From positions 99,140 to 163,139 of the forward strand of contig CAZZLD010000002.1 of assembly GCA_964655075.1 (NCBI GenBank): a stretch of DNA of 64,000 nucleotides, given 5' to 3'. The DNA is from an uncultured Candidatus Bathyarchaeia archaeon (GTDB lineage: Archaea; Thermoproteota; Bathyarchaeia; Bathyarchaeales; Bathyarchaeaceae). A model generated the notes under the pieces. The model was given only the letters and a program-made list of their open reading frames with translations, had not been told where the DNA came from and ran no database searches. Shown piece after piece: positions 1-64,000 of this stretch. Position numbers and translations under genes: made by a program. The number at the start of each line of letters is the position of its first letter. Position 1 is the first letter of the stretch.

Positions 1-563
1 TCTGTCAAATTGTTGTTCCTAAGAATGTTACCACTCGTTGTACTTAATTCGATGCCAATCCAATTATTCACTATCGTATTTTCACTAACAGTATTGTTAT
101 CAGAAAAACGCAGAAACAAACCGATAGAATTACAATATGAAATGTAGTTATTGCTAATATTCATGTTACTGCAATTCCAAATTCTTATCCCATCATGGCT
201 ACCTTCTACTGTGAACCCGCTAATCTCAACATTGCTTACATGATGACAATACATAGTATATTCATACGTAGAGTTAATGACCGTTGTCTTCGGGTCTTCT
301 CCAACGAGTTTCAGATCATCCTCATTTATAGTTGGATGCTCATAATATGTTCCGGCTCTAACTCTAATAGTGTCTCCACTACTCGCATTGCCAATAGCCC
401 ATTGTATCTTTGTGTAATTGTCTGGAACCCAAATGGTCTCAGGACTTGTAGTGACTGTCTTTTCTAAAACTTCTGTTGCTTTTGCTCTTGGGTAGAAAAG
501 TAATCCAACAGTTAAGGTTAATGAAATGAATATTAAGGTAAGAATAACTACCTTCTGTTTCAT
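1..563 (-). CDS. Secreted parallel beta-helix repeat protein (NosD/CASH-like), N-terminal part; gene runs off the left edge
   Basis: Absent from the ORF track because the frame is open to position 1. My translation from ATG (complement of 561-563): MKQKVVILTLIFISLTLTVGLLFYPRAKA (signal/anchor helix), then ..IQWAIGNASSGDTIRVRAGTYYEH..VEISGFTVEGSHDGIRIWNCSNMNISNNYISYCNSIGLFLRFSDNNTVSENTIVNNWIGIEL.., i.e. periodic ~22-aa N/I/G-rich beta-helix turns. Confidence 0.6.
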   Translation of the reverse strand, partial: MKQKVVILTLIFISLTLTVGLLFYPRAKATEVLEKTVTTSPETIWVPDNYTKIQWAIGNASSGDTIRVRAGTYYEHPTINEDDLKLVGEDPKTTVINSTYEYTMYCHHVSNVEISGFTVEGSHDGIRIWNCSNMNISNNYISYCNSIGLFLRFSDNNTVSENTIVNNWIGIELSTTSGNILRNNNLT

Positions 564-1024
564 CAATAAACCTCTTAATAATTGGTAGACAAATACAGTA
601 CAAAAGACTTATGGAACAATTACTTTGAACTCTATTCACTGTTAAGATAAACAACTAGTTCCTAAAAATCAGTGTTTTCTAATTAGAAGTAACCATGGTT
701 AAATTAGATAGGAAATTAGCGATTTTTGGTAGACGATAAAAAAGGGGATTATTTCATCTTTTCAAGGAAAGCTTTGATCAATCTTACTTGTTCTTCCAAA
801 CTGTCAATATCAACTCTCTTCATCTGACTTGAACCTCCAAGAGTTAATCAATTTAAACAAAATCATTAAAAACCTACACTTATTCTTATCCTACTGGACT
901 GTAGGCATAGGCTTTTGTGTATTTCTACCATTCACAACTTTATCTAAATATCCAGCTATACACCTAAATGTTAAAAAAGGTTATTTTATGATTCTGCAAC
1001 AACTAACTGTAAGGTGCAAATAAA

Positions 1025-1561
1025 TTGATCTCATGGAAGTATTCTTTCGAAATAGCGCGCAAAGAATTGGATATGGTGAAGAAGAAGAAACAGGCGTTAG
1101 ACAGCTTACTCAACGAAGGAAAAATCTCCCAGTCGACCTACGGATACCTCAACAAAGAGGTCACCGACGCCCTCAAAGCAATCGAAGCAGAGCAGAAGGG
1201 TCTAACTGAAAAAATGACCACCCGAGCCACGGAGCTTGAAAAACAAGTCAAGTCCCTAGAGATGTTCCTCGCTAACTTGGAGATCCACCACGCCACAGGA
1301 GAAATCGACGACGAATCCTACGAGCATCAGAACGGCGCCATCAGCCTAGGCTTAGAAGCCACAAAACAGGAACTCAACGACATCAAAGAAGCCCTAGTTA
1401 ACCTCATCCCAGAAAGGACTGTTAAAGTGCAGCCCCAGCCGGAACCAGAGGAGCAAGTCAGCGAAATAGAGATGGCTGAAAAGCTGATAGAGGAACGCGT
1501 AGAAGAATCAACGGAAACAGCCGAAGAGATGCCCGCAGAAAACGAAGAGATAAACGCCTGA
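1025..1561 (+). CDS. Coiled-coil protein with acidic tail; paralog A of a pair (partner at 4760-5608)
   Basis: 178-aa ORF. TTG start at 1025 with AGGTGC 8 nt upstream. Heptad-rich with an acidic C-terminus. N-terminal ~110 aa align by eye to the 4760-5608 product (ISWKYSFEIARKEL..KKKQALDSLLNEGKISQSTYGYL vs FSWKGSYEEIVQEL..RKKQTLQELFKEGKISASTYDYV). No family name recognised with certainty. Confidence 0.65.
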   Translation: MISWKYSFEIARKELDMVKKKKQALDSLLNEGKISQSTYGYLNKEVTDALKAIEAEQKGLTEKMTTRATELEKQVKSLEMFLANLEIHHATGEIDDESYEHQNGAISLGLEATKQELNDIKEALVNLIPERTVKVQPQPEPEEQVSEIEMAEKLIEERVEESTETAEEMPAENEEINA

Positions 1562-1688
1562 AAAACGTAGAAAAGATTTAGAATTCCAATTCTCATTTTC
1601 TCTGTTAGTGTGAAATCTAAAACATGAGAGAAAAACAGGGAGTTAGCGAGCCAAATTTACCAGATAATGCCCTTTTTTTCTGTGGATT

Positions 1689-4676
1689 TTACGGATTCTT
1701 AGATTTTATGCTGGCGGAGTATTCGAGGGTTAGGCGGCGGATGAAAGAGGCTGTCTGGCGGATTTGGGCTTCGTCGTTAAGCATTTCAGCATAGACTCCC
1801 TGCTTAGACATTCGGGGCTGTGAAACCAGTTTAATGGTGTAGTGGTCTGAGCGGGGAATCTTAACCGGGATCAGCTCGTTGTCGGTTACTGTTCTTTTCT
1901 CAGTGAAAACGTAAGTGAAGGAGAGGCGGGGCTCCTTTTCCGTCTCAGAAATTTTCAAGTCTACAACTTCCTCAACGAGGCCTGAGGCGTACTTTTCGAG
2001 ACGTTTCTCCATGAAGTCAAAGAAGTTCTTTAGTTCTTCTTTCCGGAGTCCGAGGGGTATCTTGAGCACCCACGGCTCCTTGGCGGTTCGAGGTTTTTCT
2101 TCAACAGTAATCTTCCATTTTCTGAGCAGAGAGGGGGTGGCTATGATGGAAGCTTTGATGGCCGGTATAATTGAGCCTAAAACGGTGGCGGCGATGGAAA
2201 AACCTAAGGCGAGGACAGCCCAAAAAGCCTCAATTTTCTGTTTTACTGCAAGGGAAATGGAGAACAGCGCTAAAAACCGGTAACCGAACAGTCCAAGAAG
2301 ATAACCTAAGCTTCCGGCCACCACGCCTATCACTATGGCTTCAGCCACGAACATGGCGCTTATATGGAAGGGATTCAAGCCCACCGTTGACAGGATGGTT
2401 ACCTCATGTTTACGCTCATAAACCGTGGTCAGCATCATGATGCCCACATTCAGAGTCATCAAAGCTAAGGGAACCATCATTTCGACAAAACCTTCCGTGA
2501 TGTGGGAGGACCCTATGAACAAATGCTGGATTCCTCCGGGAATGGAAGCGAAAGCTTCAACATTTGGCCAAACCAAAACGGACAGACGAGCCAAATCCAC
2601 AATATCCTCGGGATTCTTGGTCTGGACATCGACCCTTGAAATGCCCATCGCAAGTTTCTGAGCAGTTTCGCCATGCATGATAACGACCATTTCGTTCGGG
2701 ACATACTCCAAAAAATCAACCCACCCAGCTGGAGGAGGAGCTCTTTCTCTAATTATCCGCTGAGGATTCAGGGGCGCTCCGTCTAAGTCTCTGAGCGCGC
2801 CAAGTTTTTCGCTGTTGAAGATACCTGTTACAGTGAAGTTTCGATCATAAATCTGGGTCTCTTCTTGGAATGCCTTTAACTGTACGGTTTCGTTGACTTC
2901 AACTTGGAGCGTCTTTGCCGCCTCTTCGCTGATCAGGATGCCGTTGAGGTCCCTATCGCTGAGGAATCGACCTTGCGTGACAATGCTGTCTATTTTGGTG
3001 ACCTTAGCCTCAAGGCTGGGAAACACCCCTAACTCCCTAACTTGTAGCGTTGAGCGAGACTCGGGGACAGAGAGCGATGAATAGTAGCCAAGTACCGGTT
3101 TTTTCTCTACCTTGGGAACCACTAGAACGGACTCAGAGGTTCCGTTGAGCCATTGAAGAACTGCAGGTTCTATGCGTTCGAAAGGCGTAGTACTAGTTAT
3201 AGGACCCTGCCGTATGAGGAGACCTTCGGAAGGCGCTTTACCACCCTGTTTTTCGATGAAGAATCCATGTTCGGAGGAAAAGGAGGTTAGAACGATGAAG
3301 GCGAAGACGGAAATCAACAAGAAAGCTGACGTTAGCAAGGTGCGAAGCTTTCTACGTCTGAGGTTTCTCGCCGCCATTGAAAAAGCCGCGGATAAGGCGC
3401 TCATTAAGCGAAGTCTTTCCCTCGCGGTCTTCTCCCTAAAAAGGTAAGGCAGAATTAGAATCACGAAGAAAGCCGCGAGAAAAGAGGTGCTCACTAGTAT
3501 CGGAATGAGAAGGTTCTCAAAGGCGGTGTCAGCTAGGGGGTTGTAAGCTGGTTTCTGGAGAACACTGAAGCCCGGATAAAGAAAATAGAGAAGCCCCAAG
3601 AGGATGCCGTATAAGCAAAGGCTTACAATGAATCTGCGAGAACGTTCATCAAAAAGAACCGAAGCCACCGCTACGGCCGTGAAAGCCAAAAAGGGAGTGA
3701 TGAAAAGCACTGATTGCGAAACGCTTGTGTACATGCCTGAAAGGGTGGTCTCTAGGTCGTCTATGATTAGATAGGCTTCGTGGAGGTCCGCGTAGGCAAC
3801 ATCATAATTTCCTTGATTGAGCGCTGAGACCGTGTCTTCTATCAGGTTTTCGGCTTTGGATAATTTGATGCTTTCATAGGAAGCGTAGAACCCGGCTTTT
3901 TCAACATCGTTCATCATGGTTTGAACTGGTTGCAACCGGCTGTATACGCGGCCGAGTTCAACTTTCAATAGGAAGAATCTGAGGTTAACGGTTAGTCGGC
4001 TGCCTTGAGTCAGGTTCAGGTAGTTGCCTTCATTGTCGATTGTTAGGTAACCTTTTCCGGGCGAGTAGTCCATGCTCACAACAACCTTGACAGGCGTGTT
4101 AGAAGGCACCAAAATGGTTCTTGCACTCAAATTTAGAAGCCGATTAACAGGGAAGCCTTCTCCATATTCAGTTACAGCGCCAGTTCCATTAAGAAGCTCG
4201 AACTGATCGAACACGGTAAAGCTGACCGCCACAGGCGCTATTGGAAACTCGAAGAAACGCAGAAGTTTTAGGTTCCCCTCAGCGTCGATGGACGCACCGG
4301 GCATAAGGGCAAACGAAAGATTTTCTGGGAACCCGCTCAAATACCTCACTTGGTAGACTGGAATGTAGTCAAATCCTGGAGTGGAGTCGTTGTCGTAATA
4401 GGCGTATGCTCCAGAGGAACCGAAGCCCGCAACTTCTGCGGAGTAACTCCCTGACTCGTTGGTTTCGGTCTTTGTTATTAGGCCTGTGTCAAGATTCCAG
4501 AAGATGATGGTGGCATTAGAAATAGAGCGGTTTGTTACGCTGTTAATTACCCGCCCATAAACGGGTGTCACCTCAGTTTCTTGCGCTTGAACCGGGCTTC
4601 CAAACAGAGGAAGAGCTGTGAAGCAGAACGCCAGAAGGAAAATCAATAAGAATGTCCTCCTGGGAAAATGAAACAC
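1689..4676 (-). CDS. Large membrane protein: signal peptide, CarboxypepD_reg-like extracellular region, MacB/FtsX-type ABC permease module, ~170-aa cytoplasmic tail
   Basis: 995-aa ORF. N-terminal signal peptide (FLLIFLLAFCFTALPLFGSPVQA). GRVINSVTNRSISNATIIFWNLDTG resembles a carboxypeptidase-regulatory fold. AARNLRRRKLRTLLTSAFLLISVFAFIVL is the canonical first TM of MacB/FtsX permeases. C-terminal FtsX 3-4 TM bundle (YERKHEVTILSTVGLNPFHISAMFVAEAIVIGVVAGSLGY). No ABC ATPase gene is adjacent. Confidence 0.75.
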   Translation of the reverse strand: MFHFPRRTFLLIFLLAFCFTALPLFGSPVQAQETEVTPVYGRVINSVTNRSISNATIIFWNLDTGLITKTETNESGSYSAEVAGFGSSGAYAYYDNDSTPGFDYIPVYQVRYLSGFPENLSFALMPGASIDAEGNLKLLRFFEFPIAPVAVSFTVFDQFELLNGTGAVTEYGEGFPVNRLLNLSARTILVPSNTPVKVVVSMDYSPGKGYLTIDNEGNYLNLTQGSRLTVNLRFFLLKVELGRVYSRLQPVQTMMNDVEKAGFYASYESIKLSKAENLIEDTVSALNQGNYDVAYADLHEAYLIIDDLETTLSGMYTSVSQSVLFITPFLAFTAVAVASVLFDERSRRFIVSLCLYGILLGLLYFLYPGFSVLQKPAYNPLADTAFENLLIPILVSTSFLAAFFVILILPYLFREKTARERLRLMSALSAAFSMAARNLRRRKLRTLLTSAFLLISVFAFIVLTSFSSEHGFFIEKQGGKAPSEGLLIRQGPITSTTPFERIEPAVLQWLNGTSESVLVVPKVEKKPVLGYYSSLSVPESRSTLQVRELGVFPSLEAKVTKIDSIVTQGRFLSDRDLNGILISEEAAKTLQVEVNETVQLKAFQEETQIYDRNFTVTGIFNSEKLGALRDLDGAPLNPQRIIRERAPPPAGWVDFLEYVPNEMVVIMHGETAQKLAMGISRVDVQTKNPEDIVDLARLSVLVWPNVEAFASIPGGIQHLFIGSSHITEGFVEMMVPLALMTLNVGIMMLTTVYERKHEVTILSTVGLNPFHISAMFVAEAIVIGVVAGSLGYLLGLFGYRFLALFSISLAVKQKIEAFWAVLALGFSIAATVLGSIIPAIKASIIATPSLLRKWKITVEEKPRTAKEPWVLKIPLGLRKEELKNFFDFMEKRLEKYASGLVEEVVDLKISETEKEPRLSFTYVFTEKRTVTDNELIPVKIPRSDHYTIKLVSQPRMSKQGVYAEMLNDEAQIRQTASFIRRLTLEYSASIKSKNP

Positions 4677-4759
4677 TGTTCCCTCCAGCCTCTACTTCTC
4701 TTCTCTGCCTAAAAATCTGTGAACTATAATTTATTATTTTCAGTTGCTTTAGGTAAGCG

Positions 4760-5608
4760 TCACCAAGAAAGATCCTTTTCCGCGATTTTGCTCCAGCAGC
4801 TTCGACAAATGGGCAACAACTCTTTTTTGTAGTAGATAGTGACTTCAATGTCCGTGTTTTTGCATTCGCCATTCCACGGGTTCCTGCAGTGACCTCCCGA
4901 GGAGCTTCTTGAATGGGGTCTTTCCGCCATCGACTGTTTAGTTTGAGTTTTCTTCTTTAGGCGTTTTTTCGCTTTAGACTTGCGCTTCCTTTTCGCTTTG
5001 GCCTTGGGCTTTGCGGTTACTTTTTTTGCGGGTGGCTGCTTAGCGATTTTTGGAACCGGTGGAGCTGGCAGAGGCTCTTTGGTGGTCTCCAGCTTCGGTT
5101 CTTCAGCTACTTCTGCAATTTTCTTTTCCTCGAGAAGTGGCGTGATTAACGTTTGTACTTCTATAGGGTCTTCAACTTTTGGAGCTTCATCGATTTTGGC
5201 AGGTATTGCCGCTGGTTTAACAGGCTCGCATTGAATTTCCTTAACGTGAATTGATTCCTTTTTCATGGCGTCGAGTGTAGAAGTGATGGTAGAAAGCTGC
5301 GTTTCATATTTGCGCATTTTTTCCTCTTCCTCTGAATCGACACACCGGGACTTCAGCTTCGTGAGGAGGTGTTCTGAAGATTCTATTTGATTTTCAAGCT
5401 CAACGGCTCTCTTAGCCATTCTCTCCTTGAGTTCAATCTGACGCACTTTGATCTTTTCGATGACATCGTTAATTGTTTTGCTGACATAGTCGTACGTGGA
5501 CGCTGAAATTTTTCCCTCTTTGAATAATTCTTGCAGGGTCTGTTTCTTTCGCTCCGCTGACGCTAACTCCTGGACTATTTCTTCATAGGAACCCTTCCAG
5601 GAAAACAG
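4760..5608 (-). CDS. Coiled-coil protein, paralog B: coiled coil, Lys-rich basic tract, C-terminal Cys4 zinc-ribbon-like motif; probable CTG start
   Basis: The ORF track gives 4760-5446 (GTG start), but the frame is open up to a stop at 5627-5629. The extra 54 codons encode the conserved paralog N-terminus. The only start-like codon aligned with the TTG of paralog A is CTG (complement of 5606-5608), with AGGTGC 7 nt upstream. Tail: KPKAKAKRKRKSKAKKRLKKK ... HCRNPWNGEC...CRSCW. Confidence 0.6.
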   Translation of the reverse strand: MFSWKGSYEEIVQELASAERKKQTLQELFKEGKISASTYDYVSKTINDVIEKIKVRQIELKERMAKRAVELENQIESSEHLLTKLKSRCVDSEEEEKMRKYETQLSTITSTLDAMKKESIHVKEIQCEPVKPAAIPAKIDEAPKVEDPIEVQTLITPLLEEKKIAEVAEEPKLETTKEPLPAPPVPKIAKQPPAKKVTAKPKAKAKRKRKSKAKKRLKKKTQTKQSMAERPHSRSSSGGHCRNPWNGECKNTDIEVTIYYKKELLPICRSCWSKIAEKDLSW

Positions 5609-5813
5609 AGTTTCGCACCTGCCCCTTTAGAGTGAAGAAAAAACTGAGAGATAACATTTGTTAACATGATGATATAGTCTAAAATATTAAGATCATATTC
5701 TTCACGTTCTTTTGAACAAAAATATGTTTAAAAACACGCTCAAGAACAGCCTAAATATGGGCTTAAACATGGACATTCAGAAGCAAAAAACTCGAAACCA
5801 TTTTCTCTCAAGT

Positions 5814-6911
5814 TCACAGGTTCCAAAACGCTGAGTGAACCCGCTTAACCTCCTCTATAATTTTCTCACCCCTTTTCCTTACGCGAGAAATCGCCACCGG
5901 ACGCTCATCCTTAAGCCTGTATGAAGCCCCAGCCATTTTCGCCACAGTTGCAGCAACAAGTTTCCCGAGTAAAACGAGGTTGTAACCGCCCTCCAGAACC
6001 GCCACGAGTTTTCCTTCACAGAACGTAGAAGCAAAGTCCAAGGCTTTGCCGAAGGCTTCAAGGCAACCGAAAGCAGATAGAGAAAGACCCGCCACAGGGT
6101 CTGTGTAGTGCACGTCGAAGCCGACAGAAACGAGAACGAACTGTGGCGCGTACTGCTCAACTATGGGAGTTACGATTTGGTTGAGGGCACGCAGATAAAT
6201 TCGGTCATCAACCCGGAATGGGAAAGGAACGTTAACCGTGTAGCCGAGGCCCTCTCCTTCGCCGGTTTCGTCGATGAACCCAGTGCCTGGGAACCCGTGG
6301 GGGTCCTGGTGCAAACTTACGTAGAGCACCTTTTTGGTCGCATAGAAGATTTCTTGAGTTCCGTTTCCGTGGTGGGCATCAATGTCTAGAATTAGTATGC
6401 GTTCGAGGTTGAAGCGGTGAATTAGGTGCGCCGCAGCCACAGCTACGTTGTTGAAGATGCAGAAGCCAAGCGCATAGCTGGGACCGGCATGATGGCCCGG
6501 GGGACGCACTAAGGCAAAGGCGTTTTCAGCCTTCCCAGACATAACGAGGTCAACGGCGTCTATCGCTCCGCCCGCCGCGAGGACGGCTGCTTCAAAGCTT
6601 TTTGGAGAAACAACGGTGTCGCCGATGTCGAGGAGTCCGCCTCCGGCTTCGCAGAACCGCTTAACCGTCTGGACATACTCCGGATCGTGGACGAGTTCAA
6701 TTTCTTTGAGGTCAGCGGGTTTAGGATCCAACAGCGAAATTTCCTTGCGTTCAAGAAGCCCGCTTTTCTTCAGTTCTCTCATGATTACTTTTAGGCGGCT
6801 GGCTGACTCCACATGGCCTGGTCCGGGGTTATGCTCCAAATATTTAGGGGTGTAGATCAGGGCTGTTTTCGTCATTTTGCGCCCTTCAGCCGCAGGTTTA
6901 CGCCGCTTCAA
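5814..6911 (-). CDS. Histone deacetylase-family (AcuC / acetylpolyamine amidohydrolase-type) zinc deacetylase
   Basis: 365-aa ORF with signatures RPPGHHAG, DIDAHHGNGTQEIF and EGGYN. An alternative ATG at 6875 (MTKTALIYTP) would remove the 14-nt overlap with the upstream gene. Confidence 0.85.
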   Translation of the reverse strand: MKRRKPAAEGRKMTKTALIYTPKYLEHNPGPGHVESASRLKVIMRELKKSGLLERKEISLLDPKPADLKEIELVHDPEYVQTVKRFCEAGGGLLDIGDTVVSPKSFEAAVLAAGGAIDAVDLVMSGKAENAFALVRPPGHHAGPSYALGFCIFNNVAVAAAHLIHRFNLERILILDIDAHHGNGTQEIFYATKKVLYVSLHQDPHGFPGTGFIDETGEGEGLGYTVNVPFPFRVDDRIYLRALNQIVTPIVEQYAPQFVLVSVGFDVHYTDPVAGLSLSAFGCLEAFGKALDFASTFCEGKLVAVLEGGYNLVLLGKLVAATVAKMAGASYRLKDERPVAISRVRKRGEKIIEEVKRVHSAFWNL

Positions 6912-7731
6912 ACGTTTCTTTAATGTATTTTTGGAGAGTTAAGCCTTTGTTTTTCGCCAGTTTGCGGAGGGCTTTGTCGACGCCGGTTGCGTACTGAACG
7001 GCTTTCTTAGGCTTGTTGACGATGAACCCAGGCATACCCAGCAGTTGAGCAGTTTTCCGCAGCACTCTTTTCCTGAGGGGGTCGTCTGCAGAAGCGATGT
7101 TTAACCCCGCGGGCAAGCTCAAAGCGAATTTTATAACTTCATGATCCGCGAACGGGAGCCTCAACTCAACCTTATGATGGACGCAAACTGGAGAGAAACT
7201 CTGAAGGTTCATTTCAAGAGACGAAGCTACGTCGCGGCGCATGGCCTCCCGCACCGCCTCTAACCCTTGTTTTGTATAGACGCGGAGATAGTGGTGATAG
7301 CCGCCAAAAAGCTCGTCGCTGAGTTGACCTGCGAGAAGAACTTTGTAGCCCAGTTTTGAGGCGGTTTCAGCTGCCCAATAAAAGGGGACGGCGATGCTTA
7401 GTTTCATGGCGTCAGGTTCTCCGATCAGCCGCAGAACTGGAGAAGCGACCGCTTCAACATCGTTGAATTCGTACGTTTCAAGGCGGATGGGAAGACCTAA
7501 AGCCTCGGCGGCACGTTCTGTGAACGGAATCTCGGGCTGATTCCTCAAGCTCACCGAAACTAGAAAAACCTTCACTCCGCAGTTCTTAGCCAACACAGCG
7601 ATGATGCTGCTGTCTAAACCGCCTGAAAACGCAACCGCGACCTCCTCTACATCCGCAACCCGCTTCCGCGTAGCCTCCAAAAGCAGGTCCCGAACGCGCT
7701 CAGCCGCAACCAGAGCATCCATCCACATCAA
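6898..7731 (-). CDS. PP-loop ATP pyrophosphatase, asparagine-synthase C-terminal-domain-like (no glutaminase domain)
   Basis: 277 aa. PP-loop SGGLDSS near the N-terminus. LSDELFGGYHHY is typical of the Asn_synthase domain. Too short to contain the N-terminal GATase domain. Confidence 0.7.
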   Translation of the reverse strand: MMWMDALVAAERVRDLLLEATRKRVADVEEVAVAFSGGLDSSIIAVLAKNCGVKVFLVSVSLRNQPEIPFTERAAEALGLPIRLETYEFNDVEAVASPVLRLIGEPDAMKLSIAVPFYWAAETASKLGYKVLLAGQLSDELFGGYHHYLRVYTKQGLEAVREAMRRDVASSLEMNLQSFSPVCVHHKVELRLPFADHEVIKFALSLPAGLNIASADDPLRKRVLRKTAQLLGMPGFIVNKPKKAVQYATGVDKALRKLAKNKGLTLQKYIKETFEAA

Positions 7732-7817
7732 ACCTTCAAGCCCATTTTATGGTAAAAACCCTATTTGAATCCTATACAGAAGCCAAATAAAACTATAGAG
7801 CCTAGTTCCGCCGTCAG

Positions 7818-8786
7818 TTAAGCAAGCTTTATCGGTTTCTCTAGGCGGCTCAACAGAACCACTCGGCTTTCCGGCGCCTCATCAAGCACCTTATAACCTG
7901 TCTCCTCGGCCAGTTTATCCGCGAAAGTCCTGATCTCCCGGTGAGAAGGCATGTTCTCAAATCCGAGGCGCAAACGTGAAAACCCCACGTGCATGTAAGC
8001 CTTAGGCTCCACGTAGGTTGGATTCGCCTTTTCTAACAGCCGCGCGTAAACCTCAGGGTTCTTCAGGTTCAGGTCTCTAACAAGCGTCAACCGAACAACC
8101 TTGGGGCACTTGAAACTCGGCAACAGCGAAAGTGTTTCCTTAAGCTTTTCCCAAGCGTTCGGGATTTGCGGTCTGCAGGTTTTAATGAATGTACTCTTGT
8201 CTGGTGCACAGACTGAGACGTAAAGTTGAGTGGGTTCCTTGTTTAGGCGGGACAGAGCCTCTGGAATAGTGCCGTTAGAAACCAAAAACGTGGTTAAGCC
8301 CCGCCTGTGAAACTCCCCGATCAAATCGCCCAAGTAAGGGTAAAGCGTAGGCTCCCCAGCGAGGCTGATAGCAGCATGCTTAGGCGTCAAAGCCTCACGA
8401 TACTTTTCTTTGTCGGCTTTCGGGTTCCCCTTATATCCGCTCAGAAGTTTCTGCTGGGCTTTGAGGCAGCCCTCAACCACCTCTTCCGGCGGGTCCCACT
8501 TGGACCGGCTGGTTTCCGTCCACTTCAAGCCTGAATCGCCGCTTTGAACCCGCCAACAGAAGAGACAACGCATGGTGCAATATAGAAGCGACGGTGTCAT
8601 TTGAACGCACCTGTGGCTTTTAATCCCGTAGAATCTTTGCTTATAGCAAACCCGATCGTGAACAAGCGACTCGTAAAGCCACCTGCAACGCTTAACGGCG
8701 GAATGCCCTCCAACCAAATGATACTTCTGAGCCCTCAACACTCGAAGCAACCTGCTGGAAACTGAGGAAACCAAGTCTATCGCCAA
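7818..8786 (-). CDS. taw1: tRNA 4-demethylwyosine synthase (TYW1/Taw1), radical SAM
   Basis: 322 aa. Radical-SAM cluster CTMRCLFCWR. C-terminal wyosine-formation region (VEPKAYMHVGFSRLRL). Size and layout typical of archaeal Taw1. Confidence 0.85.
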   Translation of the reverse strand: MAIDLVSSVSSRLLRVLRAQKYHLVGGHSAVKRCRWLYESLVHDRVCYKQRFYGIKSHRCVQMTPSLLYCTMRCLFCWRVQSGDSGLKWTETSRSKWDPPEEVVEGCLKAQQKLLSGYKGNPKADKEKYREALTPKHAAISLAGEPTLYPYLGDLIGEFHRRGLTTFLVSNGTIPEALSRLNKEPTQLYVSVCAPDKSTFIKTCRPQIPNAWEKLKETLSLLPSFKCPKVVRLTLVRDLNLKNPEVYARLLEKANPTYVEPKAYMHVGFSRLRLGFENMPSHREIRTFADKLAEETGYKVLDEAPESRVVLLSRLEKPIKLA

Positions 8787-8923
8787 CAGTCAAAACATGA
8801 AAAACATGCCTATTATAAAATGCATCGCTCCACGCGGGCTAAAAATTGCTTGTTGGCATGCGTTTTGTAACGATTCACAATGATGAAAAGTATTAAATAA
8901 CTGGTCAGTTAATTATAAATGGG

Positions 8924-9610
8924 ATGAGATTGATCAAAAAACTCGTTTCTTTAGTTTTTGCATCGCTGTTCTTGCTTTCGACGATGGTTGGTGTGCTAGC
9001 TCAGAATGTGCACGATGTGGCTGTGGTAAGCGTCACGGTCACGCTTCCGTATGGGGCCGATGCTTGTTATCCAGGTTGGGGAAATTACCCTGAAGAATGG
9101 AGGCAAATCAGAATCGCCGTTGTGGTGGAGAATCTGGGCACCGAATACGAGAACTTCACCGTTACCACGTACTACGACGACCACGCCATCCAAGACTACT
9201 ACGGCAACCACACTCAAGCTGTCATTAACTTAGCGTCAGGAAGCAACGCAACGCTGACCTTCGCGTGGAACACCAAAGGCGTGAAACCGTGCACCTACTC
9301 AGGAAGTTATATACCCTACACCATATCGGCCAACGCCAGCATAGTCGCAGGCGAAACTAACACGGCGAACAACTACAAGGTCGACGGCACCGTAGTTGTC
9401 CGAAGGCCAGGGGACGCTACCGGTGACGGCCACTGCAAAGTCGGCGACCTCGCTATCTTGGGCTGTTTCTGGTACGGGGGGTCCTACCCAAGCCACGGTT
9501 ATAATTGGCTAGCGGACTTCAACGGCAACAGATGCATCGATGTCGGTGACCTAGCCATAATAGGCGCAAACTTCTACAAGGATTATCACGGGGTATACCC
9601 CTTGTTGTGA
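8924..9610 (+). CDS. Secreted CARDB-domain protein with C-terminal dockerin-like module
   Basis: Signal peptide MRLIKKLVSLVFASLFLLSTMVGVLA. CARDB-like start HDVAVVSVTV. Duplicated Ca-binding dockerin-type repeats GDATGDGHCKVGDLAILG and ADFNGNRCIDVGDLAIIG at the C-terminus. Confidence 0.7.
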   Translation: MRLIKKLVSLVFASLFLLSTMVGVLAQNVHDVAVVSVTVTLPYGADACYPGWGNYPEEWRQIRIAVVVENLGTEYENFTVTTYYDDHAIQDYYGNHTQAVINLASGSNATLTFAWNTKGVKPCTYSGSYIPYTISANASIVAGETNTANNYKVDGTVVVRRPGDATGDGHCKVGDLAILGCFWYGGSYPSHGYNWLADFNGNRCIDVGDLAIIGANFYKDYHGVYPLL

Positions 9611-9873
9611 ACAGCAAGTATCTTTCCAGCTCTTGAGACGCTTTAGGACCTTCAAAAGGCTAACAAAAAAACAAACTCCACAGAGACTAAAGTATAGAAA
9701 CTGAGAAAGAAGAATGGTCAAAAATACCCAGATTAATGGCAAACCTTTTATCATGTAAATAATAAATGGAATACAATTATGGAAGTTTGTTATATTGCGG
9801 AGACTCATAGTTCCCTACTCCAGAGTGCACGAATTTTTGAAAGCGAGAACCCCCAAACGTTAGGAGACAAAAA

Positions 9874-11118
9874 ATGAACCCAATTTACCTGATTGCAACA
9901 TGCATCCTCGCTTTCCTCTACGTATGGGTCCTATACAACATACCAATTTTAATCGTGGGCTTGAAACGGCTCCACCAGTCGGAACAGAAGAAAGAAAAAA
10001 CTTCGCGAGTAAACGAGAAGAAACTACCTACGTTTTCGATTCTAATTCCAATGAAAAACGAAGAAAAAGTCGCAGAAAGATCCCTAAACGCTTCGCTTAA
10101 ACTGGATTATCCTCTGCAAAAAAGAGAAATAATCGTGGTGGAAGACGGATCAAACGACAAAACAACAGAAATATGCAGACAATACGCCGATAAACATCCT
10201 AGCCAAATAAGAATCATACATAAACAAGGCTCAAACGGAAAGCCCTCTGCTCTGAACTACGCCATTAAACACGCAAAAGGTGAAATCATCGCCATATTCG
10301 ACGCAGACAATGTCCCAGAGAAAGACGCCCTGATAAAAGCAGCCTCATACTTCGAAGACCCCTCAATAGCCGCTGTACAAGGCACAACGTGTGCAATAAA
10401 CGCCGACGAGAACCTACTGACTAAATTCCTATCATACGAAGAAGCCGCGTGGCTAAGGACATACATCCAAGGGAAAGATGCCCTCAACCTGTTTGTGCCC
10501 CTGACCGGCAGCTGCCAGTTCCTACGGCGCAATGTGCTTGAAAAGGTCGGCGGATGGGATGAAAAATCTTTAAGTGAAGATGTGGAGATGGCAGCGAAAC
10601 TTACGGAAAACGGACACCGAATAAGGTATGCCTCAGACATAATCTCGTGGCAGGAAGCTCCAGCGAATGTGATTTCGTTCATAAAACAGCGGACAAGATG
10701 GTTCAGAGGGTACATGGAGGTCGCGTTGAAATACGGAAAACTGTTAACGAAGATCAGCAGAAAGAACATTGACGCAGAGGTCACCCTTATGGGACCATAC
10801 GTGTTCATCCTATCTCTTGTAGGCTACTTTACGACAGCGTATTCCTTTGTAGCCCCAAGGCAATTTCACAGTGTCCTCACGGTTAGTTCGCTTTTTACGT
10901 CATTGATTACTCTAGTTACGTTGTTAATCGTGGGGGTGGCTCTGATTTACGCAACGAAACCGCGAAGAATAAAGAACCTGTTTTGGTTACCCTTCATATA
11001 CGCTTATTGGGGATTACAAACGATACTTGCTACGCGCGCCTTGATGGAAATAATTTTTAGAAGACCGAGAAACTGGACGAAAACGACAAAAACAGGAACG
11101 ACAACAGTCACGTTTTAA
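9874..11118 (+). CDS. Membrane-bound family 2 glycosyltransferase (processive, cellulose/chitin-synthase-like)
   Basis: 414 aa. N-terminal TM, VEDGSND, FDADN (DxD), QRTRWFRG (QxxRW-type motif), several C-terminal TM helices. Confidence 0.85.
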   Translation: MNPIYLIATCILAFLYVWVLYNIPILIVGLKRLHQSEQKKEKTSRVNEKKLPTFSILIPMKNEEKVAERSLNASLKLDYPLQKREIIVVEDGSNDKTTEICRQYADKHPSQIRIIHKQGSNGKPSALNYAIKHAKGEIIAIFDADNVPEKDALIKAASYFEDPSIAAVQGTTCAINADENLLTKFLSYEEAAWLRTYIQGKDALNLFVPLTGSCQFLRRNVLEKVGGWDEKSLSEDVEMAAKLTENGHRIRYASDIISWQEAPANVISFIKQRTRWFRGYMEVALKYGKLLTKISRKNIDAEVTLMGPYVFILSLVGYFTTAYSFVAPRQFHSVLTVSSLFTSLITLVTLLIVGVALIYATKPRRIKNLFWLPFIYAYWGLQTILATRALMEIIFRRPRNWTKTTKTGTTTVTF

Positions 11119-11268
11119 AGCAAAATTCCCCGCAGGCGTTAAGGCGAAACTTTTTATGTTACATAAGCCTCACGTTTCAAAAACTGCAGAATTGCCAAGG
11201 ATACGACGGCGAGAACTTTGATCGAAACGTTCGCTTTAATAGCGTTTTACCCAAAGGGAGGTTAATGA

Positions 11269-12195
11269 TTGAAGAAGGAAAAAAGCGAAGAAAAAGCGGG
11301 TCCTACCGAAACGAAGCCGACTAGGCGGTTTTTAAAATACGAGGCGGCTAGGAGGATTGTGCAGTTTTGTTCCTTTTTGCTTTTTAACGCAGGCATTTTC
11401 GGGTTGGCGGCTACGCCGGTGCTCCTTCCGGTTCTTCAGAGCCTAGGGATCCCTCAGAAAACCGTTGGAGGAGCTTTCGGAGCCCTTCAGCTGATGCTTT
11501 ACGAAGTTGTTTTCCCGTGGCTTCCCTTAACCGCGATTTTCTTAACAGCCATTCTATTGGGCAGAGCGCTCTGCGGGTGGGCCTGTCCCTTCGGTTTCGT
11601 TCAGGATTTATTGGGCTACGTCAAAGGGAAGCATACGGAGGTTTCTCCTAGGACCCATGGGGGATTGATTAAAGTGAAGTATCTGATTCTGGTGATCATT
11701 TTGTTCATCAGCGGAACGATAGCCGTCTCATCGATCATAGGAATGGGCCAGGAATACAGAAGTGCCCTAGGCGAGTTCGCTAAAGCACCATTCAACGTCT
11801 TAAGCCCTTCTGACACGCTTTTCGCGGCTTTACCTCGATTCATTTTTGATGCCCGTTACTCGCCTATAGCGTTGCCCACACTACTCCTCTGGATTCGTCT
11901 CGCAATAATGGTTTGCGTCATGGTCTTAGCGGTTTACGTTGAGAGAAGTTGGTGCAGGTACCTCTGCCCTCTAGGAGCCTTTATGGCTGTTTTAAATCGA
12001 TTCAGCTTCCTCGGTTTGAAGAGGAACCCCACGAAATGCGCAAAAGCTGGATGCCGCGAATGCGTTGAGGTATGCCCCACAAAGGTTCCCATCCTTGATT
12101 TGCCCTGGGAGAAGTTCACTGACCCCGAATGTATATATTGCCTTAAGTGTGTTGAAGCCTGCCCAACTAAGGCTATAAGACCAAAGTTTCCATGA
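11269..12195 (+). CDS. NapH/MauN-type polytopic 4Fe-4S-binding membrane protein
   Basis: 308 aa. Membrane-embedded CGWACPFG and CRYLCPLG motifs. C-terminal two-cluster ferredoxin motifs CAKAGCRECVEVCP and CIYCLKCVEACP. Confidence 0.75.
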   Translation: MKKEKSEEKAGPTETKPTRRFLKYEAARRIVQFCSFLLFNAGIFGLAATPVLLPVLQSLGIPQKTVGGAFGALQLMLYEVVFPWLPLTAIFLTAILLGRALCGWACPFGFVQDLLGYVKGKHTEVSPRTHGGLIKVKYLILVIILFISGTIAVSSIIGMGQEYRSALGEFAKAPFNVLSPSDTLFAALPRFIFDARYSPIALPTLLLWIRLAIMVCVMVLAVYVERSWCRYLCPLGAFMAVLNRFSFLGLKRNPTKCAKAGCRECVEVCPTKVPILDLPWEKFTDPECIYCLKCVEACPTKAIRPKFP

Positions 12196-12262
12196 AAGCC
12201 GTTTTTAGGGCATTACATAAGATTTATACTAAATTAGTTTAATTAGAACACTGAAAGGGCTC

Positions 12263-13243
12263 GTGATGAAGAAGAAAGCTGATCTTAAGTTCAAACCGAT
12301 CGGATGGCAAGGAATAAAACTTCGAGTGCCAGAGGACTGGAACTTCGTTGTTGAGTCAGGGGATAAAGAAGCCGGCTATATGGGGCTCAACTCAAGTTAC
12401 TCTAGGTTCGAACTTAAATGGGAGAAGATGAAGAAGAAAAAGACGTTTTCCATCGATACGATTATTGATAATCTAATTAAAAAAATGAAGAAATCCAACA
12501 AAACGCTTGAACTTCTAAGTAGAAGAAACATGAAGGTTTTTGGTCACAACGCCATTTTCTTCAAGTTTAAGACCATAGAAAAAGGCTACGGCATCACTTG
12601 GTATTGCGATGATAAAGAGAAGGTTTTCGTTGGGCTTTTCAGTTTTAAGTCGTCTGAAAGTGAAAAAGCTAAGGCGGCCTTTGACGGTCTCGTGGATTCC
12701 GTAAAGTGTCACGGTCGAGGTAAACAGGATCAATGGGCGGTGTTTGGTTTTTCTTTGAAAGTGCCCTCGGAATTAAAGTTGACGGAGAGAAAGTTTCTGG
12801 TTGGTCTCGGCACCCTTTCATTCTACAATGAGAAAATGCGTCCGTTTCGCACTGAAAAGTACGATTTAGTTTTTCAATATTGGAGTCCAGCTACTCTGAA
12901 GTTCAAGGATACTTATGATGACCCTAAGAAGTGGTTTGAGGAAGTTTACGAGAAGACTTTGAAGGAGCGCTTCAAAGGGAAACTTAAGAAGAAACGTTTT
13001 CAAAGCTTCAGAATTATGGATCACGCAGCTAAAACCTTGACGAGTACCGTTAAGAGGGGATTTATGAGCCAGGTCATTATGAAGAATAAAACCTGCATAT
13101 GGTACTGTCCCGAAACCAATCGAATTTACGCAGTAACGCTGTCTAAGGCCTTAAGCAAAATGCGGTTTTTACCCACGAAGAAATACGAAACTGAACCAAA
13201 GGAAATGTTCAACAAAATACTAGCGTCAATCTCATGCCACTAG
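12263..13243 (+). CDS. Hypothetical Lys-rich soluble protein
   Basis: 326-aa ORF in the same orientation and tight spacing as its neighbours. No motif recognised. Confidence 0.5.
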   Translation: MMKKKADLKFKPIGWQGIKLRVPEDWNFVVESGDKEAGYMGLNSSYSRFELKWEKMKKKKTFSIDTIIDNLIKKMKKSNKTLELLSRRNMKVFGHNAIFFKFKTIEKGYGITWYCDDKEKVFVGLFSFKSSESEKAKAAFDGLVDSVKCHGRGKQDQWAVFGFSLKVPSELKLTERKFLVGLGTLSFYNEKMRPFRTEKYDLVFQYWSPATLKFKDTYDDPKKWFEEVYEKTLKERFKGKLKKKRFQSFRIMDHAAKTLTSTVKRGFMSQVIMKNKTCIWYCPETNRIYAVTLSKALSKMRFLPTKKYETEPKEMFNKILASISCH

Positions 13244-13308
13244 GCTTTTTCGTAAATGCATATAAGTCTGAGGGTTACATGTTCTGTTGAAAACCAGAGA
13301 GGGTTCAT

Positions 13309-13758
13309 TTGTCGAATTTAAAGAAAATATTTGGCAAGAAAAAACCTGAGAAAACCTTGCCGCGCGAGAAGTTTTTGAAGCTGAAGCCAGTTAGGAATCC
13401 CTACTTAAAATGGTCCAAGTCAGAGAAGGGTGAGATTACGATAATGCTGGAGCTGAAGCAGACGAAGAAGACGGGTTTTCTCTCAAAGCTGTTCTCGTTG
13501 CCGAAGGAAGTGACGAAAAAAGTAGCTTTGGATGAGGTTGGGAGCTTCGTTTGGGAAATGTGCGACGGACAGCACACGGTTGAGGAAATTATTGAGGAGC
13601 TTGCTGAGAGGTATAAAATGATGCGTCAAGAAACCGAAGTGGCGCTTATGACTTACTTCCAACAGTTAACCCGCAGAAAGTTCATAGGAGTTCTCATCCC
13701 CGAGGTGAAGAAAAAAGAAGGGGAGGAGTTTAGCCTCCGCGACATGGAGATGCCTTAA
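13309..13758 (+). CDS. PqqD-family (RRE-like) small protein
   Basis: The C-terminal 80 aa VALDEVGSFVWEMCDGQHTVEEIIEELAERYKMMRQETEVALMTYFQQLTRRKFI match the PqqD/RRE winged-helix consensus from memory. Confidence 0.7.
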   Translation: MSNLKKIFGKKKPEKTLPREKFLKLKPVRNPYLKWSKSEKGEITIMLELKQTKKTGFLSKLFSLPKEVTKKVALDEVGSFVWEMCDGQHTVEEIIEELAERYKMMRQETEVALMTYFQQLTRRKFIGVLIPEVKKKEGEEFSLRDMEMP

Positions 13759-13875
13759 CCTCATTTTTTGTTTCTGAAACAAAGTTACTGAAAGCTTTTA
13801 AGGAATCGACAAGACAACAATAATGGTACGTATCCTCGTTGTACGTACTTATCTGGAGAAAAGAGAGATCTCTCT

Positions 13876-16800
13876 ATGAAAATAGGAAATAAGAGAAAGG
13901 CTGTAGTGACATCCTTTTTGATTTCAATATTTGCAGTGTCTCTGTTTGCATTCTCAGGTACATTGCCAGTGAGCGCTGTTGAACCTCCAACAACCATGAG
14001 CTGGTATCAGAAACCCCCAGCCATCGATTACGCTCAAAGTGGAGTCCCAGACTTCGACCAAAAACAAGACAACTGGAACAGCACTGACACCGTCAAATAT
14101 TCTCTGTGGGCTCATGCAGTTAAAGGATGGGGTACATCTCCGATGTGGCAGACTATTCCTGGGCCAACGCTGTTTGCAGCACAAGGGGAAACAGTGACTC
14201 TTACCCTCACTTCAGCAGACGGGAATGCCCACAGCTTCTGGATTGACCTTAACGGAAATGGACTTCAGGAGCCAGCAGAAGTATCGCCCGCCTTCGGAGG
14301 AGTTAACCCGCTAACCATCGTCTGGTCTTTCACTGTTAACACGCCCGTGCCAGGACCACTGCCGTACTCTTGCACCTTCCATCCTGCAAATATCGGCACA
14401 TTATTTGTCAGCGCCAAACGTTGGACTTGGTGTGGACCCACAGCCGTGGCAGACAGCCTCTGGTGGTGGGATTCCCATATTGACGGAGGGACAAACCCGC
14501 CTCCTGCTGTGGAGGATCACTTCCCGCTTGTTCAGAATTATGGACCTTGGGACGACCACGACCCCAAAAACGTGGTGCCTTTTGTTGAAGACTTGGCAAG
14601 CCTCATGAACACAGACGTAGGTACAACCGGGACAAACGTCTTTGACATGCAGGCAGGAGTTCGCCTTTATCTTGAAGAAAAAGGACTAAACATGTCGTTC
14701 TACGAGAGGACTTGGTGGGATTGCAACCTGACTTTCGAAAACTTGTATAAGGAGTTGTACAAGTGCGAAGACGTAATTCTCCTGTTAGGCTTCTACCAAG
14801 AAATTGACCCCTACGAGGGCACTTATGTGCGTGTTGGTGGCCACTACGTGACTCTTGCTGGAATGGGCAACGATACCGCTACTGGAGACCAATGGGTGAA
14901 ATTAAGCGATCCCTTCATTGACTACGCAGAGTTGATGGGGTGGAACTATTCGCCGTATGTTCCTATAGATCACGCTGCTGGACATGATTCAACTGTGCAT
15001 AACAACGCCTCTTTGGTGTCCCACGACCCCTATAAGATTGCTTCGACACCAACTTTCTTGTACGGAGTAAATCCTGACCTAGGTCACTTTATGATCGAGG
15101 ACTATCCTTGGGACACACTGCTTCATGAAGGAGGACTTGCCGCACAGGGAGGTGAAGTGGATTCTGGTCCGATCGCTGAGATGCCTATGTACGCCGTTGT
15201 CGAATACGCAGTTGTTTTCTCTCCGACGCAGTATGATAAGCCGTCTTATCCAGAGTATGCTCCGAGCGGTGTTCCAGACTTCGACCAGCATCAGGATCTT
15301 TGGCAGAACCCAATAACCATGAAGTGGAGCTACTGTGGACCTGTGGCTTTGGCGAACAGTCTCTGGTACTTCGACTCCAAATTCGACAACGGGACAGAAC
15401 CTGACGGTTTCCCCTTGGTGCAAAACTATGGGCCATGGGACGACCATGATCCGCAGAACGTTGTGCCTCTTATCAACGAGTTGGCGTGGCTCGCGGACAC
15501 CGACGGCTGGCGAACAGGGATCATTCACAACGGCACTTACGTCTCGGACTTACAGAATGCAACCCGGTGGTATCTTGAACTAAAAGGGCTCAACGACACG
15601 TTCTACGAGAGAACATGGTACTGCAACTTCACCTTCGCCGACGTAGAATACGAGGTGGAACAGTGTCAAGACGTTCTCCTCCTCTTAGGCTTCTACGAAC
15701 TCCAATCTGGGGGGTGGGTGCGCCTAGGCGGGCACTACGTCACCATCTCTGGCGTCAACGCCAGCGGAGAAATCAAGTTCAGCGACCCCACCCTCGACAA
15801 CGCTGAAGCGGGAGGAAGAGGCCAAGTTCTCCCGCTGATGCATCCGCCTCACCCCGGCGACCCCACCGTGCATAATAACGCCTCTTACGTATCCCACGAC
15901 TATTACACCGTTGCCCCCTCGAGTCCAGTTCCCGGTACGCACTGGGGCATCGAGGACTACCCAGCGTACGATGTCTTCTACGACGTAAATGGCTGTAACG
16001 AAAGCGATTACTATGAAGGTGGCCTGTTGTTCACTGCTGTAGAGTACGCGGTGGTCATCTGTCCGCTTCTCCATGGTCCCATAGCTAACTTCACGGAAAG
16101 CACGCACACCGCTGACGTGAATGAAGTCATTGATTTCAACGCTAGTGGTTCTCTTCCAGGCTTTAACGGTGTAGCCAGTGTGCCTATCGCCAACTACACT
16201 TGGGACTTCGGCGATGGAAACACAACCACGGTTACGGGTCCAACAATCACTCACTATTACACGACAAACGGCAACTATACAGTAACCCTAACCGTCACAA
16301 CCCAAGACGACCCAATACTAATCGCCAACGGTCTCACCAAAGACTCCGTCTCAGCTAATAAAACCATTAACCCAGCCGTATTGGTCCACGATGTAGCCGT
16401 TATTGACGAAGAAGTGTTTGTGAACCCGTCTAAATATCCTAGCAGGAACGTGTCAGGAGCATACGAATCCTATCCAACTTGGGGCGTTTCCTACAAAGTC
16501 AACGTCATCGTCAAAAACGAAGGAAACTACATCGAAAGCTTCACCGTAACTCTCCTCCTGCAAAACTCCACAGGCAACTACACCAAGGGAACACAACCGG
16601 TAAACAACCTAGCTGCAGGAGCAAACACCACGCTCACGTTCAGCTTCGCTGTTCCGCCGCTGCCCGGCTATCCTAGCAACCGCAGGGCGGCGTGGCCGTA
16701 TCCGAACTACACCGTGTGGGCTAACGCCAGCATACTTCCAGGCGAAACAGACACCGCCGACAACCAACTGTTCAACGGTCTCATAAAAGTGAAGTGGCCA

Positions 16801-16998
16801 GGGGACGCAGACGGCAACGGTTATGTCAGGTTGCCTGACTTGACTATGCTCGCTAAAGCCTGGTACGGTGATCTTGGCGGTACGGCTGCGGAGCGCGCTA
16901 AATACAACTACAAGTGCGACTTCGACATGAACGGCGAAGTCAAGCTGCCTGACCTAGTCACCTTAGCGAAAAACTGGTACAAAGGACCCCGAGACTAA
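13876..16998 (+). CDS. 1040-aa secreted multidomain protein: two tandem papain-fold C39-like domains (first interrupted by a cupredoxin-like insert), PKD, CARDB, dockerin
   Basis: Signal peptide. Repeats SGVPDFDQ[KH]QD..W.[WY]CGP[TV]A[VL]A[DN]SLW..DS ... PLVQNYGPWDDHDP[KQ]NVVP ... GGHYVT[LI][AS]G ... VEYAVV occur twice (nt ~14002-15228 and 15229-16070). Insert nt ~14089-14418 (GETVTLTLTSADGNAHSFWIDL...YSCTFHPANIGTLFV). PKD (YTWDFGDGNTTTVTGPTITHYYTTNGNYTVTLTV). CARDB (HDVAVIDEEV...). Dockerin repeats GDADGNGYVRLPDLTMLA and CDFDMNGEVKLPDLVTLA. Confidence 0.8.
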   Translation: MKIGNKRKAVVTSFLISIFAVSLFAFSGTLPVSAVEPPTTMSWYQKPPAIDYAQSGVPDFDQKQDNWNSTDTVKYSLWAHAVKGWGTSPMWQTIPGPTLFAAQGETVTLTLTSADGNAHSFWIDLNGNGLQEPAEVSPAFGGVNPLTIVWSFTVNTPVPGPLPYSCTFHPANIGTLFVSAKRWTWCGPTAVADSLWWWDSHIDGGTNPPPAVEDHFPLVQNYGPWDDHDPKNVVPFVEDLASLMNTDVGTTGTNVFDMQAGVRLYLEEKGLNMSFYERTWWDCNLTFENLYKELYKCEDVILLLGFYQEIDPYEGTYVRVGGHYVTLAGMGNDTATGDQWVKLSDPFIDYAELMGWNYSPYVPIDHAAGHDSTVHNNASLVSHDPYKIASTPTFLYGVNPDLGHFMIEDYPWDTLLHEGGLAAQGGEVDSGPIAEMPMYAVVEYAVVFSPTQYDKPSYPEYAPSGVPDFDQHQDLWQNPITMKWSYCGPVALANSLWYFDSKFDNGTEPDGFPLVQNYGPWDDHDPQNVVPLINELAWLADTDGWRTGIIHNGTYVSDLQNATRWYLELKGLNDTFYERTWYCNFTFADVEYEVEQCQDVLLLLGFYELQSGGWVRLGGHYVTISGVNASGEIKFSDPTLDNAEAGGRGQVLPLMHPPHPGDPTVHNNASYVSHDYYTVAPSSPVPGTHWGIEDYPAYDVFYDVNGCNESDYYEGGLLFTAVEYAVVICPLLHGPIANFTESTHTADVNEVIDFNASGSLPGFNGVASVPIANYTWDFGDGNTTTVTGPTITHYYTTNGNYTVTLTVTTQDDPILIANGLTKDSVSANKTINPAVLVHDVAVIDEEVFVNPSKYPSRNVSGAYESYPTWGVSYKVNVIVKNEGNYIESFTVTLLLQNSTGNYTKGTQPVNNLAAGANTTLTFSFAVPPLPGYPSNRRAAWPYPNYTVWANASILPGETDTADNQLFNGLIKVKWPGDADGNGYVRLPDLTMLAKAWYGDLGGTAAERAKYNYKCDFDMNGEVKLPDLVTLAKNWYKGPRD

Positions 16999-17040
16999 CA
17001 GACAATGAAAAAGGATAAACTAGGGTAACCACTTCCGAAT

Positions 17041-17058
17041 CCCCCCTTTTTTCTATTT
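17041..17058 (+). terminator. C-rich then T6 tract downstream of the 1040-aa gene (putative archaeal oligo-T terminator)
   Basis: cccccc tttttt c tattt lies 43 nt after the stop at 16998, between convergent genes. Confidence 0.3.
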
Positions 17059-17176
17059 AATTAACCATTCTAAGTTTTAGGTCCTATCTATTTGGAGTTT
17101 GGCTGTTCTGTTAGCGGTTAGGCCTCCTATAGTCTTATTTGAAGCCAAATAGACCCCAAATAGGCTTGGTTTAGGC

Positions 17177-17422
17177 TTAGGTTGTTGAGAAGTAGACGGT
17201 TCTGCCTTTTCTGTTTCTTTTGAGGAGGTTAATTCTTTCTAGCTGGTTTAGGTAGTTGCTTTCCACTGCTCTCGCTCTGTTTGTTTTTTCGGCGACTTGT
17301 GTTGCTGTGGCTTCTCTTAACAGGATGACCGCGATGAGGGTTTTCCTCAGATGGTCTGGGAGCTTAAGTAGTTTAATTAGGTCTTCTTTAGAGAGCTTAG
17401 AGAAGTCCAACCTCTGAGTCAT
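17177..17422 (-). CDS. Small winged-helix DNA-binding protein (ArsR/MarR-like)
   Basis: 81 aa. ATQVAEKTNRARAVESNYLNQLERINLLKRNRKGRTVYFS has an HTH recognition helix plus wing pattern. Confidence 0.55.
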   Translation of the reverse strand: MTQRLDFSKLSKEDLIKLLKLPDHLRKTLIAVILLREATATQVAEKTNRARAVESNYLNQLERINLLKRNRKGRTVYFSTT

Positions 17423-17436
17423 TATCGTTTTTCCTT

Positions 17437-17577
17437 TTATTGTTGAGGAAGGACGGTAATTTTCTCGATTTGCAGGTTGTAACGGTTCAGCGTGTCTTGT
17501 GACATGAGTTTTTTTATTTCATCCTCGGAGATGTTGCGCTTTGCCTTAAGTACGATGAAAATTACTCTTTCGTGCAT
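17437..17577 (-). CDS. 46-aa small ORF immediately upstream of the wHTH gene (possible co-transcribed partner)
   Basis: Below the ORF-track length cut-off. My translation: MHERVIFIVLKAKRNISEDEIKKLMSQDTLNRYNLQIEKITVLPQQ. Its stop lies 14 nt before the start of 17177-17422. No homology support. Confidence 0.3.
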   Translation of the reverse strand: MHERVIFIVLKAKRNISEDEIKKLMSQDTLNRYNLQIEKITVLPQQ

Positions 17578-17688
17578 GGTTTCACCTCACTTTAATCAGG
17601 TTCTACAGTTCTTAAGGTTTACCATTTTGCCATATTACCACTTAGTATTATTTGCCAAAGACAAATTAATTAATGAAAGGGCATTGCA

Positions 17689-17853
17689 TTGCAGAAGACT
17701 TTAGGAAACAGTAAGGTTCAGCCGAACAATCGAATAACCCTCATTAAAATTGTCCGGAAAAAATTGAACGTGAAAGTTGGAGACATCGTAATCTACACAG
17801 AAGATGAAAAAGGAAACATCATCCTCAAAAAAGGCGAATTAAAACCCCTATAA
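17689..17853 (+). CDS. AbrB/SpoVT-type (MazE-like) small DNA-binding protein
   Basis: 54-codon frame from TTG 17689. ..GNSKVQPNNRITLIKIVRKKLNVKVGDIVIYTEDEKGNIILKKGELKPL fits the swapped-hairpin AbrB pattern (x-ITIPK-x-R-x-L-x-GD-x-V). Start codon uncertain. Confidence 0.45.
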   Translation: MQKTLGNSKVQPNNRITLIKIVRKKLNVKVGDIVIYTEDEKGNIILKKGELKPL

Positions 17854-17915
17854 AAATACTCGAAAAATAAATTGATAAGCTCGAGAGAGGCATAGATGTC
17901 AAAAGGGAAAATGCA

Positions 17916-18392
17916 ATGTCTAACTATCAGGACGAAGAGAGACTGAAAATAGAAAAACTCATTTCAGAAATTTCTACAAGAGAAAGTTCGACGCTTGTGT
18001 TTTCCACGGTTGCAGCTTCCGTGTCTCTTGCACTTCTAGTCGGAATTTTGAATGCTGATAATTATACTGTAAAGCCTTGGTTTTGGTGGGTCGGATTCTT
18101 GTTTTCAGCGTTGGGTTTTGTGTATCGAGAACTCACGATCCATGTCTCTGAAATACCGAGCTACAAGAAATTGCCCTGTTATCTAAGAAAGGATGAAGCT
18201 TCTAGGATTATAAAATTGGGAAGGTTCATTCGTATGATGATTGTTCGCGCCTTTCTACTTCTTCCAGTTGGTGCTTGGTTTCTTATTCGTTCTGAAAATG
18301 CATGGATTTGCTGGCTAGTTATCACCGTATTTTTGATTATTGTATTTTCATTTGGGTTTTCCATGGCAGAAGAATTTCGTAGAGACCCTTGA
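17916..18392 (+). CDS. Hypothetical membrane protein (about 4 TM)
   Basis: 158-aa ORF with an ATG start and hydrophobic helices (VFSTVAASVSLALLVGIL, WFWWVGFLFSALGFV, AFLLLPVGAWFLI, WLVITVFLIIVFSFGF). Confidence 0.5.
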   Translation: MSNYQDEERLKIEKLISEISTRESSTLVFSTVAASVSLALLVGILNADNYTVKPWFWWVGFLFSALGFVYRELTIHVSEIPSYKKLPCYLRKDEASRIIKLGRFIRMMIVRAFLLLPVGAWFLIRSENAWICWLVITVFLIIVFSFGFSMAEEFRRDP

Positions 18393-18499
18393 ATCTTTCA
18401 AACGAGTTTGCAGTGTTTTAGGTTTCGATCCTGTAAGTTTATTTGATTTATGTTTAACCAGAAAGTCTTTTAGGTTTGCGTGGACCATGTTTTTGAAGT

Positions 18500-19171
18500 G
18501 TGGTTTCGGCTGTGAAGGTTGTGTCTCTAAGCAAAATTCTCGGTAAGATTCAGGAAGAGTTGAAGAAGCGGGAGGAAGTCCGCGTTGAAGTTCAAGATGT
18601 CGCGCGTAAAACCGTTCGCTTGTCCAAACAAGCCATTCTTTTTATGCATCAGCAGCGGTTCAGCGACGCAAAAAAAGCGCTTGCGGAAGCAGACGAAAAC
18701 TTTTCTAAACTTCAGAACTTGGCGGAGGACAACGCGGATGTTTTCTACACTGGTTTAGTTGAAGCAGCCTTTGAAGAATACAGCGAAGCCCGCGTGCTTA
18801 TGTCTCTGCTTAAGGAGAACAGGTTCGTCAGCCCAGAGGACATCGGGGTTCCACCCATCCACTATGTTCTCGCCTTAGGCGATGTTATCGGTGAACTCCG
18901 CCGACGAACCTTAGACAACATCCGGAGAGGGGACATAAAAACCGCGGAGGGAAGCCTCAAAACAATGGAGCATATTTACCTTGAGTTAACAGCCATGGAC
19001 GACGCCTACATGCTGGTTCCGGGGCTGCGGAGAAAATGCGACGTTGCAAGGCGCATTATCGAAACGACGAGGGGCGACGTAACCATCGAAGCGCGGAGAA
19101 GCTCGCTTGAACACTCCATCAGAAAACTTGAAAGCACCCTTAAGGGAAAGAAGAAAACTAAAGCTAAATGA
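18500..19171 (+). CDS. Translin-family protein
   Basis: 223 aa, all-helical. EEYSEA and LALGDVIGELRRR motifs are typical of archaeal translin/TRAX-like proteins (from memory). Confidence 0.65.
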   Translation: MVSAVKVVSLSKILGKIQEELKKREEVRVEVQDVARKTVRLSKQAILFMHQQRFSDAKKALAEADENFSKLQNLAEDNADVFYTGLVEAAFEEYSEARVLMSLLKENRFVSPEDIGVPPIHYVLALGDVIGELRRRTLDNIRRGDIKTAEGSLKTMEHIYLELTAMDDAYMLVPGLRRKCDVARRIIETTRGDVTIEARRSSLEHSIRKLESTLKGKKKTKAK

Positions 19172-19181
19172 GTCACGGAAA

Positions 19182-20765
19182 ATGTGGGAACCAGAGAAAA
19201 TCAAAAGAAAAGCCCAGAAGGACTACGAGAAAGCATGGATGGAAACCGCCAGCTTAGTGAAGAAAACCGGGAGAAAAATTCTCTGGGAGAAAACACCCGG
19301 AGAGGAACATCCGGTCAACAGCCTCATCCAAAAAATCAGAAGAGCTCTGCTGTCCTACGAATTTGAGGAACTGATTAACCCGTCCATAGTTCCAGAAGAA
19401 GACGTGAGGAAGCAGTATGGTCCCGAAGCCGCGGTTATCCTCGACCGAATCTTCTACTTGGCGGGGCTACCGCGACCGGACATAGGGCTAAGCCAAAAGA
19501 AAACTTTGCAGATTCGGAAAATTGTCCCAACCTTCTCAGCGAACAACGTTAAGGAACTACAAAGAATCTTCCGAGAGTACAAAGAAGGAAAAATTGAAGG
19601 CGACGACCTCGTGGAAGAAATCGTTAATCGACTGCGCATAGAAACCGCTGAAGCCACAGCCATCCTGGGCTTATTTCCAGAACTCAAAAAATTGACGCCT
19701 ATACCATCAAAGCTTACCCTGAGGTCCCACATGACAGCCCTGTGGTTCCAAGTTTTAGCTGCTCTACAACACAAAAAACCATTGCCGATGAAGATTTTCT
19801 CCGTCGGAACCAAGTATCGAAGGGAGCAAAAACTGGATGAGACCCACCTCTATGAATCGTATGTTGCCTCCTTGGTGGTCATGGCGGAAGACGTAACGCT
19901 GGAAGACGGACAAGAACTGTGCAAAGCAGTGCTTTCGGATTTAGGGTTTAAAGATGCAAAATTCGAAGTGAAAAAAGCCACAAGCAAGTATTACGCTCCA
20001 AAAACTGAAATTGAGGTTTTCGTGAAAGCAGACGAACAGTGGATAGAAATAGGCGACATAGGTCTCTACTCGCCTGTTTCATTAGCCCAATACGGCATCA
20101 GCTATCCAGTGTTCAACGCAGGATTCGGAGTTGAAAGAATAGCCATGCTTCTTCAAGGCGCAAAGGACATACGGAGCCTGACTTACCCGCAGCTCTACGC
20201 TCCGCTGGAGTTATCCGACGCTCAAATCGCAAAGATGGTGGAAATAGAAGCCAAACCGGAGACTGAAACGGGCAGGAAGATAGCTGAAGCCATCACGGCT
20301 ACTGCGCTGAAACACGGCGAAAAGCCGAGTCCCTGTGAATTCCAAGCCTACGAGGGCAAAATCGCGGGAAAACAGGTCAAGGTTTACGTTTACGAAACTG
20401 ATGTGGGCGTTAAGCTTCTGGGTCCAGCCGCCCGAAATCGCATCTACGTCTACAAAGGCAACGTCTTAGGTATACCAGAAAAGGGCATAGAACACGTGTC
20501 CATCGTGAAGGAAACGCGGGAAAGAGGCGTATCCCTCGGATTCAGTTACCTAGACGCTGTGGCTTCGCTTGCCGCCGCAGAAATCGAAGAAGCCGTAGAG
20601 GCTGGACTAAGAACAGTGAACATTCGAGTAAAGATGGCGAAAAACCCCAGCGACCTCAACATCAAAATCAGCGAAGTAGCCCACCGATACATAACAAGCC
20701 GAAAAAACAAAATCGAAACCACCGGACCCGTCTTCATCGGAATCCGAGCGGAAATCACTGATTAA
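19182..20765 (+). CDS. sepS: O-phosphoseryl-tRNA(Cys) ligase (SepRS)
   Basis: Near-collinear match to the methanogen SepRS sequence as I remember it: KDYEKAWMET, HPVN, INPSIV.EEDV.KQYGPEAAVILDRIFYLAGLPRPDIGLS, KLTLRSHMT, FSVG.KYRREQ, YSPVSLAQYGI.YPVFNAGFGVERIAML, NRIYVYKGNVLGIPE. Start moved from 19107 to in-frame ATG 19182 (MWEPEKIKRKAQKDYEKAW) to avoid overlap with the translin gene. Confidence 0.85.
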   Translation: MWEPEKIKRKAQKDYEKAWMETASLVKKTGRKILWEKTPGEEHPVNSLIQKIRRALLSYEFEELINPSIVPEEDVRKQYGPEAAVILDRIFYLAGLPRPDIGLSQKKTLQIRKIVPTFSANNVKELQRIFREYKEGKIEGDDLVEEIVNRLRIETAEATAILGLFPELKKLTPIPSKLTLRSHMTALWFQVLAALQHKKPLPMKIFSVGTKYRREQKLDETHLYESYVASLVVMAEDVTLEDGQELCKAVLSDLGFKDAKFEVKKATSKYYAPKTEIEVFVKADEQWIEIGDIGLYSPVSLAQYGISYPVFNAGFGVERIAMLLQGAKDIRSLTYPQLYAPLELSDAQIAKMVEIEAKPETETGRKIAEAITATALKHGEKPSPCEFQAYEGKIAGKQVKVYVYETDVGVKLLGPAARNRIYVYKGNVLGIPEKGIEHVSIVKETRERGVSLGFSYLDAVASLAAAEIEEAVEAGLRTVNIRVKMAKNPSDLNIKISEVAHRYITSRKNKIETTGPVFIGIRAEITD

Positions 20766-20788
20766 AAAACCTATATGGGACTCCTAAG

Positions 20789-21457
20789 TTGCCAATCAAG
20801 CTCAGCCCAAGATTCTCCGTGAGAAAGGCACATGAAACACAGCGAAAAATGTCCAAGAAAATTATTCGAGAAGATCAGCTTCCCGAAAAAATCAGATACG
20901 TGGCTGGAGTGGACATTGCCTATGCAGGAGAGACATCCATCGGTGCTGCCGTCGTCCTCGACTTCGGCTCCCTCGCCCTCGTGGAATCCAAAACAGCACA
21001 CTTCAAAACCCTTTTCCCGTACGTGCCCACTTTGCTGTCTTTCCGCGAGATACCGCCTGCGCTGTTAGCCATGAAAAAACTTGCAACCACTCCCGACGTT
21101 TTCATGGTCGACGGACAAGGAACCGCCCATCCTTACCGCCTCGGCTTCGCAACCCACCTAGGCTTAGCAGCAGACACGCCAACAATAGGCGTCGCTAAGA
21201 GTCTGCTATGCGGCAAAGTCCAACCCTTCCAAAACGGAAAAAGGTGGAGCCCCATCATAGATAAAGGGGAGACCATCGGCGCCGCGGTTATCACAAACCC
21301 GGGGAGAAAGCCCGTTTACGTAAGCATAGGCCACCGAGTTTCGTTGGAGAGAGCCATAGACCTAGTTTTGTACTGTGCGCAAGGTCGCAGAATTCCCGAA
21401 CCCGTAAGAACCGCTCACATGCTGGCAAACGAGGAAAAAACAAGACTCAGCCTATAG
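20789..21457 (+). CDS. nfi: Endonuclease V
   Basis: YVAGVDIAY, LLSFREIPPAL, FMVDGQGTAHPYRLGFATHLGL, PTIGVAKSLL are canonical EndoV motifs. Start may be the internal ATG (MSKKIIRED). Confidence 0.85.
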   Translation: MPIKLSPRFSVRKAHETQRKMSKKIIREDQLPEKIRYVAGVDIAYAGETSIGAAVVLDFGSLALVESKTAHFKTLFPYVPTLLSFREIPPALLAMKKLATTPDVFMVDGQGTAHPYRLGFATHLGLAADTPTIGVAKSLLCGKVQPFQNGKRWSPIIDKGETIGAAVITNPGRKPVYVSIGHRVSLERAIDLVLYCAQGRRIPEPVRTAHMLANEEKTRLSL

Positions 21458-21464
21458 TCGCCTT

Positions 21465-22040
21465 CTAACGAGACGACATGGCGATTCTTTCCATCTCATT
21501 GCGCTTCTGAACCGCATAGCTCTTCACGTCCCCTTTAGCCGCTAAAATTAGCTCCTCAGCGAGGCCTTCCTCCAAGGGACGGGAGCTACCAGACGTTCCT
21601 TTTCTGGCCCCCTCAGACAGAAAGCGGAGGGCTAAATCCACCCGTCTTTGAGGCGATATGTCCACGGCCAGATGGTAGACCACACCGCCGAAGCGGATTC
21701 TCGTCGTGTCCTCGCAGGGAGCGGAATTCTCCACGGCTCTCACGATGATTTCCACAGGATTTTTTCCTGTGCGGAGGTAAACGATTTCAAAAGCATTTTT
21801 CACGAGGTTTATAACTCTGGCTTTTTTTCCGGCGCTGCTTCCCGGCCGCATGAGGTTGTTTATGAGCCTTTCAACTATGCTGACCTCGGATTTACGGAAC
21901 CTTCCATGTTCGTGGCGCCCCATGCTGTGAGGTACATAAGTCGGTTTAACTGAAATGTAACGTTTAAGCCCGGCATCTCCTACTTCAATTCCCTCTGAAT
22001 TCCACTTTCCGAACAAGTTAATCTCCGGTTTCTTACTCAA
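21465..22040 (-). CDS. rps7: 30S ribosomal protein S7 (uS7)
   Basis: 191 aa. RLINNLMRPG..GKK, VEIIVRAVENSAP.EDT and a C-terminal KRNEMERIAMSSR-type ending. Immediately downstream of S12. Confidence 0.95.
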   Translation of the reverse strand: MSKKPEINLFGKWNSEGIEVGDAGLKRYISVKPTYVPHSMGRHEHGRFRKSEVSIVERLINNLMRPGSSAGKKARVINLVKNAFEIVYLRTGKNPVEIIVRAVENSAPCEDTTRIRFGGVVYHLAVDISPQRRVDLALRFLSEGARKGTSGSSRPLEEGLAEELILAAKGDVKSYAVQKRNEMERIAMSSR

Positions 22041-22085
22041 ACTTCTCCGCCCTCACAGCCCGTTTTCTAACCCAGAAAAACCTCC

Positions 22086-22526
22086 CTAGCGTATCGGTTT
22101 CTCCTTACGACCGTAAACCAATTCCTTCAAGGCAATTCCGTTAACCATGATAACTTTATGGCGAACACCTGGAATGTCCCCCATGGCTCCCCCGCGGGAA
22201 CCCCCGATTCCTTCGACTATCACTTCGTCGTGTTCGTCAACCATGTTGAGGGCGCCGTCCCACGGAAGGAACGCGGTAACGGTTCTGCCGTTTTTTATAA
22301 GTTGAACCCTCACGCACTTCCGGATGGCGCTGTTAGGCTGCTTGCTCTCAACCCCTTTTTTCTCTAGGACAATCCCACGAGCCATGGGAGCACCTTGTAA
22401 GGGGTCGGATTTCACGTCCAGCCCAAGCGTTTTCCTTTTAAACATGAGGTTGCTCCACCGAAAGCTCTTCCTCTTTCCAGTAAGTTTCCTCGCGGCGAAT
22501 TCGCCTCTCGGTGCTTTGGAACCCAT
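22086..22526 (-). CDS. rps12: 30S ribosomal protein S12 (uS12)
   Basis: 146 aa. [38 protein letters not shown] is the universal S12 core. Confidence 0.95.
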
Positions 22527-22798
22527 TAGGTCACCTTTCCTTTTAAGGTCAGTTATGTAAATTAACGGGTACTATTTATGGATTGCCTTTATATTAAACG
22601 ATAACATTTTAAAAACAAATTTATTGACTGAGCATGGAATAATTGTGCATCTGTGGGTTAGGTGGTTCTGTTATTCTCGCCTCAGCCAAGGTTGTGAGAG
22701 GATGTTGAAGATTACTCGAACTGCTCAGAAATTACCTGTGATCAGACAAAGTTTAATAACATCCTTCAAAGTTTCAATTCTTTCGTCGGAGGAATGGT

Positions 22799-23314
22799 TT
22801 GAAACTTGAAATATTTAATGCTAAACGAATTCTTCTAAAAGACGGCGACATAAGGTCCATCGTTAAGATTGAATTTCACCCTGAAGTTCAAGAATGGTTA
22901 ATCGAGTACGTCGACGAGAGCATTGAGAAAGAGTTTCAAGCTTATAAAAACTTCTTCAAAAAACTGCCTGAGAACGGAAGAGCGGAGATACTCGTCGCTA
23001 AATGTGATGGGCAGATCGTCGGGTTCCTTGGTTTATGGAGGCTTGGAAGATACATGGAACACGTTGCAACCGTAGGAGTCAGTGTGCATCCGAATTACTG
23101 GGGAAAGGGAATCGCAACCGAGCTAATAAAATCAGCAGTTGAGCTAGCCAAGAAGAATGGATTTAAGAGACTTGAGATCGAGACCCTCTCAGAGAACATG
23201 GCGATGAGACAAGTAGCGGAGAAATTAGGATTCAAACTCGAAAGTTTAAGGAAGAACAGGATTCAAAAAGACGGATCTTACCACGACGAAGCATCCTACT
23301 TCTTGTTGTTATAA
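22799..23314 (+). CDS. GNAT-family N-acetyltransferase
   Basis: 171 aa. VHPNYWGKGIATELI (acetyl-CoA-binding Q/RxxGxG/A motif) and the overall GNAT beta-alpha pattern. TTG start. Confidence 0.8.
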   Translation: MKLEIFNAKRILLKDGDIRSIVKIEFHPEVQEWLIEYVDESIEKEFQAYKNFFKKLPENGRAEILVAKCDGQIVGFLGLWRLGRYMEHVATVGVSVHPNYWGKGIATELIKSAVELAKKNGFKRLEIETLSENMAMRQVAEKLGFKLESLRKNRIQKDGSYHDEASYFLLL

Positions 23315-23412
23315 ACAAAAAGGCTATGGTAGAAAAGTTTAAATATTGTTGTGCTGTAGAGAAAATTTCTCTTGTAGCAAATATAATGCTATAGAGTGCG
23401 CGAATACAGATA

Positions 23413-24507
23413 ATGGTTGAAGACTGGAAAAAACTTCTTGCGCAAAGTATAACCAGACCAGAACAGATCTCCAACAAATATCGCGTCGATGTAGAAAGCC
23501 TGAAGGCTGTTGTCGCAAAATATCCCATGAAAATCTCAAAATACTACTTTGAACTCATCGAAGAAGTTGACGACCCAATATGGAGACAGTGTGTTCCAAG
23601 CACTTTGGAGCTGCAGGATCCCTACGGCGTTGACGACCCATTAAGTGAGGAGGAAGATAGCCCGCTAACTGGCCTAGTCCACCGGTACCCTGACAGAGTC
23701 CTCATGTGCGTGTCGAACACCTGCGCAACATACTGCAGGTTTTGTACTAGGAAGAGGAGGGTTGGAAAACCCGTCATAAACCTTTCCAATGACGTATTAT
23801 TTGAGCATATCCGATACGTTGAGAAGAACCCTGCTGTCCGAGATGTTCTCCTGTCTGGAGGCGACCCCTTACTGCTCCCAGATGAGAAGATAGAGTTCCT
23901 TCTCAAAAGGCTTAGAGCCATACCTCACGTGGAGATTTTAAGGATTGGGTCTAGGGTTCCCTGTACGCTCCCGCAAAGGATAACGCCAAAACTATGCGAC
24001 ATAATAAGGAAGTACCATCCAGTTTACGTGAATATCCATTTCAACCATCCTCGAGAGATAACGGAAGAAAGCAAGAGAGCATGCGGACTACTGGCTGACG
24101 CTGGAATTCCCCTAGGAAACCAATCGGTGCTCCTTAAGGGCGTCAACGACGATTCCGATGTGATAAAGGACTTGGTTCAAAAACTTCTGAGGATCCGTGT
24201 TAAACCATACTACCTGTTCCAGATGGACCTTGTTAAGGGAACCTACCACTTCAGAACGAGAGTGGAAACTGGAATAAAAATCATCGAATCTCTCACCGGT
24301 CGCACTTCAGGTTTAGCTGTTCCGCGCTATGTTATCGATGCTCCAGGCGGGGGAGGCAAGATTCCAATTCAACCAGATTACATCCTAAGCGTCGAGAAGA
24401 ACAAGATTGTCTTAAGAAACTACGAAGGCAAAGCTTACATCTATCCACAGATTCCGCCAGAAAGAAAACCGTTTGTAACTCTAAAAGTGCCGACAAAGGT
24501 AACCTAG
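23413..24507 (+). CDS. KamA-family radical SAM aminomutase (lysine 2,3-aminomutase-like, short form)
   Basis: 364 aa. HRYPDRVLMCVSNTCATYCRFCTRKR (CxxxCxxC), LLSGGDPLLL, NIHFNHPREIT, NQSVLLKGVNDD, KPYYLFQMD, VPRYVIDAPGGGGKIP are all KamA/EpmB-family hallmarks. It lacks the ~60-80-aa C-terminal extension of canonical KamA/AblA. Confidence 0.85.
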   Translation: MVEDWKKLLAQSITRPEQISNKYRVDVESLKAVVAKYPMKISKYYFELIEEVDDPIWRQCVPSTLELQDPYGVDDPLSEEEDSPLTGLVHRYPDRVLMCVSNTCATYCRFCTRKRRVGKPVINLSNDVLFEHIRYVEKNPAVRDVLLSGGDPLLLPDEKIEFLLKRLRAIPHVEILRIGSRVPCTLPQRITPKLCDIIRKYHPVYVNIHFNHPREITEESKRACGLLADAGIPLGNQSVLLKGVNDDSDVIKDLVQKLLRIRVKPYYLFQMDLVKGTYHFRTRVETGIKIIESLTGRTSGLAVPRYVIDAPGGGGKIPIQPDYILSVEKNKIVLRNYEGKAYIYPQIPPERKPFVTLKVPTKVT

Positions 24508-24517
24508 GGAGACGAGG

Positions 24518-25573
24518 ATGACCCTTAGAGTAGGGCTAGCCTACAACCTGAAAAGACAATCCAGCGCCGACGAAGGATTGCCTGAGGATTTTTACGTTGA
24601 GTTTGACGATGAGGAAACGGTGGATGCTGTAGTTGAGGCTTTAGAGAATGGTGGATGCAAGGTAACGAAGATGGAGGCAGACGAGAAAACATACGGCAAA
24701 CTGAGAAGGTTGGAGCTTGATATCGTCTTTAATATGGCTGAGGGATTAGGCGGCGAAAGCAGAGAGTCTCACATACCGGCAATTCTGGAGATGCTGGGCA
24801 TACCTTACACTGGTTCGGGACCCTTGACCTTGGCTATAGCGTTGAATAAGGCCTTAACTCATCAATTTCTTGAAGCCAACGGAGTCCCGTCGCCCTCCTT
24901 CCAAGTTTTCACAAGAGACGACGAAAGACTAGACAAAAAACTTAGGTTTCCGCTCGTTGTGAAACCTCTGTCGGAAGGCTCCAGCAAAGGCATCAGAAGC
25001 AGCTCGCTAGTAAAAGATGAACAGAGTCTCAGAGAACAAGTTTATGAGGTTATAGAGACTTATGATCAACCTGCGATAGTTGAGGAATTCCTCCCGGGAA
25101 GAGAGTTCACAGTCGGCTTAATCGGAAACGGCAACCTGACAGTTCTGCCCATAGTCGAAATCTTATTTGATAAGCTGCCAAGCGGAGCCAGTCCCCTATA
25201 CTCGTATGAAGCCAAGTGGATTTGGGACATACCTGAAAAACCTTTAGACATGTTCCGTTGCCCAGCAGACATACCGCAAAAACTTGAAAAGCAGATCAGA
25301 CGCATCACAACTAAAGCATTCAAGTCCCTCAACTGCCGAGACGTATGCCGAATAGACGTGAGGCTTGACAGAGATGGTAAACTTCGTGTAATAGAGGTTA
25401 ACCCTCTGCCAGGTTTGATCCCGAATCCAGATGCTCACTCATGCCTACCCGAGGCTGCAAGGGCTGCAGGCTATACTTACGATCAACTTATCTGCACAAT
25501 CCTTTGGCAAGCCCTCAAAAGATACAATTTGCAGCATCTCTTCGAAGATCAGTCTCTAATAAAGCTTCAATGA
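24518..25573 (+). CDS. ATP-grasp ligase, D-alanine--D-alanine ligase-like (paralog 1)
   Basis: 351 aa. LGIPYTGSGPLTLAIALNKALT, VVKPLSEGSSKGI, EEFLPGREFTVGL, RIDVRLDRDGKLRVIEVNPLPGL. Confidence 0.8.
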   Translation: MTLRVGLAYNLKRQSSADEGLPEDFYVEFDDEETVDAVVEALENGGCKVTKMEADEKTYGKLRRLELDIVFNMAEGLGGESRESHIPAILEMLGIPYTGSGPLTLAIALNKALTHQFLEANGVPSPSFQVFTRDDERLDKKLRFPLVVKPLSEGSSKGIRSSSLVKDEQSLREQVYEVIETYDQPAIVEEFLPGREFTVGLIGNGNLTVLPIVEILFDKLPSGASPLYSYEAKWIWDIPEKPLDMFRCPADIPQKLEKQIRRITTKAFKSLNCRDVCRIDVRLDRDGKLRVIEVNPLPGLIPNPDAHSCLPEAARAAGYTYDQLICTILWQALKRYNLQHLFEDQSLIKLQ

Positions 25574-25586
25574 CGTTTTTGATCAG

Positions 25587-26624
25587 TTACTTCCGTGAAC
25601 GTTTCCTCTCAAGTGCAAAACAGATAATGTTTTCGATGAACTCCGCAAAGGAGATTCTAGCAGCCTTTAAGGAGCGGACGAAGCCTGCATCGAGGGATAT
25701 GTCAGGGTTAGGATTAACCTCAAGAACGAAGGGCACGTCATCCTTCAAACGTATGTCGACCCTCGCGTAGTCTCTACAGTACAGTGCCCTATACGCTGCT
25801 AAGGACACCCTCTCCACAGCATCTTTTATAGAGGGCTTCAATTTCGCCGGGCATACTGGCTTGGTCTTCTTATATTCTTCACTCTCTCTAAACCACTTAG
25901 CTGAATAACCTACTATTTTCGGATGATCCGGAAATTCGAACACGATCTCCGAGATCGGAAGGATTGCTGGTTTTTCGTTGCCTAGAATAGCTACGTTCAA
26001 TTCTCTCCCGTCAACGTATTTCTCCACTAAAGCGGGTTGCCTATAGCGTTCTGTTATGTATTCCACTCGTTTCTTAAGCTCTACGGCATCCCCAACGAAG
26101 CTCTCCTTCGTGATTCCTAGGCTTGCATCCTCCCTCAAAGGCTTAACGAATAGGGGGTAACCTATCTCGTCGTTCCAGTTTTCAAAACAGCTTAAAATCT
26201 GATACTCCGGAGTAGGTATACCTTTTGCTTTTAGAACGTCTTTCGCTAAACCTTTGTTCTGACATAATCCCAGCGTTAGAGGCGGTGAACCAGTGTAGGG
26301 TATCCTTAAAAGCTCAAGTATTGATGCCACATCCATTTCTAAGCGGCTTTCCCCAAAAGCCCCTTCACAAAGGTTTATGACCACATGCGGCTCGTGCAAT
26401 TTTAACTCTTTAACGAGACTCTCAACATTATCTTTGAGTGGAAACCTCTGATATTTAAGATCAAGTTTTTCTAAGGCGTCCAGAATATGTTCCGCCTGAT
26501 CTTCAACTTCAGCCTCAGACACATAATCGAGATCTTCGCCTTTAGACGGTTTAGCCAACACATTAAATAGGACGCCAACTTTAAAATCTGCCATGAATGA
26601 GGAGTTCCTATTCCGGTCGGTCAC
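25587..26624 (-). CDS. ATP-grasp ligase, D-alanine--D-alanine ligase-like (paralog 2, convergent with paralog 1)
   Basis: 345 aa. LRIPYTGSPPLTLGLCQNKGLA, FVKPLREDASLGI, EKYVDGRELNVAIL, RVDIRLKDDVPFVLEVNPNPD. Collinear with 24518-25573. Confidence 0.8.
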   Translation of the reverse strand: MTDRNRNSSFMADFKVGVLFNVLAKPSKGEDLDYVSEAEVEDQAEHILDALEKLDLKYQRFPLKDNVESLVKELKLHEPHVVINLCEGAFGESRLEMDVASILELLRIPYTGSPPLTLGLCQNKGLAKDVLKAKGIPTPEYQILSCFENWNDEIGYPLFVKPLREDASLGITKESFVGDAVELKKRVEYITERYRQPALVEKYVDGRELNVAILGNEKPAILPISEIVFEFPDHPKIVGYSAKWFRESEEYKKTKPVCPAKLKPSIKDAVERVSLAAYRALYCRDYARVDIRLKDDVPFVLEVNPNPDISLDAGFVRSLKAARISFAEFIENIICFALERKRSRK

Positions 26625-26642
26625 CGTCGTTTCATTCCCTTA

Positions 26643-26684
26643 TAGACTAATAGACATAAACACTAGACTAATAGACATAAACAC
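26643..26684. repeat. Perfect tandem duplication of a 21-bp unit (tagactaatagacataaacac x2)
   Basis: Read directly: 26643-26663 equals 26664-26684. Each unit contains tagac twice. It lies 19 nt upstream of the start (26624) of the minus-strand ATP-grasp gene and downstream of nusA. Confidence 0.9.
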
Positions 26685-26777
26685 CTCAGAGAATTTTTAA
26701 GTGTTGGCTCTTTTGGAGACTTAAATCTGCCTTTTCAAATGGCTCGGAACGCCAAAAATATGAATCCGGTTAGGCGG

Positions 26778-27215
26778 TTATGTTATGCTTACGTTTTGGA
26801 TTTGGAAATATCTTTTAGCTAGGAATCTGATTCGCTCCGCGTTTCTTCCGTTTTTTCCGATGGCGACTCCTTTGTCTTGGGGGTTCACAGAAACCACGGC
26901 GATGGTTTTTCCGTCGGGTCTTTCGGTTATGCGGATCTCTTTTACTTTGGCGGGTTTCAGAGCATTTTTTATGAACTGAGTAGGGTTTTCTGAGTGTTCA
27001 ATTATCTCGTGTTTTTTCCCGGTCCTTTTCTCCAAATAACGAATGTTTTTACCTCTTTTCCCTATGGCGATTCCTAGTTGGCCGCTCTTTATGACAAAGA
27101 TTATTCGGTTGAGGTCCTCGTCGACTATGCAGTCTTTCACGGTTGCGCCGGTTATGCCTTCAAATAGGGCGATGTACCGCATTTCGTTACTCGTGAACTT
27201 TATTCCGCTAGACAT
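26778..27215 (-). CDS. nusA: Archaeal NusA-like KH-domain transcription termination/antitermination factor
   Basis: 145 aa with two KH GxxG motifs (AIGKRGKNI, AIGKNGRNA). Conserved position after eL30. Confidence 0.85.
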   Translation of the reverse strand: MSSGIKFTSNEMRYIALFEGITGATVKDCIVDEDLNRIIFVIKSGQLGIAIGKRGKNIRYLEKRTGKKHEIIEHSENPTQFIKNALKPAKVKEIRITERPDGKTIAVVSVNPQDKGVAIGKNGRNAERIRFLAKRYFQIQNVSIT

Positions 27216-27519
27216 TCGCTGCCTCCGTGAGCTTAAGGATCTCTGAATCTCCCTGTTCTTTTACTGTTAAGGCTGAAACCGCAAATGGCTTTCCGCACGC
27301 CATACCTAAATCTATGCCTGTTCCCTTATAAACAATGATGGGAATTTTAGAAAGCTTACAATAATACTCAACGTCCTCTCGTGCAGTTCCTGGGCAGTTG
27401 GCTGCAACAATTATAAGCTTGGCTTTTCCGGTCTTAGCTGTTTTCACTGTGCTGTTGATCCCGAACAGGACTTTGCCGGTTTTCACGGTGGTCGCAATAG
27501 CCTTCTTTATATCCGTCAT
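27208..27519 (-). CDS. rpl30e: 50S ribosomal protein L30e (eL30)
   Basis: 103 aa. TGKVLFG.N.T.K....GKAKLIIVA.NCP pattern. Overlaps the rpoA stop and the nusA start, as in the conserved operon. Confidence 0.85.
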   Translation of the reverse strand: MTDIKKAIATTVKTGKVLFGINSTVKTAKTGKAKLIIVAANCPGTAREDVEYYCKLSKIPIIVYKGTGIDLGMACGKPFAVSALTVKEQGDSEILKLTEAANV

Positions 27520-30500
27520 TTCTTTTCCTCTTGGCGTGCAGTCGACATGTAAAGGTCAACTAAACCCGTTCCTATAGGTATGGACTGCCCCACTATTACG
27601 TTTTCGGTTACTCCCTGCAGCGGGTCACTTTCCCCTTTGATTGCCGCATCAACTATGTTCGCAACAGTGATCTCAAAGGCAGCCCTCGCGAGAACGCTGG
27701 CTTTCTCTCCGCTTATGCCATGTCTACCTATCTGCCGCACATCGCTGTTCGACGTCATAATATCTGCCACCAGCATGACGTGCCTTATGTCAACATCTAA
27801 CCCCTGCTCCTCCAACACTCCGATGGCTTCCTTAATTATCGCGTTTCTCGCTGCCTCAACTCCAAGGGTGCCAGCTATCTCGTGCACGTGATTGGTGGTT
27901 GTCCTTGTGGGGTCCACTCCAGGTATTTCAATTGCCTCAGGCATGTTTGAACCATCGGTTCGTATAACCCATTCTCCCTTTTCCTCAGTTACGAGTACTC
28001 TTCGAATGTCCTGCAGTCCTTTAATATGGTGTTCGGTAACCTTTTCAAGCAGCTTCGTGAGGTCCGACAGCTTTTTGGGCTTAAGGAAAATCTGGTCCCC
28101 CTTAGTTCTCAGCGTGCAATTAGGTAAACTCAGTTTCTCCTTCAGTTCTTCCATGCTGATGCCGCGATCCTCTATCATGGTTGGATCCAGCTGAACGACG
28201 ACTTCTCCCTTCTCAGGATCTATGTAAAGAGCCTTCGCGATATGTTTCGTTGCCGTATATATTATTTCGCGGGCTACTTTGGTGGCGGTCTCTTTGGTTT
28301 TTTGGTGTTCCTTGTCGAGGTAGATTGTCATTATAGGCGTGGAAGGTTTTCTTCGCGCGTCTACGATTTCGATGAGGCGCGGCAATCCGAGAGTAACGTT
28401 CTGCTCTCTTACTCCAGCATAGTGGAACGTCCTAAGCGTCATCTGAGTGCCTGGTTCACCTATGGATTGAGCGGCTATAACGCCAACAGCTTCGCCTGGT
28501 TCAACTAGGGCGCGCTTATAGTTTTCCACGGTTAAGGAAACCGCTTCATCTACGCCCTTTTGGGACAGCTTGGCTTTCGCCAACTCGTGGTTCAATTCTT
28601 TGACAAGAAGCGGCGTAAGTTGTGCTTCAGCCTCTTCGAGTTTCTTCTTTATGTACTGTTTAGGTGCAGGTTTTTCTTTCTCTATTGTGATTTTGATTTG
28701 TTCAACCAACCGCCTGACGTTGACGGCTTTTCCATGATCGCTTTTCGCAGGGTCAACTCCATCTTCACCGTATTTGAACTGAATTATGTCGCCAATTGAA
28801 TTTCGAACAGTTCTGTCGTATTCAATGCGTAGATGTTCTAGAGCGTTTATGAGGCGTCTCTGCATGTAGCCGCTCTGTTGCGTCCGAACCGCGGTGTCCA
28901 CGAGACCTTCCCGTCCGCCCATGGCGTGGAAGAAGAATTCAACGGGGTCCAAGCCGTCTCGATACGAAGAATACACGAACCCCCTGGCCTTAGGCGTCGA
29001 GTCCTTCTTCTTGAAGTGCGGTAATGCGCGGTCAACGTATCCACGCATGATCCGTTTCCCTCGCACAGACTGCTGCCCGACACACGCGGTCATTTGGCCG
29101 ATGTTGAGACTGGACCCTCTTGCGCCGCTGCGTGTCATGATCATGCCAGAGTTGTTTGCGCTAAACCCTTTGTCCGCAGTCTCTCCAGCCTTGTCCCTTG
29201 CCTCAGCCAGTTCATTCATAACGTAAATTTCAAACGACTCCGTGAGCGTTTGCCCGGGAAGTCTTTGAAGGGTTCCCCCGTGGTACTCCTTTATCAATTC
29301 GTTTATTCGGTCTTCAGCTTTCTTAATTACCCTATCGATTTTGTTTTTGGCAGTGGCGGACAACTCAAGTTCGTCGAATGAGTAGGTGAATCCACGCATG
29401 GTCATGAAGAGCTTAAGAAGCCGGCATATGCGGTTAAGGAACTGCCTTCCTGCTTGAGAGCCGTAATCCTTTATGATTCGGTGAAGAAGGCTCTCTGACT
29501 GTTCAGCTCCTATGGCGCTCCTGTCGATTACTCCGCTTTTTAAAACTCCGTTTTTGATAACCACGTAAGCGTCATACTCGCAGTCTTCATAGGTGCAAAC
29601 AGCGCAGCCGCGGCAAGTTATTGCCTTCAAAGTGTAGTTTAGGCCTTTAGGTATGAAGAGGCTGAATATCTGTTTTCCTGTCCACAGCGGCTCAGGTTTT
29701 TCGACTTCAGGTTCAGGAAGTGGGTCTTCGTAGCCTGCGGTTGATAAAAGCTTACAGACCTCTTCTTTTTTTAGATATGTGTTCTTTTGAGTGAACAGGT
29801 AAGCGGCGGTTATGAAGTCTCTGATTGCTCCTATGATGGGCCCACCGAACCGCGGTGAAAGAATCTGGTCTTGAACTTGCATGAGGAGGCGTGCTTCAGT
29901 TTTTGCTTCCTCGCTTTGTGGTACATGGAGGTTCATTTCGTCCCCGTCGAAGTCAGCGTTGTACGGTGGGCAAACGCAGAGGTGAAGACGAAATGTTCTG
30001 TCAGGTAAAACTCGGACGTAATGCGCCATGATCGACATTCGGTGAAGCGAAGGTTGCCTGTTAAAAATTGCTATGTCACCGTCTTTTAGGTGGCGTTCCA
30101 CGATGAAGCCTGGCTCTAAAGCCTCAGCGACCTTCTCTCGCTCAACAACGAATTCTAGTCGAACACGTTTTCCGTCAGGTCTTACAATGTAGAGCGCACC
30201 GGGATAGTTGTCAGGACCATTAATCACCAGCTTCCGCGCTTCTTCAACGTTCCAGGTTGTGATCTTCTCGGGAACCGAAAGTCTCATAGCAATGTCCATG
30301 GGAACGCCGACTTCGCTTATGTCAATGTCCGGATCGGGAGAGATGACAGTTCGCGCTGAAAAGTCAACTCTCTTCCCAGATAGGTTACTTCTGAATCTTC
30401 CTTCCTTGCCTTTAAGGCGCTGCGCCAAGGTTTTCAGCGCTCTGCCTGAGCGGTGTCTCGCTGGTGGGATACCTGAGGCTTCATTGTTAAAGTACGTTGT

Positions 30501-31334
30501 CACGTGATATTGTAGAAGTTCAGATAGGTCTTGGATGATGAGGGTGGGTGCGCCTGCTTCCATGTTTTCTTTCAGTCGTTGATTTATGCGGATGATGTCA
30601 ACAAGTTTGTGGGTTAGGTCGTCCTCAGACCGTATTCCAGACTCCAACGTTATTGAGGGTCTTACGTAAAGCGGCGGAACTGGGAGAACCTGCAGAATCA
30701 TCCATTCTGGGCGGGCGCTTTTCGGGTTCAAACCTAAAATTTCAAGGTCTTCGTCGGGTATGCGTTCAAGCCGTTCTCTAATCATGCTCGGCGTCAACCG
30801 CTGTGCTCCTTCTTCCAGAACTTCGTGGAAAGCCGTGGGCTTTGAGAACTCTATTTTGTACTGTAGCGCCCCGCAGTGTGGACATTCCTTAGCTTTTTTG
30901 GCTTCCAGCAGCACTTTTTTGTAAAGTCGGTCAGGCACCACGCCCATTAAATTGTGGACACGGATGATTCGGGCTTTGATTTTCTCAATTACGTTTGTTG
31001 GCAACAGCACGCGTCCGCAGTTTCTGCAAACAGATCGGATGAGGTTGTAAATTATTTTGGTGTATTCAACATGAATAACTGGAACTGCCAACTCGATGTG
31101 ACCGAAGTGCCCTGGACATCTGGCGGCGGTGTTGCCGCAGGTTTTGCATCGTTGCCTCGGCTCAAGGGTTCCTAATCTTCCGTCCATAAGCCCTGACATG
31201 ATCGGAGCGCCGTCTTCATCATATGTGTCCGCGGTTTGTATTTCTGCTACTGAGAACCGGCGGACCTCTTGAGGCGACAGCACTCCAAATTTGATTTCGT
31301 CAACGATTTTATGTACAGCTTCTTCAATCGCCAT
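27516..31334 (-). CDS. rpoA: DNA-directed RNA polymerase subunit A (Rpo1), unsplit A'+A'' fusion
   Basis: Single 1272-aa ORF. It contains A' motifs (zinc site CKTCGNTAARCPGHFGHIEL, catalytic NADFDGDEMNLH) and A'' motifs (SIGEPGTQMTLRTFHYAG trigger loop) in one frame with no internal stop. Confidence 0.95.
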   Translation of the reverse strand: MAIEEAVHKIVDEIKFGVLSPQEVRRFSVAEIQTADTYDEDGAPIMSGLMDGRLGTLEPRQRCKTCGNTAARCPGHFGHIELAVPVIHVEYTKIIYNLIRSVCRNCGRVLLPTNVIEKIKARIIRVHNLMGVVPDRLYKKVLLEAKKAKECPHCGALQYKIEFSKPTAFHEVLEEGAQRLTPSMIRERLERIPDEDLEILGLNPKSARPEWMILQVLPVPPLYVRPSITLESGIRSEDDLTHKLVDIIRINQRLKENMEAGAPTLIIQDLSELLQYHVTTYFNNEASGIPPARHRSGRALKTLAQRLKGKEGRFRSNLSGKRVDFSARTVISPDPDIDISEVGVPMDIAMRLSVPEKITTWNVEEARKLVINGPDNYPGALYIVRPDGKRVRLEFVVEREKVAEALEPGFIVERHLKDGDIAIFNRQPSLHRMSIMAHYVRVLPDRTFRLHLCVCPPYNADFDGDEMNLHVPQSEEAKTEARLLMQVQDQILSPRFGGPIIGAIRDFITAAYLFTQKNTYLKKEEVCKLLSTAGYEDPLPEPEVEKPEPLWTGKQIFSLFIPKGLNYTLKAITCRGCAVCTYEDCEYDAYVVIKNGVLKSGVIDRSAIGAEQSESLLHRIIKDYGSQAGRQFLNRICRLLKLFMTMRGFTYSFDELELSATAKNKIDRVIKKAEDRINELIKEYHGGTLQRLPGQTLTESFEIYVMNELAEARDKAGETADKGFSANNSGMIMTRSGARGSSLNIGQMTACVGQQSVRGKRIMRGYVDRALPHFKKKDSTPKARGFVYSSYRDGLDPVEFFFHAMGGREGLVDTAVRTQQSGYMQRRLINALEHLRIEYDRTVRNSIGDIIQFKYGEDGVDPAKSDHGKAVNVRRLVEQIKITIEKEKPAPKQYIKKKLEEAEAQLTPLLVKELNHELAKAKLSQKGVDEAVSLTVENYKRALVEPGEAVGVIAAQSIGEPGTQMTLRTFHYAGVREQNVTLGLPRLIEIVDARRKPSTPIMTIYLDKEHQKTKETATKVAREIIYTATKHIAKALYIDPEKGEVVVQLDPTMIEDRGISMEELKEKLSLPNCTLRTKGDQIFLKPKKLSDLTKLLEKVTEHHIKGLQDIRRVLVTEEKGEWVIRTDGSNMPEAIEIPGVDPTRTTTNHVHEIAGTLGVEAARNAIIKEAIGVLEEQGLDVDIRHVMLVADIMTSNSDVRQIGRHGISGEKASVLARAAFEITVANIVDAAIKGESDPLQGVTENVIVGQSIPIGTGLVDLYMSTARQEEKK

Positions 31335-31335
31335 T

Positions 31336-34300
31336 TTATGCTCGCTCCTTCAGTTTGAGGCGTGGCGTCACGCACAGGCTCGTAAGTTCCTGTAGGAGAA
31401 GCTTAAAGGCGTAGGAAACGATAACTGGGGAAATTTGGGCTTTTTCCTCGCAGATTCGGCACACGTAGCTGCGTTGTCTAATGTCGTAGTAGGCAATGTA
31501 ACCGCATCGTTCACAAACATAAAGCAAATATCTGTCCGATTCCTCGAGCAATCGATCCCGCAGCAACATGGCGGCTCCATGCCCAAGCAAACAGTCTCTC
31601 TCCATTTCGCCGAACCGCAATCCGCCTCCTCTAGCCCGCCCCTCTGTAGGCTGCCTCGTGAGCATTTGAACTTGACCTCGCGCCCGGGCGTGAATTTTAT
31701 CTCGAACCATGTGGTGAAGCTTTTGATAGTATACGATGCCCATGAAAACGTCCGCCACGAACTTCTCGCCTGTTATGCCGTTATAAAGAACCTCTCGACC
31801 GGTGTGACTGAACCCTAACTCAACGAGCATCCGCTTCAGACTTTCCGGCTTTTCATTTATGAAAGGTGTTCCGTCAACGGGTTTGCCGCTTGCCGCTGAA
31901 ACTTTTCCAGCCATGGATTCGAGGAACTGTCCAATGGTCATTCTCGACGGAATGGCGTGAGGGTTTATGATAACGTCTGGAACTATGCCGTTTGCCGAGA
32001 AAGGTATGTCCTCTTGAGGTACGATCATTCCTATAACGCCTTTCTGTCCATGGCGGGATGCGAATTTGTCACCTAGTTCGGGAATGCGCTGATCTCGAAC
32101 TCTGACTTTCACGAGTTTGCTTCCGTCGCGTGTTTCCGTAATGAAGACAGCGTCAACCGTGCCTGTTTCGGCAGGTCTCATATCCACAGAAGTGTCTCTC
32201 ATGGTGGGTCCTTTAACCTCAAACTCCTTGTATTCTTCGAGGAATCGGGGTGGGCTTGTCCTTCCGATGAGAACATCTCCTCCAGCCACGTCGGATTCTA
32301 GGCTGATGATTCCGTCTGGTTCAAGTAGGCGGTAGTATTGTTCTCCGCGGTATCCTCGGATGCCGGGTTCAGGTTTGGTGAATCGGTCTCTTAATCCACC
32401 CAGGTACTGCCGACATTCAGCGTCGTAAATTCGATAGAACGTTGAGCGCGCTAAGCCTCGTTCTATGGACGCTTTGTTGAAGATTATAGCGTCTTCCATG
32501 TTGTAACCTTCAAACGACAGCAGAGCGACGATGCAATTCTGTCCTGAAGGGCGAAGATCGTATCCAATTACGTCCATGGGTTTCGTTTTAATTATGGGCG
32601 TCTGCGGGTAGTGCAGAACATGGGATCGGGAGTCAACGCGTAGAAGGAAGTTCGTCGTGTTGATTCCGAGGGCTTGTTTTGCCATGGCTGCTTCGTAGGA
32701 GTTGCGGGGAGACTGGTTGTGTTCCGCGTACGGTATGATGGAAGCGCATATGCCAAGAATGGTATAGGGCGCTATTTCTATGTGCGTGTTTTCAGTCGTA
32801 ATTTTATCAAAATTTAGGGCTACAAGCACGTTTTCCTCTTCTTCTGCATCGAGGTACTCGATTATTCCCCGATTGACAAGTTCCTCCCACTTCCACTCGC
32901 CTGAACAGATTCTTTCAATGTGTTCTGGCTGTAGCTTGGAGACGCCGTCTTCAACAACAATTAGCGAACGCCGCGTACGTCCTGCATCGCAATTAACGTA
33001 AATTTCCTTGCGTTTCCCCTCTGAGAAGTAGGCAACATTTACCTCAGTTGAAATCTCGCCGATTCTACGTCTCTTCCGCAGCTCAGCAGCTAACTCTTTG
33101 GGTGTTGCGCAGTACCCAATGAGGCATCCATCTAGGAAAACCTTGGCGCCGGATTCACGTATTGACGAGGTTATCTCTTGGATGGGAATTACATCCATCT
33201 GATAGAGGGTTTGTTTCACTGTTTCAGGGTTGACTCCAACGGATATGGAGGCTGATAAGGCGAGGTTTTTAACCAGACCACAGTTTGATCCTTCAGGGGT
33301 TTCGTTTGGGCACAGTCTTCCCCAATGGGTTGGATGTAGGTCTCGAGCTTCAAAGTTGGGTTGGCTGCGGCTGAGCGGCGATTGTAGCCTTCTAAGGTGG
33401 CTGAGGGTGGAAACGCGGTTTGTTCTGTCGAGAAGTTGAGTAACGCCAACTCGTCCTCTTCCCCAATTCCCTGTTGCGAGGGCGTGTTTAACGCGATCAG
33501 CAACTATTCCGGGACGAACTGCAGCTGAAATCGCGACTCTGTGCCGTTTAGTGCCCATTCGCTCAAGCTGATATTTAATGTCGCGGCAGAGATTTCTGAA
33601 AGCTATTCTGAAAAGGTCGGCGAGTAGGGGACCAGCAAGTTTTAAGCGTTTATTCTTAAAGTGGTCCTTGTCGTCTGGGTTTCGCTTTCCAAGCTTTAAT
33701 TCAATAATGCGACACGCCATCTCACCGAGGAAGAAGGCTTTTTCTCGACGTTGCTCTTTTGTGCGACCAATGTGGGGCATAAAGTTTCGGTCGATGATGC
33801 TTTCAGCTCTTTTTCGGCGGTATTCTTCAACCTGTCCGTGGGCCACGCGATTTCCAATAAACATTATAGCGTCTTCAATAGTGTTGATGCCTTCTGCTTT
33901 TTCGAAGGAAGCCTCAAGCTGGTTCTGTGTGTCCTTTTCTGGGGAGACGGCTTCCGCGATTTCTCTGTCGGACTCCAAACCGAGCGCGCGCATTATAATT
34001 ACGAAAGGTATTTCGGTTGGGACGCTTGGCATTGAAGCGTAAATGGTTCCGTCTGACTTTAGTTTCAGCTGGATTCTCGCTCTGAATCCGACGGTTGTTG
34101 AAAACACTTTAGCTTCGTAAACCGGATTTACTCCACGTGTGTCAACGTCCACGAGGATGTGGTTTGGAGCCAAGTCTTCCATGGCTACGATGACGCGTTC
34201 AGAGCCGTTTATGATGAAGTATCCACTTGGATCGTCCGGGTCTTCCCCGTGTGCAATCAGCTCTTCAGGAGTCATCTGAGAGAGGAAGCAGAGCTTAGAT

Positions 34301-34692
34301 TTCAACATAACCGGCAGGTCGCCTATCATAATCAGCTCAGGCTCCTGCTCTCTACCGTCGATCATCGGGGTCATCTCGAGGGCTATGGGCGCAGCGTAGC
34401 TTAGGCTGCGGAACCTTGCCTCTAAGGGATAGATTTCATGTTTTGTGCCGTCGACCTCTGTGATGTAGGGTCCGCTGACTTTTGACACGGGGTCTAGAAT
34501 CCAAATGCGTCCGAGCTTTATTTTGTACGGTCTTTCTGGAACCTCGATTTCTATTTCCCCTGTTTCATCAATTACCTCTTGGAGACCGTGGTCGATGAAC
34601 TCGTTGTAGGAATCTAGGTGTTGCCTAACCAGTCCCTTCTCCTCGAAGAAGGATTTTTGAAGGGCCAAAAGGTCGTTGTTTGAGATTTCCAA
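31336..34692 (-). CDS. rpoB: DNA-directed RNA polymerase subunit B (Rpo2), unsplit
   Basis: 1118 aa. GDKFASRHGQKGV, LRFGEMERDCL and a C-terminal Zn ribbon CERCG...CRIC. TTG start (complement of 34690-34692) with GGGGGT upstream. Confidence 0.95.
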   Translation of the reverse strand: MEISNNDLLALQKSFFEEKGLVRQHLDSYNEFIDHGLQEVIDETGEIEIEVPERPYKIKLGRIWILDPVSKVSGPYITEVDGTKHEIYPLEARFRSLSYAAPIALEMTPMIDGREQEPELIMIGDLPVMLKSKLCFLSQMTPEELIAHGEDPDDPSGYFIINGSERVIVAMEDLAPNHILVDVDTRGVNPVYEAKVFSTTVGFRARIQLKLKSDGTIYASMPSVPTEIPFVIIMRALGLESDREIAEAVSPEKDTQNQLEASFEKAEGINTIEDAIMFIGNRVAHGQVEEYRRKRAESIIDRNFMPHIGRTKEQRREKAFFLGEMACRIIELKLGKRNPDDKDHFKNKRLKLAGPLLADLFRIAFRNLCRDIKYQLERMGTKRHRVAISAAVRPGIVADRVKHALATGNWGRGRVGVTQLLDRTNRVSTLSHLRRLQSPLSRSQPNFEARDLHPTHWGRLCPNETPEGSNCGLVKNLALSASISVGVNPETVKQTLYQMDVIPIQEITSSIRESGAKVFLDGCLIGYCATPKELAAELRKRRRIGEISTEVNVAYFSEGKRKEIYVNCDAGRTRRSLIVVEDGVSKLQPEHIERICSGEWKWEELVNRGIIEYLDAEEEENVLVALNFDKITTENTHIEIAPYTILGICASIIPYAEHNQSPRNSYEAAMAKQALGINTTNFLLRVDSRSHVLHYPQTPIIKTKPMDVIGYDLRPSGQNCIVALLSFEGYNMEDAIIFNKASIERGLARSTFYRIYDAECRQYLGGLRDRFTKPEPGIRGYRGEQYYRLLEPDGIISLESDVAGGDVLIGRTSPPRFLEEYKEFEVKGPTMRDTSVDMRPAETGTVDAVFITETRDGSKLVKVRVRDQRIPELGDKFASRHGQKGVIGMIVPQEDIPFSANGIVPDVIINPHAIPSRMTIGQFLESMAGKVSAASGKPVDGTPFINEKPESLKRMLVELGFSHTGREVLYNGITGEKFVADVFMGIVYYQKLHHMVRDKIHARARGQVQMLTRQPTEGRARGGGLRFGEMERDCLLGHGAAMLLRDRLLEESDRYLLYVCERCGYIAYYDIRQRSYVCRICEEKAQISPVIVSYAFKLLLQELTSLCVTPRLKLKERA

Positions 34693-35159
34693 ACTTACTT
34701 AATACCCCCATAAACCTGACGAAGTACCACTTAAACGCTCTAAGGCTAGCCTTTTTCTAAACGTGAGCATTCCTCCAACAGCCTGCGTCATCCAACCCGA
34801 AAAACCGGGCCTCCGGAGGCTGGGTTACAGCCATTTTGGGAAGCTACACACTAAACCACAGAGCATATTAATAAACTTTACCATGTTAATTTCCGCTTTC
34901 TGAACAGTATCAGGTCGTTATGTGTGCAGACGTATTCAAATCTGGCCTCTACTAAGCCTTTGGCTTCGTCTATCGTTTTGCAACAACTGAATGATATTGG
35001 TCGCTTTCAGATTGAACCAGATGCGTGTCGATAAGTACGTTCTCTATTCGCCTATATTGAAGTGCCCTGAAAAATTTAAGGTTAAAAATGTGTCGATTTC
35101 CGTGTCGCAGTTATTTTTGTTTTGGAATTAAGGTTTATCAATTTGATTTACTGTAGAAG

Positions 35160-36884
35160 TTGCAGAGGAAGTATGCTGTGAAGCTTAATGCAGTTAAGTT
35201 ATTTTTGATCTTCTGCATTTTCTTTTCCGTATCTTTTGGAATTGTCCACGCGAGCAACCAAGTCATGATAGAATTCTTTTACTGGGACCCATCCACCGAC
35301 CCTCTTTATTGCTCATCATGTCCCTCTTGGATAACGCTTTATGAAGATTTCTTGAGCAAAAACGAGACCTTGAATAGCATTCAAAGCGAGTATGGAAGCA
35401 ACGTTTTAGTTGAATGGATAGAGTACTACTCTGAGGAGGGTCAAGAAAAAGCGGCTTCATATGGTATTACTTCATTTAACTCAGTGATGATAAATGGCGA
35501 AGTCAAAGTTGAAGGGGAATTTAATGAAACATCCTTGAGGAAAATAATTGATGCTTACCTAATTCATGATGTTGCAGTTTTAAGTGTTGTTCCGGCATCT
35601 AACAGCATACGTGTCGGTGATATCCTTAACATAAATGCTACTGTGAAGAATGAAGGAAACTATGTTGAATCATTTAACGTTACAGCTTATTATGACGCGA
35701 ATGTTGTTGAAACCTTGTTTGTAGATGGTTTAGCTCCTAACGTCGAAACTACGCTAGTTTTCCGCTGGAACACCCAAAACATCACCGAAGGTAACTATAC
35801 CATAAGCGCTCGCGCGGACACGCTTCCGGAAGAAGAAGAAACCGACGATAATGTGCGCTACGGGAGCGTTGTAGAAGTTAGAGCTTCACAAACTCCAACG
35901 ATTAGACACGATGTTGCTATCATTTCAGTTATTCCGTCTCACAAGGTTATCACTGCGGGTGAAACAATAAATATTATAGTTAATGTTAGAAATGTAGGAA
36001 CAGAAACTGAAAGTTTTAACGTCAACGTTTACTGCGGAGAGTTATTAATTGGCACATTACCTGTCGTAGATTTGAGTCCCAGCAGCGGAGTCACTTTAAC
36101 TTTCGTTTGGAACACATCGAATGTAACGCCCAACAGCTATTCTGTCCGCGCTGAGGCAGGACCTGTCACAAATGAAACCTTCACCGGAGATAACGTTTAC
36201 GTTTATGGTGATGTGGAGGTCACTCCCCAAGCATCGCCTGTTAACATCATCGCAATCCTCGCACTTGCCTTTTCTTTCGGTTTTTTTGAAACTTTTTCTC
36301 CATGTTTAATGGTGCTTTTGTCTTTCATACTCAGCTACACGCTTGGAAAAATAACTCGGTTTAAAGAAGGCATGTTGCAAGTCATGTTTTTTGGGGTTGG
36401 CTTCGTAGTTGCCGCTGCGTTGGTTGTATTAGCTGTTGGACTAATGTTCCTCTTCATGTGGGCACTTCGATACATTTTAACGTGGATTGTTTGCGTTTTA
36501 GCCATCTTTCTCGGACTTAATTTGTTAGGTCTGTTTAAAACAACATTTTTTGAGACGAAGCCTTTGATCAAAAACCTATCAAGAAAATACGCCTTTACGT
36601 ATGGTGGGCTTTTTTTACTAGGTTTGCTTTTCTATTTTCTTGACCCTTGTATCGCGCCTATTTTTGTCGCCATGTTGCCTATGCTGTCGTTTAAATACAT
36701 GCCGCTTATCGTCCTCGTTTTTTCTCTCGGGGTCATCCTCCCATTCATCATTGTAGGAGTGTTTGCGGGTTCCATATCCAAGCTGGTAAGAGGCACATAC
36801 AGACATAAATCTAAAATTCGCGCAGTTAGCGGCTTAATTTTAATAGCTTATGCCCTATACCTCATCATCTTCTATCTTCTCTAA
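35160..36884 (+). CDS. Fusion protein: signal peptide, thioredoxin-like CxxC domain, 2 CARDB domains, CcdA/DsbD-type transmembrane thiol-disulfide electron conduit
   Basis: 574 aa. CSSCPSW in a Trx-like ~100-aa N-domain. CARDB starts HDVAVLSVVP and HDVAIISVIP. C-terminal ~6 TM with the two CcdA hallmark Pro-Cys motifs (FETFSPCLMVLL and FYFLDPCIAPIF). Confidence 0.7.
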   Translation: MQRKYAVKLNAVKLFLIFCIFFSVSFGIVHASNQVMIEFFYWDPSTDPLYCSSCPSWITLYEDFLSKNETLNSIQSEYGSNVLVEWIEYYSEEGQEKAASYGITSFNSVMINGEVKVEGEFNETSLRKIIDAYLIHDVAVLSVVPASNSIRVGDILNINATVKNEGNYVESFNVTAYYDANVVETLFVDGLAPNVETTLVFRWNTQNITEGNYTISARADTLPEEEETDDNVRYGSVVEVRASQTPTIRHDVAIISVIPSHKVITAGETINIIVNVRNVGTETESFNVNVYCGELLIGTLPVVDLSPSSGVTLTFVWNTSNVTPNSYSVRAEAGPVTNETFTGDNVYVYGDVEVTPQASPVNIIAILALAFSFGFFETFSPCLMVLLSFILSYTLGKITRFKEGMLQVMFFGVGFVVAAALVVLAVGLMFLFMWALRYILTWIVCVLAIFLGLNLLGLFKTTFFETKPLIKNLSRKYAFTYGGLFLLGLLFYFLDPCIAPIFVAMLPMLSFKYMPLIVLVFSLGVILPFIIVGVFAGSISKLVRGTYRHKSKIRAVSGLILIAYALYLIIFYLL

Positions 36885-36907
36885 AAAGCATCAGCACTTC
36901 TTCGGAG

Positions 36908-37555
36908 TTAGTTGTTGATGAGGCTCCATGTGGCTGCTAACGCTCCTTCTTCAGCCTTGCGAGGTGTATCTGCGCTTCCGATAACAACCGCGTCGTTTTC
37001 TTCAGGCTTCAGCTCGGTTATTTGGTTGTAGGCTGTTGGAAAGTCAGCGGCAATGTCTTCGCTCACCCCGGGCAGAACCAACTTGCGGTTTTTGAAAACA
37101 AGCGTTGTGGCTCCCTTCGCTCCAACCATTATAGCAGCGTCCCGCTGCGCCATGCCTGAACCCACTTTTTGCCCGCGACCCTTAACCAGTATGGCGACGT
37201 TGTAGGCGGCAACCGTCAGTTCGCTTTTTTTAAGGGCAGTCTTCCGCGGAAAAACTGCGTGCAGTTCACTCCAGATTTCCCCGCCTTTCTTCGTCAGTGA
37301 GCATCCCGGCTTAGACGTCGTTATTAACCTAGCGGTCTTCAACCGGTTGATCAAAGTCCGCGTTGCGCCTTCGCCGATGTTTAACTCCTCAGAAAGCTTT
37401 CCACGGCCAATCGGGCCCTTAACGGCCATGAGCTCCAGTGTTTTTATAACGTGAACAACTGAAAAGGACGGATAAGGCCCAGGAGCCTTTTCCTCTAACA
37501 GTCGTTCTAAGAGGTTCTTCATCGTCACAGGTTCCCAATAAACATTATATGCCAA
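36908..37555 (-). CDS. Putative transcriptional regulator: N-terminal wHTH plus ~120-aa C-terminal domain
   Basis: 215 aa. GPIGRGKLSEELNIGEGATRTLINRLKTARLITT is HTH-like. It resembles archaeal DUF4443-type proteins from memory only. Confidence 0.5.
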   Translation of the reverse strand: MAYNVYWEPVTMKNLLERLLEEKAPGPYPSFSVVHVIKTLELMAVKGPIGRGKLSEELNIGEGATRTLINRLKTARLITTSKPGCSLTKKGGEIWSELHAVFPRKTALKKSELTVAAYNVAILVKGRGQKVGSGMAQRDAAIMVGAKGATTLVFKNRKLVLPGVSEDIAADFPTAYNQITELKPEENDAVVIGSADTPRKAEEGALAATWSLINN

Positions 37556-37592
37556 ACACGGCTTTTAACGAATTTATCTAATGGAAGAAAGG

Positions 37593-37601
37593 TTATTAAA
37601 A
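37593..37601 (+). promoter_or_regulatory. Candidate TATA box (ttattaaaa) for the tRNA gene
   Basis: AT-rich octamer preceded by purine-rich gaaagg (BRE-like), 37-45 nt upstream of tRNA position 1. This would imply a short 5' leader. Confidence 0.35.
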
Positions 37602-37637
37602 GCTTGTTGACTAAACCTTACCGACAGATTTGAAAAA

Positions 37638-37742
37638 GGGCCCGTAGCTCAGTAAGGAAGAGCATCGGACACGCGATGAGAACATCCGTGGGTGAAGCTT
37701 TTAACCCGGTGGTCGGGGGTTCAAATCCCCCTGGGCCCGCCA
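37638..37742 (+). tRNA. tRNA-Lys(UUU) with a 28-nt intron (37669-37696) at a non-canonical position in the anticodon stem; CCA encoded
   Basis: Hand fold: GGGCCCG-TA-GCTC-AGTAAGGAA-GAGC-A-TCGG[intron]G-CTTTTAA-CCCGG-TGGTC-GGGGG-TTCAAAT-CCCCC-TGGGCCC-G-CCA. All stems pair and the mature length is 74+CCA. The exon sequence closely resembles typical archaeal tRNA-Lys. Confidence 0.8.
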
Positions 37743-37842
37743 AAGTGGATAGGCTCAAATACCGTTTTAAAATATCGGGGTTTAAGTTTGACATTGATTT
37801 ATTTTTGAAAAATATTAGAAAAAAGGATGTTTAAATTAGGTT

Positions 37843-38541
37843 TTAATGGTTTTTGGCTTTCTTTTTATAGATTACGGCTGCAAGCAACATTGTTATCATG
37901 AACAGTGGTAGGATGATCCATGATGAAAACTCTGGGATTGATTCGCAGTCGAAGATGTTGGTGTCAATAATGCTGTATGAGTTTGTGTAGGTTACTGCTG
38001 GTTCAATTATGGTTATCTCCATTTCCATTCCCAGCTGCATTCCAGAAGCCTTATCATATATGTACGTGGCTCTAATATTCTGACCTGCATAGGAGCTGGT
38101 GAAGTTGAGGATGTTGACGCTTCTGCTGGCACCTAGAATCGTTCTGGTCTCTGTTTTGTTGATTGTGTCCGACACTGCTAAGTTGAGTATTTTGTCGCCT
38201 TGGTTCAGGTTTGCTGCTATGATGTACCGTTGAAATCCGTCAATCATGCAAGTTTCAATATTACATGTCAAATCTTCGCTTGGAATAGCAGTGCCATTCA
38301 TGTACGCTCCAGTTATACGCAGAGTGATTTCCTTTCCGGAAACTCCAACCACCTCTATCATGCTCCAGTCCGGGCTGATTACTGTCTCTGCTGGAGTGGT
38401 CACCACGTAATTGCCGTATTTCACCCATTGCCCCACTGAAACGCCAGGATTATATTCTGTAGCCCATACAGGAGCAACGGAAGTTGCCATGAGAAGAACA
38501 CAAACCAGAGGAAGAGCAATTTTTAACCTTGAACTTATCAT
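37843..38541 (-). CDS. Secreted protein with PEF-CTERM-type archaeosortase sorting signal
   Basis: 232 aa. N-terminal signal peptide (LKIALPLVCVLLMATSVAPVWA). C-terminus ..SIPEFSSWIILPLFMITMLLAAVIYKKKAKNH is a PEF motif, TM helix and basic tail. Confidence 0.65.
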   Translation of the reverse strand: MISSRLKIALPLVCVLLMATSVAPVWATEYNPGVSVGQWVKYGNYVVTTPAETVISPDWSMIEVVGVSGKEITLRITGAYMNGTAIPSEDLTCNIETCMIDGFQRYIIAANLNQGDKILNLAVSDTINKTETRTILGASRSVNILNFTSSYAGQNIRATYIYDKASGMQLGMEMEITIIEPAVTYTNSYSIIDTNIFDCESIPEFSSWIILPLFMITMLLAAVIYKKKAKNH

Positions 38542-38577
38542 ATTCTAGTTTTCCCTCCTGTTCCTGTTTTATTACCT

Positions 38578-39330
38578 CTAGAACTTTTTACCAAACTGAA
38601 AGCCGCCCTTGTTGCTTCTTTCATCAGCAACCCTTCTGGCGGTGTCTTCTACCCTCTGGTGCAGCAGTTCCCAGAGCCAATCAGTGAATTCTCGCAAATT
38701 CTTGGTTTGAACCCAAACTTCTCCAGGTCCATAAACTTCGGTAACTAATCTCTCTCCTCCCAGTATGGTAGATTTTAGTCCCCCGAACTTCTTGACATCG
38801 TATTTACAGGTGTCGTCGAAAGCTACCAGATGATAATTATCTACGATCAGTGATTCGCCGCCTTTGAGGCTGTGATGATCCATGGCTCCGAAGGCGTTTA
38901 CGAACATTTGGCCCTCTCCAGAAACTTTGAGCATAAATAGGCTTTGTCCAAAGAGACCCTTCTTGAATCCTTGCCATTCCGTGTCCAAGTGAACATCCTT
39001 TGTGGAAGCTACATAGGCAGACTTTTGAAGAATGAGGCCCTTCCCAGATTTTACTTCAAAGGGTCGTATGTCTCCTACAGGTGCTGGAACGAAGCCGACC
39101 TTGCCTGAGCCTTTCTCTGCAACGTATTCGTTGACGAAGAAGGATTCTGCACCCAGGAGGGTTGTCTTAATACTCTTCCATAGGCTTTTTTCCTCCCTCT
39201 TCCGCGTTTTAATGTTTATGTGGGGTGTCATGTAAACCATGGCACCAGCTTCCGCTACAATGACTTCGTTAGGTTCTAAACTGACATCCAACAGCGAATA
39301 AGCTGGACTGTACTTAATCTCATACTCCAT
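38578..39330 (-). CDS. AIM24 / TIGR00266 (DUF124) family protein
   Basis: YEIKYSPAYSLLDVSLEPNEVIVAEAGAMVYM.. is the characteristic N-terminus of this family. Start moved from 39378 to ATG 39330 (MEYEIK), which has GGAGG 8 nt upstream. Confidence 0.65.
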   Translation of the reverse strand: MEYEIKYSPAYSLLDVSLEPNEVIVAEAGAMVYMTPHINIKTRKREEKSLWKSIKTTLLGAESFFVNEYVAEKGSGKVGFVPAPVGDIRPFEVKSGKGLILQKSAYVASTKDVHLDTEWQGFKKGLFGQSLFMLKVSGEGQMFVNAFGAMDHHSLKGGESLIVDNYHLVAFDDTCKYDVKKFGGLKSTILGGERLVTEVYGPGEVWVQTKNLREFTDWLWELLHQRVEDTARRVADERSNKGGFQFGKKF

Positions 39331-39392
39331 TTCTTTTTCCTCCTTTTTCATTACTGCTTGTGCAGCAAAAACATCCATAAATGATCTCTAAT

Positions 39393-39423
39393 TTAAGCGA
39401 CGCTCACGATAAGTGAGTATAGT
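39393..39423. repeat. Left copy of a 26-bp perfect (31 bp with 1 mismatch) inverted repeat
   Basis: ttaagcgacgctcacgataagtgagt(atagt) is the reverse complement of 40594-40619 (with 40589-40593). It contains the internal palindrome ctcac-ttatc-gtgag. Confidence 0.95.
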
Positions 39424-39581
39424 TTTGCGGAAGAATTAAGATAGACAACAAAAGTTGATTCAAAATGGGCAATTCACTGTAATTGCGCGTTTATCTGGGC
39501 TTTTGCGAGCTGAAGCCTGACAGAAAACCCTCTTCAACCAAATGGCTAATTTTTTGTGGTATATGCCAAAATAATTTTGTC

Positions 39582-39860
39582 CTATCGATAAGTTAAGCCC
39601 ATACGCTTCATGAAATCGAGAACTGTCTCGTATTCCATAAGGTATTGCTTACCTTTTTCCGTCAATTTCAGGGAGGGCTCATCTTGGATCAAACCTAGTT
39701 CTTTGAGTTCAACGATGTAAGTTTTTAGACGGTCAAAAGGAACGTTTGTTTTCAGCTGAACACGAGTGAGAACAACCTTCTCTTTCTTCGTTTCGCTGTA
39801 AAGAATGAAAAGCAAGTCCCCATAAATCTTTAATTTATCTCTACGTGGGAGCTTCCTCAT
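39582..39860 (-). CDS. Small winged-helix DNA-binding protein (HTH_45-like archaeal regulator)
   Basis: 92 aa. RRDKLKIYGDLLFIL....VVLTRVQLKTNVPFDRLKTYIVELKELGLIQDE..LKLTEKGKQYL fits the wHTH pattern of small archaeal regulators. Confidence 0.6.
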   Translation of the reverse strand: MRKLPRRDKLKIYGDLLFILYSETKKEKVVLTRVQLKTNVPFDRLKTYIVELKELGLIQDEPSLKLTEKGKQYLMEYETVLDFMKRMGLTYR

Positions 39861-40546
39861 CCCGAATCCCTTCTTTTGGGGGACGCCGCACGCGTACCAT
39901 AGAAAGATTGGTAGGCCACAAATAGAAAAACCACTAATCCTGATAGCCTAAGCAAATGTGCACCCACATATGCCGAGAAGCTTGAATCAAGCGACCAAAT
40001 TAATGAAGAGTATTGACTGAAACTAAGCAATAGATAGCTGAGAGGAATCCATATTGTTTTAGGATCAGGTCTTGACGCATGACTTCTTAATGTGTGAATG
40101 GAAATGTATGCGAGACAGATTATGTTGAAGACTCTGAAGTATTCGTCCACTGTTTTGTAGCTGGGCAACCCAAACATCGGAGGTTCAAACACGATCAAGT
40201 ATGAAACGATTGCAGCAAAAATTAACCCTGTAAAGGTGATTTTCCACCGCAAACGTACGTGTTCAGATACTTTCTTAGAAAAATAATACGTAACAGCAAG
40301 AAAAGCAAATGCGTATGCTTGTGTAAAAAGCTGTAGCCATTTCAGTTCTTCAACAAAAAGAGGGCCCTTAAAAAATAAGGCGAGCCCCATGAAAATGTAT
40401 GACATGCCTAAAAAAGCAAATCCAAGAGGTAAACCGATGTATAGGCTCTCACCCATATATTGATATGGCTTCATCATAAATCTAACTAGGGTGAAGCAGA
40501 GTACTGCTGAAACAACTTCAACCAAGATCAAAGCAAGATTGTTCAT
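39857..40546 (-). CDS. Hypothetical polytopic membrane protein (~7 TM), translationally coupled to the wHTH gene
   Basis: 229 aa, seven hydrophobic segments. Its stop overlaps the downstream wHTH start (ATGA-type 4-nt overlap at 39857-39860). Confidence 0.55.
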   Translation of the reverse strand: MNNLALILVEVVSAVLCFTLVRFMMKPYQYMGESLYIGLPLGFAFLGMSYIFMGLALFFKGPLFVEELKWLQLFTQAYAFAFLAVTYYFSKKVSEHVRLRWKITFTGLIFAAIVSYLIVFEPPMFGLPSYKTVDEYFRVFNIICLAYISIHTLRSHASRPDPKTIWIPLSYLLLSFSQYSSLIWSLDSSFSAYVGAHLLRLSGLVVFLFVAYQSFYGTRAASPKRRDSG

Positions 40547-40588
40547 ATCTTTAATTAACTTTCCATAGTTTATTTTCTTTTCTGCAGG

Positions 40589-40619
40589 ACTACACTCACT
40601 TATCGTGAGCGTCGCTTAA
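40589..40619. repeat. Right copy of the inverted repeat
   Basis: (actac)actcacttatcgtgagcgtcgcttaa; see 39393-39423. Confidence 0.95.
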
Positions 40620-40682
40620 GTATGCGGCGCATTTTGAGGAATATCAAACTACGTGGAAGTAGTAAAAAGGAGGGAAGTAAAA

Positions 40683-41483
40683 ATGAAAAAGACACAAATG
40701 CTCATTCCAATGTTGGCTATTCTAATGCTCATTTCAGCCGTAACACCAGTGCTATCGACCAAAAATGAGAATGAGAATAATCCCGCCGTGAAGTTTGCTA
40801 ATAAACCAGTATTGAAAATCGAGTATGCTTTGCAAGGCTACATTATAGATGTGGACAGAGGATTCTCTGGACCCATGTCATTGACTGTTAGCGGAAAGAT
40901 TGTAGGCTCCCCAGACTATAAAGGCGAGTATTCTTTTGACTATCCAACATCCTACACAGAGGGAGGTTCATACGAATACGATTATTACGAAGATGATACT
41001 CATTATATGTACAGCTATTACGAGGCATATTCTTTTGACGGATGGGAAAGCGGAGTTGTACAAACAACGAAGTGGTACAGCCCACAACCCAAGTTCAACG
41101 GTGGAATAGATGTCGCATGGTTTGATGGCTCCACTGCGATGTTTAAAACCGACCTAACACTGAGTATGGTAGAGAAAAGTTTCAGGGAAGGAACCGCTGA
41201 AGGAAATTATACACGCGTTGTTAAGGAAATCATCTACGTTGAAAATAATGTAGGCGAATGGGTTGAATATGAAGTGCTTCAAGACATAAATGAATCTGGG
41301 TATTCCTCCACGACCTATTCCGATTTGACGCTTTACATCACATTTGTCGGGAAAATGCAAGTCAAGGGTAGACCGGCTTTTGTGGGAACGCTGGAACTTT
41401 GGGATGTTACGTCCACGCGGTTTGGTCAGTACGTAACGGGTTCGGGCAGATTTGGCCCTTATGACCTCAACATCCACACGTAA
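40683..41483 (+). CDS. Secreted hypothetical protein, Tyr/Glu-rich
   Basis: Start moved from 40653 to ATG 40683 (MKKTQMLIPMLAILMLISAVTPVLS signal peptide), which has GGAGGG 8 nt upstream. No family recognised. Confidence 0.55.
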   Translation: MKKTQMLIPMLAILMLISAVTPVLSTKNENENNPAVKFANKPVLKIEYALQGYIIDVDRGFSGPMSLTVSGKIVGSPDYKGEYSFDYPTSYTEGGSYEYDYYEDDTHYMYSYYEAYSFDGWESGVVQTTKWYSPQPKFNGGIDVAWFDGSTAMFKTDLTLSMVEKSFREGTAEGNYTRVVKEIIYVENNVGEWVEYEVLQDINESGYSSTTYSDLTLYITFVGKMQVKGRPAFVGTLELWDVTSTRFGQYVTGSGRFGPYDLNIHT

Positions 41484-41512
41484 GACTGCTAAAAAAGCCC
41501 ACTAAGCTCCCA

Positions 41513-41527
41513 TTTTTTCCTTTTTTT
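41513..41527. terminator. Oligo-T tracts (T6, T7) between convergent genes
   Basis: cattttttcctttttttaaaaaaa lies 30 nt after the stop at 41483. The A7 that follows gives a T-run for the opposite strand as well. Confidence 0.35.
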
Positions 41528-41722
41528 AAAAAAAGCTAGGTGCAGAGGATGTGATTTAAATCTATCTAGGCCCGCCACAACTAACCCCGGCTCTTTTTAA
41601 CACTTTCGCTTTCTGAAAAGTTTTAAGCCATCCATATTTTGGATAGAATCATAACCAACTTCAAGGATGTTGTTGCCGTTCTTGGGTCCTCAGCTTTCTT
41701 TAACGTGCAAAATGCACGCGGA

Positions 41723-43102
41723 TTAAACCGCGACTAGCACTGTAAGATCATTCACGTTAGTTCCCGTTGGGCCAGTTATGACTAAATCCTTCAAACGTTT
41801 GAAGAATCGATAGGAGTCGTTATCGTCAAGGAAACTGAAAGAATTAAGGCTCATCTCGCGAGCACGAAGGACAGTTTTCCCGTCAGCGATAGCGCCCGCA
41901 GCATCTGTAGGGCCATCTACGCCGTCGGTTCCGATTGAAATGACGGCAACTCCATCTAACCCGCTGATTTTCATCGACGCGCCCAAAACAAGTTCCTGAT
42001 TGCGCCCTCCCTTTCCCGCCCCCTTAACGGTAACCGTAGTTTCTCCTCCAGCGATTATAGCCGCGGGCCTCGGTACAGGATTATCCGATTCTCGTACTTC
42101 CCGAACAATAGCCCCCAGAGCAGTTCCAACGTGTCGTGCTTCCCCTTCGAGGCAAGATGATAAAAAGAGAGCGTTATATCCCAACTCCTTCGCCTTTTCG
42201 TAACATGCTTTGGTGGCTATTCGATTGTTTCTAATGATCACGTTGTTAACCTTCTGGAATATTCGATCTCCAACTTTAGGGGTTTCAGGGAGATTTCCTC
42301 TTGCTCCCATCTGAAAATGCAGATGCACATTTCCCGGAATCGTAGCCCACAAATTGTATCTTCTAAGGATTCGGATCACTTCCTGATAAGTTGTAGGATC
42401 AGGAGCCGTTGGACCAGACGCTATAACATCAAGCGGATCGCCAATCACATCTGAAATGATTAAGGAAACGACTTCTGAAGAGTTTACATACCTCAAAAAC
42501 TGACCGCCTTTTATGGCAGATAAATGCTTTCTTACAGCATTGACCTCATTAATTGTGGCCCCTGACCTTAACAACGCGTCTGTAACGTTTTGCACGTCTT
42601 CAAGCGATACTCCATCCGCAGGATAAGGCAATAAAGCCGAGCCTCCTCCAGATATAAGGAAAAAAATCAATCCTCTCTTGCCTACTGATTTAGCAACCTC
42701 AAACATGAACTTGACCCCTTTTAACCCGTTTTCGTCTGGAATAGGGTGCCCAGCCTCGTTGAGTTCTATATTTTTAGTTTTGACGTTTCGGCTGGTTCCT
42801 TTTAAAACATTGACAACTCCAGTTGCAGGATGTTCACCGAGAATTTCTTCTAATGCCTCAGCCATGGCTCCACTAGCTTTTCCGCCTCCAACGACTGCGA
42901 TGCGTTCAAACTCATCCAATTTGTATTTTCTTCCCTGTATGACAAGCGTATTACCTACTCGCTTAACATTGTCTCTAACAGCTTTATGAGGGTCTGCTGC
43001 TTCAAGTCCACTTTTGATTATCCCGAGGGCAACCGCTCTCGCGGTGGAATCGGCTTCTGAAGTCGAATTATGAAGAAGCTCTCTTTCATTTCGTATTTTC
43101 AT
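41723..43102 (-). CDS. Glycerate 2-kinase / hydroxypyruvate reductase-like (DUF4147 + MOFRL family)
   Basis: 459 aa. GGGKASGAMA, LISGGGSALL, RKHLSAIKGG, AGGETTVTVKGAGKGGRNQE, GTDGVDGPTDAAGA, TGPTGTNVNDL. Confidence 0.85.
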   Translation of the reverse strand: MKIRNERELLHNSTSEADSTARAVALGIIKSGLEAADPHKAVRDNVKRVGNTLVIQGRKYKLDEFERIAVVGGGKASGAMAEALEEILGEHPATGVVNVLKGTSRNVKTKNIELNEAGHPIPDENGLKGVKFMFEVAKSVGKRGLIFFLISGGGSALLPYPADGVSLEDVQNVTDALLRSGATINEVNAVRKHLSAIKGGQFLRYVNSSEVVSLIISDVIGDPLDVIASGPTAPDPTTYQEVIRILRRYNLWATIPGNVHLHFQMGARGNLPETPKVGDRIFQKVNNVIIRNNRIATKACYEKAKELGYNALFLSSCLEGEARHVGTALGAIVREVRESDNPVPRPAAIIAGGETTVTVKGAGKGGRNQELVLGASMKISGLDGVAVISIGTDGVDGPTDAAGAIADGKTVLRAREMSLNSFSFLDDNDSYRFFKRLKDLVITGPTGTNVNDLTVLVAV

Positions 43103-43148
43103 TATTGCTTCCTTCTTTCTTCAGAGCTTGGACATTTCGAGTATGCAC

Positions 43149-44327
43149 CTAGACTATCAAAGAAAATAATGTTCCAATCAGGTAGGTTATCGTCGCAGCG
43201 GAGGCTCCTATAATCATCATCTCCAGTCCGCTCCGAACCCAATTTTTTCTCGAAAAAATTGTTTTCATGGCTCCTACTCCGAACAGGGCGGCTACAGTGG
43301 CAATTATGGAGGCTATTAGGGCGTCTGTGCAGCTTAAAGCTCCAAAGGCGAAGGGCAGTATCGGCACCAGAGCCGCAAGGCCAAAGAATATTCCACACAA
43401 AACACCAGCCTTAACTGGGTTCCCAAGCTCTTCAGGCGCGAGACCCACCTCTTCAAGGGTGCCTGCTTGTATAGGCAGCTCTTTTTCCTCAGCGATCCTG
43501 TTGACGATGGCTTCGGCTTCTTCTCTCTTAAAGCCTTCTGCCTGATAGAACTTTATCAGCTCCTCCCTTTCCTCTTCAGGGGTCCTCCCCTTCTTGACTT
43601 TTTCTCTCTGGCTTTCTCTCTCCAGCACCTCCAGTTCAGACTTGGCTGATTGGTAGGAGCCAGCGGCCATGGATATGGTTCCGGCAAAGAGTTCTGCTAT
43701 CCCTGATAATAGAACGATGTAGGGATCTGTGATGGCTCCCACTACTCCAGCCACGAAGGCAAGGGTTGAGACCAGTCCGTCGTTGGCCCCAAAGATCATG
43801 TCCCTGACTCCTCCGCCGCCTCGTATCTCCCATGCTTCCATTCCAAGCACTTCGCTCTTCATTCTTTCCAGATGTATCCTTTCGTCAGAGGCAAATCTGC
43901 TCCAGGTCTCGGAAGTGGCTGTGTCCTTGATCTTTTCGGCTTGAATGGCTAAATCTTGGATGCCCTCTTCCTCGCCCAGCACGGCCCACTCGAAGAATCC
44001 CTTTGTGCCCAGGATGCGCATCATGAATCCCGTCTTCTGGTTTCTGAGGAAGGCTCTCGTTGCCCCTTCGCGTTCGCCCCCTAACTCCTCGATTTTGTTA
44101 GACCAGAATTCGGCGTGCTTCGTCTCGTCAGAGCTGATCCGTATCAAAAGTTGCTTAATCCTTTCGTCCTTAGCCCTTTTAACGAGTATCTTGTACCCTT
44201 TGGTTTGCATGATCTTATGGGCATAGATTTTGTTGGCTGCGTTGAGAATCCCTTTCCTTTCCTCGTCTTTAAGTTCAGTCATAAGCATCCGCTCCACATA
44301 AATTGTCTGAAAGATATTTAAAAACAC
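43149..44327 (-). CDS. Erythrin-VIT1 (MbfA-like) iron exporter: ferritin-like N-domain fused to a VIT1/CCC1 membrane domain
   Basis: ExxH di-iron motifs (DETKHAEFW, SDERIHLERM). VIT1 signature DMIFGANDGLVSTLAFVAGV plus C-terminal TM helices. The start may be an internal Met. Confidence 0.8.
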   Translation of the reverse strand: MFLNIFQTIYVERMLMTELKDEERKGILNAANKIYAHKIMQTKGYKILVKRAKDERIKQLLIRISSDETKHAEFWSNKIEELGGEREGATRAFLRNQKTGFMMRILGTKGFFEWAVLGEEEGIQDLAIQAEKIKDTATSETWSRFASDERIHLERMKSEVLGMEAWEIRGGGGVRDMIFGANDGLVSTLAFVAGVVGAITDPYIVLLSGIAELFAGTISMAAGSYQSAKSELEVLERESQREKVKKGRTPEEEREELIKFYQAEGFKREEAEAIVNRIAEEKELPIQAGTLEEVGLAPEELGNPVKAGVLCGIFFGLAALVPILPFAFGALSCTDALIASIIATVAALFGVGAMKTIFSRKNWVRSGLEMMIIGASAATITYLIGTLFSLIV

Positions 44328-44351
44328 TAACTGTGAATATAATAAAACTGT

Positions 44352-45110
44352 TTGAAGGTGTTTGACTTGGCAGCTGAATATGTTTCGATGGGGATTCCCG
44401 GCGTTGACGAGGTCCTTGCGGGAAAGGGGATTCCGAGGGGTAGCACGATTTTGGTGAGTGGTGGACCAGGCAGCGGAAAAACGACTTTCGCTATTCAGTT
44501 TCTTTACACGGGAGCGACTCAGCGTGGTGAATCGGGCGTTTATGTTACTCTTGATGAAGACCCGGGCGACATAAAGGCTAACATGGCTGAGTTTGGGTGG
44601 GACCTAAAGAAACTGGAGGACGAGAAGAAGCTTGTGTTTATCAACGTTTCGCCGGTTCGTGTTGCGCCTTCTGAGAAGGCCGGCCTCATCCAGATTGGGA
44701 TGAAGGAGTTCAGGCTGGTAAAGTTGCTGGAAGCCATCAGGGAGGGTATCGATGAAGTCGATGCGAAAAGGGTGATCGTTGATCCCCTGACGATCTTCAC
44801 TCTTCAATATCCGGACGAGATCGAGCGCATATATGCCATGAGGGACCTGATGAGGGACTTGAGAAAGAGGGACTCTACGAACTTGTTGATTTCCGAGTTG
44901 AGGGGCACGGGGCTGGAGAGGGAGCATCAGTTTGAGGAGTATTTAGCTCAGGGGGTTATTCTGCTTCGCACGTTTCTGAAGGACAGCAAGTTGGTTCGGG
45001 TGTTTCAGGTGGAGAAGATGCGTGGGTTAGCCATAGACAACCAGCCGCGACCATACACTATAACGGGTAAAGGCATAGAAGTGTTTCCGAAGGCCATGGT
45101 TTACAAGTGA
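44352..45110 (+). CDS. Single-domain KaiC/RadA-like (RecA superfamily) ATPase
   Basis: 252 aa. GIPGVDEVLAGKGIPRGSTILVSGGPGSGKTTFAIQFL (Walker A), VIVDPLT (Walker B), VEKMRG..., FTI-type ending ITGKGIEVF. Confidence 0.8.
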   Translation: MKVFDLAAEYVSMGIPGVDEVLAGKGIPRGSTILVSGGPGSGKTTFAIQFLYTGATQRGESGVYVTLDEDPGDIKANMAEFGWDLKKLEDEKKLVFINVSPVRVAPSEKAGLIQIGMKEFRLVKLLEAIREGIDEVDAKRVIVDPLTIFTLQYPDEIERIYAMRDLMRDLRKRDSTNLLISELRGTGLEREHQFEEYLAQGVILLRTFLKDSKLVRVFQVEKMRGLAIDNQPRPYTITGKGIEVFPKAMVYK

Positions 45111-45190
45111 GCCTTCAACTCTAGACTCGTCAGAGGACTACCGATAAACTAAAAAAGCTACGTAAGTTAGTCTTAACCGGTCGATTGTTG

Positions 45191-45760
45191 CTAGAGGGAA
45201 CCTTTGTAATATTGTGTGGTTGGGCATCCAACGCATTTTTTTGACTGGTATTTCTGGCAGGATCCGCAGTCGACATTGCAGGGAGTGATCGCCCTTTCCC
45301 TATGTGCGAGATACTCTCTTACAGGTAAAAAGGGGGAATAATGGATGTTGCCTACGGGATAGAACTCAGATCTGCGAATTCCCTCGTTGCTCCTCAGAGA
45401 GCACTTCTCTACAGATATACTTTCCAAGGTGCTTTGGTCCTCGGCTACTATAAGGGCAATGAGATTATATCCGCTCAGAGTGGTGAAGATGTGAACTACT
45501 CTCGGACAGTTTCTGAAGCGTTCGAGAAGATTATTCATAGCTTCGGCACTTTCAATTTCAATCATAACGATCGCCCCTGTAAGGTTTAGTGATTCCATGT
45601 TTAGTAGAGCTGAAACCTTGAGGATCCTTCGTTCTTGCAGGCCTTCAAGTCTATTCTTGATTCCCATGCTGGTGTAACCAGTGAGTTCTCCTAACTCTTT
45701 TAAGGTTGTTCGACCGTCCAGTTGGAGCTTTGATATGAGCTTCTGATCAACTTCATCCAA
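45191..45760 (-). CDS. Lrp/AsnC-family transcriptional regulator with C-terminal Cys-rich extension
   Basis: N-terminal HTH_AsnC (DEVDQKLISKLQLDGRTTLKELGELTGYTSMGIKNRL). RAM-like middle region. Tail CNVDCGSCQKYQSKKCVGCP (C-x3-C-x2-C-x8-C-x2-C). Confidence 0.75.
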   Translation of the reverse strand: MDEVDQKLISKLQLDGRTTLKELGELTGYTSMGIKNRLEGLQERRILKVSALLNMESLNLTGAIVMIEIESAEAMNNLLERFRNCPRVVHIFTTLSGYNLIALIVAEDQSTLESISVEKCSLRSNEGIRRSEFYPVGNIHYSPFLPVREYLAHRERAITPCNVDCGSCQKYQSKKCVGCPTTQYYKGSL

Positions 45761-45810
45761 ACAGTTAACCTCATTTAGTTTATTTTCTAAACATAATTAA
45801 CTACATACCT

Positions 45811-45818
45811 ATATAAAC
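45811..45818 (+). promoter_or_regulatory. Candidate TATA box (atataaac) for the KaiC-V4R gene
   Basis: Lies 29-36 nt upstream of ATG 45847 (41-48 nt upstream of the second ATG at 45859, which aligns with the paralog N-terminus MVSL[SA]QLQEVP). Consistent with a short or absent leader. Confidence 0.3.
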
Positions 45819-45846
45819 TAATAAACCAGTACTTCCTTACTTATTA

Positions 45847-47643
45847 ATGGAGTTATTGATGGTCTCTCTAAGCCAACTTCAAGAAGTACCGTTAAGGAAC
45901 ATGATCTTGCTGGTTGGTCCCCCTGGGACGGGGAAATCGGCGTTCTGCGAACAGGTCATCCTCCACAGCTTAGCTATAGACAGGTCTATCATCTATGTGA
46001 CGACCGAATACGGTCCTTCCGAGGCTGAGAGGACTTTAAGGGAGCGAGGGTTGCTGGAAGTTGAACCGGGCCTGCTGAACTTCATTGATGCATACAACGA
46101 AACGGTGGGGCTTCCAGTCCCGGATCGCCCTGACACTGCTCGCGCAGACTGCGACGACCTTTCCAGCATAGGCGTTGCGATCTCCAAGACGAGTGATCGA
46201 ATAGGGAGAAAAGGTGTTCTGTTAGTCTTCGATTCCCTAACTTCTCCCTACCTGTTCAGCGGCTCCGAGGTCCTGAAGTTCATGAAGAGAACCCTCTCGA
46301 GGTTTGCTGCTGAGGGAAACAGCGTTTTAGCATGTTTTGATAAGGGTAGCGGCAAGGAAGAAGACCTCGTAGCCATGATGAGCCTCTCAAACGGCGTAAT
46401 AAAGATGGAGTTAATGGAAGGAAAAACAGTGCTGAACGTTGTGAAGCACCCCAAGTTGAAGCCAGCAAGAATTGAAGCGCCTATTGAACCCAAACCCATA
46501 GGATTGGAAGAGCGTGTCTTCAATCCCGATGTGCTGGCACGGTACCTTCGGGGAGATAAAGCAGTGATGAGAAGGGAGGTCGGAGACTTCGTGAACTTGT
46601 TCTGGCCCAACTTCGCCCACTGGAGCGGGATGCTCTGGGATCCCAAACGGTTCCCCATGATGGTGTACGAGATGAATAAAGAGGACGGCCCATCCATGAT
46701 CAAGCTAATGAGGGAGAATGAAGCGGTCAAGCGCGCCATGTTTCCCTGGCACATGAGACTTCTCCTCAGGTTCATGCCGAAGAACTTCAGCAAGCCCAAA
46801 GACATGAAGAAACTGTTGAAAGGGATGGAGAAATCGCTTGGCGGCCCGAAACAGGAGCGCAGCGGCATCGTGGAATACCTTGAAGACCGCTCGAAGCCTG
46901 ATGAACACTACGGTAGGATATACGAAAGCTCTGAATGCTGGGGATTCGAAAACGTCGGCGCCACGATGGGATTCTATCTCCCGCCTGGCGTGGCAGGCAT
47001 GATGCAAGCATTTGAGAGTTGGCAGGGGCTTGAGAGGGACTGGAACGCTATTGAGACAAAGTGCATCGGTCTCGGGGACCCATACTGCGAATGCAAATTC
47101 GTGCCTGGAGAAATTGATGAGCTGAAGGATTCTCTAGAGAAAGACGTCTCGGTCATCGAAAGGATACATGAACGGTTGATGCATCATCTCATGGAGTTTC
47201 TGCTGAACGGAAAGCCTCTCTTGGAGAGACCTACGCTGGGAAGCCAAGTGAACATCCACAGGGTCTGTCACGCGATGGTTTTTCCCGCACTGGCAGGCGA
47301 GAGGTATCGAATGGTGTTGGGGATGGGGGGAGCCAGGTCAGGGAAGCAGGTCGGGGAACGCCTGTTGGAAGCGGGTTTAAAGGAAGATGAGGCTGTGAAG
47401 CGTGTTCTAGATTTCCTAAACCAATGCAAGGTTGGAAAGGCCACAGTGGATGAGACCATAAGAATAGTGGAGAACTGCGAGAGCTCGCAGACGAAGCTGT
47501 TCACGACGAAGGAGAAGGTCCCGTCATGCTATTTCACCACGGGCTTCCTCAACGGTCTATTCTCAGCGGTCAAAAATCAGCACGTTAAAGAAACGAAGTG
47601 TATCGCAATGGGTAATCCGTACTGTGAGTGGGAATTCAGATGA
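45847..47643 (+). CDS. KaiC/RecA-like ATPase fused to two V4R-type domains (paralog 1)
   Basis: 598 aa. Walker A LLVGPPGTGKSAF, Walker B LLVFDSLTSPY. Two V4R-like terminal signatures ETKCIGLGDPYCECKF and PSCYFTTGFLNGLFSAVKNQHVKETKCIAMGNPYCEWEFR. Confidence 0.75.
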   Translation: MELLMVSLSQLQEVPLRNMILLVGPPGTGKSAFCEQVILHSLAIDRSIIYVTTEYGPSEAERTLRERGLLEVEPGLLNFIDAYNETVGLPVPDRPDTARADCDDLSSIGVAISKTSDRIGRKGVLLVFDSLTSPYLFSGSEVLKFMKRTLSRFAAEGNSVLACFDKGSGKEEDLVAMMSLSNGVIKMELMEGKTVLNVVKHPKLKPARIEAPIEPKPIGLEERVFNPDVLARYLRGDKAVMRREVGDFVNLFWPNFAHWSGMLWDPKRFPMMVYEMNKEDGPSMIKLMRENEAVKRAMFPWHMRLLLRFMPKNFSKPKDMKKLLKGMEKSLGGPKQERSGIVEYLEDRSKPDEHYGRIYESSECWGFENVGATMGFYLPPGVAGMMQAFESWQGLERDWNAIETKCIGLGDPYCECKFVPGEIDELKDSLEKDVSVIERIHERLMHHLMEFLLNGKPLLERPTLGSQVNIHRVCHAMVFPALAGERYRMVLGMGGARSGKQVGERLLEAGLKEDEAVKRVLDFLNQCKVGKATVDETIRIVENCESSQTKLFTTKEKVPSCYFTTGFLNGLFSAVKNQHVKETKCIAMGNPYCEWEFR

Positions 47644-47681
47644 ATGTAATGAAAACAATTCAAAATAGGAGTTGAGGAAAG

Positions 47682-48326
47682 TTGGAGATGGATGAGATAA
47701 TTGTTGCCGGTGAACCTTGCCTCGTTATTCGCAACCCCCTGATCCCGAGAACATTACTATGCAACTCGCTGCTCCAGCCTCTACTGTCCCGGCTAAAGAG
47801 TCCCGAGGAGTTCGTGGCATTTGTGTCAGAACCGTGCGTTGCTCCTCAAGGTTTAGATGTGGTGCTAGTCACGGCTTTTTGGCCCAGATGCGTCTTCAAC
47901 CAGGTTTCAGAGGAAGCTGTCAGTAGACCCGTGCAGACCATCAAACCCCAACATCTCATGCTGGTCGAAAGGGAACTCTACATGAAGCTGACCAAGAAAA
48001 GCTGTCTCTTCGGAGACTTCCTAGATTCCCTGCTTCTACACAACGAAGATAAAAGAAAGGTTAGCGAGCTTCTAAGCAAGGTCCGCAGCTGGATAAGGAA
48101 CAACAAGTCGTACGGCCTGTTCTTCCTGACAGAGGTGAGAGGGATGGAGGACTTTATCGATCAAGCCGCCAGCATCTTCGAGATCGTTGTCAAAGCAGAA
48201 GTCGAAACAGAGCAGGATGAACCATTACTACGCTTCACCACAATGAAGCATCCCAGCATTGCTGAGATAGATAAGAAAATTGAGGTGGCATTTGAGAAAG
48301 GCCAGCCAAAACGAAGAAGAGGCTAG
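47682..48326 (+). CDS. Hypothetical protein, possibly a degenerate P-loop-less RecA/KaiC-fold paralog
   Basis: 214 aa with no Walker A. The C-terminal half (SYGLFFLTEVRGMEDFIDQAASIFEIVVKAEVETEQDEPLLRFTTMKHPS) resembles the KaiC-like core strands (..LISE.RG....GVI.L......R.L.V.K.RG). Weak, by eye only. Confidence 0.45.
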   Translation: MEMDEIIVAGEPCLVIRNPLIPRTLLCNSLLQPLLSRLKSPEEFVAFVSEPCVAPQGLDVVLVTAFWPRCVFNQVSEEAVSRPVQTIKPQHLMLVERELYMKLTKKSCLFGDFLDSLLLHNEDKRKVSELLSKVRSWIRNNKSYGLFFLTEVRGMEDFIDQAASIFEIVVKAEVETEQDEPLLRFTTMKHPSIAEIDKKIEVAFEKGQPKRRRG

Positions 48327-48330
48327 TCAC

Positions 48331-50088
48331 ATGGTTTCATTAGCTCAACTGCAGGAAGTGCCGCCAAAAAGCATGATCTTGCTGGTTGGTTCTCCAGGCT
48401 CGGGAAAGTCGACATTCTGTCAGCAAATGGTTCTCAGCAATATTGAGATGAGACCAGTCGTCTATGTGACAACCGAATTAGCTCCATCTAAAGTTAAAGA
48501 ATCACTTAGACAAAAGGGACTAGGTGAGACATCACCTCACCCAATTGGCTTCGTTGATGCATTCCACGAAACCGTTGGCCTAGCAACCGTGTCTAAACCA
48601 GACACAGTGACCGCTTCTTCTGAGGATTTGACAAGCCTAGGCATCGCCCTTTCCAAGCAACAGGAAAGGATGGGAGAAACATTTTTGTTGGTCTTCGACT
48701 CCCTGACCTCGCCCTACTTAATTGGTGGTTCAGAAATTTTGAGGTTCATGAGGACTAGCCTATTAAAGATGGCAGCTGAGGGAAACGCCGTCTTAGCCTG
48801 TGTGGATGAGGGCTGCGGCAAACCCGAGGACCTTGTGGCCATGATGAGCCTCTCAAACGGCGTAATAAAGATGGAGACGGAGGATGGAAGGAGGGTGCTG
48901 AACGTCGTGAAACATCCCATAGTAGAGCCTACAAGAGTTGAGGTTCCTGGGACCAAGATTTCGGAGAAGCTATGGGATATGCGAATGTGGGAAGAGGAGA
49001 TTATGAAGTTTCCTCTCCGTGCGATGAAGGGCGAAGCTCTAGGAACAGTTCGAAGAGAGCTTGGGAATTACGTGAACTTGTTCTGGCCTAACTTCGCCCA
49101 CTGGAGTGAGATATTATGGGACCCCAAACGGTTCCCAGAGATGGCGTATGAAATGAGCAAGAAGCACGGCGAAGGCATGAAAGAGATGATGATGTTTGCT
49201 CCCCGGCATCAGAGACTTCTCTTCCAATTACTCATGCCGAAGAGCTTCAGCAGGGTGAAAGACATGAAAAAATTGGGGGTTTCCAAGATGTTAAAAGGGA
49301 TGGGTATGGGCATCTTGGAATACGCTGAAGACGCCTCTAAGACTGACGAGCACTACTTTAGGGTATACGAGAGCGCCGAATGCTGTGGATTCGAGAACAT
49401 AGGCGCCACTATGGCTTATCTTCTCCCTCCAACCACTGCAGGCATGTTCAAAGGACTTGAGAGCTGGAAAGGGCTTGAGAGGGACTGGAATGCCGTTGAG
49501 ACTAAATGCATAGGATTAGGGGACCCCTACTGTGAATGGAAGGTGGTGCCCGGGGAAATCCCCGAGCTGCAGGATTCCTTGGAGAAAGACAGTCAGGTTA
49601 TTGATAGGATGCATGACCAGCTGATGGGGCGCCTCATGGGATTTCTACTCGAGGGCAAACCCCTTGTAGAGAGGCCTAGGTCGGGAAGCGATGTAATGTT
49701 GAGCGCTGTTCTTCACGTCATGGTTCAGCCCGCTCTGGCCGGTGAGAGGTACCGTATAGTCATGAGGATGGCTGGAGCAAAGGCGGGAAAGGAGGTGGGA
49801 GAGCATCTGATGGAAGCGGGGATAAGGGAGGATGAGGCTGTGAACCGCGTTCTAAACTTCTTAGAATACTGCAAAGTAGGAAAGATCACGATGAATGAAA
49901 CTATGAGAATGAAGGAGAGCTGTGAGAGCGTGTTTTACAGGTTTATGACGAAGAAGCGGGAGGAGCCTACCTGCTATTTCACCACCGGATTCGTTAACGG
50001 ATTCTTTTCAACTGTCAAAAACCAGCATGTCAGAGAAACTAAGTGCATAGCGATGGGCGACCCTTACTGTGAATGGGAGTTCAGATAG
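48331..50088 (+). CDS. KaiC/RecA-like ATPase fused to two V4R-type domains (paralog 2)
   Basis: Start moved from 48280 to in-frame ATG 48331 (MVSLAQLQEVP). Walker A LLVGSPGSGKSTF, Walker B LLVFDSLTSPY. ETKCIGLGDPYCEWKV and PTCYFTTGFVNGFFSTVKNQHVRETKCIAMGDPYCEWEFR. Collinear with 45847-47643. Confidence 0.75.
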   Translation: MVSLAQLQEVPPKSMILLVGSPGSGKSTFCQQMVLSNIEMRPVVYVTTELAPSKVKESLRQKGLGETSPHPIGFVDAFHETVGLATVSKPDTVTASSEDLTSLGIALSKQQERMGETFLLVFDSLTSPYLIGGSEILRFMRTSLLKMAAEGNAVLACVDEGCGKPEDLVAMMSLSNGVIKMETEDGRRVLNVVKHPIVEPTRVEVPGTKISEKLWDMRMWEEEIMKFPLRAMKGEALGTVRRELGNYVNLFWPNFAHWSEILWDPKRFPEMAYEMSKKHGEGMKEMMMFAPRHQRLLFQLLMPKSFSRVKDMKKLGVSKMLKGMGMGILEYAEDASKTDEHYFRVYESAECCGFENIGATMAYLLPPTTAGMFKGLESWKGLERDWNAVETKCIGLGDPYCEWKVVPGEIPELQDSLEKDSQVIDRMHDQLMGRLMGFLLEGKPLVERPRSGSDVMLSAVLHVMVQPALAGERYRIVMRMAGAKAGKEVGEHLMEAGIREDEAVNRVLNFLEYCKVGKITMNETMRMKESCESVFYRFMTKKREEPTCYFTTGFVNGFFSTVKNQHVRETKCIAMGDPYCEWEFR

Positions 50089-50213
50089 GTGGTGTTGAGA
50101 ACCGTGGCATGTACACAGAACTCATCATCGTTCTCTTGGCTTGTTCAGCTTCATCGATCAACAATGCGCCTTTAAAGTGTCAATTAAAAACTGATAACAG
50201 GAGGTAAGCGACA

Positions 50214-50993
50214 TTGTACAAGCTTGTGGACGCTCATGCTCATTTAGAAGAAATAAAGGACCTTGAAGCGGCGCTTGAAAGAGCTAGAGAGGCCGGGGTT
50301 TGCGCTGTTGTCACAGCTGGCTCTGACTATCAGTCGAGCAAGTGGGCTCTTCAGCTCTCTGAAAGGCGCAGCAATGTTGCTCCGAGGGTTTACGCAGTTA
50401 TTGGAGTTCATCCTTGGAACTTGAGGACCATGGAGTCCTCAAAAATTGATTCTACGCTGGAGTTCATCCGAGCGAACGTGCATAAGGCTGTGGGCGTCGG
50501 CGAGGTAGGCTTAGATTATTGGCTTAAAGAAGCGAGGAAAGATCAGAACAGAAGGGAACTGCAGAAAAGAGTGTTTAAACGCCTTTTGGAGATTGCCAAG
50601 GACTGCGAAAAACCTGTAGTAGTTCACAGTCGCGGCGCTTGGAAAGACTGCTTTGACTTGGTCAAGGAAGCCGGCGTTGAGAAAGCGATTTTCCACTGGT
50701 TCACAGGTCCTCCAGACGTGCTAGAAAGCCTTTTAGAGGAAGGCTACATGGTCTCTGCGACCCCCGCCGTGGCATACAGCAAAGAACTCCGAAGGACAAT
50801 TCAAAACATGCCTATCGAAAGAATCCTCTTGGAGACAGATTCGCCAGTGAGCTATCGAGGGAAAACAGCTGAGCCGTCTGACGTCGTGACCACTTTGAAT
50901 GAGGTTGCGATGCTTAAAGGCGCAGAAAAAGAGGATGTTGCAGATAGGACTACCAGAAACGCCGTGAACCTTTTCAGTATGCCGAGAATTTAG
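50214..50993 (+). CDS. tatD: TatD-family metal-dependent hydrolase (DNase)
   Basis: 259 aa. DAHAHL, GEVGLDYW, VVHSR, IFHWFTG, LETDSP. Confidence 0.85.
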   Translation: MYKLVDAHAHLEEIKDLEAALERAREAGVCAVVTAGSDYQSSKWALQLSERRSNVAPRVYAVIGVHPWNLRTMESSKIDSTLEFIRANVHKAVGVGEVGLDYWLKEARKDQNRRELQKRVFKRLLEIAKDCEKPVVVHSRGAWKDCFDLVKEAGVEKAIFHWFTGPPDVLESLLEEGYMVSATPAVAYSKELRRTIQNMPIERILLETDSPVSYRGKTAEPSDVVTTLNEVAMLKGAEKEDVADRTTRNAVNLFSMPRI

Positions 50994-51500
50994 CCATTTC
51001 CAATGATTGTTTCCAAAAAGTAAACCTGACGTTTATCAAAAATAGAGGCAACTCCAGCTTCCCAACGCGCGGGAAGCTATGAGTTTGATATATCCAATTA
51101 TGTTTTCAGCATGTTAAGAACATAATAATATGCGGGTTCCTTTCTTCTTGTCTCTAGGGGAATACATTTTGCCGAAAAAATTTGAAAAAATGTGGGGAAC
51201 AAGGAGTACAGGACGGTTAACGGAAGCCTTAGATAGGGCAATGAAGAGCACCGAAACAAGATTTGAGCCAAAGAATGAAGCTGTCAAGAAAATCTTAGCT
51301 GAGGCCTCTGCTGTTGCCGAACGTAAAATGAAAGAAAAATGAGCAGACGTATAATCCAAGCTGCGAGTTAAACCTTACACACAATTGAAATAGGCTTTCT
51401 TGAAGTTTGTTAAGAACATGTAACCTATAAATCGCAATAGATAGCTATCACTGCGTCTCTGTGGATTAACCGCAACAATTGTAGAGATCTCAGTTTTTCC

Positions 51501-51683
51501 TTAAATTTTCTGAGTTTTCTCTTTGAGACCTTGTATTCTCATCCGCACAGACTCTTTGATAAACTCGCTTCGGGACGTGTATCCGAGCCCCGGAGTTGCG
51601 ATAACTTCATCTACGCGGTTAAGCAGGTCTTCTGGCAACTGAACGGTTTTCCAATTCCTTGGTTTTCCTAGTGCAGTCCGCAT
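51501..51683 (-). CDS. Ribbon-helix-helix (CopG-family) DNA-binding protein
   Basis: 60 aa. KTVQLPEDLLNRVDEVIATPGLGYTSRSEFIKESVRMRI fits the RHH pattern (beta strand, helix, GY.SRSEFIR.A.R). Confidence 0.55.
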   Translation of the reverse strand: MRTALGKPRNWKTVQLPEDLLNRVDEVIATPGLGYTSRSEFIKESVRMRIQGLKEKTQKI

Positions 51684-51876
51684 ATACGATTCACTTATCC
51701 AACTGTTGGAAGAGAGAACATAGCATGTACCTTATTAAATTTTAGGTCAGAATCAATACCTATACAAAATTTTTCACCTGTAAACCCCATCTCCCGTATG
51801 TAATTAAACAGAAAAATGAAAAAATTTGACCGTAAACATTTAACATACGTTCTGTGCATCTATTTAGACGGTATAA

Positions 51877-52428
51877 ATGACCGATTTAACCACGAACCCG
51901 AAGGAAATCCTCGTCGACGACTCAGGCTGGGGAGACCTCATCCTAGGCGTGGTGATAGGCGCCTTAGCGCTGCCGTCCCACCGGTACATGGAACGCAGAA
52001 TTCCCGTTGCCTTTTTTCAGTCCCCCCGCTTTGAACGAAAAGAGTATCTGGACAAAACGGTGAGCATAATCCAAGAGGTAATTAAGGTGATGCACGCAGA
52101 CAAAACAATCCGCTTCAAAGTATGTTCCGGATACGTCTTGTCAGCAGTCCGCCGATTCCTCGAGAAACAAGGATATCAAGTGGAAAAGGTTGAGGTGACG
52201 GGGGAACTCCAGAGGAGAATTGAACAGGGGTTCGTGAACTGGTGCATCGAAGTCGGCGTACCCCAAGAAGCCCTGTTTCCTGAAAGCGGCAAAAACAGGT
52301 TCCAGTCCCTGTTCAGATGGGTGAAAGAAAACCCTAAACAACGAGAGAACCTAGTGAAAACCGGATGGAAGAGCTGGCAGAAGAAATGGCGGAAGCTAGC
52401 CTATGAAAACACGGAGCCGTCTGTATGA
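51877..52428 (+). CDS. Hypothetical protein
   Basis: 183-aa ORF with an ATG start. Its stop overlaps the next gene's start (ATGA at 52425-52428), suggesting co-translation with the MBL hydrolase. No motif recognised. Confidence 0.5.
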   Translation: MTDLTTNPKEILVDDSGWGDLILGVVIGALALPSHRYMERRIPVAFFQSPRFERKEYLDKTVSIIQEVIKVMHADKTIRFKVCSGYVLSAVRRFLEKQGYQVEKVEVTGELQRRIEQGFVNWCIEVGVPQEALFPESGKNRFQSLFRWVKENPKQRENLVKTGWKSWQKKWRKLAYENTEPSV

Positions 52429-53069
52429 TCATTAAACAGTTCACGGTTGGAATTCTCGACACAAATTGCTACCTCGTGAGCTGCTCTAAGACCCGAAATG
52501 CCCTTGTCATAGACCCCGGTTTCAACAAGAAAACCGAAGCTGAAAAAATCCTAGAGGAAATCAACCGCCACAAATTACACGTCAAATACATAGTCAACAC
52601 GCACGGGCATCCGGACCACACATCCGGCAACAGAGCCATGAAAGAGGCGACCAGCGCACCCATACTCATCCACGAAGACGACGCGGCGCTGCTCGAAGAA
52701 CCTGGGAAGAACATGTTCGCATCATGGGGCGTCACCACAGACTCTCCACCAGCCGACAGGCTTCTCCGCGACGGAGACATGGTTCAAACCGGAGAAATCC
52801 ACCTCAGAGTTCTTCACACTCCAGGACACAGCCCCGGAAGCATATGCCTGTTAGACGAAGACACCGATGTGATCTTCACAGGCGACACGCTTTTTGCCGG
52901 CTCCATCGGCAGAACAGACCTGCCCAAGTCATCTCCTGAAGCGATGACGCGTTCGCTTAAGAAACTTTTGTCCTTGCCAGACCACTTAAAAGTATATCCT
53001 GGACACTACCCAGCTTCGACTATGGGCGCGGAAAAAAGAAGCAATCCTTTCCTTCTTAATCTTGTTTAA
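52425..53069 (+). CDS. MBL-fold metallo-hydrolase (glyoxalase II-like)
   Basis: 214 aa. NTHGHPDHTSGN (HxHxDH), HTPGHSPGS, GDTLF, YPGH. Confidence 0.85.
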   Translation: MIIKQFTVGILDTNCYLVSCSKTRNALVIDPGFNKKTEAEKILEEINRHKLHVKYIVNTHGHPDHTSGNRAMKEATSAPILIHEDDAALLEEPGKNMFASWGVTTDSPPADRLLRDGDMVQTGEIHLRVLHTPGHSPGSICLLDEDTDVIFTGDTLFAGSIGRTDLPKSSPEAMTRSLKKLLSLPDHLKVYPGHYPASTMGAEKRSNPFLLNLV

Positions 53070-53086
53070 CCAAGGAATGTTTGTGC

Positions 53087-53848
53087 CTAGGTCTCCGGTT
53101 TTGCACAGAAGATGACGTGTTCCATTGGAAATTCCAATCCGTGTTCTCGGAGGTCTTTCTCCTGTTTTGTTATGAATTTTGGATCTGTTTTCCATTTTTT
53201 CAATTGCTCTACAGCGGTCTCAAAGCTGAGCCTCAGATTTGTTTCAAAATATTTCACAGTAATTTTTGTGAAACCTATTTTATGCATGAGAACAGCAACC
53301 TCGTCCGCGGAAGGTGAAAACCAGTCAGGATGTGGCGTCAATCTTTCCAAGGAATAAGCGTCTGACTCGATAAGAATCTCCTGTGCTTTGTTTCCCGGGA
53401 ATGGGCTAAGTTCAGCGTGAGCCATCTGTCCCCTCGGCTTTAAGATTCTGTAGAACTCCTTGAGAGCCTTTTCTAGACCCTGTTTGTCCAAGTCACAGAA
53501 CAATTCATTAGAAACTATCAGATCCACAGCCTCGTCATCGATGGTTTCCATATTCCTTACATCGCCCTTAACTATCTCAATGCTTTTCTCAATTTTCTTT
53601 CCTTGTATAGCTCGTTTCAAAATCTCTAAATCTCCTTCGTAAGGACCTGAAGAAATATCGAAAGCTATTATCTTGCATCTATTGCCAATCTTCTGAGCTA
53701 GGGGCATCGTTAATCGCCCACTTCCACAACCAGCCTCTAAAACCGTCGATACATGATCAACATCAATGTTTTCCATTAAAAAGTCCGCTAACCTATTATA
53801 CATGAACCTTAAAGCCGACTCTAACTCCTTCGGATTGTCAACAATCAT
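53087..53848 (-). CDS. Class I SAM-dependent methyltransferase
   Basis: Trimmed from ORF 53087-54292 to ATG 53848 (MIVDNPKE). Motif I VLEAGCGSGRLT, post-I FDIS, DLIVSNELF. The discarded N-terminal 148 codons are Arg-rich and antisense to the next gene. Confidence 0.75.
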   Translation of the reverse strand: MIVDNPKELESALRFMYNRLADFLMENIDVDHVSTVLEAGCGSGRLTMPLAQKIGNRCKIIAFDISSGPYEGDLEILKRAIQGKKIEKSIEIVKGDVRNMETIDDEAVDLIVSNELFCDLDKQGLEKALKEFYRILKPRGQMAHAELSPFPGNKAQEILIESDAYSLERLTPHPDWFSPSADEVAVLMHKIGFTKITVKYFETNLRLSFETAVEQLKKWKTDPKFITKQEKDLREHGLEFPMEHVIFCAKPET

Positions 53849-53865
53849 ATTATGACTGTCTCCTT

Positions 53866-55230
53866 CTAAACGGGAAAGTATTTTGTGAGTTTTTCTTGGT
53901 GCATGGCGTCCTTTAACAGCACGCTGGTTTGCATCCAGTCTTCGAGTCTTATTTCGAACTTTGAAGCCGCGTACGCTAAGGCTTCCTTCAGGTCGTTGAA
54001 TTTCATGTAGTCTCGCCTCAGGGCTTCCCTCACGCTTTCTCGGTTGATCCAAACGCCTAGGGGCGTGATGAACCCGGGATGAATTTCCCTCAAGGCCACC
54101 ACCGTGGCTTGTCTGCCTTCTGCCGCTAAGTGCTCCGCTGCCGCAAGCCTCACAGCGTAGTAGCATCCTCCAAGCGTTGCATACGTGGTGCGTCCCTTGT
54201 AGCCTTCCCAGTCGCCGCACATGGCTACGCTTCGGCTTTGTGGGTTCCACGCGGTTCCCGGATACCAAGCCTCGATCCACTCGTACTTCCAACCGGAAGG
54301 CATCATAAGCACCACGAACCGGTTATCCAAGTAGTTTAACTCGTAAACTCTGTACTCGTTTATAGCGGGCTTGCGCTTCACTTCCTCTTCGATGATGCGC
54401 TGAGACAGAATGGAGTCAACGGCGGTTATGCTCCACCTTGTGGGAACCAGCCTCCTCTGCTTTTTCAACCCGAAAGCTCCGACGCTGAAAGCCTTCTGGA
54501 TTCTGCTCACAGGCACCTTGTCCTGATAAAGGTCGAGAACAGCATCCGCCGCCTTCAAATCCGCGTCTCCATAAGCCCTTTCGACTCGGTGATCAACTTT
54601 TAGTGATCCGAGTTGTATGCCCCGCAGCAGCGCTGAGGGTCCCATAGGCTGGTTTTCGCCGTCGAAGTAGTATCTGTCTCCGGGCTTCTTTTTGAATGCC
54701 ACTTCAGTGTCTATGGATGCGTCCGAGAGGGCTAGGTCCAGCGTCTTGTCCATGAGCTTTCCGGTTTTCTCAGGTTTTTTTACGTTGACCCTGAACTTGC
54801 CCCTGACGAGTTTGATTCTGAAGTCCACGATTTCTTCAACGGGTTTGCCTAACCAAAGCTCAGGGGCATCCATCAAGGAAGTGTCTCCGAAAACCGGGGG
54901 CACCAGCGGACCAGCGTAAACGTACGGCCAGCCGATGCGTCCCACGAACACTCCGGGAGGTGAGGAACCCGCCATTTCCGTGCCGGATATCAGCGATTTC
55001 ACTTGGATGTAGGAATAGAGCTTCATGGCGGCGGGGCATCTCGGCTTTCCGCAGAGTCTTTTTCCGCCCCTGCAGGCCAAACAGAGGTTTCCAGACGAGA
55101 CTTTGAGCTTCAACTCGTCGGCGTCGTAGTTGAGGTCCCGCGCCGTCTTCACGTCGTCGATGAGGTGTTCTGCCCAAGGAACTCGGCGCTTAACTTTCTT
55201 CACGAACTTTTTGCCCCACCGACGCCTCAA
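53866..55230 (-). CDS. NreA-like archaeal DNA repair protein (Nre_N/Nre_C, DUF650/651)
   Basis: 454 aa. The N-terminal Cys cluster CLACRGGKRLCGKPRCP and the overall length match my memory of the Nre family. Not verifiable here. Confidence 0.55.
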   Translation of the reverse strand: MRRRWGKKFVKKVKRRVPWAEHLIDDVKTARDLNYDADELKLKVSSGNLCLACRGGKRLCGKPRCPAAMKLYSYIQVKSLISGTEMAGSSPPGVFVGRIGWPYVYAGPLVPPVFGDTSLMDAPELWLGKPVEEIVDFRIKLVRGKFRVNVKKPEKTGKLMDKTLDLALSDASIDTEVAFKKKPGDRYYFDGENQPMGPSALLRGIQLGSLKVDHRVERAYGDADLKAADAVLDLYQDKVPVSRIQKAFSVGAFGLKKQRRLVPTRWSITAVDSILSQRIIEEEVKRKPAINEYRVYELNYLDNRFVVLMMPSGWKYEWIEAWYPGTAWNPQSRSVAMCGDWEGYKGRTTYATLGGCYYAVRLAAAEHLAAEGRQATVVALREIHPGFITPLGVWINRESVREALRRDYMKFNDLKEALAYAASKFEIRLEDWMQTSVLLKDAMHQEKLTKYFPV

Positions 55231-55260
55231 AGCTTCAATAACTCCACATAGGAACCTTTG

Positions 55261-55303
55261 TAGAGAAGAAAAATAAATGCATTTGCACTAAACTATGCTT
55301 GAG
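55261..55303 (+). repeat. Left copy of a ~43-bp imperfect direct repeat (about 36/43 identical to 57751-57793)
   Basis: tagagaagaaaaataaatgcatttgcactaaactatgcttgag vs tggggaagagaaataaacgcatttgcattagactatgcttggg. Confidence 0.85.
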
Positions 55304-55390
55304 TGTTGTTAAGGGAAATCCCGCATTAGATGAGTAAGACAGCAAGATATTAGAGATAAAAATACAGTATTCATTAAACAAGGTGGATCT

Positions 55391-56908
55391 ATGTCAATTT
55401 CAGAACGATTAACAAAAATAGAACAAGCTCGAAAAATGGCGATGTCTTTAATAGGATTATGTGAGAAGAGCCCCATCCTAAAGGACGTATTAATTGTAGC
55501 CATGTTTTCTCGTAAAGAGATAACACAAGGAGAATTTGGGTTAGATGTTAAAGCGATACTTGAAAATCTAAGTTTACTTAACTATTCTAAGAACGATATA
55601 GAAAGAGTAATTTCAAAGATGAAAACTGAAGGATATCTTCTTTCATTCCAATGGAGGCAAAGAAAAGTTTATGATTTTGCGTACAAAAATGACACTGAAG
55701 TACAGAACGTCTTTCTGGGCACTCTCAAAGAAAGTCAGTTTATACAAAATCAGATAAATCAAATTCAACGAAAAGCTGAGAAATATCTTACTAAGAGAAT
55801 TAAGGAGGAAAAAGATCAAGAAATAGCTTCGGTTCTCCGACTTCTTTATCAAATAGCCTTGCCTGAGATCGGGGTTTATCTTGAAACGGGAGGTATAGCA
55901 ACATTTCATTTCAAGTCAATTTGCGGTGCAAAATGGTTGTATAGATTAAGTGAACTAATCAAAAACGGCATAGTTGGTATAAGATTGAACTTTCTGTCGA
56001 CAAACCCTGCTTTTGAGTATTTTATTCCGGAATATATCCGTAACACAGTTTCGTCGTATATTACGTATTCCAACATTATTCTGAAACAGGAGTTGGAGAG
56101 TTTAATAAAGCCTCCACTATTTTCAGAGAATTTTGAAATCCCACAGAAGCATAAAGAAATACTCTTCAGATATGGTCTTTGCTATCGAAAATGGACGACT
56201 CCGAAGGTTGTGTTAACCACAGAATATGTGCCCACAGATTATATGTATAAAATCTTCATTGAAGAAATAACAGAAATTCCTGAGATGATAGTGAAGTCCT
56301 ACTCGGATGATGAATTGTGGACGTATTATCTGATTAGTAAGGCACTCATAAACGCAAAACAAAATATTCACATCTGCTCTCCTTACGTTGATCATACAAT
56401 TTGGACTTTTTTTATTCGAGCTATCCCTAAAAACATAGAGGTGAAGTTATTAACATCAAGAACTGGCGGTAAGGAAAAAGAAAGGGCTTTCATAAAAGTC
56501 CTACAAAGATTCTGGAAAAGCGGTTATAGAATCGAGGTAATTAAGATTTTACGTGAAGGCGGCAAAGTTCCCCTTCACGACCGTTACTTGATTCAAGATA
56601 ACAGGTTTGTTATTGATCTTCCCGGAGACTTTAAGAAAGGATTCAGCGGTAGAAGTAAAGATGAGGATATCAAATGGATTCCATTTGAGGATAAAGTTGC
56701 TAACTACAATGCTCGGTTTAATAAATATTGGAATCTAGTATTTGAAGAGACAGACTTTGACATGGATGCTTCACCGTTCTTAGCGACAAAACTGTCTTAT
56801 GTCAATCCAGATTCTTTGATTTCAACTAGGATTGAAATAGCGAAAGGAAAAGTAAGGAGAGAAGAAAAATCTTTGAGTCTGGAACAGTATACTTCTGAGC
56901 GCGGTTAG
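55391..56908 (+). CDS. Hypothetical protein: N-terminal wHTH-like region plus C-terminal PLD/HKD-like domain (H-x-R-x4-D variant)
   Basis: 505 aa, AT-rich codon usage. C-terminus: NIHICSPYVD...EVKLLTS...VPLHDRYLIQDNRFVIDLPGDF resembles a single-copy HKD (HxKx4D) nuclease/phospholipase D fold with K replaced by R. N-terminus DIERVISKMKTEGYLLSFQWRQRKVYDF is wHTH-wing-like. Confidence 0.5.
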   Translation: MSISERLTKIEQARKMAMSLIGLCEKSPILKDVLIVAMFSRKEITQGEFGLDVKAILENLSLLNYSKNDIERVISKMKTEGYLLSFQWRQRKVYDFAYKNDTEVQNVFLGTLKESQFIQNQINQIQRKAEKYLTKRIKEEKDQEIASVLRLLYQIALPEIGVYLETGGIATFHFKSICGAKWLYRLSELIKNGIVGIRLNFLSTNPAFEYFIPEYIRNTVSSYITYSNIILKQELESLIKPPLFSENFEIPQKHKEILFRYGLCYRKWTTPKVVLTTEYVPTDYMYKIFIEEITEIPEMIVKSYSDDELWTYYLISKALINAKQNIHICSPYVDHTIWTFFIRAIPKNIEVKLLTSRTGGKEKERAFIKVLQRFWKSGYRIEVIKILREGGKVPLHDRYLIQDNRFVIDLPGDFKKGFSGRSKDEDIKWIPFEDKVANYNARFNKYWNLVFEETDFDMDASPFLATKLSYVNPDSLISTRIEIAKGKVRREEKSLSLEQYTSERG

Positions 56909-56957
56909 TTTCTAGTCTTTTTCCTTTTTCTCTCTTAAAACAAACTTCACCCCAGGT

Positions 56958-57674
56958 CTAGCCGCCATTCTTTCCAGCCATCTCATGTATTCTCGTTGCA
57001 GATCCGCGGGCATTCGGTAATCCAAACCGATATTGACATTGAGGACTACCTCTCCGGGTGAAACGGCCTCTGGAAGAGGTGGAAACTCCTCTCCCTCCTT
57101 TGAGGGAATTTCTCCCCCCTCCCTCTTCTCCTTTTTCTCCTGCAGGTTCTTTTAGAGTGAAAGTTTCTTCGTCCTTGTTGTAATCAATCTTGTTTGCATA
57201 ATTCATTATTTCACAAGTTTTTTCAGCGACAAGTTTTTGGTACAAAGGCGCCCATGTTTTATTTTGTGTTTTCATTAAAAAGAAACCTAAGCCTGAAGTT
57301 GTTCCATGTTTTCCTGAACACTCTTTATCTACGAATTCAACTATTCTTTTCCAAAGTGCCGTCTTTTCTATTTGAGCACTCAAGATTTCCCTAGCTTTGT
57401 TTTCTTTTTCTTCTGCCAATTGATGGGCATATTCTGTCCCAGTACGACTTATTTTTGCTTTTTTTCTACTTTGTGTGTACGCAATAAAATCAAAAGAGTG
57501 AAGTATCGACAAAATTCTTCCTAATGCTTTTGGTTTCAGCTCAACTTCTTTTGAAAGTTCATTCTTGGTTACTTCCTTCCCGAGAAATTTACTAAATAGT
57601 ATCTTCATCACTTTGTTGATATTATCAACATCAACTATTGCATGGCTCGGAACCACTATTTTTTCTTCAGACAT
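56958..57674 (-). CDS. Hypothetical wHTH-like protein; 3' end probably frameshifted at a homopolymer (alternative end at 56912)
   Basis: 238-aa ORF. After ..GEKGEEGGG the annotated frame becomes Gly/Arg/Ser junk. The +1 frame reads EIPSKEGEEFPPLPEAVSPGEVVLNVNIGLDYRMPADLQREYMRWLERMAARPGVKFVLREKKEKD*. See findings. Confidence 0.45.
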   Translation of the reverse strand: MSEEKIVVPSHAIVDVDNINKVMKILFSKFLGKEVTKNELSKEVELKPKALGRILSILHSFDFIAYTQSRKKAKISRTGTEYAHQLAEEKENKAREILSAQIEKTALWKRIVEFVDKECSGKHGTTSGLGFFLMKTQNKTWAPLYQKLVAEKTCEIMNYANKIDYNKDEETFTLKEPAGEKGEEGGGRNSLKGGRGVSTSSRGRFTRRGSPQCQYRFGLPNARGSATRIHEMAGKNGG

Positions 57675-57750
57675 TTCCTCTCAAGATTAAATCGTTCTTC
57701 CTGATTATATGTTTTACCCAGACACTCCATCTGATCTATCCTTGTCAATA

Positions 57751-57793
57751 TGGGGAAGAGAAATAAACGCATTTGCATTAGACTATGCTTGGG
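57751..57793 (+). repeat. Right copy of the ~43-bp direct repeat
   Basis: See 55261-55303. The copies are spaced 2490 bp apart. Confidence 0.85.
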
Positions 57794-57913
57794 CTGGCAT
57801 TAGAGAGATGTTTCTTCGGTTAACGGCGAGTTTGCGGCTTTCCGGATGGTTGACGGGAAAATCGGCGAAATCGCTATAAAACTGTGCAAGATAAATAGTC
57901 GGGAGACGGCGAA

Positions 57914-59185
57914 ATGAGGGTCAAACTTCCCTACGGAAAAACTGAAACTGTGACTATCGAGGTGCCGGACGAAAACTTGGCCTTCGTAATCGACAGAGGC
58001 GAAGCGTCAACGCTTAAAGATGCTAGAGAGGCGTTGAGGGAAGCTCTTAGAAGCCCGATTGGAACCCCCGCTCTGAAAGACATGGTGAAAAAGGGAGACA
58101 GGGTCGTTATTGTAGGCGACGATGCAACTCGCCCTACTCCTCAAAAGATGCTCATGCCTGTTTTGTTGGATGAGCTTAATGCTGCTGGAATCCCAGATGG
58201 GGATATTACGCTTGTTGTTGCCCTCGGGACCCATCGGAAGATGAGCAGAAACGAAACGCTGGAAATGTACGGCCGAGAGGTTACGGAGCGGATACGGATC
58301 GAGAATCACGACTGTGGGAATTCTAAGCGCCTAGTTGATCTGGGTGAAGCCGAGTCCGGGTTTCCGATAAAGCTGAACAGGACGGTGTACGAGGCTGATT
58401 TCGTTATAGGCGCCGGCAACATCAGCCCTCATATTTATGCCGGTTGGGGCGGAGGAGGAAAGATCATTCTGCCGGGCGTCTGCGGAACGGAGACAACCTC
58501 CATGATTCACCTTCTCGGCGGCAAAACTAGACCCTTCAGCACCTTAATCGGCAAACGGGACAATGCGGTTAGAAAGCGCATAGACGAGGTTGCGCTCAAA
58601 GCGGGACTAAAGCTGATCGTGAACACGGTGCTGAACCGAGAGGAGAAGGTTCACCGGATAGTTGCGGGGCACCCAGTTGAAGCGTTCAGAGAAGGTATCA
58701 ACGTCGCTGAGAAGGTCTACTGTCAGAAGGTGCCCGGTTACGTGGATGTAGCCATTGTCGCGAGTTACCCTGCTGACGTCGACTATTGGCAATCCATTAA
58801 ACCCGTCGTCCACGCGGCTCTGGGAGTGAGACCCGGCGGAACAATTGTCCTAATTACGCCGTGCCCAGAAGGCATATCGCCCGTGCATACTATCTTCAAG
58901 GAAAGAGCGAAGCTGGGCTACGAAGCTAATCTGGAGGCCATTGAAAGAGGGGAACTGGAGGATAGGGTGGCTGGAGGAACCCTTCTGCTACACGGGCAAA
59001 TACTGGAACGAGCCGAGGTAGTCTGCTATTCTGAAGGGCTTAAGGAAAGTGACAAGGAGGCTCTTGGGTTTAAACACGCTGAAACGCCACAGGAAGCCGT
59101 GGAAACGGCCCTTAAAAAGCAAGGTGAAAAGGCTACGGTTGGCGTTCTAAAATGCGGAGATGTTCTGCCAAAAGTGACCTCTTGA
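57914..59185 (+). CDS. larA: LarA-family (nickel-pincer lactate racemase-like, DUF2088) protein
   Basis: 423 aa. VVIVGDDATRPTP, VALGTHR, SPHIYAGWGGGGKIILPG. Family call only; substrate unknown. Confidence 0.75.
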   Translation: MRVKLPYGKTETVTIEVPDENLAFVIDRGEASTLKDAREALREALRSPIGTPALKDMVKKGDRVVIVGDDATRPTPQKMLMPVLLDELNAAGIPDGDITLVVALGTHRKMSRNETLEMYGREVTERIRIENHDCGNSKRLVDLGEAESGFPIKLNRTVYEADFVIGAGNISPHIYAGWGGGGKIILPGVCGTETTSMIHLLGGKTRPFSTLIGKRDNAVRKRIDEVALKAGLKLIVNTVLNREEKVHRIVAGHPVEAFREGINVAEKVYCQKVPGYVDVAIVASYPADVDYWQSIKPVVHAALGVRPGGTIVLITPCPEGISPVHTIFKERAKLGYEANLEAIERGELEDRVAGGTLLLHGQILERAEVVCYSEGLKESDKEALGFKHAETPQEAVETALKKQGEKATVGVLKCGDVLPKVTS

Positions 59186-59202
59186 TAAAGTATAATTTTT
59201 TC

Positions 59203-60102
59203 TTATTGGTAATTCTTGGTTAGTTGATGCCTCCCAAAATGGAACAGGTATTCCTGAGCGTATCCAGCGTACTTTCCAAAATAATTTCTTCCAAAGAAGT
59301 TGATTCTCTTGTATTTCCCTCGTGTAAGCGAAGTTTTATCTAAAATCTTTGTAATGAAGACTTGTTCAAATTGGTCACGGTAAAACGTTAGGATTATGCG
59401 TTTTATCCAAACGTCCACTGGAAAAGCCTCAAGCTTGTCTAAGGAAAAGAGGAGGACGCAGTCGGCGACTTTAGGTCCCACACCGGGCAGAGCCAGCAGT
59501 TTCCGTTTCGCCGTTTCATAATCTGTCTTTCTTAGGGCTTCCAAATCAAACTGCTCCTTGGCTATTAGCCTAGAGACCTCTAAAATTCGCTTCGCTCTGA
59601 ATCCCAACCCGCACCGCTTTATTTCCGCTAGGCTAGCTCTCGCTAAGGCATCGGGTCTAGGGAACGTGTAGAAGGTATGTCTGTCCGCGGTTATCTTTTC
59701 TCCGAATTTTATGGAAAGGTTTAGAATCGTTTTTCTGATGGCGGGGATGTTCTTGTAGGTTGCGCACATGTAGGAAATTAGGCACTCCCACGGTTCCTGC
59801 CTTATGAGCCTGAGCCCGCGAAACGCCACTATAGCTTCGTCTATGTGTTTGTCTCTGTTTATCTGCGAGAGGATTCGGGGCAGATCATCATCCAACCTAA
59901 GATAATGTCTTATGAAATCCGCGTTAACTATAGGAAAACCTTGAAACACTAATCCGCGGTTGGTCTGCCTTACCTTAACAATTTTTCCGCTGATGACGCC
60001 GTACCACCAACCGCCTATTTTCTCCCATCGGAACACCTGACCGCAACAAAGCGTACGCTCCAAGTTGAAGGGCACAGTTGTCTGATCCAACCGAAGTTCC
60101 AT
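59203..60102 (-). CDS. ogg: 8-oxoguanine DNA glycosylase / AP lyase (Ogg, HhH-GPD with OGG_N domain)
   Basis: Start moved to ATG 60102 (MELRLDQT). CCGQVFRWEK (OGG_N). LLALPGVGPKVADCVLLFSL...FPVDVWIKR (HhH-GPD with catalytic K and D). Confidence 0.8.
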   Translation of the reverse strand: MELRLDQTTVPFNLERTLCCGQVFRWEKIGGWWYGVISGKIVKVRQTNRGLVFQGFPIVNADFIRHYLRLDDDLPRILSQINRDKHIDEAIVAFRGLRLIRQEPWECLISYMCATYKNIPAIRKTILNLSIKFGEKITADRHTFYTFPRPDALARASLAEIKRCGLGFRAKRILEVSRLIAKEQFDLEALRKTDYETAKRKLLALPGVGPKVADCVLLFSLDKLEAFPVDVWIKRIILTFYRDQFEQVFITKILDKTSLTRGKYKRINFFGRNYFGKYAGYAQEYLFHFGRHQLTKNYQ

Positions 60103-60251
60103 AACTATTGAACCTTCCCAAATGCTAATAAACAATCCCTATGCAGCTCGTCACGAAAGTCTTCCGAAATACATGCTAACCTTAACTTTTTAAGTGAGAC
60201 CTTATATCTCTCATCATTCAAATTGAACGGATACAACGGAGGAAACCAAAC

Positions 60252-60812
60252 ATGGTACTCTTTCAAGAGATCAGGTGGCACGGACGCGGCGGACAAGGCG
60301 TCGTCACAGCCAGCCAACTATTGGCTCAAGCCGCCCTCCTAGAAGGCAAACACATTCAAGCGTTCCCAGAGTTCGGGCCTGAACGCACAGGGGCGCCAAT
60401 TCTCGGTTTTACCCGGATCAGCGATGCTTCCATAGATGTCCACAGTCAAGTTTATGAGCCAGATGCTGTGGTGGTTTTGGATCCAACGCTGTTAAAGAAC
60501 GTGCCCGTCACAGAAGGTTTGAAGAAAGGCGGGAAACTTGTAGTTAACACTGACCTGTCGCCGAAAGAATTAAAGACGCAGCTCAACGGCGAAGGAATCC
60601 GAGTGTTCACGGTTAACGCCACCCGAATTTCACTAGACGTTATTGGCCGACCCATATTCAACACGGCGATGCTGGGCGCCTTAGTGAAAACAACAGATGT
60701 TGTATCATTGAATTCGGTCATTAAAGTTACGTCAGAAAGATTCGCCGGATCAATCGGAGAGAAAAACATTGCAGCCGTCAAACGAGCCTTCGCGGAGGTG
60801 CAGAGTGAATGA
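60252..60812 (+). CDS. porG: 2-oxoacid (pyruvate/2-ketoisovalerate):ferredoxin oxidoreductase, gamma subunit
   Basis: 186 aa. IRWHGRGGQGVVTASQLLA and EFGPERTGAP. First gene of a gamma-delta-alpha-beta operon. Confidence 0.85.
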   Translation: MVLFQEIRWHGRGGQGVVTASQLLAQAALLEGKHIQAFPEFGPERTGAPILGFTRISDASIDVHSQVYEPDAVVVLDPTLLKNVPVTEGLKKGGKLVVNTDLSPKELKTQLNGEGIRVFTVNATRISLDVIGRPIFNTAMLGALVKTTDVVSLNSVIKVTSERFAGSIGEKNIAAVKRAFAEVQSE

Positions 60813-61105
60813 GCAAAGCGAAAGAGAAGAAGTCAGGATGGAAAACTTTGACCATCGCCGGCATTCTAACTGAGCCGGGTTCTTCTACGCGGTATAAGAC
60901 AGGCGACTGGCGAGCCTTTAGACCTGTCGTGAACATAGAGAAGTGCATCGGCTGCCTGCTCTGCTGGATTTACTGTCCTGAACCCGCTATCGTTCAAGAG
61001 GACAAAAAGGTGAGAATAGACTATGACTTCTGCAAGGGCTGCGGCATATGCGCCGAAGAATGCCCCGTGAAAGCCATAACCATGATCGAGGAGGGAGCCA
61101 AATGA
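60809..61105 (+). CDS. porD: 2-oxoacid:ferredoxin oxidoreductase, delta subunit (2x[4Fe-4S])
   Basis: 98 aa. CIGCLLCWIYCP and CKGCGICAEECP. 4-nt overlaps with both neighbours. Confidence 0.85.
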   Translation: MSKAKEKKSGWKTLTIAGILTEPGSSTRYKTGDWRAFRPVVNIEKCIGCLLCWIYCPEPAIVQEDKKVRIDYDFCKGCGICAEECPVKAITMIEEGAK

Positions 61106-62280
61106 AAAAGGTCATGGGATTAACTGGCGACGAAGCGGTTGCTTACGCCGCTAAACAATGCGACGTAGATGTAGTGGCTGCGTACCCTATAACGCCCCAA
61201 ACGATTATGGTGGAAAAGTTCAGCGAGTACGTGGCCGACGGCGAGGTGCAAACCGAATTCGTATGCGTAGAGTCGGAGCATTCAGCGATGTCTGCATGCG
61301 TAGGGGCAAGTCTAACAGGAGCTAGGGTTTTCACCGCCACCGCAAGTCAAGGGTTAGCATTAATGCATGAAATACTATATATCGCGTCCAGTTTGAGGTG
61401 CCCCATCGTCATGGGTGTTGCTAACAGGGCGCTTTCTGCCCCGATCAACATTCACGGCGACCACTCGGACATGATGGGCTCCCGGGACTGCGGCTGGATT
61501 CAAATTTACGAGGAAAACGCGCAGGAAGCCTATGACTCGGTTATACAAGCCTTCAAAATAGCGGAGGATCCCGAAGTTCTTTTGCCTGTGACAGTTAACC
61601 TAGACGGTTTCATCATCTCCCACAGCATGGAAAGAGTTGAGACTCTAGATGATAACGCGGTAAAGAGGTTCCTGCCCCAGAGAAGGGCTCAGTTGAAGAT
61701 AGACCCAGATAAACCTGTAACGGTAGGGCCTCTGTGCTTCACCGACTATTACTTCGAATTCAAGCGGCAACAAGAAGAAGTCATGAAGAAGGTTCCAGAC
61801 AAAGTGAAAAAAGTTGGAAAAGAGTTCGCGAACCTCACGGGGAGAAGCTACGATGTGCTTCATACGTACGGAATCGAAGACGCTGAAGCCGCTGTCGTTT
61901 GTTTAGGAAGCACCGCCGGAACCGCGCGGGTAACAGCTGAGAAAATGCGGAAAGAAGGCAAAAAAGTTGGAGTTGTTAAAATAAGAATGTACAGGCCCTT
62001 CCCAGCAGAGGAATTAAAAAATGTAGCAGGTCACTTGAAGGCAATCACCATCTTGGACCGAGCGTGCAGTTTTGGGGCTCCCGCCGGGGCTCTATGCAGC
62101 GACGTAAAAACAGCCTTTTACGAATCGAAAAACAGACCTAAAGTTTCTAACGTTATCTACGGATTAGGCGGCAGAGACATCACCCCGATGGACCTAGAGA
62201 AAATCTTCGAAGATGCCCTTCGAACGGCGAAAACAGGCGTTGTGGAAGAGCCGGTTGCCTTTGTGGGGGTGAGAGAATAA
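61102..62280 (+). CDS. porA: 2-oxoacid:ferredoxin oxidoreductase, alpha subunit
   Basis: Start moved from 61048 to ATG 61102 (MKKVMGLTGDEAVAYAA). YPITPQT and SEHSAMSAC.GASL.GAR.FTATASQGL. Confidence 0.85.
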   Translation: MKKVMGLTGDEAVAYAAKQCDVDVVAAYPITPQTIMVEKFSEYVADGEVQTEFVCVESEHSAMSACVGASLTGARVFTATASQGLALMHEILYIASSLRCPIVMGVANRALSAPINIHGDHSDMMGSRDCGWIQIYEENAQEAYDSVIQAFKIAEDPEVLLPVTVNLDGFIISHSMERVETLDDNAVKRFLPQRRAQLKIDPDKPVTVGPLCFTDYYFEFKRQQEEVMKKVPDKVKKVGKEFANLTGRSYDVLHTYGIEDAEAAVVCLGSTAGTARVTAEKMRKEGKKVGVVKIRMYRPFPAEELKNVAGHLKAITILDRACSFGAPAGALCSDVKTAFYESKNRPKVSNVIYGLGGRDITPMDLEKIFEDALRTAKTGVVEEPVAFVGVRE

Positions 62281-63200
62281 TGGTTAAACTGCGTGAATTG
62301 CCGACGGAGGAGCTCTTAGCTCCGGGGCACCGCTTATGCGCGGGCTGCCCAATGTCCATAGCCACGAGAATGGCTTTGAAGGCGGTTAGAGGGCCTACAG
62401 TCGTTGTATCGGCGACCGGTTGCCTTGAAGTAGCGACAAGCATCTATCCCTATACCTCTTGGAAGACACCTTGGGTCCACGTAGCCTTTGAGAACGCTGC
62501 ATCCGTGGCAAGCGGCATCGAAGCCTCCTTCAAGGTGTTTGAGAAGAAAGGCCTAGGTAAGAAGGTTGATGTAATAGCCTTCGCTGGCGATGGGGGAACT
62601 TTTGACATCGGGATTCAGGCTCTTTCTGGGGCGTTAGAGCGGGGTCACGACTTTGTGTACATATGCGAAGACAACGAGGCATACATGAACACTGGGATTC
62701 AACGATCAGGAGCCACACCTAGAGACGCTTGGACAACCACAAGTCCTGCGGGAAAAGTTATTCCGGGAAAGCCCGAGTGGAAGAAGGATCTGATAGCTAT
62801 ATGCGCGGCTCACGGCATCGAATACGCCGCTACTGCAAGCATCTCGTACTGGAACGATTACGTAACGAAGGTTAGGAAAGCCATAGAGGTGAACGGACCA
62901 GCGGTTATCCATGTGTTGTCTCCGTGTCCGCGGGGATGGCGCAACGACGGCAGCCAGACCATAAAAATGGGGCGCCTAGCGGTTCAAACTCGGTACTTCC
63001 CAATCTACGAAGTGGAGAAGGGACAGTATAAACTGAACATTAATGTTCAACAACCAAAACCAGTGGAGGAGTTCCTCAAAGTTCAAGGAAGATTCCGCCA
63101 CTTGCTCAAGCCGGAGCTCAAAAACGAAATCGCGCTTATACAACAATGGGTCGACGAAAACTGGAATAGAATCCTTAAACTCTGCGGCGAAACCAGCTGA
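62280..63200 (+). CDS. porB: 2-oxoacid:ferredoxin oxidoreductase, beta subunit (TPP-binding)
   Basis: 306 aa. GHRLCAGCP, ATGCLEV, GDGGTFDIG, NEAYMNTGIQ. Confidence 0.85.
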   Translation: MVKLRELPTEELLAPGHRLCAGCPMSIATRMALKAVRGPTVVVSATGCLEVATSIYPYTSWKTPWVHVAFENAASVASGIEASFKVFEKKGLGKKVDVIAFAGDGGTFDIGIQALSGALERGHDFVYICEDNEAYMNTGIQRSGATPRDAWTTTSPAGKVIPGKPEWKKDLIAICAAHGIEYAATASISYWNDYVTKVRKAIEVNGPAVIHVLSPCPRGWRNDGSQTIKMGRLAVQTRYFPIYEVEKGQYKLNINVQQPKPVEEFLKVQGRFRHLLKPELKNEIALIQQWVDENWNRILKLCGETS

Positions 63201-63268
63201 AACACGTTCACACGGCAGTATATTTAGTGTACATTTCTCTGGCTATCTTGCAGGTACGCAAGCTATTT

Positions 63269-63979
63269 TCATATGACATCCTGTATAGTGAGGTTAAGTA
63301 CGATTTCTGCTATGTCGCTGGCATATTCAGCCGTTCTTCTTATGCTTTCGATGATAAGCCTCAAGCTGGAGGTCTCTTCAGCGCCAGTTTGTTTTGAGAC
63401 AGAACGTATTATTTCTCTTTCCATCAGGGTCACCTTTTTTGCCTTTTTGACTACCTCATCCGCCAGTTGGAAGTCTTGTTTAAACAAAGCCTCTATTGCA
63501 TCTTCAAAAACGGAAATTGCTGATGAACTCATATTTTGAATTCCCTGAAAAACTTCTTGGGCTATTGGTTTTTTCAATGACGAAACATTCTCTGCGATTC
63601 TAACAGCGTGGTCAGCTGTTCTTTCAACGGTTTTTGTTATAAGCCTATATCCCAGACAATCTCTCGCTGTGGCTAGACCTATCTCCTTTATGATTTTCTC
63701 GTTTGCTACTGCTGCCTTCAGTTGGCGGATGACGTATAGGCTGAAACGATCAACCTCATCGTCCATGGTTGCAACGTCATGGGCTAACGCCAAATCCAAT
63801 TCTCTCAGAGCCGTTATAGCGTCCTGATGCATGGAACTAGTTATGATGTACATTCTTCTCAGGGCACTTTGAACTGAGAGTTCAGGATAGCTGAGCAGTA
63901 CTTTCATAACTAGTTCCTTAGAAGAATCTGCTATGATCTCCGTTCCCACCAGCTTTCTGCGAGTGAAATCTTTTATCAC
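63269..63979 (-). CDS. phoU: PhoU-family phosphate uptake regulator-like protein (N-terminus may lie beyond the window)
   Basis: Two PhoU-type helical repeats (MDDEVDRFSLYVIRQL.. and ..IESIRRTAEYASDIAEIVLN). The frame stays open upstream of the GTG at 63979 to position 64000, so an N-terminal (for example AbrB-type) domain may be cut off. Confidence 0.7.
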   Translation of the reverse strand: MIKDFTRRKLVGTEIIADSSKELVMKVLLSYPELSVQSALRRMYIITSSMHQDAITALRELDLALAHDVATMDDEVDRFSLYVIRQLKAAVANEKIIKEIGLATARDCLGYRLITKTVERTADHAVRIAENVSSLKKPIAQEVFQGIQNMSSSAISVFEDAIEALFKQDFQLADEVVKKAKKVTLMEREIIRSVSKQTGAEETSSLRLIIESIRRTAEYASDIAEIVLNLTIQDVI

Positions 63980-64000
63980 TTTTCTCTGGGCGGAATCTAA

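Follow-up and report, generated by a model that had tools for sequence, protein, structure and literature searches.

The 64,000-nucleotide stretch of Bathyarchaeia DNA analysed here (the window) carries a gene cluster in which two proteins each join a KaiC-like ATPase to two V4R modules, with catalytic and metal-site residues kept, beside a stand-alone KaiC gene and the gene of an MbfA-like iron exporter; related clusters occur in both Archaea and Bacteria. The locus may well encode a KaiC-family switch that is gated by V4R and linked to iron/redox homeostasis, a mechanism that we infer and put forward tentatively. It would represent a reduced version of a module that is conserved and horizontally mobile, made up of an MbfA-like ferritin-VIT1 exporter, a CI-like KaiC1 and one to six KaiC-V4R (KV) proteins, to which fuller versions would add a 214-aa protein (p214) and a ~410-aa membrane protein.

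KaiC-family ATPases and their V4R modules

The open reading frames lie where the first-pass annotation had placed them. It had counted four RecA/KaiC-like paralogs, and three of these stand: KaiC1 (44352..45110, forward strand) and the fusions KV_A (45847..47643, forward) and KV_B (48331..50088, forward). The fourth, p214 (47682..48326, forward), is left out of the count because it failed every KaiC homology test. KaiC1, with the Walker A motif GGPGSGKT, is the canonical stand-alone, single-domain KaiC ATPase that had been proposed, matching Pfam KaiC (PF06745) at 1.6e-61 in the profile scan; in PDB sequence searches it matched KaiC entry 8zn5 at 1.1e-55 (CI 138 bits, CII 51 bits), PH0186 at 1.3e-37 and PH0284 at 4.7e-36.

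KV_A and KV_B, which are 59% identical, pass both Pfam cut-offs in the scan that the first-pass annotation had suggested, for KaiC (6.7e-8 and 2.2e-10; 32.6 and 40.7 bits, gathering cut-off 26.6) and for V4R, PF02830 (4.6e-11 and 5.8e-14; 43.1 and 52.4 bits, gathering cut-off 31). All the quoted motifs are present (GPPGTGKS / GSPGSGKS, LLVFDSLTS, KCIGLGDPYCE[CW], KCIAMG[ND]PYCEW and CYFTTGF[LV]NG), bearing out the earlier description of two fused paralogs with an intact KaiC-like P-loop domain. KV_A likely starts at the ATG at 45859, where homologues begin, and an identical database protein (P0001) has 594 aa; for KV_B, homologues support the ATG at 48331 over the mechanical ORF start, a TTG at 48280.

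In KV_A, the ATPase domain (residues ~15-205) is followed by a variable linker, V4R module 1 (residues ~246-420, window positions 46582-47106) and V4R module 2 (residues 421-598, 47107-47640). Scanned alone, the C-terminal V4R copy exceeds the Pfam cut-off of 31 bits (34.3 in KV_A, 39.6 in KV_B) and the first copy falls below it (15.9 and 20 bits). The two halves match each other profile to profile (probability 97.4%, E 1.4e-11), and V4R is therefore present twice per protein, as claimed, the first copy being divergent. The NCBIfam model MsvR matches KV_A at residues 497-596 (5.9e-10) and KV_B at 4.7e-16, and the AlphaFold2 model of KV_A, of moderate confidence (mean pLDDT 63.5), has the KaiC-like ATPase PH0284 as its best Foldseek match (1.3e-9). 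Pfam, NCBIfam, PDB and Foldseek searches all point to this architecture of a KaiC-like ATPase plus two V4R modules, which is well supported.

Of 55 full-length paralogs, none has lost Walker A, Walker B or the catalytic Glu, all of which are intact in KV_A and KV_B; conservation is about 98-100% for Walker A, 96% for E54 and 98% for D129. Residues kept in at least 53 of the 55 (KV_A numbering) are G24, P26, G27, K30, E54 and D129 in the ATPase part, and C364, E403, C406, C414, C561, E582, C585 and C593 in the V4R part. Eleven Cys columns reach a conservation of 87% or more across these paralogs, and module 2 of KV_A has five conserved Cys (C527, C544, C561, C585 and C593). The KaiC-V4R family comprises more than 2,282 clusters, every one from MAGs or metagenomes. 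A literature search for any KaiC-V4R protein found no paper, in keeping with the earlier statement that none had been characterised experimentally.

Gene neighbourhood: iron exporter, p214 and Lrp regulator

Divergent from KaiC1 lies the gene of the MbfA-like iron exporter (43149..44327, reverse strand), with a probable start at the ATG near 44289 (MLMTELK...). Its product combines a ferritin-like/rubrerythrin N-terminal domain (Rubrerythrin 25.7 bits, cut-off 22.8; two ExxH motifs, DETKH and DERIH, in the translation) with a VIT1 membrane domain (4e-62). MbfA-type proteins export iron and protect from iron and peroxide stress (PMC7762939; PMC7714665). The gap to KaiC1 (44290..44351), short and AT-rich with TATA-like boxes ATATTTAAAAA and AATATAATAAAA, is probably a shared divergent promoter; by tblastn match coordinates it measures 33-37 bp in the Bathyarchaeia relatives L004 and L037. 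The exporter gene, the strongest conserved partner, falls just outside 44352-50088, the range of the first-pass annotation, which overlooked it.

In more than 45 related loci, the set of conserved partners comprises the ferritin-VIT1 exporter, KaiC1 and one to six KaiC-V4R paralogs, frequently with the ~410-aa membrane protein as well, and does not include Lrp. The order KaiC1 then KaiC-V4R is repeated in many genomes, and in 14 genome loci KaiC1 orthologues (68-83% identity) neighbour KV arrays. Of 39 genome loci, 12 have a VIT homologue next to the KaiC1/KV array, as do L040-L047 and L049-L050. In archaea this gene diverges from KaiC1, and in Chloroflexota it lies at the array's far end in convergent orientation; L045 and L046 have the VIT-KaiC1 pair and no KV gene. 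The exporter linkage thus persists through a change of arrangement, though gene linkage alone is no demonstration of regulation. Six loci (L002, L006, L027-L030) hold one or two KV genes with neither KaiC1 nor VIT within 3-8 kb, and L005 has a KaiC1-bearing array with no VIT nearby. Chloroflexota, Hodarchaeales and Bathyarchaeia share the module at 70-80% identity, which across Archaea and Bacteria argues for inter-domain transfer; all its relatives are MAG or metagenome sequences. Other flanking genes are not conserved (143 flanking ORFs, 211 Pfam families, none in more than 4). The flanks of L040, L042 and L049 contain ferritin, ZIP transporters, peroxiredoxin, Nitro_FeMo-Co, CbiA/Fer4 and Hyp maturation genes, the ferritin, ZIP and Hyp neighbours being confined to a few related lineages, and a CobW-family protein is among the metal-gene neighbours in some lineages.

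KaiC1 recurs with KaiC-V4R, and p214 sits between KV genes in six loci (L001, L004, L009, L037, L040 and L042); Lrp is mostly found elsewhere. Judged by its sequence, p214 is a real and very conserved orphan gene: 313 clusters match at E<=0.001, with 87-100% identity among the 120 matches listed, it forms a single full-length 50%-identity cluster among 1.84 billion representatives, and synonymous to non-synonymous codon differences from its orthologues run at about 2:1. Its description as a KaiC core lacking the P-loop gained no support. Pfam and NCBIfam scans gave nothing at E<=1, BLASTP against KV_A and KaiC1 was not significant, hhalign against the KV N-domain returned about 1% probability (P 0.05), and the PSSM alignment score fell within shuffles (z = 1.1; 38 of 300 shuffles reached the same score). 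The AlphaFold2 model, suggested earlier as a way to find a P-loop-less RecA fold, was unusable (mean pLDDT 39.5), and p214 has no demonstrable fold or family. The idea of active plus degenerate subunits fares no better, as 55 of 55 paralogs keep the catalytic motifs and p214 has no demonstrable KaiC likeness; p214 may instead serve the KV proteins as an adaptor.

Between KaiC1 and KV_A lies the Lrp/AsnC-type regulator (45191..45760, reverse strand), divergent and Cys-rich at its tail as had been noted. HTH_AsnC matches above its cut-off (1.7e-7; 31.3 bits, cut-off 27) and AsnC_trans_reg just under (5.7e-5; 23.4 bits, cut-off 25); the C-terminal five-Cys tail, C-x3-C-x2-C-x8-C-x2-C (CNVDCGSCQKYQSKKCVGC), scanned alone, has no Pfam match. 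The claimed coupling of this regulator to the ATPase module did not hold up: among 80 metagenome loci encoding the Lrp family, it adjoins KV, KaiC1 or VIT in only the closest three, at 90% identity or more, with two further loci too short to judge, and in the genome collection the window's Lrp-module junction recurs in L001 alone. The 77 other homologues lie mostly in an Fe-S/iron gene island, with a NUBPL/Mrp-type NTPase (Fe-S carrier), Nitro_FeMo-Co, NifU and DtxR as the usual neighbours. On this gene-neighbourhood comparison, Lrp is a lineage-specific gene inserted between KaiC1 and KV_A, and would have come from such an island. The Lrp-KV_A intergenic region (45761..45858; 86-98 bp), a candidate operator and promoter, contains a TATA-like box (CTATATAAAC). 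It also holds an inverted repeat of 9 nt, TTAGTTTAT (45775-45783) / ATAAACTAA (45813-45821), perhaps by chance because the stretch is AT-rich.

Proposed switch and alternative readings

For the cue, oligomeric state, target and link to iron physiology, we infer the following scheme. In every KV protein, the paired V4R modules would form an intramolecular pseudo-dimer, each module held together by its Cys/Glu metal site; since the KV_A model is of moderate confidence, this pseudo-dimer stays a proposal. It would report a redox, metal or small-ligand cue. The cue would change how the attached KaiC-type ATPase turns over nucleotide or assembles, whether by itself or with KaiC1, and the state of the ATPase would in turn adjust how iron is exported and handled at the membrane. 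In the window genome and its closest relatives, the inserted Cys-tailed Lrp may add transcriptional control of a KV_A-p214-KV_B operon. The iron theme is suggested by the MbfA-type exporter, the iron/metal flanking genes and the placement of the Lrp family beside Fe-S genes. Nothing in the core module is recognisable as an output domain, and in the V4R structures solved so far the Cys site holds structural Zn and is no sensor, which speaks against the scheme.

Alternatively, the KV proteins could be ATPase switches whose gating depends on small hydrophobic ligands, hetero-oligomeric with a degenerate p214 and signalling via Lrp, their paralog arrays serving different ligands; we consider this unlikely, though deserving of attention. 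V4R forms the phenolic pocket of MopR/PoxR/DmpR, with which the KV C-terminal motif aligns, and since the V4R of XylR/DmpR/MopR binds phenolics, an organic ligand with no relation to iron could be the cue. V4R/TRAPPC3 folds contain hydrophobic cavities (PMC10933270; PMC2253512), and a small hydrophobic ligand is a possible cue. Up to six paralogs would fit ligand diversification, as would the N-terminal half of V4R module 1, the structured part that varies most among paralogs; however, conservation among paralogs in the V4R cores equals that of the ATPase domain. The hosts, Bathyarchaeia and Dehalococcoidia, are known for aromatic and organohalide metabolism, yet the flanks hold no conserved aromatic or hydrocarbon catabolic genes and the one conserved partner is an iron exporter. 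Domain scans found no XylR_N domain in the KV proteins, and their best-scoring V4R-containing NCBIfam model is MsvR and none of the phenol sensors (MobR E 0.078, BchJ E 0.14). The divergent Lrp/KV_A arrangement with its inverted repeat would suit signalling via Lrp, against which stands the 3/80 count; the lack of demonstrable KaiC likeness in p214 speaks against the degenerate subunit.

It is improbable, in our judgement, that the KV proteins are ATP-driven metal or Fe-S cofactor handlers (chaperones/insertases) and no sensors, the Cys-rich V4R holding iron or a cluster exchanged either way with the exporter's ferritin-like domain. The 11 conserved Cys per protein, five of them in module 2, would fit such a role, as would pairing with the ferritin-VIT1 protein, recruitment of Lrp from an Fe-S assembly island, and Hyp maturation, CobW-family, ferritin, ZIP, Nitro_FeMo-Co and CbiA/Fer4 neighbours in some lineages. 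However, these flanking metal genes are lineage-specific, up to six paralogs would be unusual for a chaperone, and we know of no metallochaperone built on a KaiC or V4R fold. Moreover, the equivalent site holds structural Zn in the V4R and TRAPPC3 structures that have been solved (PMC10933270).

A timing or oscillator device akin to the cyanobacterial KaiABC clock is very improbable despite the closeness of KaiC1 to the clock CI domain (E 1e-55), as the KaiC-type domains are all single with no CI-CII doubles, no KaiA or KaiB family match was found among annotated neighbours, the hosts are dark-sediment anaerobes, and archaeal single-domain KaiC homologues are generally non-clock proteins (cf. 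Makarova 2017). Variable flanks, inter-domain transfer, a transposase after KaiC1 in L047 and weak matches to PADLOC mad8 (4.4e-7 for KaiC1) that are confined to the P-loop region could point to mobile-element cargo or an anti-phage defence island with KaiC-like NTPases, to which we give hardly any credence given the strong sequence conservation of every module gene, a constant partner that is a housekeeping-type metal transporter, and no conserved integrase, nuclease or toxin gene.

Comparison with known KaiC and V4R systems

The V4R-gated iron/redox switch that we favour can be set beside characterised relatives of its parts. KaiC1 resembles the CI domain of cyanobacterial clock KaiC, but the domains here are single whereas clock KaiC is a CI-CII double. 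The C-terminal module of KV_B aligns C/E/C/C, residue for residue, with MopR positions 155/178/181/189, which are the Zn ligands of MopR. The KCIxxGxPYCE motif of the KV proteins aligns with the Zn site of MopR and PoxR, and corresponds to the V4R metal site; in PoxR and Thor-TRAPPC3, the V4R fold binds Zn through Cys and forms dimers (PMC10933270). The same motif aligns with the redox cysteines of MsvR, whose Cys triad, the same as in the KV proteins (spacing about 24-26 and 8), governs redox-dependent DNA binding (PMC3729527).

KaiC-type ATPases and the protein encoded between them

Our reading of the window bore out the open reading frames of the first-pass annotation, and a scan against Pfam KaiC (PF06745, cut-off 26.6 bits) agreed with its assignment of three of them to the KaiC-like ATPases. 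KaiC1 (44352-45110, + strand) scores 208.1 bits (1.6e-61), while KV_A (45847-47643, +) and KV_B (48331-50088, +), two proteins in which a KaiC-like ATPase is followed by two V4R modules, score 32.6 and 40.7 bits. By its motifs (GGPGSGKT, LDE and VIVDPLT in translation) and its matches in a PDB sequence search, KaiC1 is a typical single-domain KaiC; PH0186 and PH0284 are matched at about 1e-36, and clock KaiC at 138 bits for its CI half and 51 bits for its CII half. A Foldseek search with the whole AlphaFold2 model of KV_A (mean pLDDT 63.5) returned solely KaiC-type matches, the best being PH0284, a hexameric KaiC-like ATPase (1.3e-9), with KaiC CI also found. Profile searching of PDB sequences with KV_A led to the same protein (PH0284, 2.5e-11). 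A clock KaiC (KaiABC) was rejected: all three proteins hold a single KaiC domain with no CI-CII pair, the NCBIfam circadian KaiC models score 160 against a cut-off of 408, and no KaiA or KaiB family was matched among the annotated neighbours. A defence system was likewise rejected, as a PADLOC scan gave weak P-loop matches only.

KV_A and KV_B are 59% identical over their full length. KV_A most likely starts at ATG 45859, as judged from the 594-residue length of its identical database entry. The mechanical reading frame of KV_B runs from TTG 48280 and overlaps the end of the gene before it, p214 (47682-48326, +); alignment of homologues favours ATG 48331, 4 bp past the p214 stop, so that KV_A, p214 and KV_B lie close together in one operon. 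Across 55 full-length KV paralogs from 30 loci, the Walker A residues G24, P26, G27 and K30 are kept in 100%, D129 in 98% and E54 in 96%; by analogy to KaiC, E54 would be the catalytic Glu. The KV ATPase domains thus look active, with no degenerate-looking copy among the 55.

In Bathyarchaeia, p214 sits between KV genes. Its conservation marks it as a genuine gene: its 214-residue product is matched by 313 clusters in the database at E<=0.001, identity is 87-100% among the 120 matches listed, and synonymous codon differences exceed non-synonymous ones by about 2:1 against four orthologues. It is also the most conserved protein of the locus, at 89% identity to a related genome locus (L004) versus 82% for KaiC1, 74% for KV_A and 73% for VIT, the neighbouring putative exporter. 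An exhaustive phmmer/HMMER search of 1.84 billion representatives recovered one full-length cluster only, and p214 is therefore an orphan family.

The proposal that p214 is a KaiC core lacking the P-loop was rejected, as no sequence or fold relation was detectable. Pfam and NCBIfam scans of p214 were without match, BLASTP against KV_A and KaiC1 was not significant, hhalign against the KV N-domain gave a probability of about 1% in two runs, a PSSM shuffle test gave z = 1.1, the phmmer search lent no support, and the AlphaFold2 model (pLDDT 39.5) was too poor for a fold search. A residual likeness to the KaiC-V4R proteins (collinear FGDFLDSLL versus VFDSLTSPYL, and MKHP versus VKHP) and a beta-alpha-beta pattern seen in the poor model offer a possible lead, not a finding. 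With p214 showing no demonstrable KaiC likeness and all 55 KV paralogs looking intact at Walker A, E54 and D129, the suggestion that active subunits are combined with degenerate ones is likewise not supported.

V4R modules and a conserved cysteine/glutamate site

Scanned whole, KV_A and KV_B score 43.1 and 52.4 bits against Pfam V4R (PF02830, cut-off 31). The C-terminal module also passes when scanned alone (34.3 and 39.6 bits), whereas the first module alone stays below the cut-off (15.9 and 20 bits). A profile-profile comparison of the two halves, based on the family alignment, gave 97.4% probability (E 1.4e-11, 62 columns), so they are two homologous modules, the first of them divergent. 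In the alignment of the two copies, C364 pairs with C544 rather than with C561.

All 55 KV paralogs carry an invariant C561, E582, C585 and C593, in the pattern C-x(20-23)-E-x2-C-x7-C; E403, C406 and C414 are equally invariant, and C364 is kept in 54/55. The C-terminal C/E/C/C residues of KV_B align with positions 155/178/181/189 of MopR and the equivalent residues of PoxR, which we take to be Zn ligands in both sensors. Cysteines hold the Zn in PoxR and in an Asgard TRAPPC3-like V4R protein, whose fold is dimeric and whose Zn site shapes a cavity for ligand (PMC10933270). Redox-dependent binding of MsvR to DNA is under the control of this Cys triad, and Cys mutants of MaMsvR alter it, most clearly C206A (PMC3729527). 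Since the recurring KV motif aligns with the MopR/PoxR site and shares the MsvR triad, it corresponds to the V4R metal site, and this site, putatively occupied by a metal, is conserved in the KV paralogs.

MsvR is also the top-scoring V4R-containing NCBIfam model (5.9e-10 for KV_A, 4.7e-16 for KV_B, about 100 residues aligned). Assignment of the KV proteins to the MsvR family itself was rejected, with 39.2 and 59.2 bits against a family cut-off of 220, the V4R part alone aligning, and no helix-turn-helix. A XylR/DmpR-type sigma-54 activator fares no better: V4R is the only part shared, the sigma-54 module and a DNA-binding domain being absent, with no Pfam match to XylR_N, Sigma54_activat or HTH_8 and an E-value of 0.078 for the NCBIfam MobR model.

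Among KV paralogs, the V4R cores are about as conserved as the ATPase domain, and variation lies in the linker (221-240) and two loops (281-300 and 321-340). Wide diversification of ligands among the paralogs is possible; the conservation pattern fits a shared class of cue better.

A module recurring with a ferritin-VIT1 gene

Divergent from KaiC1 lies VIT (43149-44327, -), whose domain matches identify it as the gene of a putative MbfA-like iron exporter with a ferritin-like di-iron domain and a VIT1 membrane domain (VIT1 210 bits; Rubrerythrin 25.7 bits against a cut-off of 22.8; both Pfam). Two ExxH motifs are present; inspection by eye did not clearly reveal the pair of Ex6Y motifs known from MbfA. 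Across 39 genome loci searched with the window proteins, plus annotated contigs, VIT, KaiC1 and one to six tandem KV genes form one recurring module; this comparison of neighbourhoods shows that the KaiC1-KV gene order is not unique to this genome, and the linkage of VIT, KaiC1 and KV is constant. VIT is divergent from KaiC1 in Archaea; the VIT gene of Chloroflexota sits at the opposite end of the array, in convergent orientation, so the VIT linkage survives rearrangement. The gap between VIT and KaiC1 is 33-37 bp in two related genome loci (L004 and L037, tblastn coordinates). In the window it measures about 24-60 bp, according to which VIT start is taken.

A pair of entries for an archaeal contig (L045/L046, about 8803-10756) has divergent VIT1 and KaiC1 with no KV gene after them; its KaiC1 is 80% identical to that of the window, and archaeal ribosomal proteins are encoded nearby. 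This arrangement may mean that VIT and KaiC1 are the ancestral core, to which KV genes were added. KV genes stand alone in six loci, one or two per locus, and L004, a full locus, and L002, a satellite, belong to one and the same MAG, so at least one genome has both. A functional enrichment of the flanks was discarded: 143 flanking ORFs scanned against Pfam gave 211 families, none in more than four, and hence no conserved metabolic pathway partner. The flanks of two annotated contigs (L040 and L042) encode Nitro_FeMo-Co, CbiA/Fer4, DUF1847, ferritin, ZIP and peroxiredoxin.

A further partner, absent from the 64-kb window, is a membrane protein of about 410-422 residues encoded after the KV array (L040:19622-20854; L041:13648-14697; L042:21426-21776, cut; L049:11602-12870) or, in L004 (4887-6143), inside it. 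The L049 and L040 copies are 77% identical; the L041 copy has an apparent frameshift. Several membrane helices seem to make up its N-terminal ~200 residues; its cytosolic C-terminal half has no Pfam match and contains the P-loop-less motifs ILLLGPTAPTQ and LGDFLDNM, which recall an inactivated KaiC domain and FGDFLDSL in p214. This cytosolic domain shares a GDFLD motif with p214, and comparing the two (BLASTP E 0.012, hhalign probability 4%) gives only a hint of kinship.

Several annotated contigs show other arrangements. L048 (GCA_975901545.1, 2233-14867) encodes two VIT1 proteins, two single-domain KaiC proteins, one KaiC-V4R protein and one 1318-aa KaiC-domain protein, and KaiC proteins of other architectures may share the association with VIT. 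In L047, a 565-aa ORF upstream of VIT-KaiC1 (positions 1-1698) combines a membrane segment with a KaiC-like domain at its C-terminus, in which the P-loop is replaced (SPSCDER), and a DDE transposase follows KaiC1 at the position expected for KV genes. L049/L050 (about 5312-15874) carry a minimal module of VIT, KaiC1, one KV gene and the 422-aa membrane protein, embedded in [NiFe]-hydrogenase maturation genes (HypC, CobW-family, HypA, HypD and HypF), another metal-centre context.

The Lrp/AsnC gene with a Cys-rich tail (45191-45760, -), to which the first-pass annotation had coupled the ATPases, passes the Pfam cut-off for HTH_AsnC (31.3 bits, cut-off 27), falls just below that for AsnC_trans_reg (23.4, cut-off 25), and scores far below the cut-off for all NCBIfam equivalog models, so that it counts as a divergent member bearing an additional Cys tail. 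We found homologues in 80 metagenome loci (63-96% identity, full length including the tail). KV, KaiC1 or VIT adjoins Lrp in just three of them, the closest (>=90% identity), and the other 77 have none within 4 kb, two of those contigs being too short to judge. Lrp is therefore not a defining partner of the module, and its coupling as a general feature was rejected. Its neighbours, over 68 loci, are a NUBPL/Mrp-type iron-transfer NTPase (56), Nitro_FeMo-Co (46), a metallo-beta-lactamase-like protein (46), CbiA-Fer4 (21), DUF1847 (18), NifU_N (12) and a DtxR/FeoA-type iron repressor (9). The usual home of Lrp is thus an Fe-S/iron island, an origin that fits the iron/Fe-S theme. Three gene families of the island, Nitro_FeMo-Co, CbiA/Fer4 and DUF1847, are those also seen beside the module in L040 and L042. 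The tail, C-x2-C-x8-C-x2-C, could bind a cluster or Zn, and the Cys-tailed family seems uncharacterised in its own right.

In the closest metagenome relative of the window (L051, one of the three loci with Lrp beside the module), a KV-like fragment of ~68 residues lies between Lrp and KaiC1 (1166-1369); it points to a recent rearrangement, the remnant marking the insertion point of Lrp. Between Lrp and KV_A in the window, a perfect 9-nt inverted repeat (TTAGTTTAT at 45775-45783 and ATAAACTAA at 45813-45821, 29 nt between arms) spans a TATA-like box; it is a candidate operator and could be chance in AT-rich DNA.

The KV family comprises more than 2,282 clusters, annotated automatically as 'predicted hydrocarbon binding protein/KaiC/GvpD/RAD55 family RecA-like ATPase'. 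With one genome per species, the 39 loci, all from MAGs, are labelled Bathyarchaeia (14), Chloroflexota (21, mostly Dehalococcoidia) and Promethearchaeota (1); the three labelled Clostridia or Pirellulales are on short or mid-sized contigs and possibly mis-binned. Against long Chloroflexota contigs (L003, L005, L006, L014, L024 and L025), the window shows 72-75% identity for KaiC1, 71-74% for KV_A and 52-58% for VIT, and KV_A resembles these copies more closely than it does KV_B, its paralog in the window (59%). Bacterial-type neighbours (bactofilin, LysM, TatA) surround the module in L041, and a histone gene lies nearby in L043 (Hodarchaeales). A neighbour-joining tree, not bootstrapped, shows several orthologous KV groups, the Chloroflexota copies being basal and one clade mixed; the KV paralogs therefore predate at least one transfer between Archaea and Bacteria, the taxon labels resting on binning.

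Elsewhere in the window, adjacent genes encode RNA polymerase subunits A (27516-31334, -) and B (31336-34692, -). Subunit A is one 1272-aa ORF with Rpb1 domains 1-5, not split into A' and A'', and subunit B is unsplit (1118 aa), which fits a Thaumarchaeota-like (Bathyarchaeia-type) lineage. A 236-aa ORF (63269-63979, -) joins PhoU domains to a C-terminal Pfam Histone match (4.5e-6, 27.4 bits, cut-off 26.4), an unusual pairing.

Proposed working and relation to known systems

By analogy with dimeric V4R/TRAPPC3 proteins, the tandem V4R pair of a KV protein may form a pseudo-dimer whose state (redox, metal or ligand) would control the attached ATPase following XylR/DmpR logic, and KaiC1 and the KV proteins would act jointly on iron export. 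We hold this iron/redox model tentatively, as slightly short of probable. If true, it would describe iron homeostasis in strict anaerobes without Fur- or DtxR-type repressors, and a first function for the V4R-ATPase pairing outside sigma-54 activators. A more specific version, which we consider unlikely, is a heteromeric ring machine of KaiC type at the membrane: a CI-like ring of KaiC1, paired with rings of up to six distinct KaiC-V4R paralogs, with the ultra-conserved p214 as organiser and the ~410-aa membrane protein as anchor, would gate the ferritin-VIT1 exporter directly by redox or metal state, having moved as a unit between Archaea (Bathyarchaeia, Asgard) and Chloroflexota. It would amount to a new type of iron homeostat, working at the post-translational level.

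To our knowledge, very few KaiC-like ATPases, proposed as main archaeal signalling hubs, have a known input or output. In the KV family, the V4R pair and its conserved metal site are a candidate sensor, and the MbfA-like exporter is a candidate target. The family abounds in Bathyarchaeia and Dehalococcoidia, among the most numerous groups of anoxic sediment, and also occurs in Asgard archaea; 70-80% identity across the divide between archaea and bacteria indicates that a regulatory module of several genes has recently passed between the domains. The V4R, MbfA and Lrp families are already known, as are KaiC-sensor fusions as an archaeal theme. In the searchable literature we found no description of the KaiC-2xV4R family, its tandem arrays, p214, the membrane partner, the KaiC-VIT1 pairing or the archaeal-bacterial spread; a prior mention of the fusions or the pairing in Makarova 2017 is possible.

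Makarova, Galperin and Koonin (2017) reportedly proposed archaeal KaiC-like ATPases as signalling 'hubs'. Similar to the archaeal single-domain members (PH0284, PH0186, SSO2452, ArlH, GvpD and CirA-D), the proteins described here have a RecA/KaiC fold, Walker A and B motifs and a catalytic Glu; the KV N-domain finds its best match, by sequence and by fold, in PH0284, and KaiC1 is a typical member of that group. Unlike these ATPases, KV proteins have a tandem V4R partner, occur in arrays of one to six paralogs, and belong to a module tied to a ferritin-VIT1 exporter and also present in Chloroflexota bacteria. Fusions of KaiC-like domains with sensor or output domains are a known archaeal theme (PMC5847659).

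As in XylR, DmpR, MopR and PoxR, V4R with the same C..E..C..C site shares one chain with an ATPase, which is oligomeric in those sensors; in KV, the ATPase is of RecA/KaiC rather than AAA+ type and N-terminal, with two V4R copies. Ligand on the V4R domain of those sensors releases the ATPase, and this gating would be the nearest working analogy for KV. The methanogen redox regulator MsvR shares the three-Cys pattern of the KV V4R; unlike MsvR, KV has no helix-turn-helix, with the ATPase in its place.

MbfA (membrane-bound ferritin, erythrin-VIT1) of alpha-proteobacteria pumps iron out and shields cells from iron and peroxide stress (PMC7762939, PMC7714665), and VIT resembles it in joining a ferritin-like/rubrerythrin N-domain with ExxH to a VIT1 domain. 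MbfA is under Irr control and has no KaiC partner, whereas the window-type homologue is always beside a KaiC gene; characterised MbfA was restricted to alpha-proteobacteria in a 2020 review (PMC7762939), and the homologues here are in archaea and Chloroflexota. TRAPPC3/Bet3 and the Asgard TRAPPC3-like proteins belong to the V4R fold superfamily of the KV modules, and show Cys-bound Zn, dimer formation and a cavity inside the fold (PMC10933270, PMC2253512). Those proteins are stand-alone dimerisers, whereas KV fuses two copies in one chain behind an ATPase.

Follow-up and report, generated by a model that had tools for sequence, protein, structure and literature searches.

To understand how an AT-rich islet with two convergent genes came to lie between host genes encoding Nre-family and LarA-like proteins in a Bathyarchaeia archaeon, and what these two genes might do there, we analysed the islet in its window (the whole stretch of DNA, 64,000 nucleotides) and compared it with related loci. 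The defence and mobile-element repertoire of the Bathyarchaeia is, to our knowledge, almost unknown. The reading that we favour, with a probability of about 0.55, is that two genes of a rare family of archaea were acquired horizontally as one discrete cassette, the islet, and that the pair serves as a DNA-targeting defence or addiction module. The coordinates of the features are collected in Table 1.

Table 1. Features of the islet and its host flanks, in window coordinates.
Feature	Coordinates	Strand	Remarks
Nre-family gene, host flank	53866..55230	-	Nre_N 3e-95, Nre_C 3e-36; protein 90% identical in L065
Left repeat copy (duplicated target)	55265..55301		Native promoter core shared by Nre and JAB (bidirectional); in L065 it adjoins the Nre flank
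Inserted segment	55302..57754		2453 bp, 36% GC; absent from L065
Conserved cassette core (approximate)	55341..57719		From cassette-versus-cassette blastn; sole part homologous across contexts
505-aa protein gene	55391..56908	+	N-terminal wHTH, C-terminal PLD-like domain
H-x-R-x4-D motif, VPLHDRYLIQDN	56576..56599	+	H396 at 56576-56578, D403 at 56597-56599
Partner gene	56912..57674	-	wHTH (TFIIE_alpha-like), helical region, low-complexity linker, conserved C-terminal motif of ~45 aa
Homopolymer at the frame shift of the partner	57114..57119	-	C6, which is G6 on the coding strand
Right repeat copy	57755..57791		Adjoins the flank with the JAB remnant and LarA; window 57755-57825 aligns with L065rc 2166-2236
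Prok-JAB gene remnant	57808..57913	+	35 aa, 51% identity to the C-terminus of L065 JAB
LarA-like gene, host flank	57914..59185	+	Lar_N 5e-63; syntenic in L065

The islet is bounded by two direct repeats that are identical at 33/37 positions, or at 36/43 when the 43-nt intervals 55261-55303 and 57751-57793 are compared, and the left copy contains the palindrome AAATGCATTT. Their similarity is far above chance (ungapped score of 27, whereas 100 shuffles of both 700-nt flanks never scored above 13), and only these two copies are present in the 1.97-Mb assembly when up to 7 mismatches are allowed, which rules out a chance match or a dispersed repeat family. An exact-pattern scan of metagenome contigs for the repeat core gave no match. 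As no tRNA or ncRNA was found at the insertion site, the repeat is not a target of either type, and an integron-type cassette is ruled out because the duplicated sequence is a host promoter, not attC. The GC content of the islet is 36.4%, compared with 46.6% for the whole window and 52-57% for the adjacent genes, and the contrast is also strong at third codon positions, where GC3 is 0.33 for the gene of the 505-aa protein and 0.30 for the partner but 0.66 for Nre and 0.56 for LarA (52-66% in the neighbouring genes). An earlier, sequence-only reading of this DNA had described both direct repeats of about 43 bp, with about 36/43 identity, and an AT-rich islet beside a GC-rich nreA-like gene, and in these points it agrees with our measurements.

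The history of the site can be read from locus L065 (NCBI GCA_975966115.1), a metagenome-derived contig that is the sole source of an empty site for this locus. L065 is 82-86% identical at the DNA level and has the same gene order (MBL-Nre-JAB-LarA-OGG-POR), with both flanks contiguous at one repeat copy and the islet absent. This single-copy site implies that the islet was inserted into the promoter that serves Nre and JAB-LarA in both directions, and that its target was duplicated. Moreover, four substitutions relative to L065 are common to both repeat copies, which implies that the repeats derive from this lineage's own target. The islet therefore entered the ~100-bp bidirectional promoter between Nre and the JAB-LarA operon and duplicated at least 37 bp of it, and since the promoter was duplicated, a copy is retained by each flanking host gene. 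The sequence-only reading had placed an insertion between the nreA-like and larA-like genes, had taken the repeats for remnants of att sites or of a target duplication, and had advised searching for a relative with a single repeat copy and neither gene, which is what L065 provides; its insertion stands, but the right-hand neighbour at the time was a Prok-JAB gene, of which a remnant is now left. Nre lies beside LarA in none of 40 relatives, and the GTDB species representatives are too distant to yield an empty site here.

Recombination between the two repeats would yield exactly the single-copy site of L065, and the pair might accordingly be seen as ancestral at the locus and precisely deleted in relatives, without any insertion. 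We consider this extremely unlikely, since the GC3 of 0.30-0.33 is foreign to the genome, a second relative (G017), in which the TATA-proximal half of the repeat is conserved upstream of Nre, likewise has a single promoter copy and no gene pair, the present genome is the only one of 401 in its order to carry the family and the same pair occurs in unrelated contexts elsewhere. The sequence-only reading would have been contradicted by relatives that all carry the pair with normal composition; L065 and the 1/401 distribution show the opposite.

The insertion in this genome is old, because the repeats have diverged by 11%, the partner gene is frameshifted and the neighbouring JAB gene has suffered a deletion. 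The Prok-JAB protein of L065 has 143 aa; the remnant in the window has lost ~310 bp internally between short GTT(A)AACG-like repeats and then changes frame, while its 3' end still overlaps the start of LarA. Given this age, the gene-pair module may be partly decayed in the present genome.

The family to which the pair belongs comprises about 20 known loci among billions of proteins, all from uncultured archaeal metagenomes of Bathyarchaeia type, with one copy per genome; scans of genome contigs and viral contigs for the PLD family gave no matches. The PLD gene (+) and its partner (-) are retained together with differing flanks in 7 independent contexts, and the pair is also kept in 10/11 further loci found via the partner motif, so that neither gene moves without the other, and they always converge, their 3' ends abutting or overlapping. 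Their conserved core runs from ~50 nt upstream of the ATG of the PLD gene to ~45 nt upstream of that of the partner and includes a conserved TATA-containing promoter; even copies that are 90-95% identical lose their homology ~50 nt upstream of each start codon, and in the case of L067 it ends at window position 57717. Beyond the core, copies differ in how far the moved segment extends: a Zn-ribbon gene may be there in full, truncated or missing, and a gene for an Mrr-type endonuclease was co-inserted in L068. Three contexts are purely housekeeping (the window, L034 and L036), which speaks against a role in conflict, whereas the neighbours in other loci favour one: integrases lie beside the pair in L035, L038 and L068, a MORC-like HATPase, DUF87 and SbcCD in L035, and HEPN, AAA_22 and a DNA methylase in L074/L040.

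One of these loci, L034, provides a second insertion, in which the 15-bp target duplication is exact; G171 (91% identical) has the corresponding empty site. The two target duplications are unequal (37 bp and 89% identical here, 15 bp in L034), and both resolved targets are AT-rich divergent promoters with short palindromes. They represent two rare, base-resolved cases of a small gene cassette entering archaeal chromosomes and, judging from the sequences, the entry into and duplication of a bidirectional promoter in both would have left neither host gene without expression. The search for further empty sites found no close relatives for the HD flank of L042 or the PhoU flank of L068, and in G023 no synteny beyond the SDH gene of L036.

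How did the cassette get in? Between the repeats there are two genes only, with no integrase, transposase or terminal inverted repeats, and the inserting enzyme is not encoded in the cassette. The most likely route is insertion by a recombinase supplied in trans, or else illegitimate joining of ends at a staggered break, in keeping with the earlier suggestion that an islet without an integrase is a decayed or trans-mobilised element. The islet does not have the features of a transposon or IS, given that the duplications differ in length, terminal inverted repeats are absent from both inserts, no transposase is recognised and each genome has one copy.

In several respects the islet resembles CIME-type islets and archaeal integrated elements, being likewise small and AT-rich, bordered by directly repeated host sequence and free of any internal integrase, with a relative that has the empty site. 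Host sequence of 15-40 bp is typically directly repeated in archaeal integrated elements. The islet could be the cis-mobilisable remnant of an integrase-type element, in which the repeats represent attL and attR, produced by site-specific recombination between the promoter sequence and an attP on a circular element, with an integrase that worked in trans or later disappeared. The integrases near L035, L038 and L068 are tyrosine integrases, in L038 an element of 7.2 kb with (G)ATTTCTGTAATATAG repeats at its boundaries carries an integrase and has the pair at its end, and three of the four mismatches between the window repeats fit a crossover inside GCATTTGCA. We nevertheless regard this history as possible but rather doubtful. 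There is no space for an integrase between the repeats (spacers of 38 and 35 bp), and tblastn with the integrases of L035, L038 and L068 found no homologue in this genome, so that a cognate enzyme of these types is present neither inside the element nor elsewhere in the genome. Furthermore, the repeats are unrelated among the window, L034, L068 and L038, with no common att, there is no tRNA target, the window copies share lineage-specific substitutions, unlike a foreign attP, and the transferred segments end differently from copy to copy. An origin of this kind concerns the arrival of the islet and is compatible with a role of its cargo in defence.

A further possibility is that the pair mobilises itself. 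BfiI forms a covalent phospho-histidine intermediate capable of transesterification, and the PLD-type protein with its partner might nick or transfer DNA via phospho-histidine, inserting the cassette through staggered cuts at AT-rich divergent promoters, with unusually long duplications of 15-37 bp. This would account for two duplication-flanked insertions with no other recombinase inside, for targets of the same kind in both, for a minimal conserved unit that consists of exactly both genes and their promoters and for the presence of 90-95% identical copies in different contexts. It is at odds with the lack of terminal inverted repeats and conserved termini, the variable ends, the single copy per genome and the inconstant length of the duplication, and a literature search found no precedent for a PLD-family transposase; we therefore judge it very unlikely. 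Were it true, the cassette would be a mobile element moved by a 'transposase' of the phospholipase-D (phospho-histidine) superfamily.

Turning to the products of the cassette, the 505-aa protein begins with a wHTH (aa 1-100), followed by a coiled helix (aa 102-140) and a middle region that is conserved (aa ~143-323); the PLD-like domain spans aa ~317-450, and a beta-hairpin forms the tail (aa 460-500). In the full-length AlphaFold model residues 143-323 (~180 aa) are poor; the wHTH is modelled with a pLDDT of 84-96 and matches TubR, AspA and ArsR-type folds. Pfam PLDc_2 matches the C-terminal domain with an E-value of 3.8e-6 and 27.2 bits (cut-off 27), as it does 14/15 family members, and the model of this domain (pLDDT 72, pTM 0.72) gave 18 PDB matches at E<=1e-3, all of them in the PLD superfamily. 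The top Foldseek matches, with a probability of 1.0, were Streptomyces PLD, FAM83A, vaccinia F13, Zucchini, NucT and PLD3. Profile and domain model together place the protein in the PLD/HKD superfamily by fold, and the earlier claim that it ends in a single PLD/HKD-like unit with an H-x-R-x4-D motif, which a failure to recover the PLD fold in profile and structure searches would have undermined, is borne out. Searches of PHROGs, NCBIfam and PDB sequences returned nothing specific for the islet proteins.

H396, R398 and D403 are invariant in 15/15 family members, which span 46-100% identity, and distant relatives have the same LH[DG]R motif; dN/dS values of 0.08-0.25 show that the PLD gene family is under purifying selection. 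The position of the canonical HKD Lys is, in every member, occupied by Arg398, and the GSxN of the canonical H-x-K-x4-D-x6-G-S-x-N is not recognisable, a conserved PGD...GFSG following instead. Owing to these two departures, catalysis by the PLD domain is not assured. Both proteins carry wHTH domains and might be ordinary transcription regulators, with a PLD-like domain that is non-catalytic and binds a ligand, phosphate or membrane, in which case the cassette would be accessory cargo with no role in conflict. Besides the altered motif, such a role would fit the best Foldseek E-value, which is to the pseudo-PLD FAM83A (4urj), and the weak Pfam MIT_C matches of distant relatives. The MIT_C domain of MITD1 and the DUF1669 of FAM83 are eukaryotic scaffolding or membrane-binding domains. 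The 505-aa protein resembles these non-catalytic PLD folds in its altered HKD motif, but its His, Arg and Asp are invariant, and its PLD fold is fused to a DNA-binding wHTH and carried by a mobile prokaryotic cassette. This invariance argues for a conserved phosphate-handling site, phosphate binding still being possible for Arg. The pair is also strictly co-transferred, patchily distributed and associated with integrases and nucleases, all of which would be unexpected for a plain regulator without a target operon. We therefore consider that a purely regulatory role is unlikely.

Single-HKD nucleases offer one close comparison for a nuclease. In Nuc, NucT, BfiI and Zucchini a dimer brings two motifs together into one active site. 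Like these enzymes (Salmonella Nuc, H. pylori NucT, the restriction enzyme BfiI, Zucchini/MitoPLD), the 505-aa protein has one PLD-fold domain per chain with the His and Asp of the motif conserved, it matches Zucchini (4h4a, TMt 0.58) and NucT (6ehi, 0.56) in structure and, as in BfiI, the PLD domain is fused to a DNA-binding domain. It differs from them in having H-x-R-x4-D rather than H-x-K-x4-D and no clear GSxN, and in adding the ~180-aa conserved middle, the beta-hairpin tail and an obligate second protein; similarity in sequence is at the Pfam threshold only, and the PDB sequence search gave no match.

The second protein is encoded by a 238-aa ORF (56958-57674, minus strand) that is convergent with the 505-aa ORF, and its C-terminal ~60 aa lie in another frame that ends at 56912-56914. 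Intact homologues (P0017/P0018) read through the region equivalent to the C6/G6 run. Convergent genes and a second wHTH had been noted from the sequence, and both hold, but the second gene is frameshifted at this run rather than ending with the ORF. The C-terminal motif of the partner is LDYRxPxDLQREYMxWLExM. For an antitoxin, such a frameshift next to an intact PLD gene would be surprising, except if the assembly is in error or neither gene is expressed. The pair does not fit a classic type II toxin-antitoxin system, whose genes are small, co-directional and co-transcribed: here the products are long (505 and ~255-277 aa), and the genes converge, with a promoter each.

On the reading that we prefer, a defence or addiction module as the sequence-only reading had also guessed, the 505-aa protein would bind DNA via its N-terminal winged helix and dimerise via the one PLD-type domain of each chain, the two H-x-R-x4-D motifs together making up a single phosphodiesterase site. 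Its cleavage of DNA would need no metal and would proceed through phospho-histidine. The partner may dock on it through the conserved C-terminal motif, while its exchangeable wHTH/helical N-terminal part would gate or direct the nuclease, and the two would then act together as the DNA-targeting module. If this is true, the pair constitutes an undescribed two-component DNA-targeting module, so far confined to uncultured sediment archaea (Bathyarchaeia), and a distinct branch of PLD nucleases, marked by the H-x-R motif, by a winged helix at the N-terminus and by a partner that docks and has exchangeable sensor domains.

Screening of both proteins against defence-system models, which the sequence-only reading had recommended, did not assign the pair to a known system. 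In PADLOC-DB 2.0 the partner had no match, the 505-aa protein matched DrmC (E 0.0035) and MkoC (0.012) weakly, in the PLD domain only and far below membership, and the companion genes of known systems are absent from the islet. DISARM DrmC, the C-terminal PLD of Mokosh MkoC and pAgo-associated PLD proteins (PMC11442185) are likewise PLD-fold effectors in multi-gene conflict systems, but the islet has no DrmA/B/MI, helicases or Argonaute and differs in architecture and partner. Another parallel is with the PLD-wH fusion endonucleases Aba4572I and CbaI, proposed 6mA-dependent type IV restriction enzymes; such fusions occur in variable or defence regions, are reported to be toxic, in a way that depends on Dam methylation, and hard to express, and their motifs are described as HxDx4K/HxEx4K (PMC11037411). 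The likeness, drawn from the published description, is that a winged helix and a PLD nuclease are joined in one chain, but the domain order is the reverse of that in the 505-aa protein, where the winged helix is N-terminal, and Aba4572I and CbaI are bacterial, single-chain enzymes that act without a partner.

The DNA between the two direct repeats has a GC content of 36%, compared with 46.6% for the window and 52-57% for the adjacent genes, and third-position GC (GC3) of the two enclosed genes is 0.33 and 0.30 against 0.66 for the Nre-family gene, 0.56 for the LarA-like gene and 0.52-0.58 for other neighbours. The repeats are identical at 33/37 positions (36/43 over the longer intervals 55261-55303 and 57751-57793) and reach an ungapped score of 27, a score that never exceeded 13 when the flanks were shuffled 100 times. 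The AT-rich islet bounded by direct repeats of about 43 bp, which the sequence-only reading had described, thus withstands both analyses. No third repeat copy was found in the whole genome (an archaeal MAG of 1.97 Mb in 14 contigs) with up to 7 mismatches allowed, and searches for a tRNA or Rfam family at the insertion site returned none. All homologues of the Nre protein that carry a name come from 'Candidatus Bathyarchaeia/Bathyarchaeota'.

GTDB species representatives are too distant to be informative here: none of 40 relatives has Nre beside this LarA paralogue. A search with the Nre protein retrieved a 90%-identical protein on NCBI contig GCA_975966115.1 (locus L065), where the gene order is that of the window: MBL hydrolase, Nre, a 143-aa Prok-JAB, LarA, OGG and four POR subunits. 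Within the 99-bp Nre/JAB intergenic region of L065 a single stretch matches both window repeat copies, and DNA alignment of its reverse complement (L065rc) to the window shows that the flanks continue from this stretch, each on its own side. Four substitutions relative to L065 are common to both window copies, which differ mutually at four positions. This implies that the repeats are a duplication of this lineage's own target, since diverged by 11%. The duplicated sequence, in which the palindrome AAATGCATTT occurs, is the bidirectional Nre/JAB promoter. The half nearest Nre, TGCAAAnnCATTTATTTyTCTT, is likewise kept upstream of Nre in comparison genome G017, which at Nre has neither the pair nor LarA. 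The islet is therefore a foreign cassette inserted with promoter duplication, and we put the probability that it arose by insertion at about 0.95. Both acquisition at a divergent intergenic site and the origin of the repeats as target-duplication remnants, proposed from the sequence alone, are borne out by this empty site. The LarA-like gene does lie to the right, as that reading had it, but the immediate neighbour in L065 is JAB, lost in the window. Weak similarity of 55302-55327 to L065 suggests that the original duplication may have been ~55-60 bp, although this is not secure. An ancestral locus is rejected on islet composition, on family distribution and on G017, which is without the pair.

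Coordinates of the features discussed
Feature	Locus	Position	Strand	Remark
Lower-GC segment	window	53056-53873		41% GC, GC3 0.44
401-aa ORF	window	53087-54292		overlaps Nre
Nre-family gene	window	53866-55230	-	earliest possible start TTG 55230
Nre start region	window	55228-55260
Direct repeat, left	window	55265-55301
Inserted cassette	window	55302-57754		2453 bp
wHTH-PLD gene	window	55391-56908	+	505 aa
Partner gene	window	56912-57674	-
End of partner C-terminal motif	window	56912-56914	-
Partner frame break	window	57114-57119	-	G6 run (plus-strand C6)
Direct repeat, right	window	57755-57791
JAB remnant	window	57808-57913
LarA-like gene	window	57914-59185	+
Alignment block 1	L065rc	775-2218		window 53874-55318, 86% identity
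Alignment block 2	L065rc	2166-2236		window 57755-57825
Alignment block 3	L065rc	2546-3908		window 57813-59175, 82% identity
Insert	L034	9491-12438		2948 bp
Zn-ribbon gene	L034	9677-9850
Direct repeats	L068	3566-3588, 7529-7551		21/23 identical
Region with recombinase element	L038	5130-13280		element 7.2 kb
Variant PLD-motif locus	L003	1330-2609	-	C1:~361,330-362,600

A search of 5.8 billion proteins found just 14 homologues that match the 505-aa protein over its full length (46-53% identity, each ~504 aa). When a profile was run against 1.84 billion cluster representatives, one full-length cluster was recovered and otherwise only distant proteins with the common C-terminal domain. None of 400 further genomes from the order of the host archaeon carries the family, which also had no match in a viral contig collection or in a pattern scan of species genomes. 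In every recovered context the PLD gene is followed by a convergent gene of 253-277 aa with overlapping or abutting 3' ends, and the flanks differ each time: TldD and POR (L034), integrase and DprA (L035), succinate dehydrogenase and acyl-CoA dehydrogenase genes (L036), a methyltransferase (L038), AAA_22 with HEPN and a DNA methylase (L040/L074), an HD protein (L042), and an Mrr-type nuclease and integrase (L068). A metagenome search with the partner's conserved motif yielded 11 loci, with a convergent PLD gene in all that had enough sequence. The two genes are strictly co-inherited and very probably form an obligate pair, copies of which often adjoin integrases and nuclease- or methylase-type conflict genes.

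In blastn comparisons of the cassettes, homology is confined to ~2.4 kb between a point ~50 nt ahead of the PLD start codon and one ~45 nt ahead of that of the partner, each end including a conserved TATA-type promoter; flanks are unrelated even for 90-95%-identical copies (L072/L073/L075; L069/L070). The nearest copy to that of the window, L067 (amino-acid identity 76% for the partner and 70% for PLD), loses nucleotide homology at 57717, which places the right border of the islet between this position and the repeat at 57755. On L034, a 717-kb JGI contig, the pair and a small Zn-ribbon ORF lie within a segment flanked by an exact 15-bp duplication, TAAAACCTTTTAGGT. Comparison genome G171, 91% identical on both sides of this insert, has the 15-mer once with contiguous flanks, and G194 (72% identical) is also without the insert. 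Here the insertion target, as in the window, is a divergent promoter, lying between TldD and porA. Targets and insert ends of L034 and the window are unrelated in sequence, and neither insert has terminal inverted repeats. At L068 the direct repeats bracket an Mrr_cat-type endonuclease gene and the pair, and this may be a third duplication-flanked insertion, with no relative close enough for an empty-site comparison. In L038 (JGI Ga0315296_10002713), a gene for a 465-aa tyrosine recombinase stands at the start of a 7.2-kb element and the PLD pair at its end; (G)ATTTCTGTAATATAG repeats and inverted termini of ~21-26 bp (TAGATT..GTCATTCTATATCAA) bound the element. A third copy of this repeat lies after a neighbouring lone methyltransferase gene, which suggests that DNA was added in tandem at a single site, and a 22-nt motif (GGGTAAAGTTTTATCC-like) occurs four times between the cargo genes. 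Two clean duplication-flanked inserts would be compatible with movement of the cassette by the PLD protein itself, which we disfavour because the cassette ends vary, terminal repeats are lacking and each genome has only one copy. Att-type, integrase-mediated entry, with the integrase acting in trans or lost, is a possible route, against which stand the lack of an att sequence common to the copies and the absence from this genome of homologues of the integrases beside the L035, L038 and L068 copies. The variable ends are better matched by cargo that has moved along several routes than by a fixed-end transposon. An intact Zn-ribbon gene is present in L034, L069 and L073 and a truncated one in L070, whereas the window, L072 and L075 have none. 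Where present, the gene immediately precedes the PLD gene, and its product (CPQC...CxxC, 58-114 aa) is perhaps a third, optional component.

A PLD/HKD-like C-terminus and a winged helix had been read from the sequence of the 505-aa protein, and both are supported by profile and structure analysis. The Pfam PLDc_2 match (residues 317-408) barely reaches the threshold (27.2 bits; cut-off 27) and is found in 14/15 family members. In the AlphaFold model of the whole protein, confidence is high for residues 1-130, comprising a winged helix (pLDDT 84-96) and a long helix, poor for residues 143-323 and moderate for the C-terminal domain; Foldseek matched its N-terminal part to TubR, AspA, ArsR/MarR-type and SSV1 F-93 winged helices and its C-terminal part to PLDs and Tdp1. 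Modelled alone (pLDDT 72, pTM 0.72), residues 296-505 gave 18 PDB matches at E<=1e-3, all of the PLD superfamily, including FAM83A, Streptomyces PLD, vaccinia F13, Zucchini, NucT and PLD3. H396, R398 and D403 (LHDRYLIQD) are invariant across the family, and LH[DG]R recurs in distant relatives of other architectures, several also with winged helices, identifying the motif as a variant of HKD with the form H-x-R-x4-D; no GSxN part can be recognised. The gene is under purifying selection (dN/dS 0.08-0.25). The protein thus combines a putative DNA-binding winged helix with a PLD fold carrying a conserved His/Arg/Asp site. Elsewhere in the same genome, adjoining an RFC small-subunit gene and preceded by two HTH-like genes (105 and 107 aa), a gene encodes a 175-aa protein with the same variant PLD motif (CHDRLFFIDD ... 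SVKDAGKK). The protein is 33% identical to the 505-aa protein over residues 302-385 of the latter and appears to represent the wHTH-PLD architecture in a related, 'split' miniature form.

The partner comprises a TFIIE_alpha-like winged helix, a helical region, a low-complexity linker and a C-terminal motif rich in invariant residues, LDYRxPxDLQR[ED]YMxWL. Its N-terminal two-thirds are of two types, mutually only ~17% identical, of which the window type is common to two intact homologues (P0017, P0018) and L067; the motif is conserved in both, and the partner may therefore couple a constant docking peptide to an exchangeable DNA-binding or sensor part. The second winged-helix protein of the sequence-only reading has its winged helix but not an intact frame: as assembled, the frame breaks at a G6 run, and the conserved motif lies in another frame. 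The break may reflect a true pseudogene, phase variation or an assembly error.

In single-HKD nucleases such as Nuc, NucT, BfiI and Zucchini a dimer builds one active site and works metal-free through a phospho-histidine intermediate. By analogy, the 505-aa protein would dimerise to form one active site and cut nucleic acid without metal by such an intermediate. The partner would dock by its C-terminal motif and gate or target cutting, convergent, overlapping transcription units would balance expression of both genes, and overall the pair would either protect against incoming DNA or act in post-segregational addiction. We regard a nuclease-based conflict function as a tentative proposal, somewhat short of even odds. 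That the pair are regulators only, with a non-catalytic PLD domain, is kept alive by replacement of the HKD Lys by Arg and by resemblance to FAM83A and MIT_C. PLD proteins assist Argonaute and DISARM systems. PADLOC models gave nothing beyond weak, domain-level hits; the cassette is a member of no described system and would fall within PLD-nuclease conflict modules carried as mobile cargo. For enzymes that likewise join a winged helix and PLD in one chain, a role in methylation-dependent type IV restriction has been proposed, and these were toxic in E. coli (PMC11037411).

The host genes beside the islet have also changed. Prok-JAB, a JAMM-type gene preceding LarA in L065, survives in the window only as a 5' stub and its last ~35 codons, joined out of frame by a ~310-bp internal deletion (relative to L065) between short GTT(A)AACG-like repeats (microhomology), leaving LarA without its upstream operon partner. 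Where G017 has its Nre start, the window has an ATG equally far from the conserved TATA, but this ATG is not in frame with Nre, for which only TTG 55230 or a later start is available; the Nre N-terminus and leader have thus been remodelled. Between the MBL-hydrolase gene and Nre, which overlap tail to tail in L065, the window has a second small insertion of ~0.8 kb, absent in L065, with a short imperfect repeat (TCCTTCTTAA / TCCTTCTAAA) at both junctions and a class-I SAM methyltransferase gene whose real start lies well within the 401-aa ORF.
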